Source of the DNA: Macrostomum lignano
Lineage: Eukaryota
Reading direction: 5' to 3'
DNA: 64,000 bases
Assembly: GCA_002269645.1 (NCBI GenBank)
Contig: NIVC01000735.1
Location: forward strand, 1 to 64,000
The stretch's first letter is position 1; each line of letters opens with the position of its first letter. The translations under genes and the position numbers were made by a program. The notes under the pieces are model-generated. The model did not search any database. It was not told where the DNA came from and saw only the letters and a list, made by a program, of their open reading frames with translations. Positions 1-64,000 of the stretch are shown here, piece after piece.

Positions 1-606
1 CACTACAAGTAATATCAATGTGTTTATAAGGCTGCATCATCGCCGCGTGCAGCAGCAAGGGAGACAGAGGAAGGCCATCCCAAATATGGCCAGCCAGGGC
101 GTGAATGACGGGTCGCTGATTCACAGGCGCGGCGGGGCAGTTGATGAACCCTCAGAAGCCAGGTTAGGCGCTTCTTAAGGGTAGCAGTTAATTTCTATTT
201 GGAGTAAACGGCGGAGTAACCACAGCTGCATTCAAGTCGTCAAATGACTCGTCAGCTAGAAAGTTATTTTTAGGTGGACTGGGGCAGCCGAACAGCTGCA
301 GCAGATGTCATTTGCTTTCGCTTGCAAAACACGGGCAATGTTTGAATTGGTGAGGTGGCGTCAGATTGAAGGGAACAGCGGGCGTGACGGCTTGAATTTC
401 GATGCCTAAAAGTACACACCTTGAACTATATTTACCTTGTATGATTTCAAAAAGATTTGAAAGGAATATTTTACCCGACCTTGGTTGGGCGCGAATAAGC
501 AACATACAGAAAAAAGGAAGGACAAGAGATTGAAGAAATATTGACACAGGGAGACTGACACACTCGACAAACGAGTGCGAAGCACAGGTAGCCAGACACT
601 CGCACA

Positions 607-925
607 CCAGACACACAGATCCACACAGACAGGCACAGCAGACACACGGATCCACACAGACAGGCACAGCAGACACACGGATCCACACAAACAGGCACAG
701 CAGACACACGATCCACACAGACAGGCACAGCAGACACACGGATCCACACAGACAGGCACAGCAGACACACGGATCCACACAGACAGGCACAGCAGACACA
801 CGGATCCACACAGACAGGCACAGCAGACACACAGATCCACACAGACAGGCACAGCAGACACACAGATCCACACAGACAGGCACAGCAGACACACGGATCC
901 ACACAGACAGGCACAGCAGACACGC
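607..925. repeat. 32-bp minisatellite
   Basis: (ggatccacacagacaggcacagcagacacac-)n. Confidence 0.9.
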
Positions 926-964
926 ACAGGTGCACGGGCACAGCAAAGCAGCAGTCGGACGAAC

Positions 965-3900
965 CCGCATGGAGTCGCTGATCTCATCGCTGAGGTAGGC
1001 CTGCACCGACATGGCGGCCAGCAGCGGCAGCTCCAGCGTGTCGCCCCACGCAGCGCAAACAGAACTCCGCCGTCGTCATCTTCGTTGTCTGCCGCCGCGG
1101 AAACAGTCGAAGGCGGCCTGAGCGGCTTGAGGTTGTAGAGCTTCCGCCGGGAGCAGCTGGGCAGCAGGGACAGGCAGATCAGGTACAGCTGGGGGGGGGG
1201 GAGAGGGCGTTCGTGAGCCGGTCCGTGTCCACTGCAGCCATTTACAGATTGGTGGTTGCAACATTTAAAAGTCTAGATTTGTAATAATAATAATTGATTA
1301 CACCTGCCCCAATCGGGCCAGACCTGCAGCCGACAGCTCAGCCGCAGCTATTGCGCGGTGCATCTGAAGGCTGCGTACGGCTGTTCAGTCCATGGACTGG
1401 GAGGTCACCACACTCTCAATTACCCCAGCTAATGCTGGCACCCATTTTACAGCCGGGGTGAACTGAAGCAATGCAGAGTTAAGTATCCTGCTCAAGGACA
1501 CAGATTGTTTCAATGGGTTTCAGAATTGCCTGATTCTATAGAAGCGCTATTTCGAAGTCCTCGACCCATCGGCCTCACCTGCGCCCACGGCGAGGCAATC
1601 GGTACGGAGGCGGCGGCCGGGCAGCACTCGAGCGGCTCGCCGTCCGGCAACTCCAGAAAGGCGAGGCGGGCCGTTCTCGGCAGCCAAGGCGCCGGAATTC
1701 GGCCTCGCCGTAGCTCCAGCGGCAGCAGCCGACGCGGCGAATCTCAACGTCTTGCCGGCGGTAGAGGACAGCGGCGGCGGAGGTGGCGGCGGCGGAGGCG
1801 GCCGAATCGGCGTTGAGGTCGCGGAGGATTCGGCGGATTCGCTTCTCTCTGACGGCCTCCTCGCGGTCGGCGCCGACGCAGCTGAGGGATGCAGCAGCCG
1901 GCCGGAGCAGCCGTAGGCCAGCCGCGGCTTGGCGGGCTCGGCGGCCAGCGAAGCCACCAGGCGGGCGAGCGCGCGCGCGGTCACCGGCGATGAGCAGCGC
2001 GGCGGAGTCACCCAGCCTGGCGGCCAGGGTGAAGTGGCGGGCGAGGTCGAGGCCGCAGACCAGCTCGGGCCGGTAGTCTGGCACAATAAGCAGGCGGTCC
2101 CCGTAGCGGTCAACCCAGGTCACCTCGTGACGCAGGCCGGTGTCGCGGAAGAAGCTGAAGCCTTCGTAGCGCTCCGTGTCCCAGAAGTCCACGTCCAGGT
2201 GGAGGGTCTCCAGCAGGCACTGCCACTGCAGGAAGCTGCTGCGGGTGGTGCCGCGGCCCGTGACGAACAGCGCGTCGCCGGGCGGGTCGCGGACCACAAA
2301 GTAGGGCGCCACGCGCACCGTGTTGGAGCAGTACTCAACCAGCTTGCCGTGCTGTGAGGATGTAATTGACGCGAGTGGGAATATCCAATGCTCAGAATTA
2401 TGATTTATTTATAACCTGAAGGATAGTCCGACCTCTTTAACCACCTTTACGACCTCTTTAACTGTAATAGGGATGCAGACATCATTTCGTCAATCCCAAC
2501 ACTTGTAGACACAGGTGCAGACACCACATCCTCAATCCCAACACCTGTAGACACAGGTGCAGACACCACATCCTTAATCCCAACACTTGTAGACACAGGT
2601 GCAGACACCACATCCTCAATCCCAACACCTGTAGACACAGGTGCAGACACCACATCCTCAATCCCAACACCTGTAGACACAGGTGCAGACACCACATCCT
2701 CAATCCCAACACCTGTAGACACAGGTGCAGACACCACATCCTCAATCCCAACACCTGTAGACACAGGTGCAGACACCACATCCTCAATCCCAACACCTGT
2801 AGACACAGGTGCAGACACCACATCCTCAATCCCAACACCTGTAGACACAGGTGCAGACACCACATCCTCAATCCCAACACCTGTAGACACAGGTGCAGAC
2901 ACCATATCCTCAATCCCAACACCTGTAGACACGGGTGCAGACACCAAATCCTCAATCCCAACACCTGTAGACACAGGTGCAGACACCAAATCCTCAATCC
3001 CAACACCTGTAGACACAGGTGCAGACACCATATCCTTAATCCCAACACTGTAGACACAGGTGCAGACACCACATCCTCATAACCCATAAAAAACCCGCAC
3101 TCACCATGTACAGCTCCACCTGGCACAGCACGTGATCAAACAGCTCCGCCTTGTCCTCCAGCAGCATGGGGAAGCGAACTACCAGACTGGACTTGGCCGG
3201 CAGATTGCGGATGCCAACGTACACGGTGTCCTTGAGGTCTGGGTGGAACTTCAGCACGTAGCCGGGGTCGCCGAGGTCGCCACCGCTGCCGGTCGGTTCG
3301 GCGGCTGCCACCAGCATGCGCCGGTCCAGGCGGATGCGCAGCTCGACCTCGCAGGAGCAGGTGGTGGTGGCCACGGCGGCGTCTTCGGGTGCGACAAAAT
3401 TGAAGGCCGACTGGTTGGTCACCTGTTGCGGGATGGTGAAGAAGATGCCGATTAAAGGATTCAATTCAAACTAGAGATAAGAATGTAATGACGGCATAAT
3501 AAAAGAACTGAAAGCAATGCATCTATATAGGGAGCTCCCACACGGATAGAATGAGCTCACACACGGATAGAATGAGCTCACACACGGATAGAATGAGCTC
3601 ACACACGAGTAGAATGAGCTCACACACAGATAGAATGAGCTCACACACGGATAGAATGAGCTCACACACGGATAGAATGAGCTCACACACGGATAGAATG
3701 AGCTCACACACGGGTAGAATGAGATCACACACAGATAGAATGAGCTCACACACGGGTAGAATGAGCTCACACACGAGTAGAATGAGCTCACACACGGGTA
3801 GAATGAGCTCACACACGGATAGAATGAGCTCACACACGGATAGAATGAGCTCACACACGAGTAGAGTGAACCCAGCAGCAGCAGCAGCAGCTCACCTCAA

Positions 3901-6900
3901 TATTAACGCAGTACTGCTCGCCGCGGCCCATCTGCGGCGGCAGGTTGACGGCAGACAGAACCACCGGGTGCCGGATTCGAACTTTGCGAGTGCAGCCGAC
4001 CTGAGTGCGCATTGGGGCAATCGGGGCGTGACGAGGGGAGGCTGAGATGAGGCGGATAAGCAAAACTGAAAGTGGATTCTGTGAAGGCTGGGGAGCCCCT
4101 GGTGATCATAAACACACGATAACAGCGGAATAAATTCTGGGAAAATGTAGCAAGTATGGAGCCAACGAAACACTTAAAGAAAGGAAAAGGATTTTAGATC
4201 TCTTCTCTCCTAACTCTGCGATCGCAGGAGAGGTGTAGGGAATGCAGGGGAGAGGTGTAGGGAATGCAGGGGAGAGGTGTAGGGAATGCAGGGGAGAGGT
4301 GTAGGGAATGCAGGGGAGAGGTGTAGGGAATGCAGGGGAGAGGTGTAGGGAATGCAGGGAAGAGGTATAGGGAATGCAGGGGAGAGGTGTAGGGAATGCA
4401 GGGGAGAGGTGTAGGGAATGCAGGGAAGAGGTGTAGGGAATGCAGGGAGAGATGAAGGGAATGCAGGGGAGAGGTGTAGGGAATGCATGGAAGCAGTCGG
4501 CCTGGCCACTCACCCCCGTGAACTGCCTGCCAACCAGGCTGACTGTCGGCCGGATTTCCGCTTCGCCCTCGTAGCGCACCGGCTCGTTCGGAGTTGGCAC
4601 GTCAGACAGGCGGCCGTGGAACAGGGCCGTCACTGTGTACTGCTCGTTCGGCTCCAGCTGCGGGTGCGACAGAGGGATGGGCTGCGGCTTTTGAAAATAC
4701 CTTAGATGGACGACTTAGGTCAGGTCAGGCTGGGTGTCAGTAGGTTTAGGTCACGTCAGACTTGTTGACAGAAGGTTTAGGTCAGGTCAGACTGGGTGTC
4801 CGGAGAATTAGGTCAGGCCAGGCTGGGTGTCAGAAGGTTTAGCTCAGGCCAGGCTGGGTGTCAGAAGGTTTAGGTCAGGCCAGGCTGGGTGTCAGAAGGT
4901 TTAGGTCAGGCCAGGCTGGGTGTCAGAAGGTTTAGGTCAGGCCAGGCTGGATGTCAGAAGGTTTAGGTCAGGCCAGGCTGGGTGTCAGAAGGTTTAGGTC
5001 AGGCCAGGCTGGGTGACTGAAAGTTTAGGTCAGGCCAGGCTGGGTGACTGAAAGTTTAGGTCAGGCCAGGCTGGGTGACTGAAAGTTTAGGTCAGGCCAG
5101 ACTGGGTGTCAGAAGGTTTAGGTCAGGCCAGGCTGGGTGTCAGAAGGTTTAGGTCAGGCCAGGCTGGGTGTCAGAAGGTTTAGGTCAGGCCAGGCTGGGT
5201 GACTGAAAGTTTAGGTCAGGCCAGGCTGGGTGACTGAAAGTTTAGGTCAGGCCAGGCTAGGTGACTGAAAGTTTAGGTCAGGTCAGGCTGGGTGTCAGAA
5301 GGTTTAGGTCAGAATGCCTGAAGTGTCAGAATACTGGGGTCAGGACAGACTGGCACAGAATGCTGTGATCAGAGCCCAGTGATGAATATTGAATGAAGTC
5401 ATGAGCTCTAGACGCTTCTGGATAAAAAGACATCTATGATAAGTTGAGGGTTATTTAGAAGCGAATTCATTAATTGCAGCCGCGCCCCGACCTGCACCAT
5501 TAGAGTGCAGCAGCAACAAGCGCCACCCCACTGCCTGATCCAAAGCAGGCGCAGAAGCTCTGTGGCACACAGGAGGACCGAAGACCCACCAAGCAGAGCT
5601 GCAAGACGGCCAGACTGCAACCCGCAGGCCAAGCGACAACTGCGTACTGGGAAAGCACAAGCCGGGGGCTGCTGCCAATCAGCGAGGGTACCGAAACTGC
5701 ATCTGCGCAGAGAGACAGCCCAGCCGGTGAGAGTGCATGCCCAGGTAATTTCATAGATAATTAGACAGGAAAAATCATTTAGAAGATTAAAATGCCAGGG
5801 CAATTAACTGGGGGGGGGCAGAGCAGAGCTAATTTTGATGCCCAGCCGCAGAGAGTGTTCATGCGTACAGTATTCTGCAGGAGCCAGCGGAATGTGCAAA
5901 CTGCCTCAGCGCCGGATGCCCACAGAACCCTCCTACCCTCCTACAAGTACACGAGCCGAGGTCAGCCGCTCACCTTCGGCAAGGTGAAGGTCTCCGACTT
6001 GCGCATCGCCAGGCTGTCGGTGGAGGCGAAGCTCAGAACGGCGCCGCAGGGCAGCGCCATGCCGCCGCGGTTGCGCAGGCGGACGTTGGTGACCACCACC
6101 TGGGCGCTGGGGAAAAAGAACTCCGGGTCCTGCGACAGCGAGGCCACTTCGTACTGCTCAACAACAACGTCGTAACGACGCTGGGTGCGGCAGGTGACCT
6201 CGCCTGTGGACGGGTCGATCACGGACCAGATAACGTAGCCCGGCTTGCCCGGCTGCCCGCCCGGGCCCGCCAGTCCGGCCACGCCCGCCTTGCCCTGCTG
6301 GCGCGCACCCCGGCAGAGCCGGGACAGCCGTGCCGCAGGCGGCCGCCGCCCGCCAAGTTCGCGTCCGAGTCGGTCCGGCCAACTCCGCCCAGGCCCGGCA
6401 CGCCGCCACCGCCACCTCCGCCGCCGAAGCCGGGCCGGCCGCCGACGCCAGCGGCGCCGCCTGAGCCGGGTGGGCCGAGGTCGCCACCGCTGCCGGAGTC
6501 ACCGCCGCGCAGGTCGGCCTCGACCAGCACAAGCAGGCAGGGATTGTCGGCGGTGATCAGCAGGCGGCCGCCGCTGCCGCCGTTGCCGCCACGGCCGCCG
6601 CAGCCGCCGTTGCCGCCCTGTAATCAATAACAAAGGATTCGATGCGACTCCAGCGGCACTCAAATTTACGATATCAACTGACACCCCAAAATCGGCATTA
6701 AAAGTTCAGCATTAAAATTAAAGATGTTTTTCTTGAATTCTGTTGAAAGCTCTTTGGGTCAGGGCTCAGAATTGGCTTACAGAGATCTTATTTTATTTAA
6801 CTGGATGCATGGAAGAGGCTGCAGGTGCCTCAATAAATAATTAAACGATCACTGCAGGAGGGCTGCGGGCCTACAGGTGTCTCAAGAATGAATGAAGCTC

Positions 6901-9900
6901 CACATGCTCGATGCCTACAGGTGTCTCAAGAATGAATGAAGCTCCACATGCTCGATGCCTACAGGTGTCTCAAGAATGAATGAAGCTCCACATACTCGAT
7001 GCCTACAGGTGTCTCAAGAATGAATGAAGCTCCACATACTCGATGCCTACAGGTGTCTCAAGAATGAATGAAGCTCCACATACTCGATGCCTACAGGTGT
7101 CTCAAGAATGAATGAAGCTCCACATACTCGATGCCTACAGGTGTCTCAAGAATGAATGAAGCTCCACATACTCGATGCCTACAGGTGTCTCAAGAATGAA
7201 TGAAGCTCCACATACTCGATGCCTACAGGTGTCTCAAGAATGAATGAAGCTCCACATGCTCGATGCCTACAGGTGTCTCAAGAATGAATGAAGCTCCACA
7301 TGCTCGATGCCTACAGGTGTCTCAAGAATGAATGAAGCTCCACATGCTCGATGCCTACAGGTGTCTCAAGAATGAATGAAGCTCCACATACTCGATGCCT
7401 ACAGGTGTCTCAAGAATGAATGAAGCTCCACATACTCGATGCCTACAGGTGTCTCAAGAATGAATGAAGCTCCACATGCTCGATGCCTACAGGTGTCTCA
7501 AGAATGAATGAAGCTCCACATACTCGATGCCTACAGGTGTCTCAAGAATGAATGAAGCTCCACATACTCGATGCCTACAGGTGTCTCAAGAATGAATGAA
7601 GCTCCACATACTCGATGCCTACAGGTGTCTCAAGAATGAATGAAGCTCCACATACTCGATGCCTACAGGTGTCTCAAGAATGAATGAAGCTCCACATACT
7701 CGATGCCTACAGGTGTCTCAAGAATGAATGAAGCTCCACATACTCGATGCCTACAGGTGTCTCAAGAATGAATGAAGCTCCACATACTCGATGCCTACAG
7801 GTGTCTCAAGAATGAAGCCGCCACACAAAACTGAAGTTAAAGTTGGAGCACAGCTGAATTTGCGCCTCGCTCGCAAGTGCTGGAAAACGAAAGAATTGAT
7901 AAGAAATACACAGCAGGATGCTCAAAAAGTGCTCAACTTGTTCAATTTTCATTCGTTTATTTTTCGCACACCCAGACATACTCAGACAGAAAGTCAACGA
8001 ACTTTAACTGACTAGCGCAGGTGGCAGCCAAAGCACAAGCATACATTATAGTTAATATAGTCACTAAACAGAAGAGAAACGGTCGATAGCGGTGGTCCCG
8101 GGCTCGAATTCTGATGTCTGACAAAACCGGCAAAGCGACACAAGAAGCCAGCTTGGGAGATTAGCAGATATCAAAGTCTATTTGCTAGAAAAAAGTACAT
8201 TGTGTAAAGCAGCGCAGGAGCGTCAGAGAAAGAGGGCGGTTTCAATTAATTATTAATTAGCTAATTAGCGCACAATTATTTCGCCGTGAGAAAAATAAAC
8301 ACCAGCGCCACGCGATAGCAAAGCCGCTGTTAATATTGCATATATGGGTTTATTAGTAAGTGATTAGTAATAATAATATAATAGAGTGAAGCGCAGGCTG
8401 TAAACTGTTGGGTATAAATATGCCAGGTCTGCCGCCATCCTTGGTTTATTATTGTACTGGGCTGGGCATTCAGATCGCCAACAGGCGCAGACAGGAACTG
8501 GTCGGCTTTGCTCTCCCTGTTCTTAGTAGCGGGCCAGTGAGAGCTTTGACTGCAAGCGCTCATAATAGACTGATCATAGCAGCACTGGAGTCAGGTAGTT
8601 CAGCGAGGTCGGGTCAGGATGATCCAGGTCAGGTCAGGTCGAGCCGGGTCAGGTCCGAAGGTCAGGCCAGGTCAGTAGACCTGCGTGAACTCCGCTGCTG
8701 CTGGGTGTTGGCCGACAGATGGCGCCCGCGGGAGAAGCCGCCACCTCCGCCGCCGCCACTGCCGCCGACAGTCAGCGGCTTCGGCGACACGGGCGTGGAG
8801 GCCCGCAGCGTGGCGTTCCGGTTGGCGCTGAGGCTGCGAGCACCAGCCTCGGGCGGCCGCACCGCCAGCCGGCTGACACGGCCGACCGTCCCTCGCTGCT
8901 CGGTGAGGCTGTACTGCTGCTGCTGCTGCTGCACCTGAGTGGCGATCACCCTGCTGCCGCTTCCGAGGTCGTGGATGCCACGGCCAATCGGCTGCAGCGT
9001 GGTGGTCTCGACCTCCTCCGTCACCTGCGGCGGCTCGTGCGTCATGGTGCGCTGGCTGTAGCGGAACTCGAACGGCGGCTCGGAGCTGAAGCGACGGTTC
9101 AGCTCTGCCGAGTCCTGGTGCTCGCTGGCGATGTACAGGTGCTGCTGATTCTGCGGCCGGCCGCCGTGGTGCTGATGGTGCTGGTGGTGATGCGACTGGC
9201 GCGTCTGCTGCTGCTGCTGAACTGAAGTCTGGCGCCGGATCGACTCCATGGCGTCGTTAAGCGACCGCTCGAGGTGCTCCAGGCGGGCGTCGAACCCGGG
9301 GTTGCTGTGCTGGCGGCCTCGGAACTGCTGGTGCTGGCGGTGGTAGGAGTGGTGCTGCTGGTGCACCGGCTGGTCGCGGTGGCTACGCTGACGCCGGAAG
9401 CCGGCGCCGTAGTCCAGCTGCTGGCTGTACGACCGGGGCATCGGTGCCGGGCCGGAGTTCCAGTCGTCGTAGCGGTTGACCTGCACCCGGGAGTATGGCA
9501 GCTGATGGTGCTGGTGCTGGTGCTGGTGCTGGTGCTGGTGTTGGCTCTGGGAGGTAAGCCGCCGCTCCAGCAGAAGAATGCCATCGTCGAGGCCGCCAGT
9601 GGCGCTGCTGACGAAGCCGCTTGAAGTGGCTGCCGCGGCGCCGGAGGCGGGCGGGCCGGCAGCTGCCGTCTGTACAGTGTGCATCGTGCGGTGGTGGCTG
9701 CGGGTGGCCACAGGCGGCTGGCTGCTGCTGCTCCGGCTGACGTATCGGCGCACGGAGGCCACCTGGCACTGCTCCCGCTGGTCCATGGGGCCGTGCAGGC
9801 GGCTGGCGCTGTCCAGGTAGTACAGCCGGTCGCTGCGGTACCTGAATGTTACCTGGGCATGACTGGTCCAGGTAGCCGGGCCTCGCTCCACAGTCAGCAG

Positions 9901-12900
9901 GCTGGCGAACCGCTCACTCTGCTGCTGGTGCTGATGCTGCTGCTGAAGCTGCTGCTGCAGTTGCTGCTGCTGCTGAAGAAGAAGCTGCTGCCGTTGAAGC
10001 AGAAGACGCCGCTCGAGCATCTCGGCCGAGTCGGTGGAGACGCCGCTGCTGACGCCAGACGCGGCTGACAGAGCATCATCGTCGACGCTGCCGGAGTCGC
10101 CGGTGCCGCCGGTGCTGGTGCCGGAGGCGGCGTCGGAGCCAACGCTGTGCAGCAGCAGGTGCTGCTGGTTGCCGCCCAGCTGCTCCGTCAGCACGGCGTT
10201 CTTCTCCACTGAGCGCAGGCCGGAGCCCTCGGCCGCCGACAACGTGGTGGTGACGGTGCCGCCGAATGAAGCGATGTTGCTGTCCGTCTTGTCGTGCTGG
10301 TGATGCGGATGCACCAGGTGGTGCTGCAGCTTAGTAGTCATTGTTATTCCCTAACGGTTTTTTTACCTGCGAGCCCTCCGCGCCGAGCAGGGCAGACACA
10401 GAGCGAGGCTGGGCAAGCTTGGCGCGGGGCCGGCCTGAACTGCCCCCGAAAATAAATGGCCGCCAGCGTCGGAGAGACGCTGAAGAGAGGGGGGGGGTTG
10501 GCTGGCGGAGTGCACGACCCCCCCCTCCAGCGCGCCAATAACCGAGACGACGAGAGGCCCGGGCTGGAGAGCGAATGCGGCACCCTCTGCAGGCCTCCGT
10601 GCGCTGGCGAACGCCAAGACTGGAACTTCGAAGCTGCAATATCGAGCGACAGTCCGGGGGAGGGGAGGAAGGAGGGAGCGGGGGAGAGACAGGCGCAAGG
10701 CGCAGGGAGGAGGCATTCCATTTTAGCTCGTAAAAGCTTGAAGCGAGCACCGTCCCGGGGCAGCGCGCAGTATAGGGTTCGACGGTAGGCTCGAGTGCCG
10801 GTGGGGGGGGGACAATGGCGAAAACACGGGCGCGGGCGGGATATGCGGGGGGAGCGGCTTGCACTGCACAGGCAGAGGCTGGGAGAAGTTGCTATCGTTT
10901 AAGCTTAACCCAAGACCCGCAAGCCGATGCTGCCTGGGGGGGGGGGTATAACTGAGGCACAGGGTTCGGGTTTCTCGCCCGCTGCATGGGCCGTCAGTGG
11001 TGGGCATCGCAGCCAGAAGACGCCTGACAACTGGCCTCTCCTTATCCGCATCCCAGCTGTGCTGCTGCATAACTTGACACGGAAGATTTCCGCAGCAGAA
11101 GTTGGAGGGAGGGGGGCGATATGAAAAAAGCCAACCAGTTCCCCTTGTAGTGACAGAATTGAAGCTCGTGCACCTACTCATGGGAGGCCCTAGCAGAGCT
11201 GAACTTCAATGCAACGTGCGCCAGCCACCGTGGCGGCGAAACTGGCATCAAGCCAGGAGACGATGCTGACCAGGCTTCAAATTTATTTCGATTGAAGTAA
11301 TTTTAGTACAGCATGCCTAAAGCAGACTACTCACAAGTAGCCAAGTAGGCATTGTAGGCAAATCTGCTGCTGTAAGTAATGTGGCAAGCAGATGTGTCGA
11401 TTGGAAAGGAAGTCGCTGAACTGCCGCTCAATTTGCTATCAAACAGGCAACACATGACTGCCGGCCATCAAAGGGTCGGCCGCGCCTTCACTCCCGGCTG
11501 GCGGGCTAATTCAATGCAAACAGTAATCTCTCTGCTTGACTCGGAAAGTCGTCCGTCATCGGGTCGGGTGGCCGCGGAGTGGGTGGCAGAGCGGGAGTGA
11601 CTCAGCTGCCGCATCATGCAGCCACGCAGTTCACGAATAATAAAGCAAACAGTCGGCAGGGGCATTCGGCAGGCCGCTGACAGCTCCCCTGCTGCTGGAA
11701 TGTCGGCCTGATCAGGCCCGCCAGCCCGCACTCTGCTGCCAGTGACGCCGCTTCTGGCTTCTTCTTTCGGCTAAAATTGAGTGTCTCGCTCAGTGCAATG
11801 ACCCCCTACTTGGGTACATTCCAGTGCTTGCTTGCTTTCCTCCTCATTTAACTCCTCTGCATCTTCTTCCCGGCAAAGCGGTCCAGCATCTTCACTCACC
11901 GTTCCGCCGTTGCCGCCGCAGCCGCCGTCTCCGCCGCGGTCGCCCTCGCCGGAGCGGCTCTCCTCGCCTCGGCCGCCGGGTCCGCCGCCGCCGCCTCGTC
12001 CACCGTGGCCGCCGCAACCGCCGGCACCGCCCCGGCCGCCGCGGCCGCCGTGCAAGTCGGCGAAGATGATGGCGTCGCGGCCCATGTCCACGCAGTCCTC
12101 CTCCAGGCCGCCGCCGGACACGCGAAGCGAGGCGGGGTTGCCCGACAGCAGCAGGTGGAAGGAGTGCCCGTCCTCTCCCGCCTCGCCGTCCTCGCCGTTC
12201 AGGCCGCGGCCGCCGTCGCCGCCGCGACCGCCGTCTTCGCCGCGACCACCGGCTGCAGAGTTTGGATGAGTGGAATGAGACAGCGGGCCTGAATGCTCTA
12301 AAATGCTCCATCAGCCACTTGGAACTCCAACTGGCATGGGGTAGCAGCCTCCGAGCAACTGGGATTCCAGTCTATTGACCCGCGTGCACAGCAGGCAGCT
12401 CACATTGCAGGAGCAGCTGCCGACCAAATTTTTGAATTATTTAACAGCACAGCAATATTCGCCAAATATTCCAGGAATTGCCTTGGATAAACTCGGGTTC
12501 CGGGATGTGAGAGAACAGATGGGGGATGAAGGCAGGGGGGAATACGAGGGTAAATAAGGCTGCTGGAATTCTCCCAGACCAGATTCTCGATACTTCTGCG
12601 GTAGCATTCTGAACTTGGCTTCTAGGAAAGCAGATTAAACCCCTCGCATCTCACTTTGAGCAGTTTGAATGCGCGGGATGCGAGCTAGGATGAAGTGTAA
12701 ATGAGAGCCCGGCCTGCTTAACTTGAGAAGGGCTTATTAAAGATTGTGTAGCAGAGAAGAGAAACGGCTTCATTCCCGGCGCGCACAATGGCATTTTGAG
12801 CGCTGCTAAGAAGCCACCCACGCGCGCGAGATTAAATAAGCGGGCGCGGCAACAACAAAGGCACCGGAGGGGATTTTGGCGGCCTGAGCCAAACACGGCC

Positions 12901-12992
12901 AGCAGGGCTGCACAGCCGCAAATTGGCCTCATGGGCCAGTTTTGGGGATTCATGGGGCAAATCAGCGGGCAGCGGATTCATTTCTTTCTGTC

Positions 12993-13038
<46 letters not shown>

Positions 13039-14042
13039 GCCTGCCTATTTTAGCTGGGCAGCATTGCGGGGATATAGATGAAGGATGAAGCTCTGCGGTG
13101 GAGTCTGGGGCTGGGCCAGATGCGGCCCGGGCAGCCGGGCTGAGTGGCGGGCGGAAGGCGTGAGCTGGTGGGGATGCGGTGGCAAATTTGTGCTCAGTGC
13201 TGATAATCCAATGTGAGCAATGCCAGGGAAGCTGGGAGATGAAGCCCTCCCTTCCAGTGTTTCGCACAATCAATGGCCGCGGGGTGAGCAGCGCAGAGAG
13301 AAACACTGGGGGGAGGCAGCGAAAGACTCGAAAATGCCCCCCTCTCTCTGAAAAAGTACAAAGTAGCCGGCCGGCGGGAGTAGGGAGGTGGGGGAGGGCA
13401 AGGCCGCCGAGAACCGGGGCCGGTTAAACGCCCGGGCCAAGTGGCCTCCCCGCCGCTGCCTGCCTCTCTCGGCCCTCCCTTCCTCTGGCGCAATTCCCAT
13501 GGGAAGCGGAGCAGCGGGGCCTCCCAGAGTGGCAGAAGTATATTATTTTTATTCAGGCGCTCCCCCAGCCTGCTCGAGGCCTCTGAGAGTCCATCAGGCT
13601 GAGCTGCTGCGGTTCTAGGAACTCTCCTAACCCCCCGGTGATCCCCACCTGGCCCCGCACTTCCCAACCCATTCCAAACCCCAATATTAATCTACAGCGC
13701 AATTCGGCTGAACTCAGCGGCGAGCTTATCTGTCTCGAAAATGAAAAAAAAGGGCAATTAGTCCCAGCGCGAGGGCCAGCAGAAGCAGATTAGTCTGAGA
13801 TTGCTGCAGCCTCCGCGTCTCTAAAAGCATTATTTTTAACAATAGACTGTCTCGCCATCAAAAAACTAATTAATTCTGAAGCAGACACAGGCAATGCTAA
13901 AAAGTGCAACGTGGGGACGCCCACGCAGCTCACCGATGCAGGCCGGCATGCCCTCCTCGCCTGGGTGGCCGTCCCGACCGTCTTCGCCCTTCAGCCCGTC
14001 GACTCCGTTCAGGCCGCAGGATGAGATCACAATGAGCTGGGG
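965..14042 (-). CDS. Spliced gene (3' part): Gly-rich collagen-like/GGX region followed by a large uncharacterised globular region; has apparent 1-nt frameshifts; 3' end uncertain
   Basis: Phase-compatible GT-AG exons: 13934-14042 (PQLIVISSCGLNGVDGLKGEDGRDG), 11900-12252 (GGX repeats), 5974-6617, 4514-4681, 3896-4000, 3105-3422, 1579-2351 (LDVDFWDTERYEGF) and 965-1188. A terminal exon may lie at 361-405. Frameshifts are inferred near 6301, 1975/1890, 1685 and 1050. Confidence 0.75.
1282..1510 (-). mobile_element. CORE-like SINE fragment, copy 1
   Basis: The reverse complement reads gtgtccttgagcaggatacttaac...ctgtaaaatggg (MIR/CORE-like) and ends in an (ATT)n tail. It matches 46243-46469. Confidence 0.65.
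2489..3078. repeat. 42-bp intronic minisatellite, ~14 copies
   Basis: (gtagacacaggtgcagacaccacatcctcaatcccaacacct)n. Confidence 0.95.
3537..3864. repeat. 22-bp intronic minisatellite
   Basis: (gatagaatgagctcacacacgg)n. Confidence 0.95.
4228..4487. repeat. 22-bp intronic minisatellite
   Basis: (agggaatgcaggggagaggtgt)n. Confidence 0.95.
4724..5312. repeat. 31-bp intronic minisatellite
   Basis: (ggtttaggtcaggccaggctgggtgtcagaa)n. Confidence 0.95.
6870..7816. repeat. 44-bp intronic minisatellite, ~21 copies
   Basis: (cctacaggtgtctcaagaatgaatgaagctccacatRctcgatg)n; near-identical units, no spacers. Confidence 0.95.
8662..10341 (-). CDS. 559-aa Q/H/S/G-rich low-complexity ORF nested on the same strand in an intron of the Gly-rich gene
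   Basis: Uninterrupted ATG-to-TGA ORF with the G/C-ending codons seen in the real exons here. It has polyQ and (HQ)n tracts. An AATAAA lies on the minus strand at 8445-8450. Confidence 0.65.
   Translation of the reverse strand: MTTKLQHHLVHPHHQHDKTDSNIASFGGTVTTTLSAAEGSGLRSVEKNAVLTEQLGGNQQHLLLHSVGSDAASGTSTGGTGDSGSVDDDALSAASGVSSGVSTDSAEMLERRLLLQRQQLLLQQQQQLQQQLQQQHQHQQQSERFASLLTVERGPATWTSHAQVTFRYRSDRLYYLDSASRLHGPMDQREQCQVASVRRYVSRSSSSQPPVATRSHHRTMHTVQTAAAGPPASGAAAATSSGFVSSATGGLDDGILLLERRLTSQSQHQHQHQHQHQHHQLPYSRVQVNRYDDWNSGPAPMPRSYSQQLDYGAGFRRQRSHRDQPVHQQHHSYHRQHQQFRGRQHSNPGFDARLEHLERSLNDAMESIRRQTSVQQQQQTRQSHHHQHHQHHGGRPQNQQHLYIASEHQDSAELNRRFSSEPPFEFRYSQRTMTHEPPQVTEEVETTTLQPIGRGIHDLGSGSRVIATQVQQQQQQYSLTEQRGTVGRVSRLAVRPPEAGARSLSANRNATLRASTPVSPKPLTVGGSGGGGGGGFSRGRHLSANTQQQRSSRRSTDLA
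12995..13036. repeat. (CT)n microsatellite
   Basis: About 20 CT units. Confidence 0.9.
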
Positions 14043-14120
14043 CTGAAAAAGGGGGAAATGATCGATTTAATACTCGTATGTGGCGATGCTTTCAAAGCTT
14101 TTTCCACTGTTGGTCTCACA

Positions 14121-14362
14121 CAGCTAGGTGGCGGTCTTTTGGTCGGACACAGCTAGGTGGCAGTCTTTTGGTCGGACACAGCTAGGTGGTCTTTTGGTCG
14201 GACACAGCTAGGTGGTCTTTTGGTCGGACACAGCTAGGTGGTCTTTTGGTCGGACACATCTAGGTGGTCTTTTGTCGGACACAGCTAGGTGGCGGTCTTT
14301 TGGCCGGACACAACTAAGTGGCTGTCTTTTGGTCGGACACAGCCGTCTTTTGGCCGGTCTCA
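14121..14362. repeat. Degenerate ~26-29-bp minisatellite
   Basis: (cttttggtcggacacagctaggtggt)n. Confidence 0.85.
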
Positions 14363-15111
14363 GCTACGGTCTTTGGTTGGGACAGGAGATACGAGTAAAA
14401 CAGAGAGATCGGACATGCGGCCGCGCAGAGGAGCGGACAGAGGTGAGCTGAGGTCAACGGTGGGAAAACCGACACAGGAAATGAAGCAACTTGAAGTGCC
14501 AGAGCTCAAGAGGTTCCCATGGGAATTAATAAAATAAAAATCCCAGTTAAGCCGTCTTATCCCGCTAATGTCCCAGGTAAACTGCTCTGATTATGCCTTC
14601 TCCCCTGGCGCAATCCAGGAAGCGGATTAGGGACAGCGCAGCCTGGCAGTGGTCTGATCCCCAGCCCTGCCCCGGTCCAAAAGTGCAGGCGAACGCAGGG
14701 CTGCAGGCGCGGCCGCACAATGCTGCTAAAAATAGCCACCGACCGAACCAGGCTGGCAGACCGCAGTCGCGGAATTTCGCTGACTTTTTTGGCTCGCTTC
14801 CAACCGGGGATCGGGGAGGCATTGTTTGTTAACGAGGCTGGGCTCTCACTGCGCCGCTACAACTAAGGCCCAGACTCCCCATCACATTCAAAGCTTCATC
14901 GAGAAGAGCTTCTGTCTAAAATGGGATACTTTAAAAAAATTCCCCTGCTCTTTTCCCATGCCAATAAATCAATGGCTGAATACATCAGCCTCTGCTCTCT
15001 CTGCATCGCAGATTCCCGGAGTTCAGCCTCATCATGAATTGAGATGCGCCAGCAAAAAATCTCCGATTTCAAAAGTACAAAAAACCACTCAACAATTCAC
15101 CCAAATTCACG

Positions 15112-15450
15112 ACACTGCTCACCTAAATTCAGTGACACTGCTCACCTAAATTCAGTGACACTGCTCACCTAAATTCAGTGACACTGCTCACCTAAATTCA
15201 GTGACACTGCTCACCCAAATTCAGTGACACTGCTCACCTAAATTCAGTGACACTGCTCACCCAAATTCAGTGACACTGCTCACCCAAATTCAGTGACACT
15301 GCTCACCCAAATTCAGTGACACTGCTCACCCAAATTCAGTGACACTGCTCACCCAAATTCAGTGACACTGCTCACCCAAATTCAGTGACACTGCTCACCC
15401 AAATTCAGTGACACTGCTCACCCAAATTCAGTGACACTGCTCACCCAAAT
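15112..15450. repeat. 23-bp minisatellite
   Basis: (cacccaaattcagtgacactgct)n. Confidence 0.95.
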
Positions 15451-16344
15451 CCAGGTTTACAAAAAGTTAAAATTTTCCTCCCCAACGAATCACAGCTTGA
15501 AAACAGAGCAGTGAGAGAGGCGGCTTGGGCAGCAAGATGAAGAACGCGCGAGCCTGTATCAGGCAACTGTGCCAGTCCCCGTGTATCCGCCCCTCCCCCT
15601 ACCCTACTCACGCTGAGCAGCAGTCGCCCCAGATTCGACCCAGTTGGCGAGACAGCGGGGGGGGGGGGCAGGGGAGGCCGGGGCGGACAGATCTGCCCAG
15701 CCCAGACCGCCCCGGCCTCTTTCACGCTTGGCAGGCAGGCAGCCCGGTGCTTTTCCCACGGCAGCGCGAGTTCAGGGCTGCCCTCCCCTTAACTAAGCTG
15801 CTTTTATCCCTGGGATTCGCTGCTGTCCGGCTATTTTAGCCTCAGCTTACTCCATTTCCCCATTCTCTCTGCCTCTATCAGCTGCTCAGCAGCTGAGCTT
15901 ATCTGGCAAGCCGGTGAATGCAGCGCCATCATCCTCACTCACTGCAACGGACTTCTTCAGCGGATCTCTGCTAAAAGTGCTTAAAAACGAAGAGAAAAGA
16001 AGAGCAGAGGCAGGCTATGAAAGACTGGCAGATCTTTGAGAAGATGGAGCCCTCAGTGCTATTTGCAGCGATGGGCGGGTATTAACAGTCCCCTGAAGGA
16101 CTGATTTTTTATTAGAGGCAATATTCACAACCGGCAAGAGGCATTACTGCCCATTCCGCTGACTCCCCTGAGCAGCCACACAGGAGTGTACAGCGGCCCT
16201 AACTTTGTTTATCCTTAAGTATTTAGTAGGTACACTTCACTGTGCCTTGGCTCTCAAGGGCGCTACAATACTAGGCTACGGCCCCTTAGAATGAAAGGGT
16301 AGGTAGCCGCTGAAAATCAGTGGGAGGCCTCCCCAAAGCCTCAC

Positions 16345-19300
16345 CTTAGAGCGAGCGGCCTCAGCCATTTTCTCGGCCTCCAGCACGCTGAGATTCTCCG
16401 GGGACAGCAGAATGTCGGCCGTGGAGCTCTGCCGGCCCTCCGGCTCGCGGTAGATGACGTACTTGGTGGGCTGCTGGCACGGCTGCTGCAGCTGGTCGTT
16501 GGCGGTGGCCCGGTCGGCACCGCGGGGGTCCTCGTAAAACACGGCCTTGTTGGCGTGGTCCACGAACACCGCCCGGTCCAGGTTGAAGTCCCACAGGTGC
16601 TGCACGTGCTCAGGCAGGCCGAATTCCTCGCCCTCGCCAAGGTTCAGCGGCCAGCGGACCGGCGGCCCGTGCGGCGGCAAGAACGTGTCATCCTCCTGGC
16701 GGCGGCGCCTTCGGCTCTGCGAGGCGCCGTCTCCGGCAGCCAGCAGGGGTGGCGGCGTGTGTTCCTGCTGGCGGAACTGCCGGCCGGGTGGGGCGGCGAC
16801 AAGGCATAATTAGTCAGGTGCTCAGACTGAGCCTCATCACCTCCAGGTGCTCAGACTGAGCCTCATACCCCAGTTGCTAGACTGAGCCCCATCCCCCAGG
16901 TGCTCAGACTAAGCCTCATCCCCTTCAGGTGCTCAGTCCATCCCCCAAGTGCTCATCATTCAATTATCAGCCCAGCGCCCTTTCGAGCACTCACCACAGC
17001 GGGCACCTGGCAGGACTTCATCTGAGTCATGATGGACTCATAGCTTGGCGGCTGCTGGCTCTGGCCGGTAGGTTGATAGCGGGAACTCGGCCGGCCGGTG
17101 TCGGAGCCGCGGGATTCGCTGCTGTGCGCCTCGTGAGACAGCTGGGCGTCCAGCATGCTGGGGTGGCACTTGTCCCAGCGGCCCTGGAACTCCTGCCGCT
17201 GGCGTTCGCGATGCAAATGTCATTTTGCGGTTTAAACAGGTGACAGTGGAATTATTCCAATGGAGAAGCGGCCACTCCCAAAATATCCCTCAGGAAGGGC
17301 GGAGAGGCGAATTCCCCGCATTGAGGAAGCGGCCACTCCCAAAATATTCCTCAGGAAGGGCGGAGAGGCGAATTCCCCGCATTGAGGAAGCGGCCACTCC
17401 CAAAATATCCCTCAGGAAGGGCGGAGAGGCGAATTCCCCGCATTGAGGAAGCGGCCACTCCCAAAATATCCCTCAGGAAGGGCGGAAAGGCGAATTCCCC
17501 GCATTGAGGAAGCGGCCACTCCCAAAATATCCCTCAGGAAGGGCGGAGAGGCGAATTCCCCGCACTGAGGAAGCGGCCACTCCCAAAATATCCCTCAGGA
17601 AGGGCGGAGAGGCGAATTCCCCGCATTGAGGAAGCGGCCACTCCCAAAATATTCCTCAGGAAGGGCGGAGAGGCGAATTCCCCGCATTGAGGAAGCGGCC
17701 ATATCTAAAAAAATCCCCAAGTGCCGATCAAACCGCCTCGAGACGAGCAGGGAGTAGTCGGTCTTTCTGCCAACGCGAAGCCACTTGAATAAAAGCGGGA
17801 AGAAGGGCCGGTATGGGAATCCGACCCCGGCCCGATATGTGCAGCAGGCAGGCTATTGAGGAATCGCCTGCCTGCCTGCCCGGGAGTCAGGCAGAAGAGA
17901 GCAGGGCGCATTGAAGAGCCACAGAAATTCCGGCGGGCCCGGGCAGCCCCGGACCCTCCCCCCGCCGCTAACAAAGTGTCGCTCGAGGGGTCACCCGGAC
18001 ACGGCGGCAGAGCGGATCGCCACCAGCGGAGCGGCCGGTGTTTGTTTACGACCGGCCCGCGCCGGCCAGCAGCGCCTCCGCCGGCAGTCCGCAACAGCAG
18101 ATTTTTTAATTAGCCAAGCCGGCGGCTCGCGAATAAGCGAACTATAAATTATTGTTGGAAAGTGGGCGGCGCGGCCGGGCGTTGGCGAATCGCTTAAGAC
18201 GATGGGGCGAGGGGTCGGCGTTTCGGACAGACAGGGAAAACATGCCCCCCCACCGGTGACCCCCGTGAAGGACGCCCCCGTCTAGCAGCACTTGAGGCAG
18301 GTTGGCAGGCAGGGAGGCTCCGGCCGAGCCCCGCTGGAAGCGAGCCAAAGGCAACAGAAGTGTGCGGCCTGGTGCACCAGAGAGAGAACAGCAGAAGCTT
18401 TGGACAAGAAGAAATTTACTGAAACTGTTTGATTGAAGTGAGTCACCAGAGATTGAATTTAAAATAAGGGAATTACCAGAGTTGAGTAAAATTAATCAAG
18501 GGTATTGCAAGCCTCTGGTGAATTAACACCTTTAAAACTTGGGGAATTACAAGCTTCGGCTGAATTACAACTAAGGGAATCACAAGCTTCGGCTGAATTA
18601 AAACTAAGGGAATTACAAGCTTCGGCTGAAGTAAAACTAAGGGAATTACAAGCTTCGGCTGAATTAAAACTAAGGGAATTATAAGCTTCGGCTGAATTAA
18701 AACTAAGGGAATTACAAGCTTCGGCTGAATTAAAACTAAGGGAATCACAAGCTTCGGGTCAATTCAAACCAAGGGACTATCAGCAGGTGAAGGCAAGCAA
18801 AAAGAAATTCCCAGTTCGAGTCGGCGGGCATTGAGCGGGCAAGCCAAATCGGGAATGAATCTGCTGAACAGCAGTGTAAGAGCAAACCTCGTTGCCATGG
18901 GAGACAAAGTCGAGGCCGGGCCGCGGCTCGGGGCAGGTCGGGTCGTCAAACAGGCGTCTGAGCACCAGCATCCAGCGGTACATCTGGTGCACCGAGACCG
19001 CGCGGAATCGCTGCCACTTGGCACCGCCGCCGCCGATGACCCCCGGCTGTTGCGACTCGGCGCCGCTGCACTCCGAGTCGGCGATAAAGCGGACGGCGAA
19101 CACCAGCCGGTCCTTCAGGCGGCCAGCGGGGCGCTTCGAGTTGGAGCTGCGTCCGTCACCGCCGCCGCCAGTCAGCTCCGTCCACGAGCGCACCTGGTTG
19201 AGTTAAAGACCGGGTCTGAGATTTAAAACTGCCTGTGCACCACCTGTCAAGAGGGGCTGAGCAGTGGAGCGGTAGCTCGTGACATGCCCGACTCTCTCGC

Positions 19301-19990
19301 TCTGGGTTGCCTGGGTTCGATTCCGAGAGCGGTCACATTAATCTGGGGCTCCCGAACAGTCATACGATTCATACTGATGAGGGTCAACGCCTCCTCTGGC
19401 CCTTGTTTTTGTAATATACCGGTAACGCCTGGCCGCTGTGCGTGCTCAGGGGTCAGCAAGATGTGCAGAACTGCTTTTCAACTCAACTTTCGCATAAATT
19501 TATGACGGAACCCAACAGCCACCCTGCGACAAACCAACTAAGCTGCCCCAGTTAATAATAGACTAACCGAGCGCACCTGAGCTCGCTGAAACTGCTGACT
19601 GAAGACGCCGCCTCGGCTCTCCAGCACGTAGCCGGCGTCATCCTTCAGCGCCCAGAGCTCCAGGCTCTCCTTCTTCCAGACGCGGCGCACTCTGGACAGT
19701 CTGTACAGCTCCTCGCTCAGCAGGCACTGGTTCTCCGAGGCCTCCACGGCTGGCAGAGCGGCCGCCTCCAACCCGAGGACTTCGGGCTCGTCGCCGAGGC
19801 CGACGTCATCCATCAGGAGGCAGCCGTCTCCAATGACACCGCCGCTGCCACCGGCGCTATCGAGAATGTCAAAGTGGTCGACGACGCCCGCGCCGAGGCC
19901 GCTGCTGACACCGCCAACTCCGAAGGTGGTGGGCAGTAGCGGGCTGCTGGCTGAGCCGCCCGCTGCCCCCGGTGCGAGCCAGTCGGACAT
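16345..19990 (-). CDS. Spliced gene (5' part): PH-domain and atypical WW-domain protein; may splice in frame to the Gly-rich exons at 14042
   Basis: Phase-0 exons: 19577-19990 (start Met uncertain), 18888-19193 (KWQRFRAVSVHQMYRWMLVLRRL, PH C-terminal helix pattern), ~16995-17198 (PPSY) and 16345-~16776 (LPEHVQHLWDFNLDRAVFVDHANKAVFYEDPR, WW-like). The donor at 16345 and the acceptor at 14042 are both phase 0. Confidence 0.65.
17266..17700. repeat. 61-bp minisatellite, ~7 copies
   Basis: (gaagcggccactcccaaaatatccctcaggaagggcggagaggcgaattccccgcattgag)n. Confidence 0.95.
18538..18757. repeat. 33-bp minisatellite
   Basis: (caagcttcggctgaattaaaactaagggaatta)n. Confidence 0.9.
19253..19337 (+). 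mobile_element. tRNA-like SINE head or tRNA pseudogene
   Basis: GGGGCTGAGCAG start, A-box-like segment and B-box GGTTCGATTCC; similar to 56968-57045; stems pair poorly. Confidence 0.4.
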
Positions 19991-20109
19991 AGCTTGCTCA
20001 CTGCTGCTCCTGGCCTTCCTGGGTTGTCTCAATAGAGATGAAGTTCGCAGAAGAGCTAGACTTGGATTTGTTATACTACTAAAGGGAGACAGCTAGCAGG
20101 GTCTGCGCA

Positions 20110-22410
20110 GCGTTGTTGTTGGGCGCAGCACCTTTTATGCAGTCTAGACCATATGATGCATAGGGCAAAGATTATCATTTTAAAGTAATACATATTCCAT
20201 TTATATACTTTTTACATTAAGCATAACCAATAGCAGGAAATTAGTTTTAAACATATAAACTCTTGGATATGTCACTTTAAAAGTTGAAAAAATTGTAAAT
20301 TATTCTGGAATTTACTCATAATAACTTACTCATAATAGCTATAATTTTATATTGAATATAAAATCTAGTATTTTTCGTTGAATACTTAAAATAATAATAT
20401 AGCTATACAAGAAATTTAAAGTATAAAAATTTAAGGTTATACAATTGTAGGTAATTTAAAAACATGAAAATTTCACCTTTTCATGCTTACTAAATTAGCT
20501 TGCTGGTCAAAATACAAGAATACTAAAATTTTTGCCTGTAGCCTTTAATATTACTGTTGACTATGGAAGTTAATATAAAATATGATAGTCCATGACTCCT
20601 TAAATCTGTAAGAGCCCTTGATATTAGAGACTAAGACAATTCTTTATCGAAAAAAATAAAATACAGATCCAGACAAGATTTCACACCCAGGAGCGAAAAC
20701 GAACTCAAATTTACAATTATATTTAACTTCTGCTGGACACAGCTACGCTTACAAATCATGCTCAACTAATCAAAGACAACTACAGAGCAAAACCAAAGCT
20801 CTGAGTCCTGACAAGAAAAAAATTACTCCAATTTAAGTCTTGCGCTATAATTAGTGTGGCGATTTATGGCGAGCGAGCCAAGATCGATTAAAATAGTTCC
20901 AAGAAACCTATGATGTTCAAATATGGTAATAAAAATACACGAATAACAAAAGAGCTGAAAAATTTAGATAAAATGATGTTAAAGAAAAGTTTGTAACTTC
21001 AAAATAAAACTTTATTAATAACTGCTAGATAAGATATTTGTAATATTTTAACACAATTTTCAGTTGCTTTTATCACATTAATTTAAAACCACGAAGTTAC
21101 AAGAAATTGTGTGTTTACTACACATATACAATATAGTCCAGTCTAGATTTCAGAAACTTGTCTTAATTTAAGAAGTGATATTTGTTTTTACATTGGCTTC
21201 GTTGTAATGTTATAAATACATTTACAAATACAAACTTATGTTCTTTTGACTTTTAGTCGCCTAATCATCTGTTGGCTGTCTTAATTGCCATAATTTATTT
21301 TAAAAATATAGCCCTTTGAGGGTGTAATGACAATGGCTACAGATGTGACAGAAAGAAAAGATGTATCTCTTTCAACTGGTCTAAAACGCATCTTAAGAAC
21401 GAAGGAGAATCCATTGGAGTGTACGTAATTCCTTCTTTATTTTTTGTTATTTCAAGCCACTTAACTTTTAAGGTTCTTGCTATTGTATTGTATTTGTCAA
21501 TGGAGTAGGTTTAGCCCTTTAGAATTCACAAAAAATTTCCTAAAGGCATGAGGGCGGTGGGGCATTCAGGGGCATTAAAACCTAGTAAAAGGGGCCTGTA
21601 CTGTGATAATTTGTTTGCTTCTCTTTTACAATTTTTGCCTCTGCCCCCTCTGCCCCCCTTGTCTTGATGTTATTAAGATATAATTTATACAAAAATACAA
21701 TTTACAATTATATAGTTTATTGCAAAGGTAGCACCAATCACTGACATAGCTTTGGAATCTTGCTCAAAACTATTTTAATGCTTTTTCACAAATTTCAGAG
21801 CCCAATTAGTGAGGAAAAAGCATTAAAATAATTTAGAACAGGAATCTAAACCTACACCCAATTAGGTACAGTTAGCCTTGATTGTATCTAAAGTAAAAGA
21901 AGTCTCAATTCAAAATCTTGTTTGGTTGCCATTATAGGACTTTAAGTAGCCATTATGTTCTTATTAGTATTTTTTTATTATTGATAGGCCTACTTTTAGT
22001 TTATTTTAGTTTGATATATAATATGCAAGACTAAGAAAAATAATATATAAACTTCTTTATGTTTATGTTTATAAATTAGTTGCAGCTTTGATGGGATCAT
22101 AATTTTGTTACTTCAAAGGTTTCTGTTGGTGCTGATTTTAAATTTGAGCAGTATTTTTCCTAATATATTCTATTTTCAATTGATAATATTGATAATCTAT
22201 ATGTGTTCTATATAGAATAGGTTCTATAAGTTCTGTATGTATGGAACTATATATATTGTTCTATTAATAATTGCTTAGGTTGAATTTTATTTGTTTTTAT
22301 AGTTATTTTTATTTAAAATGCCATGGAATAAATAGGACATTATACAGTTTCTTTATTTAATTATTCCTAAATAGCTATCAACCATTCACTTTATCTGGTC
22401 CTATTAATTT
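20110..22410. promoter_or_regulatory. AT-rich island: divergent promoter region, EXOC8 exon 1 and intron 1
   Basis: Abrupt switch to visibly AT-rich, non-tandem sequence between the 5' ends of a minus-strand and a plus-strand gene. Confidence 0.45.
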
Positions 22411-25400
22411 TTAGTTGTGAAAGATTTGGTACAGCGAGGCGAGCACAACACAGGGGACATTGAGGCCATTGTGCAGCAGATTGTTGAAGAAACTGATGGC
22501 AACATCAAGAAGGCGGTATACCAGAACTACCAACTGTTCATTGAGGCAGCCAAGGAGGTGGCGCTGCTGGAGGCCGAGATGCAGGTGATGAGCAGCATGC
22601 TGAAGGACCAGCGCCACCTGCTGGAGGTGCTCACCGACTTTCGCCTCACCGATCTGGTCGGTGCCGAGGGTAAGCCGCGCACGGATTCTGCTGCCTCCGC
22701 TGCCTCAGCTGGTGCACCCGCCACCGCATCCTCCACTGCCGCTGCCCCCGAGACGGACTCCCGCAAGGCGCTGTCGTACATCCTGGAGCGCGTGGAGGGC
22801 AGCTCAGACGTGGCTGACGTGCCAAACAGATCGATGCTGCACCACGGCGACTGCACGGAGGTCAGCCCGGCCGGCCTGCACCCGATAGGCGAGTTCCACC
22901 TGTTCCTGCTCAATGACTGCGTCCTTCTGGCCTCTGTCGGCGGCCCCGACGCCTCCAGCAGGAAGATGACGCTGCTGGAGCTCATCGAGCTGGACAACGT
23001 GTCCTTCAGCGCTGTTGCCTCCCGCCAGGACATCGACAGATTCCACCAGACTGCGCCCGCTGCCTTTTCCACATCGCCTGAAGGCGCTGCTGTTTCTGGC
23101 GGCGGCGGCGCCGGCAGCTCCGGGGCGGCTCAGTTTGCCAACCTCATCAAGATGCGCGTCTTCCCCGAGACCAGAGTGTTCAGCGTCAACTCCTCGGATG
23201 AGGCAGCGGGCTGGGTGAGTCCACCGAGTGGGGCAGGAGGCACCTGCTTAAGTACAGGTGGGGTTATGGGGTAGCGGCACCTTTTAAAGTATTCGTGGTT
23301 TAGCTTCGGAACTCCGCCGTCTGAAAATGTGCAGATCGAGAAGGTCCGCGCCGCGAAGCTGGCGAAGGCCATCCTGGACTCCAGCAAGCGCCAGCCGTCC
23401 CACTTGGTGGCGGGGCGCCCTGGCTCTGCTTCACCAGCCTCGCCTTCTTCAGCTCCGGCACCCCGCAGTCTCGAGGACGAGGAGGCGGCCTGGTTCGAGG
23501 ACAAGCCGGACGACCTGGACGTTCTCATCGCTGAGCGCCGCTTTGAGAAGGCCGTCGACCTGCTGCTGGAGTGCTACAAGCGCCTGGAGGCCCGGCCGCA
23601 AATGCGGGTGCTCAAAGGCCGCATCGACCTGCGCAAGGGCGCCGTCATCCGATTGCTGATTGGGTGAGCTCCATATGAGCACAATGTGACCCAGTTTGAG
23701 CTCCATATGAGCTTGAGCACAAACAGGATTGCACAGTGCATACTGTTTAAAATTCTTCAAGTATCCCAGTCTTCCTACGCTGCCCTCAGGGAGCTGCAGA
23801 TCCCGCCGCACGTGTCCCTCCGCGGCGGCCCGAAATCCTCTCGCAAGGCCGTCCGCGAGCTGGTCCGGCTGGGCAAGGCGGCCGAGGCGGCTGAGCACTT
23901 TCTCCATCTGCGCTCCAGCATCCGGCAGCACCTGGTTGACAACGTCAAGCTGGAGGACTCTCAGGCGCTCTACGCTAAGCGAATCGCGGCCGCCTTCTTC
24001 AAGACGCTGGTCGAGTCGCTGAAGGAGTTCAGCCTTGCCGGCTTCGGCCGCGACGCCAACAGCGCCCTGCTGCGCTGGTGCCGCCACGAGGTGCCTTGAA
24101 TGGGGGTAGCCAATCAGTCAGTCAGTCAGTCAGTCAGTCAGTCAGTCAGTCAGTCAGTCAGTCAGTCAGTCAGTCAGTCAGTCAGTCAGTCAGTCAGTCA
24201 GTCAGTCAGTCAGTCAGTCAGTCAGTCAGTCAGTCAGTCAGTCAGTCCATCCACGCCTCGCAGATCGAGCAGTTGGCAGAGCGGCTGCACCGGGTGCTCG
24301 CCCCCGCCAGCTTTGCCGAGTTCGCCAGCGGCTGGGCGGCGGCCAAGCAGGCGGCAAAGTCGGTGAACGACTCCGAGCGGGTGCAGGCAGCCTTCATGCT
24401 GGAGGCGGCCTGTCTGGAGACCTGGCAGGCTGCCATCGAGCGACAGGCGCGGAAACTGATCGACGCGGCGAGTTCGCGCGCTGCCGAGGAGAAATGGGTG
24501 GTGCTGCGGCGCGGCACCCGCAAGGAGGCCGAGGAGTTTCTCGCCTTTGTGCGCCAGTTCAGCCCCGAGGCCACGGAGCGGTCGCTGGGTAGGCGACTCA
24601 AAACTGAAGAGAATCTTTATTGCTTAATCCTTTCTGGGATTCTTAATGATCAGCAGAAAAGGAAACCAGTATTTCTCATGAAATTGACTTCCAATTGCCT
24701 ATCAGCTTGATCACCCTGAGAAACAGATTTGATCACCCTGAGAATCAGCCTTGATCACCCTGAGAATCAGCTTTGATCACCCTGAGAATAAGCTTTGATC
24801 ACCCTGAGAATAAGCTTTGATCACCCTGAGAATCAGCTTTGATCACCCTGAGAATCAGCTTTGATCACCCTGAGAATCAGCTTTGATCACCCTGAGAATC
24901 AGCTTTGATCACCCTGAGAGTCAGCTTTGATCACCCTGAGAATCAGCTTTGATCACCCTGAGAATCAGCTTTGACCACCCTGAGAGTCAGCTCTGATCAC
25001 CCTGAGAGTCAGCTTTGATCGCCCTGAGAATTGTCAATATGCGCCTACCCCGCAGGCCAGACTCGCCAGTTCGACATCAGCAGCATGACCTACGTGTTCT
25101 CAAATTCGTTCGTAAAATTCGCCGAGTCCCTCGCCAAGCTGTACACCCGCGAGCTGCACTACACGGTCAGCGACGCCCTGGCTTCGCTGCTGTCGGCCGA
25201 GATCAAGCACTACAGGCGCTGTCTGAGCGCTGCGCAGCTGCTGGACAAGGTGAGGCGGCTGTGGAGTGCTCATCTTAGATGCGAGTCACTCTGTTTCCTG
25301 GAGAAAATATTTTATGGGTGCCGAGCACCGAAACATTATCACTAACTCACCCTGGCGTGTTGATCGGGCTCTGTAAGAGTTTCTGTTCTGCTAACTGAGA

Positions 25401-27277
25401 CAGATTGTTACTGAGACACTGCTCAGCTGAGATCCGCATAGCCTGAATAAGAGTTTTGCCGACAGCCTCCTCAGCATGGTCTTCAGAGTGGCACCAGCGC
25501 CTGCCTTGTGGATGTTACTGTGTCGACTGAGTGCCCCTCCACTCCAGTGCATCGGTACAGGCCCTGCAGCAGACTAAATGTTCAGTGAGCGCACTCTCGT
25601 GAGCCAGCGCCTCTGCCTGAAAAGCATTTGTTAGTACCAACTGCTTGTTGCCTGCTGCCTGGCACCGTCACGCTTGCCGTCACGAACAACCCACCTTGTC
25701 GTCGTGACGCTTGCCGTCACGAACAACCCACCTTGTCGTCGTCACGCTTGCCGTCACGAACAACCCACCTTGTCGTCGTGACGCTTGCCGTCACGAACAA
25801 CCCACCTTGTCGTCGTCACGCTTGCCGTCACGAACAACCCACCTTGTCGCCGTCACGCTTGCCGTCACGAACAACCCACCTTGTCGTCGTCACGCTTGCC
25901 GTCACGAACAACCCACCTTGTCGTCGTCACGCTTGCCGTCACGAACAACCCACCTTGTCGCCGTCACGCTTGCCGTCACGAACAACCCACCTTGTCGCCG
26001 TCACGCTTGCCGTCACGAACAGCCCACCTTGTCGCCGTCACGAAACCTCGCATTGAACTTTCTTCGCTAGCAGATCTGTTCGTGCAGGTAGCGGAGAATG
26101 TCATATTTGATTTCAGATGATTTTCTAGGAATCGCATGTCGGATTGGTGTTGCAAATTTTATTCACAAATTAAGTCAAGTGCTCAACAAATCGCTCATTA
26201 CCCTGCAATCCGGACTCAAATTCCAGCGAGTAAGTACCGCTTGCACCTGGCTGGCACCGGCCTCAATTGCATCCAGTCTAAAGGATGCCTTCTGAAGCAG
26301 AATTTGCTGTGCATTTTCAACCTAACACAAAATCAGTGTTTGGGATCTCGCTGATTGCACTGGGCGGGTTGGGTAATTAATTGATCTGGGTGTTGGTATT
26401 GCAATTGATTCGGTGTTGCTTGTTGTCATATTGACAGGTGCTTTAATTATAGACAAAATATTTTTTACAACCTAATTTGATTAATTGACAGCCGCTTTGA
26501 CCTTTTGATCTGTCTGTCGATTTCTCCTGATTTATGACCCTAGTTAAATTTGACATTAAGAATTTGTAGAACCTTTATTGTGCAGTAAAACTGTTCTGAT
26601 TATTAGAAAAATGATTTTAATATTAAGAAATCTGTGTAACTAAACATGTGAACACCAATGTGTGAATCCATGTCGTGAGTCGCAGCTTCACAACAGACAG
26701 TGTGTGAACACATGATTCACAACAGACAGTGTGTGAAGACAGATGATTCACAACAGACAGTGTGTGAAGACAGATGATTCACAACAGACAGTGTGTGAAC
26801 ACAGATGATTCACAACAGACAGTGTGTGAACACAGATGATTCACAACAGACAGTGTGTGAACACAGATGATTCACAACAGACAGTGTGTGAACACAGATG
26901 ATTCACAACAGACAGTGTGTGAACACAGATGATTCACAACAGACAGTGTGTGAACACAGATGATTCACAACAGACAGTGTGTGAACACAGATGATTCACA
27001 ACAGACAGTGTGTAAACACAGATGATTCACAACAGACAGTGTGTGAACACAGATGATTCACAAAGCCACGATGGCATGACACGCCGATGCCGCACCCGCC
27101 CCGCAGCGCGACTTCATCCTGCACAACCTGACGTTCCTGCAGTCGTGCCCGCTGCAGGCCTGCAACACCCGCCTGTCGGGGGTCAGCGGCTGCCAGCCCC
27201 AGGAATTTGACACCTTCTGGGAGGCTCAGCAGGAGCTCGGCCGCCTCATCGAGATGAGCAAACCGAGCATGGTTTGA
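21327..27277 (+). CDS. EXOC8: Exocyst complex component 8 (Exo84)
   Basis: Exons 21327-21420, 22415-23214, 23335-23663, 23790-24090, 24264-24588, 25056-25249 and 27107-27277, all phase-consistent. Motifs: NIKKAVYQNYQLFIEAAKEVALLEAEM (Vps51/Exo84 N-terminus), PH-like HLFLLNDCVLLA, and WFEDKPDDLDVLIAERRFEKAVDLL. Confidence 0.93.
24113..24246. repeat. (TCAG)n microsatellite in an EXOC8 intron
   Basis: About 33 perfect units. Confidence 0.95.
24708..25030. repeat. 22-bp minisatellite
   Basis: (ctttgatcaccctgagaatcag)n. Confidence 0.95.
25666..26044. repeat. 37-bp minisatellite
   Basis: (gcttgccgtcacgaacaacccaccttgtcgtcgtcac)n. Confidence 0.95.
26686..27062. repeat. 31-bp minisatellite
   Basis: (cacaacagacagtgtgtgaacacagatgatt)n. 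Confidence 0.95.
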
Positions 27278-27649
27278 AGACTCAAGATTTTCACAGTTGC
27301 AGACCTGCCAGCCGCCAGCCCCGTGTAATTGGGTTGCTAGGCTGTACTGAGTATTGCATGCTCACTGATGCAGCCTGATGCTGGTGCCATTCTGTAACGC
27401 ACAACTGTGCAGCCTAGTGATAATCCTGTTAGTCTGTTTATCTGCTTCTCTATGATTTATAATTATAATTATTTTCTATCATTATTCTCAGATTTGCGTC
27501 ACAAGTTATTGCGAACTGCTGCGTGCTGCTTTTTGTTTGATTGAGTTTTCTTTAACAGCAGCTCTGCTTTTGGAGTTTAGTATATAGGATTACAATAACC
27601 CTTCTTGCCTCTGCCGCCCGTCCCCAAGCCTCGCTTATTCAACTCTCTT

Positions 27650-28490
27650 GCTTGGCAATCGCCCTCCAATCTCTGTTTGCTGGAATTGTCTTCCAATCTC
27701 TATTCCTTGGGAATCGCCTTTCAATCAATCTCTATTCCTTGAGAATCGCCTTCCAATCTCTATTCATTGAGAATCGCCCTCCAATCTCTCTTCCTTGAGA
27801 ATCGCCTTTCAATCAATCTCTATTCCTTGAGAATTGGCCTCCAATCTCTATTCCTTGAGAATCGCCCTCCAATCTCTCTTCCTTGAGAATCGGCCTCAAA
27901 TCTCTTATTCCTTCAAAATCGCCCTCAAATCTCTATTCCCTGCGAATTGCCCTCCAATCCAATCACTGCGAATTGCCCTCCAATCCAATCACTGAGAATT
28001 GCCCTACAGTCCAATCACTGAGAATTGCCCTACAGTCCCTGACAATTGCCCTATAATCCAATCATTGAAAATCCCTCCAATCCAATCACTGAGAATTGCC
28101 CTACAGTCTCTGAGAATTGACCTACAGTCCCTGAGAATTGACCTACAGTCCCTGAGAATTGACCTACAGTCCCTGAGAATTGACCTACAGTCCCTGAGAA
28201 TTGACCTACAGTCCCTGAGAATTGACCTACAGTCTCTGAGAATTGCCCTACAGTCCATGAGAATTGACCTACAGTCCCTGAGAATTGACCTACAGTCCCT
28301 GAGAATTGACCTACAGTCCCTGAGAATTGCCCTACAGTCCCTGAGAATTGCCCTACAGTCCCTGAGAATTGACCTACAGTCCCTGAGAATTGACCTACAG
28401 TCTCTGAGAATTGCCCTACAGTCCATGAGAATTGACCTACAGTCCCTGAGAATTGACCTACAGTCCCTGAGAATCGCCCTCCAATCTCTT
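27650..28490. repeat. Intergenic minisatellites (degenerate ~26-bp grading into 21-bp)
   Basis: (gagaatcgccctccaatctctattcctt)n then (ccctgagaattgacctacagt)n. Confidence 0.9.
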
Positions 28491-28615
28491 CCATTCGAGA
28501 ATCTCCCTCCCAAATCAGCTGATTTAGTCAAGGTTATTTTCGCCATGTAAGCGTATAGAAAATAAGCCCATTTGCCCTTGATGCGAACTCTGTCCCATCT
28601 GACAAAGCCTTCAAA

Positions 28616-31581
28616 ATGGCCCAGCATCTGCTTCTGCTCACGCTGCTTGCCCTCTTGGCGTTGCAACCAGCCTGTTGCCTTGACAACGGCGTTGCCATGC
28701 AGCCGCCAATGGGCTGGCTCACCTGGCAGCGGTTTCGCTGCGTCACCGACTGCGACACCTACCCGGACACCTGCATCGGCGAGAAGCTGATCCGGGACAC
28801 CGCCGACCGCATGGCGCAGGACGGCTGGCTCGCCTCCGGCTACGAGTTCGTCACCGTTGACGACTGCTGGGCTTCGCATCAGCGCGACGCTCAGGGCCGG
28901 CTGCAGGGCGACCCCGACCGCTTCCCCGGCGGCATGCGCGCCCTCGCCGATTATGTGCACTCGCGCGGGCTCAAGTTCGGCATCTACGCCGACTACGGCA
29001 ACCTCACCTGCGGCGGCTACCCCGGCAGCATCAACAACCTGCAGCTGGACGCGCAGACCTTCGCCAGCTGGGGCGTCGATCTCGTCAAGCTGGACGGCTG
29101 CTACTCGGATCCGGCAAAGCAGGTGGGCCGCTGTTCTTGCGCCCCGGCGTGTCCTGCTGCTGCTGGTAGATTGATTGACTGTCGGTAGATTGATTGATTG
29201 ACTGTCGGTAGGTTGATTGACTGTCGGTAGATTGATTATTGACTGTCTGTAGATTGATTGACTGTCGGTAGATTGATTAATTGACTGTCGGTAGATTGAT
29301 TGATTGACTGTCGGTAGGTTGATTGACCGTCGGTAGGTTGCCTGTAAGTAAGTTGCAGTTTGTTGGCAGGTTGCTGACTGCCCATATCCCGCCAGTGGCA
29401 AGGCTCAATAAAAAGTGTCCCAACGACCTCGACACCTGCAGGCGGCGGGCTACGCGCAGTTCGGCAGCTACCTAAACAAGACCGGCCGGCCCATTGTGTT
29501 CAGCTGCAGCTACCCGGCCTACCAGGAAAAAAAGTCCAGCATTGACTCGGCCCTGCTGCAGAAGACCTGCTCGATGTGGCGCATCTATGGAGACATCCAG
29601 GTGAGGCTGGGCTGAATCGCCCAATAGAATCTCCCATTAGAATCGCCCAGTAGAATCTCCTAGATTGGAATCGCCCAGATTGTAATCGCCCAGCAGAATA
29701 GCCCAGATTGGAATCGCCCAGATTGGAATCGCCCAGATTGGAATCGCCCAGTAGAATCTCCCAGATTGGAATCGGCCAGATTGGAATCGCCCAGATTGGA
29801 ATCGCCCAGATTGGAATCGCCCAGATTGGAATCGCCCAGATTGGAATCGCCCAGATTGGAATCGCCCAGATTGGAATCGCCCAGTAGAATCTCCCAGAAT
29901 CGCCCAGTAGAATCTCCCAGAATCGCCCAGTAGAATCTCCCAGAATCACCCAGTAGAATCTCCCAGAATCGCCCAGTAGAATCTCCCAGAATCGCCCAGT
30001 AGAATCTCCCAGAATCGCCCAGTAGAATCTCCCAGAATCGCCCAGTAGAATCGGTTCTAAGGATCCAACAACCCGAATTCCCGAAGTTCTCCCTGAACCC
30101 CGCTGCCCGCCCGCAGGACTCCTGGCCTCGGTGGCCAGCATCATCGATTACTGGGGCAGCAACGACGCCAACATGAGTACCTGGAACGGGCCGCAGCACT
30201 GGAACGACCCGGACATGGTCATCGTTGGCGACTTCGGCCTCAGCCCGGTGCAGCAGGAGGCCCAGATGGCCTTCTGGTGCCTCTGGTCCGCGCCTCTGAT
30301 ACTTAGCCTGGACCTACGCTCTGTGCCGACCGACAGTGCCAGGATTTTGCGCAACGCGCTGGCCATCGCCATCAACAAGGATCCAATGGGATATCAGGTG
30401 AGGCTATGAAGCCAGTAGAGAGCGGCCAGTAGGGAGCGGTCAGTAGGGAGCGGTCAGTAGGGAGCGGTCAGTAGGGAGCGGCCAGAAGGGAGCGGCCAGT
30501 AGGGAGCGGTCAGTAGGGAGCGGTCAGTAGAGTGCGGCCAGTAGGGAGCGGCCAGTAGGGAGCGGTCAGTAGGGAGTGGTCAGTAGGGAGCGGTCAGTAG
30601 GGAGTGGCCAGTAGGGAGCGGCCAGTAGGGAGCGGTCAGTAGGGTGCGGTCAGTAGGGAGCGGTCAGTAGAGAGCGGCCAGTAGGGAGCGGTCAGTAGGG
30701 AGCGGTCAGTAGGGAGCGGCCAGTAGAGAGCGGTCAGTAGGGAGCGGTCAGTAGGGAGCGGCCAGTAGAGAGCGGTCAGTAGGGAGCGGTCAGTAGGGAG
30801 CGGCCAGTAGGGAGCGGTCAGTATGGAGCGGCCAGTAGGGAGTGGTCAGTAGGTAGCGGTCAGTAGGGAGCGGTCAGTAGGGAGCGGTCAGTAGAGTGCG
30901 GCCAGTAGAGTGCGGCCAGTAGGGAGCTGTCAGTAGAGAGCGGCAAACAGAGACAGCACTTTAAATAGGAATGTGTCCCTGGCCAAATAATGCTTCCATG
31001 TCTAGACAAGCTTTCCGCACGCCTAAGAGTAATTAATTACTCGCTGTCTGCCGGTCAGTTATCAATAAAAGTTGTGTCAGTACTGTTAGTGCCTACTCGC
31101 ATCAGTAGTATGATTCGGCCAGTTTTGCTGTTTCATCAATTTTCGATCATAAAAAATTATAATATTAGATATTGTCAGCTGTGCTCACAGCAGCAGTTGT
31201 GCCGCCGCTCACCCACAGGGCTGCCTGCTATTCAAGCGCGGCGACGTGCAGGTGTGGCGCAAGCTCATGTCCCGCGGCGACTTCGCCTTCGTGCTCTACT
31301 ACAACTCCGACGGCGGCACCCCGGCCCGGCTCGGCGTCAGCCTGAAGGACCTCGCCCTGCCCGCCGGCCTCAAGCCACCCTTTGACTGCGTCGACGTGTT
31401 CACCTTCGCCAGCGCCGGCCGGTTCGCCGACACCGACACCGCCGTCAAGTTCGACGTGCTGCCCAGCGGTGGAGTTCGATTTGTGTACTGCCGGCGGCCA
31501 GCCTCCGCCGCGAACGGAAGTCCGGCGGTCCCGATCGCGGTTCCAGCGGCCGAGCTGCCGGGACTTGGCGATATTCTGTAG
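28616..31581 (+). CDS. NAGA: Alpha-N-acetylgalactosaminidase (GH27) with signal peptide; 1-nt frameshift at ~30125
   Basis: Exons 28616-29122, 29442-29600, 30117-30397 and 31219-31581. Motifs: LDNG..PPMGWLTW, VTVDDCW, catalytic KLDGC and WRIYGDIQ, WNDPDM. CSYPAY has the Ser/Ala pair typical of NAGA rather than the Glu/Leu pair of GLA. Confidence 0.92.
29166..29340. repeat. 19-23-bp minisatellite in NAGA intron 1
   Basis: (gtagattgattgactgtcg)n. Confidence 0.9.
29616..30052. repeat. 15-bp and 23-bp minisatellites in NAGA intron 2
   Basis: (ttggaatcgcccaga)n and (gaatcgcccagtagaatctccca)n. Confidence 0.9.
30412..30944. repeat. 14-bp minisatellite in NAGA intron 3
   Basis: (cagtagggagcggY)n. 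Confidence 0.95.
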
Positions 31582-32126
31582 AGTGCCAACTAGCCAGTAC
31601 ATTTTTATCCAGCACTTGGTTTCCCACTTAGATTTTGTATTGTATTTCGCAAAGCGGATGTCAGCTTAAGCACCAGGATGAAGCCGGAAGCAAAGCTCCG
31701 GATCTGGAGGCAGAGTCTGGTTGGATTCCGTGTCGTCTGATTCACAGCCATGAGTTCCAATGCTGCCAATGCTGCCAATATTCATACAATATACAAAGTA
31801 CATGAGGTTGCTGGAATTGCTCATCCAGGTGATTCAAACTCAACAAATGTTCCTCTCCAATAATGGCCAATGGTTGCTAGGAGAAATCGAGTCCCCACAT
31901 TTTTATACATGTAGCTTGGGTTCAGTAACCCTTGCCTTACTTTTCTATGATATTTTTCTATTGCGATTACTAATGATTATATAGTCTGCCGTTTGCGGTA
32001 CGGAATTGTTATGCCTTGTAGTGATTTTCTCTTAATAAAATCTTTTTATCGGTAATTGTTGAATCAATTTTGCGAGTTTTGGTCTTTTGTGTTCTTAATT
32101 TTGAGTTTTTGTTCCGTTTGCTAAAT

Positions 32127-32470
32127 ACTGATTCCTAAGTGTGGGTTTCTGATTCCTAAGTGTGGGTTTCTGATTCCTAAGTGTGGGTTTCTGATTCCTA
32201 AGTGTGGGTTTCTGATTCCTAAGTGTGGGTTTCTGATTCCTAAGTGTGGGTTTCTGATTCCTAAGTGTGGGTTTCTGATTCCTAAGTGTGGGTTTCTGAT
32301 TCCTAAGTGTGGGTTTCTGATTCCTAAGTGTGGGTTTCTGATTCCTAAGTGTGGGTTTCTGATTCCTAAGTGTGGGTTTCTGATTCCTAAGCGTGGGTTT
32401 CTGATTCCTAAGCGTGGGTTTCTGATTCCTGAGTTTAAGTTTTCTAATTCTGATTCCTAAATGTGGGTTT
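32127..32470. repeat. 21-bp intergenic minisatellite
   Basis: (tgattcctaagtgtgggtttc)n. Confidence 0.95.
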
Positions 32471-32559
32471 CTCATTCCTAAATTTCGATTTCTGTTATAC
32501 AAGTGTGGGGTTCCGGTTCCTGAACCCCAGTTTTCACTCCCAAATCAGAGTTCTATTTC

Positions 32560-33184
32560 ATGGAATCTGGGTCTCCTGTTTCCTGGAATCTGGGTCCTGT
32601 TTCCTGGAATCTGGGTCCTGTTCCCTGGAATCTGGGTCCTGTTTCCTATAATCTGGGTCCTGTTCCCTGGAATCTGGGTCCTGTTTCCTGGAATCTGGGT
32701 CCTGTTTCCTATAATCTGGGTCCTGTTTCCTGGAATCTGGGTCCTGTTTCCTGGAATCTGGGTCCTGTTTCCTGGAATCTGGATCCTGTTCCCTGGAATC
32801 TAGGTCCTGTTTCCTGGAATCTGGATCCTGTTTCCTGGAATCTGGGTCCTGTTTCCTGGAATCTGGGTCCTGTTTCCTGGAATCTGGGTCCTGTTTCCTA
32901 TAATCTGGGTCCTGTTTCCTGGAATCTGGGTCCTGTTTCCTGGAATCTGGGTCCTGTTTCCTATAATCTGGGTCCTGTTTCCTGGAATCTGGGTCCTGTT
33001 TCCTATAATCTGGGTCCTGTTTCCTGGAATCTGGGTCCTGTTTCCTGGAATCTGGGTCCTGTTTCCTGGAATCTGGGTCCTGTTTCCTATAATCTGGGTC
33101 CTGTTTCCTGGAATCTGGGTCCTGTTTCCTGGAATCTGGGTCCTGTTTCCTATAATCTGGGTCCTGTTTCCTGGAATCTGGGTC
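32560..33184. repeat. 21-bp intergenic minisatellite
   Basis: (ggaatctgggtcctgtttcct)n. Confidence 0.95.
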
Positions 33185-33240
33185 CAGGTCCTGGCTGATT
33201 TTCTTTGCTCTGCTTTTTGACTTATGCAGCAGCCGCCACG

Positions 33241-36200
33241 ATGGAGCCGCAGCAGCAGCAGCAGCCGCAGTCCTCTCGAACAGACGACTGGGACAGCGAA
33301 GACGCCTTCCAGCGCGACCGGACCCGCCTGTGGGAGTCGCTGAACAGCAGGAAACGGCTGGACGTTGACTCCAACGGGCTGCACCGGCTGCTGAGCTTCG
33401 TGGAGAATCCCACCTTCAAGGAGGCCAGCTTCCTGCGCAGGTTGGGGCTGATTGAACTGCGGAATTATTTGTTATTGATTGATTAGTAATCTGCTGTGCT
33501 GCACAGGCGGGCAAAAGCAGTCGGTGGTCACATAGAGTAAAGAAACTAGAAGCCATTGATAGAACTTAAAAGCCAAGGGTAGAATTCAGAAGCCAGGGGT
33601 AGAATTCAGAAGCCAAGGGTAGAATTCAGAAGCCAGGGGTAGAATTCAGAAGCCAGGGGTAGAATTCAGAAGCCAAGGGTAGAATTCAGAAGCCAAGGGT
33701 AGAATTCAGAAGCCAAGGGTAGAATTCAGAAGCCAAGGGTAGAATTCAGAAGCCAAGGGTAGAATTCAGAAGCCAAGGGTAGAGCAATGACTGTCTGTCC
33801 CGCTCGGCAGGCAGAAGAGCGGCCTCCGCCCGCTGCCGCAGGCCTCCGAGTCTGACAGGGTGGCGCTGAAGCGCGAGGACACGCTGCCGATGCCGGCGGA
33901 GGCGGAGGCGGAGCCGAGCCAGCCGCGCCGGAAAATTGTGCTTGGCCTGCGGCCCGCCTACACCGCGCCGCTGCCGCCGATCCAGCGCTCCGGGGTCGGC
34001 AGCTTCCACCGGATGCTCGGCGGCGCCCCGATCGGCCGCGGCGAGGCCCTGCGCCTCCGCCAGGTCACCTTCGGCAACGCCGTCCACCCCTTCTGCAAGG
34101 AGTGGCGCCGCGCCCACTTCACCTTCCAGGAGGCCTCCGGGCCGCATCCGTACGGCCTGCTGGCGCACCGCGACGCCACCAGGGCGCTGGTGCTGTGCGT
34201 TCAGGCCCAGCTGCTGCGCCGCCTGCTGTTCCCGGCCGACTGTCCGGACCGGTTCCGCACCCACCTGCTGGCCGTGGAGCCGGCGCGGCGCCCGACACTG
34301 CTCGCCGAATCTCTGGCCGACATTTTGTGGCGCGCCGGCGAGGGTCGGAGAGCTGCTTTGGCGGCGCCGTCCAGCGAGTGCCACGTGCCCAGCGATGACC
34401 AGTACAGGGAGGACGGGTTCACCGAGCGACTGCACCTGTTCTACTTCACCTCCCTGCCCGAACTGCTGGATGGGCTCAGGCGGTTGGAGAACTACGTGAG
34501 TACTGATCTCCCAAAGTTGCACCAGTTCGTTTCTATGGCAACTCCCCCGGGTTACTAGTATAATATCTACTAGTAATAAGAGTCTATGGCTTTAACCATA
34601 GTATTAAAAGTCTATAGCCCAATCCCAGCATTAACAGTCCATGGCCCAATCCCAGCATTTTAACAGTCTATGGCCCAATCCCAGTATTAACAGTCTATGG
34701 CCCAATCCCAGCATTAACAGTCTATGGCCCAATCCCTGCATTAACAGTTTATCGCCCAATTCCAAAATTTTACCAGTCTATGGCCCAATCTTAGCATTAA
34801 CAGTCTATGGCCCAATCCCAGAATTAACAGTCTATGGCCCAATCCCAGAATTAACTGTCTATGGCCCAATCCCAGAATTAACAGTCTATGGCCCAATCCC
34901 AGAATTAACAGTCTATGGCCCAATCCCAGAATTAACAGTCTATGGCTCAATCCCAGCATTGACAATCTGTGGGGCAATCTCAGTAATAAAATTTTATTTC
35001 CCAACCCCACTAACCTTACTTGTTTGAGCTCAACCCTCAGTTTTTTTCATTTTATAACTACAGCTCAGCCCTTGGAAACGTACTTTATTGATAACCCGAT
35101 CTGTACGCTCGTACTTGGCAATATTTTCAGCTGGATTTGTGTGCCCCATGCGCAAGGTAAATTTGAAGCTAAAATTCCCAGAATCACCCACCTGTTTTGC
35201 ACATTTTATGTCTGCAACTCAATTTGCTCACAATTTTAACGCTCCAGCACAGCCCTGCTCTTCCCCTTTCCGCCTGACCTCAAGCATTCTTATTGCTTTT
35301 TGCTTTGTTGCACTTTAACAAACCCCCAGGATTCACCGCCTCCGTTTGCGTTCTATCTGATACCTGGGTATTTCAATTTGAATATCCGCTTCTTTTGTTT
35401 TAGTCTTACATGTTCACTCACTTATTTTTTTTGATTTGTTTCTGTGAGTTCTTTGAATATCTGGTTGAGTGAATTGCTAGTCTAGCCAACTATGTTTTCA
35501 GCGCCAACCGATGCGACGTACTTCCTTCCTGTTGCTAAAAATAGCTCTATTTGGGAATTCCCGGTCGCCCCCCGCAGTTCACGTCGCCGTCGCACCCGGG
35601 CTGCCTGCTGCTCCTCTACTGCCTGGTGCTGTCGCGCGGCTTCCTGCGCATCCAGGCCGACTGGGACGGCGCGCCGAAGGCTTCGCTGCTCAACGACAAC
35701 GAGGAGCTGGCGACGCCCGGCTTCACCCTGCTGCTGACCGGCGCCGCCTGCCGCTTCCTGCACAATGGCTGCCAGCTGGCCGACCCGGAGACCGGGGCGC
35801 CGCTGCCCGCTCCGCGCACTGGCCTGGCCCAGCGGCCGGATGTTGGGTTGCTGCAGGTGACCGATGGGATGGGATGGAGATGGGATGGAGATGGGATGGG
35901 ATGGTGATGGTGATGATGATGATGGTGATGGTAATGATGATGATGATGGGGATGGTAATAGGATGGTGATGGGGATGGTAGGATGATGATGGGGATGGTA
36001 ATAGGATGGTGATGGGGATGGTAATAGGATGGTGATGGGGATGGTAATAGGATGATGATGGGGATGGTGATAGGATGGTGATGGGGATGGTAATAGGATG
36101 ATGATGGGGATGGTGATAGGATGGGGATGGGATGGTGACGAGGATGGTGATGGGGATGGGATGATGATGGTGATGATGGGGATGGTAATAGGATGGTGAT

Positions 36201-36906
36201 GGGGATGGGATGATGATGGTGATGATGGGGATGGTAATAGGATGGTGATGGGGATGGTGATAGGATGGGGATGGGATGGTGATGAGGATGGGGATGGGAA
36301 TGGGATGGGATGCGGTGGGGAAACTGGTTGGTGATCGGTGGGAGGATAGGATAGAACAGGATGTGGCAAGGAGTCAACCAGAAGTTTCTTATTTTCCCCT
36401 CCTGATCCCTGGCGCTGCAGACGCGGCCAGCCGTGGGCTCGATGCTGCGGTCTCCCCGCTTCCCCATCTGGCTGGTGCGGCGCCGCGGCCAGGCCGGGCT
36501 GCTGTTCAGCACGCACTCGCGCCTCATGGAGCACTGGCGCTCGGAGACGGCCTTCCACCTGTACTATTACACCGGCCTGGCCAGCCAGTTCCGGCCCTGC
36601 CGCCTCTCCGTGGACACCCGCCAGGCCCGGGTGGCCACCGCCCGCAAGTCGGCCCGCCGGCGCTACCGGCAGATGCTGCAGGAGCAGCAGCAGCTCGAGC
36701 AGCTGCAGCAGCAGCGGCGGCGCAGCAGCCGGCAGTCGCAGCCTCCGCCGCAGCCAACAGAGCCGGTCGGTAACGACGAGTCAACTGATGAGGAGGACCA
36801 GCATCCGCAGCATCATCAGCGGGGCCACCTGCTCGAGCGGCTGATCCAGACTCGCTGGCCCGGAGCCCAAGTTGAGTGGCCGCAGGGCGTTACGCCGTTC
36901 TTTTGA
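33241..36906 (+). CDS. MINDY4B: MINDY4/FAM188B-family deubiquitinase homologue, predicted inactive (MINDY4B-like)
   Basis: Exons 33241-33440, 33811-34495, 35578-35856 and 36421-36906. Motifs: GCLLLLYCLVLSRG, LLLTGAAC, VGSMLRSPRFPIW, FHLYYYTG, LERLIQTRWPGA. The GGPCG and SESH catalytic motifs are absent. Confidence 0.8.
33568..33782. repeat. 21-bp minisatellite
   Basis: (gggtagaattcagaagccaag)n. Confidence 0.95.
34600..34960. repeat. 27-bp minisatellite
   Basis: (aacagtctatggcccaatcccagaatt)n. Confidence 0.9.
35866..36312. repeat. Degenerate (GATGG/GAT) low-complexity repeat
   Basis: gatggtgatggggatggtaatag-type units fill a MINDY intron. Confidence 0.9.
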
Positions 36907-37047
36907 AGGCTCGCCAGCCCGCAGCTCCGCACTGGAATCCACTGGGAGCTGGCCTGACAGATTTACTCCGCACTCACCTGCTCGAAGAATACAATACCTG
37001 TACTCTTCTTCATCAGGCCGTTAGTTTTCCTTGAGCAGCTAAACATC

Positions 37048-37505
37048 TCTTCCCCACACCCTTCCCCACACCCTGTTCATACCCTTGCCCACACTCTGTT
37101 CATACCCTTCCCCACACTCTGTTCATACCCTTCCCCACACCCTGTTCATACCCTTCCCCACACCCTTCCCCCACACCCTTCCCCCACACCCTTCTCCCAT
37201 ACCCTTCCCCACACCCTGTTCATACCCTTGCCCACACTCTGTTCATACCCTTCCCCACACCCTTCCCCCACACCCTTCTCCGACACCCTTCCTCAAACTC
37301 TTCTCCACACCCTTCCCCACACCCTTCCCCACACCCTGTTCATACCATTCCCTACACCCTTCCCACACACCCTTCCTCCACACCCTTCTCCCACACCCTT
37401 CTCCGACACCCTTCCCACACACCCTTCTCCTACACCCTTCCTCATACTCTTCTCCACAGCCTTCCTCATACAATCCCCTACACCCTCCCCCACACACTTT
37501 CCCAC
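37048..37505. repeat. Degenerate C-rich minisatellite
   Basis: (cacacccttcccc / ctgttcatacccttcccc)n. Confidence 0.85.
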
Positions 37506-38159
37506 ACGAACGGCCACATTGAAATCGATTGCTGGTTTTGACGTTGTTCTCTTTGTTTTATTTTCAATATTTTCTGTCAATCTGTGATATTCTTCGGTAG
37601 CCTCCGTTTGCTTCAAGTAGCTCCAGCTCTATCGTTAATTTGCTGCCTATTAGTTTGAGTTTTTTAGTTCATTCCAAGTGGCTTTTTCTTTTTTGCCTGC
37701 CTTTTTCAGTGGGAATTCAGCAACATTGCTGTCTTTGTTTTTTATTACTATGAGTAGTAGCTCTGCATAGCAGCAGAATTTCAGTGATGTAGCAGCGCTT
37801 CTTGTGCCTTGCTTTCCGTCTTCTGCTTTTAGTTTGTCTGTCCGTCCTTACAGCAGAGTACCTGTCCTTCCGATCCCAGGGCTGTCCTCTGCTTTTATCC
37901 TTGTAATATGCCTGTAGCACCTTTGCCTTCTGTTGAGCTGTCCGTGTATTGGCCCCAGCCTGCTCAAGACTGTATTTTACTTTGATGGCTCGTATTCAAC
38001 TGGTAAAGTTTTTCTACTGTTCTAAATACATTTTTTATTTCGTTCATATTTTTCCAAGTTTTTATATATGAGCAGAATATTGATTGAATTGATTGTTTAG
38101 TGCATTGGAATCGTTGACTGCTGCTATGCTTTAAATAAGATTTCAGGAAAAAGTTTCTT

Positions 38160-38700
38160 AAAAATATTCTAAAAGCATATTATTGAATAGTTTCTTAGAA
38201 AGATCCTAAAAGCATAATTTGAATAGTTTCTTAGAAAGTTTTTAAAAGCATAATACTGAATAGTTTCTTAGAAAGATTTTAAAACAATACTGAATAGTTT
38301 CTTAGAAAGATCCTAAAAGCATAAAACTGAATAGTTTCTTAGAAAGTTTTTAAAAGCATAATACTGAATAGTTTCTTAGAAAGATTTTAAAACAATATTG
38401 AATAGTTTCTTTGAAAGATTTTTAAAAAAACAATATTGAATAGTTTCTTAGAAAGATTTTAAAAACAATATTGAATAGTTTCTTAGAAAGATTTTAAAAA
38501 AGCAATATTGAATAGTTTCTTAGAAAGATTTTTAAAAAGCAATATTGAATAGTTTCTTAGAAAGATCCTAAAAGCATAATACTGAATGGTTTCTTAGAAA
38601 AATTTTAAAACAATATTGAATAGTTTCTTAGAAAGATCCTAAAAGCATAATATTGAATAGTTTCTTAGAAAGATTTTAATAGCAGGATATTGAATTTTTT
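38160..38700. repeat. AT-rich ~35-38-bp minisatellite
   Basis: (attgaatagtttcttagaaagattttaaaagcaat)n. Confidence 0.9.
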
Positions 38701-38960
38701 CTTAAAAGTATCATATGATCAGAATATTAAACTGCTTCTTAAAATTATCCCATAAGCCTATTACTCAGCTTTTTTCTAATAAATCCCAGAAAAACAATAA
38801 GCAACTCAACTAGGCAGAATATATCTTAAAATTTTTTAATGTTCAGCAGCGTTTCTTCGCTTTGAAGCCGTTGTGTTTAGAAACGGTTTTATACGAAATG
38901 GTTTAATTTAAATTCCAATTTTCTTAGAAACCGCTCACTTTCCGTACCCCGCTAGAAGCG

Positions 38961-41712
38961 ATGAATTTGCTGGCCAAAGCCGTGCTGGGCCTGCCGCTCT
39001 GCCTGCTGGCGTTCGGCCTCGCCCGCAGCCTCCTGTTCGACCTGGTGGCCGGCAGATGGCACCAGGCCAGCCGAGAGAACTCGGCCGGCAAGCGGGTGCT
39101 GGTCACCGGCTCCAGCCGCGGCATCGGCGAGGCGCTGGCGCACGTGTACGCCGAAGTGGGAGCTCACGTCACCGTCCATGCCAGGAGCCTCAACTCACTG
39201 CAGGAGGTGCTGCCGGCTGATTCACTGCGCTTTCCCCCATCCCGTCACTCATTTCCCCCATCCCGTCACCCATTTCCCCCATCCCGTCACTCATTTCCCC
39301 CATCCCGTCACTCATTTCCCCCATCCCGTCACTCATTTTCCCATCCCGTCACTCATTTCCCCCATCCCGTCTCTCATTTCACCATCCCGTCTCTCATTTT
39401 CCCATCCCGTCTCTCATTTTCCCATCCCGTCACTCATTTCCCCCATCCCGTCTCTCATTTCACCATCCCGTCTCTAATTTTCCCATCCCGTCACTCATTT
39501 TCCCATCCCGTCACTCATTTTCCCATCCCGTCACTCATTTCCCCCATCCCGTCTCTCATTTCACCATCCCGTCTCTCATTTTCCCATCCCGTCACTTATT
39601 CCCCCATCCCGTCTCTCATTCCCCATCCCGTCACTCATTCCCCATCCCGTCACTCATTCCCCATCCCGTCACTCATTTCCCCCATCCCGTCACTCATTCC
39701 CCATCCCGTCACTCATTCCCCATCCCGTCACTCATTCCCCATCCCGTCACTCATTCCCCATCCCGTCACTCATTCCCCATCCCGTCACTCATTCCCCATC
39801 CCGTCACTCATTCCCCATCCCGTCACTCATTCCCCCATCCCGTCACTCATTCCCCATCCCGTCACTCATTCCCCCATCGCAGGTGGTCGCCGAGTGCCGC
39901 AGGCGGGGCGCGGCCAGCGTGCACCCGATCGCGGCCGACCTGTCCAAGCCCGGCGAGGCCGCCCGTCTGGTGGCCGCCGCGGCCGCAGCGATGGGCGGCC
40001 TGGACATTGCGGTGGTGAACCACATCAGCCCGTCCGAGTTCGCCACTGTGGCCCGGGCCGCCCCGGACTCTGCACAGGGGCAGCGGGCCGCCATGCAGAC
40101 GAACTACTTCAGCTACGCTGAGGCCGCCCGGGCCGCCCTGCCGCACCTGGAGAAGTCGGCCGGCAGCCTCGTGCTGATCTCCTCGGCCGCCGCCCGCCTG
40201 CCCATCCCCTACTGCTACGAGTACTGCGCCTCCAAGCGCGCCCTCGGCGGCTTCTTCTCGGCGCTGCGCCAGGAGCTGGCGCTGAACGGGTCGGCCGTGC
40301 ACGCCGGCCTGGCCCTCATCGGCAGCATCGGCACCGAGAGCGCGCGCCGCGTGTTGCCGTGAGTTGGGCCTTGGGATAAATTTCCTGCTCTGTGCTTATT
40401 TGGCTGGGTCTCTGGGTGTGTGAAAGGATCTCTAGATGGCTAGATGTGCGAAAGAATCTCTAGATGGGGGAAGGATCTCTAGATGGGGAAAGGATCTCTA
40501 GATGGGGAAAGGATCTCTAGATGGGGGAAAGGATCTCTAGATGGGGGAAGGATCTCTAGATGGGGGAAAGGATCTCTAGATGGGGAAGGATCTCTAGATG
40601 GGGAAAGGATCTCTAGATGGGGAAAGGATCTCTAGATGGGGAAAGGATCTCTAAATGTGTAAGAAGATCTCTAAAAGTTTTTTTTCAGTTCTCTAGATGT
40701 TTAGAGGAATCTCAGGGTAGGCAAATAGGTCTCTAAATGAGTTTGAAAATCTCTATATTGGTTCAAGGATCTTTACATTGCCATTTTTCTCGATATGGTT
40801 CGGGATCTCTAGATACGCCTCGAGATCTGTCCCAGATATATATCTAGGTATTTCTTGGTACATTTATGCCAGGGTCCTTAGATGGATTTCAGGATATCTA
40901 GATGAGTGACAGGATCTCTAGATGAGTGTCAGGGTCTCTAGATAGGCTCTCTAGATAGGTCTCTTAATATGGGTGTCAGGGTCCTTAGATGGGTCCCAGG
41001 ATCCTTAGATGGCTGTCAGGATCTCTAGATGGGTGCCAGAGTCTTTAGATGGCTGCCAGGATCTCTAGATGGGTGCCAGGATCTCTAGATGGGTCCCAGG
41101 ATCCTTAGATGGCTGTCAGGATCTCTAGATGGGTGCCAGGATCTCTAGATGGGTGCCAGGATCTCTAGATGGCTGTCAGGATCTCTAGATGGGTGCCAGA
41201 GTCTTTAGATGGGTGCCAGGATCTCTAGATGGGTGCCAGAGTCTTTAGATGGGTGCCAGGATCTCTAGATGGGTGCCAGGATCTCTAGATGGGTGCCAGG
41301 ATTTCTAGATGGGTGCCAGGATCTCTAGATGGGTGCCAGGATTTCTAGATGGGTGTCAGGATCTCTAGATGGGTGCCAAGATCTCTAGATGGGTGCCAGG
41401 ATCTCTAGATGGGTGCCAGGATCTCTAGATGGCTGCCAGGATCTCTAGATGGCTGCCAGGATCTCTAGATAGGTGCTGTCTGTACTTCTCAGCTCAGCGA
41501 CATGTGCCACGTGTCCTCAATGCAGGAAGTACTACAAGGTGAGCATTCCGCTGGCGTCGCCCGCCGACACCGCCATGGACATCGCCGCCATCCCGGTGGG
41601 CCGGCTGCGCGAGCTGGCGAGTCCTTGGACCATCCGGCCGGTGGTGCTGCTGGCGGAATTTGCGCCGGAGTTCGTGGAGCAGCAGATGCAGTCGCTGTCC
41701 AGGCATTTCTAG
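38961..41712 (+). CDS. Short-chain dehydrogenase/reductase, 11beta-hydroxysteroid dehydrogenase 1-like
   Basis: Exons 38961-39206, 39883-40358 and 41526-41712. N-terminal hydrophobic anchor, TGSSRGIG (TGxxxGxG), VVNH (the LNH-type motif of HSD11B1/HSD11B1L), catalytic Ser in ISSAAA and YCASK (YxxxK). Confidence 0.85.
39232..39878. repeat. 19-21-bp minisatellite in SDR intron 1
   Basis: (ccccatcccgtcactcatt)n, running up to the acceptor. Confidence 0.95.
40425..41471. repeat. ggatctctagat-core minisatellites (19-20 bp) in SDR intron 2
   Basis: (ggatctctagatggggaaa)n, then degenerate copies, then (ggatctctagatgggtgcca)n. Confidence 0.9.
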
Positions 41713-41824
41713 AGACCTGGATTGGTGGCCATGGACCGTTGCTGAAGCTGCGACTGCATTGGACCTTCAGCAGCTGATCGATTTCGTGGGGTGTACGGAT
41801 ATAGGCTACTGCTCTGCATGCAGG

Positions 41825-42440
41825 GGTGAGATTTAAGGAGTTGAGCTAGTGATCTAGCGGTGAGATTTAAGGAGATAAGCTAGTGATCTAGCGGTGAGAT
41901 TTAAGGAGATAAGTTAGTGATCTAGCCGTGAGATTTAAGGAGATAAGCTAGTGAACTAGCGGTGAGATTTAAGGAGTTAAACTAGTGAACTAGAGGTGAG
42001 ATTTAAGGAGTTAAGCTAGTGAACTAGAGGTGAGATTTAAGGAGTTAAGCTAGTTGATTTAGGGGTGAGATTTAAGGAATTACGCTAGTGATTTAGGGGT
42101 GAGATTTAAGGAGTTGAGCTAGTGAACTAGAGGTGAGATTTAAGGAGTTAAGCTAGTGAACTAGAGGTGAGATTTAAGGAGTTAAGCTAGTTGATTTAGG
42201 GGTGAGATTTAAGGAATTACGCTAGTGATTTAGGGGTGAGATTTAAGGAGTTGAGCTAGTGAACTAGAGGTGAGATTTAAGGAGTTAAGCTAGTGAACTA
42301 GAGGTGAGATTTAAGGAGTTAAGCTAGTTGATTTAGGGTGAGATTTAAGGAATTACGCTAGTGATTTAGGGGTGAGATTTAAGGAGTTGAGCTAGTGAAC
42401 TAGGGGTGAGATTTAAGGAGTTAAGCAAGTGATTAAGGGT
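41825..42440. repeat. ~34-bp minisatellite with recurring variant blocks
   Basis: (tagaggtgagatttaaggagttaagctagtgaac)n. Confidence 0.9.
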
Positions 42441-42645
42441 ATTTAGCCTGTGCTTGCGGCTGGCCATGTTGCTGAAGTGATGCTCGAGAGGTTTCTGTTT
42501 CCCAGTTTTTACAAATAAATCAAACAACTTTTTAATTTTTCTAGAAATTAGATTTTCATTGTGCTCAAAATGTCACCTCTTCTGCCTTTTCCATTATTTT
42601 GGTTTGAAAGCCTGGCCTCTTGACTGTTCTGAGCCAGAGCGTCTG

Positions 42646-43530
42646 CTCATGACCGGTGTGTGCTCATGACCAGTGTGTGCTCATGACCGGTGTGTGCTCA
42701 TGACCGGTGTGTGCTCATGACCGGTGTGTGCTCATGACCGGTGTGTGCTCATGACCGGTGTGTGCTCATGACCAGTGTGTGCTCATGACCAGTGTGTGCT
42801 CATGACCGGTGTGTGCTCATGACCGGTGTGTGCTCATGACCAGTGTGTGCTCATGACCAGTGTGTGCTCATGACCGGTGTGTGCTCATGACCGGTGTGTG
42901 CTCATGACCAGTGTGTGCTCATGACCGGTGTGTGCTCATGACCAGTGTGTGGTCATGACCAGTGTGTGCTCATGACCAGTGTGTGCTCATGACCGGTGTG
43001 TGCTCATGACCGGTGTGTGCTCATGACCAGTGTGTGCTCATGACCAGTGTGTGCTCATGACCGGTGTGTGCTCATGACCGGTGTGTGCTCATGACCAGTG
43101 TGTGCTCATGACCGGTGTGTGCTCATGACCAGTGTGTGGTCATGACCAGTGTGTGCTCATGACCAGTGTGTGCTCATGACCGGTGTGTGCTCATGACCGG
43201 TGTGTGCTCATGACCGGTGTGTGCTCATGACCAGTGTGTGCTCATGACCAGTGTGTGCTCATGACCGGTGTGTGCTCATGACCGGTGTGTGCTCATGACC
43301 AGTGTGTGCTCATGACCGGTGTGTGCTCATGACCAGTGTGTGGTCATGACCAGTGTGTGCTCATGACCGGTGTGTGCTCATGACCGGTGTGTGCTCATGA
43401 CCGGTGTGTGCTCATGACCGGTGTGTGCTCATGACCGGTGTGTGCTCATGACCGGTGTGTGCTCATGACCGGTGTGTGCTCATGACCGGTGTGTGCTCAT
43501 GACCGGTGTGTGCTCATGACCGGTGTGTGC
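42646..43530. repeat. 17-bp minisatellite, ~52 copies
   Basis: (tcatgaccRgtgtgtgc)n. Confidence 0.95.
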
Positions 43531-43641
43531 TGATCACCATAAGTGGAAGAACTTAAAACAGTGAAAATTAACTTGCTTTACAAAAAATATTGGAACAAAG
43601 TGCCCAATGTGAATAGTTTCGTTGTCAATTGTAAAAAAGCA

Positions 43642-44911
43642 TTAACCACTTCGCGCCCAAGCTAATTGGTTCTGTAAGATGGCTTAAAAGCCCAAAGGCC
43701 TGCAGAGCAGTCCATAGACAAATTTGTCTTTTTTGCTGAATCGAGTGCACACCCTAGAAGCCCAGAAGTAAAGTATACCACAGAGTTTTTCAGCTAGCTC
43801 CTGTTCAAACCTTCCTACCCACAAATGGCTTCTACGCTGCCGAATAGGACAGCTAAAAGTAACGCCTTGCGTACACTGGGACTCGATTCCGATTCGAAAG
43901 ACTCTTTATCAAGCAATAGGCCGTATGAATAAACTGAGCAAATGCTCAAACTCAAGCAAATGCTCAGGTCAATAAGAATAAGTTGAGCATTTGCTCCGAC
44001 TCATGAGAAAATTCTCAGCTGCAGAGCAATTACTCCAGTCAGTAAGAATAAAAACATGGCCATAGACAAAAGATCGGAGCAATTGCTCACAAAATGTTGA
44101 GACAGCTACCTAGCTGACTCAACTGGCAAGCAACTGCAGTTGAATGGCGGAATTTATGCCTGAAATCGCTCCTGCAAGGCGCAAGCTCTACCTTGAAAGG
44201 CTTTCGTCTGATGTCCTTCGAGATTGCGAGTACCAGCGGCTGTTCAGATTCTCCCGCGACAGCGTTGACCTGCTCACGGCAAGCTTCCTTGACAACAGTC
44301 AGGAATTCCCTAACTGCTACGCTTTTTGTTGAGTTGCCTGCTAAGTTTACTGCCTGCTAAGACTCGACGGTTTTTGAGTTTTTTATCAATCTTCCTGACT
44401 GAAGAGTTTCTCACCACAGTCTTGTCACATGGACCAATGAGCGAATGTGGTTGGCAGTCAGGGAGTTCCAGCAGGAGAGTGCAGAAAATGGCGAGGAAGA
44501 GAGCGAGAGTTGTTGTTGAGCTTAGCCGCGAAGTGCTGGGCGAAGGATACCACAAATACACGGACGACTCCCAGCAACAGAAGGCCAGACTCGCCCAAGC
44601 AAACGATTCCGAATTTGAAACCTGACGTTACAGCTAAGAAGACAGTATTTTGCTGCAGCCAATGTCCCGGAAATCCTGGTCTCTGTCCAGATCCATGCTA
44701 ATTCATCCACGCTTTATTTCCCCTTTAACATTTCCCATTTGAGTGAAAACACAATGGAAATGCATAATGAAGGTCTTTAAATCAGTCATGGCCTGCACAG
44801 CAGCCATACTGGGCACTTGCTTTAGTGATTGGGAGATGATTTTTGATGCCATAGACATTTTTCAATTTCGGTATGGCCTGCAGTGCAGGCCTTTGGCTTC
44901 CAAATGGTTAA
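43642..44911 (+). mobile_element. Internally deleted, non-autonomous piggyBac-like DNA transposon
   Basis: TTAA at 43642-43645 and 44908-44911. Imperfect inverted repeat: AAGCCCAAAGGCCTGCAGAGCAGTCCATA (~43688-43716) versus the reverse complement of ~44870-44900. Remnant peptides FLSIFLTEEFLTTVL and KTVFCCSQCPGNPGLCPDPC*..H resemble the piggyBac N-terminal helix and C-terminal Cys-rich domain. Confidence 0.65.
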
Positions 44912-45056
44912 ACACTGCATGGTACTGTCACTACTGTCAGTAGCAGCTAGTAAGGCGCTTGTCTGCTTATCATTACTCGATTCTTTGGTTAGTGGCTCAG
45001 AACTACGCATTCTGTAATTTAAAAAATCGAAGTCAGTTACGATTTACAAGCGCACA

Positions 45057-47527
45057 TTAAACAATCAAGATATCGCTGCAGAGTTTGAATGGCAGAAAAG
45101 ACTTGTCTTCATCTCCGAGAGCAGTCAGACCTGGCTCGTCAAGGTCAGCACGAAGAGACAACAAGCGGCCACTGCGGCAGCTGCGGCAGCTGCAGTTGAA
45201 GTTTGGGAATCGAAGCTGCTCTATGCAGACCCGCTCGCAGTTGTCAGCGCTCATGGTTGCCTCCCCTGTAGCCTAGTGGAGGGGCTGTAGCCTAGTAGAG
45301 GGGCTGTAGCCTAGTGGAGGGGCTGTAGCCTAGGGGGGGGGGTTGTAGCCTAGTGGAGGGGCTGTAGCCTAGTAGAGGGGCTGTAGCCTAGTGGAGGGGC
45401 TGTAGCCTAGGGGGGGGTTGTAGCCTAGTGGAGGGGCTGTAGCCTAGTGGAGGGGCTGTAGCCTAGTAGAGGGGCTGTAGCCTAGTGGAGGAGCTGTAGC
45501 CTAGGGGAGGGGCTGTAGCCTAGGGTGGGGGGGGGTTGTAGCCTAGTGGAGGGGCTGTAGCCTAGTGGAGGGGCTGTAGCCTAGTAGAGGGGCTGTAGCC
45601 TAGTGGAGGGGCTGTAGCCTAGTGGAGGGGCTGTAGCCTAGGGGGGGGGGGTTGTAGCCTAGTGGAGGGGCTGTAGCCTAGTGGAGGGGCTGTAGCCTAG
45701 TAGAGGGGCTGTAGCCTAGTGGAGGAGCTGTAGCCTAGGGGAGGGGCTGTAGCCTAGGGGGGGGGGGGTTGTAGCCTAGTGGAGGGGCTGTAGCCTAGTG
45801 GAGGGGCTGTAGCCTAGTGAAGGGGCTGTAGCCTAGGGGGGGGGGGGTTGTAGCCTAGTGGAGGGGCTGTAGCCTAGTGGAGGGGCTGTAGCCTAGTGGA
45901 GGGGCTGTAGCCTAGTGAAGGGGCTGTAGCCTAGGGGGGGGTTGTAGCCTAGTGGAGGGGCTGTAGCCTAGTGGAGGGGCTGTAGCCTAGTGGAGGAGCT
46001 GTAGCCTAGTGGAGGGGCTGTAGCCTAGTGGAGGGGCTGTAGCCTAGTGGAGGGGCTGTAGCCTAGTGGAGGGGCTGTAGCCTAGTGGAGGGGCTGTAGC
46101 CTAGTGGAGGGGCTGTAGCCTAGTGGAGGGGCTGTAGCCTAGTGGAGGGGCTGTAGCCTAGTGGAGGGGCTGTAGCCTAGTGGAGGGGCTGTAGCCTAGT
46201 GGAGGGGCTGTAGCCTAGGGGGGGGAGGGTTGTAGCACAAAAAAACAATTTGTATCCTTGAGCAAGACACTTAACCCTACATTGCTTCAGTTCACCCAAC
46301 TGTAAAATGGGTGCCAGCATTAGCTGGGGTAATTGAGGGTGTGTGGCGACCCTCCAGTCCTTTGACTGAACGCAGGCTTCAGATGCGCCGCGCAATAGCT
46401 GCGGCTGAGATGTCGGTTGCACATCTGCCCATTAGAGTAGATGTAATCAATTATTATTTATTATTATTAGTCTGTTAGAGAGGCTTTGTCAGCTGGTAAT
46501 TGCAGTTCCCCACCCTCTATGAGGCCATCATCGCTGGGATGGCTGGGGGTATAATTGTTTTCAGATAAGCTATTTTCAAGCAGGGCGATGTCCTTGGAGC
46601 TGCGCTCACCCCAAGCGGAAAGTAGGATCTGCATCTTGTGGATCCCGGACAGCTGGACGTTAAGTTGCTGTTCTGGCTGGACAGTGACTCCGTCCGATTG
46701 TAGCAGCTGATGGCTTGACCGCCGTCAAGAACACGCGGCTGATCAAGATGGACATTGTCAGCTGGCATATCAGGACTGCAACACACTCTGGAATGCTAGT
46801 GAGTGGACATTGTCAGCTAACATATCAGGACTGCAACACACTCTGGAATGCTAGTGAGTGGACATTGTCAGCTAGCAGATCAGGACTGCAACACACTCTG
46901 GAATGCTAGTGAGTGGACATTGTCAGCTAGCAGATCAGGACTGCAACACACTCTGGAATGCTAGTGAGTGGACATTGTCAGCTAACATATCAGGACTGCA
47001 ACACACTCTGGAATGCTAGTGGGTGGACACTGTCAGCTGGCATATCAGGACTGCAACACACTCTGGCCTCACAACCAGCTAGCTCCAGATACTGGTTCGA
47101 CCCCATCGGGGCTGGCCACCAGTGCTGGACTGTCAGGCGTGGGGTGGAAGGTCCGCTGGCCACGGACACGAAGGCTGGTTTTACGGCCTCGCTGGGAGTG
47201 ACCCTGGTGGACCTGGTGGCAGGCCCGCCGAAATGCCCTCTGCCCACTACTCGCGCGTTGGCGCGGTGGTGCAGGGCCCCTGTCCGGAGGCGGGTGGGAC
47301 AATGGCAGCTGGCTGTGCCATGTTGCAGCCAGATTGCCCCCGTAGGTCCAAGGACCAGGTGACCCAGCTTGGCCGTCAGCAACAACAACAACAACAACAA
47401 CAACAACAAAACACTCTGGAATGCTAGTAGGTGGACATTGTCAGCTGGCAGATCAGAAGCAGTCAGGCTGCAAATTACCAAAGCAGACGAGGGCGAAGAT
47501 GAGCGGCAGCAGAGAGGACCCGGCCAT
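45057..47527 (-). CDS. Putative 4-exon gene for a small secreted Cys-containing protein (weak model)
   Basis: Signal-peptide-like exon 47479-47527 (MAGSSLLPLIFALVCF, gtaatt donor). Candidate exons ~47075-47366, 46610-~46712 (gtgagc donor) and 45057-45265 (ADNCERVC...CSCRSC). One frame combination is phase-consistent; the middle frames are ambiguous. Confidence 0.35.
45268..46235. repeat. 19-bp minisatellite with G-run variants
   Basis: (tagcctagtggaggggctg)n. Confidence 0.95.
46243..46469 (+). mobile_element. CORE-like SINE fragment, copy 2
   Basis: gtatccttgagcaagacacttaaccc...ctgtaaaatgggtgccagcattagctgggg with an (ATT)n tail; clearly homologous to 1282-1510. Confidence 0.65.
46750..47065. 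repeat. 55-bp minisatellite, with a detached copy at ~47410-47455
   Basis: (gtggacattgtcagctagcagatcaggactgcaacacactctggaatgctagtga)n. Confidence 0.9.
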
Positions 47528-47863
47528 GTTGAGTCGTGCGCAGTCAGTGAATCTGCTTCTCTATTGTCACAACCCGCTTGCCGAGGACCAACTTATAGAC
47601 GTCAGGGACAAAAGAATGATAAAAAGAAAAATAAAAAATTTGCTACAATGCATGCCTCAGCATCCACGGGGGCATAAATGATGCATAATTAGCCAACCAT
47701 CTGAATTTATGGCTGACAAACCATATGGGGACCCGACGAGCTGGCTGCCAACTTGTAGGCTTGCCTGCACCCGACTCAGTCCGACCAAGCCTTAAAGATT
47801 CTGCTATCTTCATCCCGAGTTTGCAGCCAGGCTTTGGGCACCGCCGAAAATCAAGGCAGCACA

Positions 47864-48578
47864 CACACTCAGGCACACAGGCACACACTCAGGCACGCAC
47901 AATCAAGCACACACACTGAGGCACACACTCAGGCACACACACTCAGGCACAGACACTCCTGGCACAGACACTCAGACATGCACACTCAGGCACAAACTCA
48001 GACACACACAATCAGGCACACACACTCAAGCACACACACTCAGACATGCACACTCAGGCACAAACTCAGAAACACACAATCAGGCACACACACTCAAGCA
48101 CACACACTCAGACACGCACTCAGGCACACACTCAGGCACAGACACTCCTGGCACACACACTCAGTCATGCACAATCAGGCACACACTCAGGCACACACAC
48201 TCAGGCACACACTCAGGCACACACTCAGGCACACACTCAGGCACACACTCAGGCACACACTCAGGTACACACACTCAGGTACACACTCAGGCACACACAC
48301 TCAGGCACACACACTCAGGCACAGACACTCCTGGCACACACACTCAGTCATGCACAATCAGGCACACACTCAGGCACACACTCAAGCTCACACTCAGGCA
48401 CACACTCAGGTACACACTCAGGCACACACTCAAGCTCACACTCAGGCACACACTCAGGTACACACTCATACACACACTCAGGCACACACTCAGGCACACA
48501 CTTAGGCACACACTCAGGCACACACTCAGGCACACACTCATACACACACTCAGGCACACACTCAGGCACACACTCAGG
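47864..48578. repeat. Degenerate ~12-bp CA-rich repeat
   Basis: (cacacactcagg)n. Confidence 0.9.
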
Positions 48579-48934
48579 CCCTGAATTTCTCGTCAGTTGT
48601 CAGGCATGTACACCTTGACCCTAAAGCAGTCTGAGATGCTTTGACTAACTCATCATTTCAAGTGGCTCATTGTGAATAACCCATACCGTGATTAGCACGC
48701 TGGGCTCTTGAAAGAAAGGCAACGCACCGATTCAGTGCAAAATACGAAAAGATCTATCTTAGTAAACTTCAAAGCAGAGTTAAGCTATATATTTCTGACG
48801 CGCAGTTTAGGATCGCCATGGCTGGCAGTTGAAACAGTTTTAACAAATAAAATGACGCTCGAAGCGCATGACTCTACTGCCAGTAGCAGTATAGAAATCT
48901 AATCTGAGGAAAAAAGTTTTGCTTGACTAAGCAG

Positions 48935-63493
<14,559 letters not shown>

Positions 63494-63644
63494 CTGGATG
63501 TTTGGGAAGGCGAGCGACTGCAGGCTCTGCTCATATTAGTGCTTTTCTTTCGTTACTATGCTCTTGTCACCCTTTCCTGGCACTCTTTGCCCATATGCTG
63601 TCCTCTCTTGGCATGCTTCTCTCTCCTCCTGTCAGTCTATCTCG

Positions 63645-63985
63645 GCACTCTCTATCCCCAGACATTCTATCTGGGCACTCTCTGTCCCCAGACATTCTAT
63701 CTTGGCACTCTCTATCCCCAGGAATTCTATCTTGGCACTCTCTATCCCCAGGAATTCTATTTGGGCACTCTCTGTCCCCAGACATTCTATCTTGGCACTC
63801 TCTATCCCCAGAAATTCTATCTGGGCACTCTCTATCCCAGGAATTCTATCTGGGCACTCTCTATCCCAAGGAATTCTATCTGGGCACTCTCTATTCCCAG
63901 GCATTCTATCTCGGCACTCTCTATCCTCAGGCATTCTATCTCGGCACTCTCTATCCTCAGGCATTCTATCTCGGCACTCTATCCG
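63645..63985. repeat. ~30-bp minisatellite
   Basis: (attctatctgggcactctctatccccagg)n. Confidence 0.9.
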
Positions 63986-64000
63986 ATCCGATTCCATTAC

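Follow-up and report, generated by a model that had tools for sequence, protein, structure and literature searches.

A probable DUF7932-family gene of Macrostomum lignano with a predicted polyproline-II-type glycine-rich helix bundle

In the 64,000-nucleotide stretch of Macrostomum lignano DNA analysed here (the window), a region near the left end probably represents most of one minus-strand protein-coding gene. The gene belongs to an uncharacterised conserved family that is marked in Pfam only by DUF7932. The ~200-residue glycine-rich part of its product is predicted to fold as an ordered bundle of polyproline-II-type helices, and to be neither a collagen nor a disordered tail.

Eight exons with GT-AG borders lie on the minus strand between positions 965 and 14042 and encode Gly-X-Y triplets, GGX arrays broken by strands and then a non-repetitive region. 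A first-pass annotation had placed the feature between these limits, which are an exact splice donor (965) and an exact splice acceptor (14042). All protein strings that it quoted were found there on the minus strand: GLNGVDGLKGEDGRDGHPGEEG in exon 14042..13934, HSFHLLLSG...AIIFADLHGGRGGRGG in exon 12252..11900, RLLITADNP...LVEADLRGGDSG, YDVVVEQY and VRLRNRGGMALP in exon 6617..5974, and VRVAPYF and LDVDFWDTERY in exon 2351..1579. The interval is thus coding as described, but the gene is larger, and four upstream exons with a PPSY motif and a WW domain had been missed. The whole minus-strand gene has at least 12 exons and extends at least from an ATG at 19990 to below position 1, with 11 spliceosomal introns within the window. 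All exon junctions are canonical GT-AG with compatible phases, and the exons are colinear with intronless orthologues of ~1250 residues. About 117 residues at the end of the protein fall past the left edge of the window; they are present in the M. lignano protein model P0001.

The two most upstream exons are tentative. Exon N1 (19577..19990, on the minus strand like all those below) begins with the ATG (MSDWLAPG...QQFQRAQ) and has an open frame up to the donor CAG/GTGCGC. It contains LYRLSRVRRVWKKESLEL, similar to the way the N-terminal domain begins in the Lineus and Oopsacas orthologues; the family HMM gave no significant match in the N1 region. We infer that N1 is part of the gene 19990..<1. 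Exon N2 (18888..19193; …LVFAVRFIADSE…KWQRFRAVSVHQMYRWMLVLRRL…) has GT-AG borders, encodes the conserved N-terminal 'F.A..IV..R.FMA.LG' domain and gave a weak colinear match to the family HMM (E ~0.1). Exon N3 (16995..17198) ends in the PPSY motif (…QQPPSYESIMTQM…) and its HMM match was also colinear (E 0.0045). Exon N4 (16345..16776; family HMM E 5e-27) encodes 'DTFLPPHGPP' and the WW domain (GLPEHVQHLWDFNLDRAVFVDHANKAVFYEDPR), followed by a linker with RSK at its end.

The glycine-rich part begins in exon E1 (13934..14042; acceptor TTTTTCAG, donor G/GTGAGC, phase 1), where the strand PQLIVIS is followed by the Gly-X-Y triplets of glycine segment 1. Exon E2 (11900..12252) completes segments 1-2 and continues with a beta element of four strands. 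GGX segment 3 comes next, and after a linker the exon runs into the first part of GGX segment 4. The strands of the beta element are FHLLLSGN, SLRVSG, LEEDCV and AIIFA (residues 68-75, 78-83, 86-91 and 98-102 of the AlphaFold2 model). Exon E3 (5974..6617) completes GGX segment 4, which is followed by the strand/turn RLLITADNPCLLVLVEAD and GGX segment 5. A linker of low confidence then leads to Gly-X-Y segment 6, and the exon ends within DUF7932, of which it encodes the first half; its frame is broken by one base at 6302/6301. Exon E4 (4514..4687), bordered by GT-AG and colinear with the orthologues, finishes Ig-like domain 1 (DUF7932) and opens domain 2. Exons E5 (3896..4000; VGCTRKVRIRHPVVL…CVNIE) and E6 (3105..3422; …AELFDHVLCQVELYM), both with GT-AG borders, encode Ig-like domain 2/3 and domain 3, respectively, the latter with AlphaFold2 strands through residue 302. 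Exon E7 (1579..2351) contains the alpha/beta domain (DALFVT…VDFWD…LLIV…ALLIA), a long helix and beta-hairpins, with three frame changes. E8 (965..1188; LYLICLSLLP…SDEISDSMR) is the last exon inside the window; its frame changes at 1050/1049.

The frameshifts suspected in the first-pass annotation are real. Across ~4 kb of coding sequence the frame is disrupted by five single-base shifts (~6302/6301, 1973-1970, 1885/1884, 1682/1681 and 1050/1049), three of which reach stop codons within ~30 codons. Between the first and the second shift of E7, the family-consensus frame (AYGCSGRLLHP versus xYxGxHLxxP) differs from the raw open frame. In the public M. lignano models P0001-P0004, too, the protein is fragmentary or its frame scrambled, at places that differ from model to model. 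Such a pattern would be expected if the window copy was a decaying pseudogene, one of several duplicates in a polyploid-like genome, from which the protein is not made. We consider this unlikely. The conserved frame picks up at once after every shift, other stops are absent and all family-invariant residues are kept. Moreover, the shifts sit in G+C-rich runs, where two adjacent Gs or Cs have been called as one, and in a (CG)n tract; single-base shifts in G+C-rich runs are typical consensus errors of long-read sequencing. The sister copy P0001, 99% identical over 610 residues, is open through the break points at ~6302, 1682 and 1050. The five disruptions more probably reflect assembly errors than decay. 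For this gene, the public protein models of M. lignano are fragments or chimeras, and their automatic names ('Ig-like domain-containing', 'Protein kinase domain-containing') are not trustworthy.

An exhaustive phmmer search retrieved 227 representatives at E≤1e-3, 35 of them at E≤1e-30, and matches down to 3e-66 span query residues 1-396 or more. The profile search yielded 227 clusters, ~40 of which are full-length with DUF7932. In a 21-sequence alignment the members had 29-34% identity, identical module order, invariant glycines and 49 invariant columns in common with the window protein. Full-length orthologues (~1250 aa) consist of an N-terminal domain, the Tyr-centred PPSY motif, a WW domain and a glycine module of ~280 residues. 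Then come three Ig-like beta-sandwiches, beginning with DUF7932, and the protein closes with an alpha/beta domain and a helical tail.

The distribution of the family is patchy, as had been proposed, and comprises bacteria, a giant virus, a fungus, a protist and few animal phyla. Named members come from a sponge, a nemertean, flukes, rotifers, the fungus Cercophora, Kipferlia, Myxococcota, Planctomycetota and a Bdellovibrio MAG; the giant-virus member (Terrestrivirus A0A3G4ZNF8) was found by fold search. This spread is what a recent horizontal transfer from a bacterium, a fungus or a giant virus to Macrostomum could produce, and a horizontal origin had been raised in the first-pass annotation. 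We regard such a transfer as very improbable, given the 11 spliceosomal introns of the flatworm gene and its WW/PPxY N-terminal extension. The WW-containing N-terminus is common to the window protein and to the two named animals aligned full-length (the Oopsacas sponge, P0013, and the nemertean, P0009), whereas bacterial and fungal members lack the extension. In a neighbour-joining tree (no bootstrap values) the flatworm gene is basal in the WW-bearing clade, with rotifers, fungus and bacteria outside. It adjoins P0208, which closely resembles the sponge P0013. Because the flatworm copy is placed in the WW-bearing clade next to P0208, its horizontal origin is unsupported.

The Tyr-centred motif of the N-terminus (PPSY in the window) is conserved in the family, and the canonical form (P/L)PxY occurs in only some members. 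When the profile of the WW region was compared with the PDB, 56 of the 57 matches were WW domains, the best being WWP1 (4.6e-10), with single NEDD4 WW chains at 6e-5. The Pfam WW model did not match the window copy and matched only one of 24 members (E 0.0038). The second signature Trp is a Tyr in the window (FYEDPR) and Tyr or Phe in the family. An N-terminal 'PH-like' domain was also considered but found no support: PH domains were absent from the PDB matches of the family N-terminal profile, the best of which (E 0.23) was to unrelated proteins, and no Pfam PH match was present in the orthologues.

Downstream of the glycine module, the domain that had been described as unrecognised matches Pfam DUF7932 (PF25560) in its first part. 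The score was 38.0 bits for the spliced window product (cut-off: 27 bits; profile positions 4-129 of 130) and 29 bits for a single exon alone. The accompanying claim that the protein belongs to no characterised animal family stands, as its only Pfam match is a DUF. AlphaFold2 modelled the C-terminal part as three sandwiches plus the alpha/beta domain (mean pLDDT 85.4). Foldseek matched NBR1 FW, MG and integrin calf/thigh domains and transglutaminase barrels.

The glycine module contains 38% Gly over ~280 residues. In the window, its GGX runs comprise 9 and 10 triplets, with shorter ones of 3, and its Gly-X-Y runs 3 to 8 triplets (put at 8-10 elsewhere in our analysis, with a maximum of ~10). 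Counting Gly at every third residue gives six runs of 7 to 14 triplets each. Thirty-six Gly positions are invariant in 12 relatives (bacteria, a fungus, a rotifer and the animal-type clade), and most Gly positions are invariant or at least 90% conserved in a set of 65 sequences, so that the periodicity is far beyond chance. Two strand-plus-GG elements recur, as the first reading of the sequence had noted, with the family consensus VLLVNCRGGxGG and LLMLVExDCxxGxxG. The ends of the two strands are C/C in 32 of 65 members and L/L in the window. Nearly all members have three blocks with two Gly-period-3 runs per block. Run length is 8-9 triplets in bacteria versus 11-13 in the animal-type clade, and block lengths co-vary (Spearman 0.42-0.54, p≤6e-4, in statistics that ignore phylogeny). 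Indels fall mainly in the linkers between Gly runs, as judged from the 21-sequence alignment and the run counts. The X of GGX is non-hydrophobic in 93% of cases.

The AlphaFold2 model that covers the glycine module, built from the 65-sequence alignment, has a mean pLDDT of 88.5. Four Gly-rich stretches (residues 8-67, 103-171, 190-230 and 244-281) contain no DSSP helix or strand, and strands are predicted to flank them. Most of their 10-residue blocks have a pLDDT of ~96-98, with dips to 89 (residues 131-140) and 67 (residues 221-230). The ordered glycine arrays of the first-pass annotation are thus borne out by the model, as a predicted state that is neither alpha nor beta, and the Gly register is kept across the family.

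The Gly-X-Y runs of 8-10 triplets could suggest a genuine collagen-like protein that trimerises to a triple helix, as in C1q or bacterial Scl-type proteins. Weak Pfam Collagen matches were indeed obtained (E ~6e-5), and collagens topped the PDB sequence matches. These Pfam matches (PF01391) reached only 22.9-23.1 bits, below the cut-off of 27.2, and the long uninterrupted Pro-rich Gly-X-Y tract of that family is missing: Pro occupies only 10% of the X/Y positions. The gap between the two N-terminal GXY runs is only ~6 residues, a distance better suited to an antiparallel hairpin than to parallel chains, and the runs already have a pLDDT of 96-98 in the monomer model. A signal peptide is not evident, and a WW domain of cytosolic type is present. 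Two-thirds of the module is GGX, which, to our knowledge, does not form collagen. Although both proteins have Gly-X-Y runs, which here flank the GGX arrays, the flatworm protein differs from the collagen triple helix in being sub-threshold, Pro-poor, hairpin-like and predicted to be ordered as a monomer. A true collagen is hardly probable.

Alternatively, the Gly-rich part could lack a fixed fold and be intrinsically disordered, a low-complexity sequence comparable to RGG/FUS or silk-like regions, with incidental beta-strands. Its composition (38% Gly with many R, D, N and S) would allow this, and the profile search of PDB sequences with the glycine module gave purely compositional matches, to collagens and artificial Gly linkers. 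In Foldseek, only the beta-sandwich was matched and the Gly part was without structural match. Disordered Gly-rich tails, however, normally have low pLDDT, in contrast to the ~96-98 predicted here. Also, the glycines are invariant in register from bacteria to animals, segment lengths co-vary and indels are largely confined to linkers. We consider disorder improbable. A folded polyproline-II/polyglycine-II bundle fits because of the pLDDT, the in-register glycines, the polar X residues and the co-varying lengths; the Gly period of three is seen in the sequence and the ordered non-helix, non-strand state is predicted.

In such a bundle, six length-matched segments (GXY, GXY, GGX, GGX, GGX, GXY; 7 to 14 triplets each) would form polyproline-II/polyglycine-II helices whose glycine faces pack side by side, with polar X outward. 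Two small beta elements, each ending in (C/L)xGG, may clasp it. A layered bundle is more likely than a full honeycomb, given that GGX and GXY are mixed and X is polar. Straight uninterrupted runs of 8-14 triplets would measure 75-130 Å, and helices in known PGII domains are shorter, so the true topology may differ from this arrangement. None of the known PGII proteins (snow-flea antifreeze, ALK/LTK, Obg, gp38) was among the best 50 Foldseek matches listed, and PDB phmmer and profile searches gave no homology to ALK/LTK or snow-flea antifreeze either.

We tentatively raise the possibility that the module is an undescribed, ancient PPII/PGII domain type of six helices of ~25-40 residues, acting as a rigid cytosolic rod or ruler that later came under WW/PPxY control in animals. 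The weakest step concerns location and role. A cytosolic location is suggested by the lack of an obvious signal peptide in animal or bacterial members, and the protein might serve as a rigid scaffold or binding platform, with the ancient core (Gly bundle, Ig array and alpha/beta domain) carrying the primary activity. The animal-specific WW and PPxY elements could link it to WW/PPxY partner networks, e.g. NEDD4-type ligases, or could fold back on each other for autoregulation. Bacterial gene neighbourhoods showed no common partner, and PADLOC and NCBIfam had no match for the protein.

If the proposal is true, the six-helix module is the largest natural PPII bundle known, and its range takes in Myxococcota and Planctomycetota as well as sponges and flatworms. 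As a seventh, much larger and widespread Gly-rich PPII bundle, in an intracellular multidomain protein, it would broaden the known uses of the third kind of regular protein architecture and give protein designers a new natural template. The complete architecture is now defined for a family known in databases only as a 130-residue DUF, and the family is now seen in bacteria, a giant virus, a fungus, a protist and scattered animal phyla. Macrostomum lignano is amenable to RNAi and thus a tractable animal model for finding its function.

Compared with known proteins, the window protein is homologous across the core (Gly module, DUF7932, two further sandwiches, alpha/beta domain and tail) to the DUF7932 proteins of Oopsacas minuta (KAI6661803), Lineus longissimus (XP_064649595) and Terrestrivirus (A0A3G4ZNF8) and to hypothetical proteins of Novipirellula caenicola and Polyangiaceae. 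The Pfam model spans only the first sandwich (~130 residues); the Gly module and the remainder are undescribed. Among NEDD4-family WW domains (WWP1, ITCH, NEDD4L, Su(dx)), the core 'FFLDH…F/Y.DPR' aligns with WWP1 'YFVDHNTRTTTFKDPR', but the second signature Trp is replaced and the Pfam WW model misses the window copy, a putative PPxY binder. The best PDB fold match to the DUF7932 sandwich is the FW (four-tryptophan) domain of NBR1 (4ole; E 1.5e-4, target TM-score 0.51), and as an array the three sandwiches are similar to integrin calf/thigh domains and transglutaminase barrels. Sequence identity to NBR1 FW, MG and Ig-like domains is only 10-12% and the sandwich topology is generic; no functional inference is carried by this match.

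(Pro/Ala-Gly-Gly)n forms two-layer PPII sheets, and natural Gly-rich PPII-helix bundles exist, although only a handful: snow-flea antifreezes, Obg, ALK/LTK, acetophenone carboxylase and a phage fibre tip (bioRxiv 10.1101/2023.11.25.568672). With snow-flea antifreeze and ALK/LTK the flatworm protein has in common the GGX/poly-Gly period of three, a predicted ordered non-helix, non-strand state and polar outward X residues. It differs from them in its presumed intracellular location, in its much longer segments (7-14 triplets), in GXY edge segments mixed with GGX and in the beta-hairpin clasps inside the module, in a geometry that is predicted.

We confirmed a gene at 965-14042 on the minus strand. 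Stop-to-stop translation and inspection of all junctions resolved eight exons, all bounded by canonical GT-AG sites: E1 (14042..13934), E2 (12252..11900), E3 (6617..5974), E4 (4687..4514), E5 (4000..3896), E6 (3422..3105), E7 (2351..1579) and E8 (1188..965). The limits of the feature in the first-pass annotation coincide exactly with the E8 donor (965) and the E1 acceptor (14042), and all peptide strings quoted there are present in these exons. Judged from its sequence, the gene extends further upstream. Additional minus-strand exons were located with a family HMM of the N-terminal region, after which their GT-AG borders were worked out. N4 (16776..16345) matched with E 5e-27 and N3 (17198..16995), which ends in QQPPSYES, with E 0.0045. 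The match of N2 (19193..18888) was weak (E about 0.1), though colinear with the family, and a tentative first exon, N1 (19990..19577), begins at an ATG. With these exons the coding content of the gene in the window is 1353 residues, interrupted by 11 introns. The last ~117 residues of P0001, a public M. lignano model of the gene, found no match in the window; the C-terminus therefore lies past its left edge.

Directly before the proposed start codon (ATG, 19990), the 2 kb at 20001..22000 have a G+C content of 0.31 compared with 0.52-0.62 on the flanks. Nearly every intron contains minisatellites with periods of 21-61 nt, 4-21 copies and 86-99% match (602..923, 2474..3079, 3532..3859, 4227..4487, 4715..5312, 6869..7816, 14110..14343, 15097..15454, 16815..16936, 17265..17701 and 18532..18776), which give rise to long spurious ORFs on both strands. 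The 5.3-kb intron between E2 and E3 holds a 559-residue Gln/His-rich ORF with an ATG start on the gene's own strand (8662..10341), for which Pfam gave no match. The UniProt model P0004 joins this ORF to E3. As an exon of the gene it would split the fourth Gly segment, and we rejected it because the length of that segment fits the family only with a direct E2-E3 splice. Possible readings of the ORF are a nested gene and an alternative first exon.

Compared with the conserved frame, the window copy carries five single-base disruptions (6302/6301, ~1973-1970, 1885/1884, 1682/1681 and 1050/1049), and for all searches an X was inserted at each break. The shifts at ~1973 and 1885 compensate each other, so that 28 conserved residues are replaced while the frame stays open. 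Such disruptions may mark a young pseudogene. All family-invariant residues are kept in the window copy, however, and P0001 is 99% identical to its product over 610 residues. Every disruption is located in a G+C-rich run, with the conserved frame back immediately afterwards, and breaks also occur, at other positions, in the public M. lignano models. The G+C-rich positions and the differently broken sister copies suggest consensus errors in long-read assembly, and the five shifts are probably assembly errors. Three further public models (P0002, P0003 and P0004; UniProt A0A1I8…) mix frames and intronic ORFs. Their automatic names, 'Ig-like domain-containing protein' and 'Protein kinase domain-containing protein', do not fit the sequences and probably stem from mis-merged gene models.

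With the non-Gly region as query, a word-indexed search for homologues returned only three M. lignano gene models. Exhaustive phmmer with this query against 1.84 billion representatives yielded 227 proteins at E <= 1e-3, of which 35 reached E <= 1e-30. Most of the proteins are 1200-1300 residues long and are matched in their C-terminal half. By profile search we obtained about 40 full-length orthologous clusters from ENA, Logan or NCBI assemblies, in which the gene consists of one continuous ORF. One intronless orthologue on a 3.7-Mb contig adjoins split Cu2_monooxygen exons, and its host is therefore eukaryotic. The architecture is conserved throughout an alignment of 21 sequences. It begins with an N-terminal domain (F.A..IV..R.FMA.LG..G.GLF), followed by a motif centred on a Tyr, which in the window copy and some other members is a canonical (P/L)PxY. 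Next come a region 'RR...D.F.PP.GPP…GYG.EVGL…Q..WDP….FFLDH……DPR' and the Gly-rich module, with DUF7932 (Pfam PF25560) and the remainder after it. DUF7932 was the only Pfam match (38 bits for the window product against a cut-off of 27; 48-72 bits for the orthologues). By these sequence matches, the locus belongs to a family that is in the catalogues already but is uncharacterised. The part following the Gly module, first annotated as an unrecognised domain, begins with DUF7932. A literature search for DUF7932 found no mention of the family, nor did the literature on PPII bundles mention it, and PADLOC and NCBIfam models matched none of the bacterial, fungal or animal-type members.

Animal members occur in the sponge Oopsacas minuta, the nemertean Lineus longissimus, Fasciola gigantica and the bdelloid rotifers Rotaria and Adineta; there is a fungal member in Cercophora scortea and a protist member in Kipferlia bialata. 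Bacterial members were found in Polyangiaceae, Labilithrix, Novipirellula and Rubripirellula, and a GTDB scan added at least six loci in Polyangia, Pirellulaceae, Planctomycetota and Bdellovibrio MAGs. The viral member, from Terrestrivirus sp. (A0A3G4ZNF8 in BFVD; 1137 residues, annotated 'DUF7932 domain-containing protein'), matched a model of window 14042..3896 over the Gly module and sandwiches in a fold search (E 3.6e-24, query TM-score 0.52). Scanning IMG/VR with animal-type DUF7932 patterns revealed no further viral copies. Four bacterial gene neighbourhoods had no partner in common.

The patchy distribution proposed at first was borne out, with scattered bacteria, a virus, a fungus, a protist and animals. 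The horizontal origin proposed with it was not supported as a recent event. The WW-containing N-terminus is common to the flatworm, sponge and nemertean orthologues, and the core seen in animals recurs in bacterial and fungal members without the WW/PPxY N-terminus. In a neighbour-joining tree (no bootstrap values), the flatworm gene is basal in the WW-bearing clade, with rotifers, fungus and bacteria outside. Recent transfer fits less well than an old presence in animals followed by many losses. Transfers at deeper levels, between bacteria, protists, fungi and giant viruses, are possible.

Of the 57 PDB sequences matched by a profile of the 'GYG.EVGL…FFLDH…DPR' region, 56 are WW domains, with E 4.6e-10 for the multi-WW protein WWP1 and about 6e-5 for single NEDD4 WW chains. 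The Pfam WW model matched only one member out of 24. It missed the window copy, in which the second signature Trp is a Tyr. We therefore term the region, on its profile matches, a divergent WW domain. The idea of a PH-like N-terminus was dropped; the profile of the N-terminal domain gave nothing significant against the PDB.

The glycine-rich tracts broken by hydrophobic strands, already noted in the first-pass annotation, were confirmed. The first 280 residues of the E1-E8 product contain 38% Gly. Runs of Gly-X-Y lie at either end and enclose GGX runs of 9 and 10 triplets, and short hydrophobic strands interrupt the arrays. AlphaFold2 was run on E1-E5 (462 residues, 65-sequence alignment) and gave a mean pLDDT of 88.5 and a pTM of 0.73. 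Residues 8-67, 103-171, 190-230 and 244-281 were neither helix nor strand by DSSP, with pLDDT 96-98 in most 10-residue blocks, falling to 89 at 131-140 and to 67 at 221-230. Strands were modelled between these stretches (3-7, 68-75, 78-83, 86-91, 98-102, 172-177 and 186-189), and low confidence was confined to the 231-243 linker and one loop. To our knowledge, disordered Gly-rich tails and isolated collagen-like runs are not normally so ordered in AlphaFold2. We conclude that the module is predicted, with support from its sequence, to be ordered and neither alpha nor beta.

Across 12 aligned sequences from bacteria to animals, 36 glycines are invariant. Anchors delimit three blocks, each with two period-3 Gly runs of similar size, of 8-9 triplets in bacteria compared with 11-13 in the animal-type clade and 8/10, 10/11 and 14/7 in the window copy. 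Block lengths co-vary (Spearman 0.42-0.54, p <= 6e-4, without correction for phylogeny). The X of GGX is non-hydrophobic in 93% of cases, chiefly D, N, R, S or P, and Pro occupies only 10% of GXY positions. In two-layer (Pro/Ala-Gly-Gly)n sheets and natural bundles, PPII-type helices pack via glycine faces with X toward solvent (10.1101/2023.11.25.568672). The pattern in the Gly module is as expected if six such helices pack in this way, and together with the model it supports an ordered bundle. Of the polyglycine-II reading put forward initially, the ordered, non-alpha, non-beta character is predicted here too, and a layered bundle with GXY edge helices fits the sequence better than a honeycomb. 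The initial interpretation was for the most part right, but it was incomplete. What makes the locus interesting is the predicted Gly-helix bundle, which merits structural work.

The two recurring strand elements noted initially are conserved in the family as VLLVNCRGG and LLMLVExDCxxG. In these clasp strands, which end in (C/L)xGG, 32 of 65 members have Cys/Cys two residues before GG, and the window copy alone has Leu/Leu there (FADLHGG, window ~11947, residue 103 of the E1-E5 product; EADLRGG, ~6506, residue 190). Such a paired change is a hint of contact between the two positions. In bacterial members (P0229, P0234, P0244; L002..L009), the linkers that separate the Gly segments are conserved as GSDATRYSSG and SSYSWTETE.YTDS.G..QTRT..HSN, unlike in the animal-type clade, where they are variable. 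Against PDB sequences, the Gly-module profile gave only compositional matches (collagens, designed linkers and a 'spindlefibril/axialfibril' entry, 8zxl). The top match to its GGX part was that 780-residue chain 'spindlefibril | axialfibril' (8zxl_X / 9ius; E 2e-19), a useful structural comparison if it is truly a solved GGX fibril.

The C-terminal 621 residues were modelled with AlphaFold2 at a mean pLDDT of 85.4. In the model, residues 1-302 form three beta-sandwiches, followed at about 315-440 by an alpha/beta domain with parallel-looking strands and conserved DVL..T and VDFWD motifs, and then by a 25-residue helix, beta-hairpins and further helices. Searches of PDB sequences with the non-Gly region (phmmer) gave no matches, and those with an alpha/beta-domain profile gave nothing significant and no sequence relative.

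Bacteria and animals share the conserved core, whose genes stand alone in unrelated neighbourhoods. As no obvious signal peptide was seen by eye in the members and the animal form has a WW domain, the protein is most likely cytosolic. The Gly bundle would act as a rigid structural element holding the Ig array and the alpha/beta domain, which would carry a putative activity in binding or catalysis. The WW and PPSY elements of the animal form might bind each other or link the protein to PPxY/WW networks. Compared with known structures in Foldseek, the E1-E5 model was matched only in its beta-sandwich and the C-terminal model resembled generic tandem Ig-like arrays. The likeness of the latter to integrin calf/thigh domains, transglutaminase barrels and complement MG domains is generic, and the best match of DUF7932 alone was the NBR1 FW domain (4ole, E 1.5e-4).
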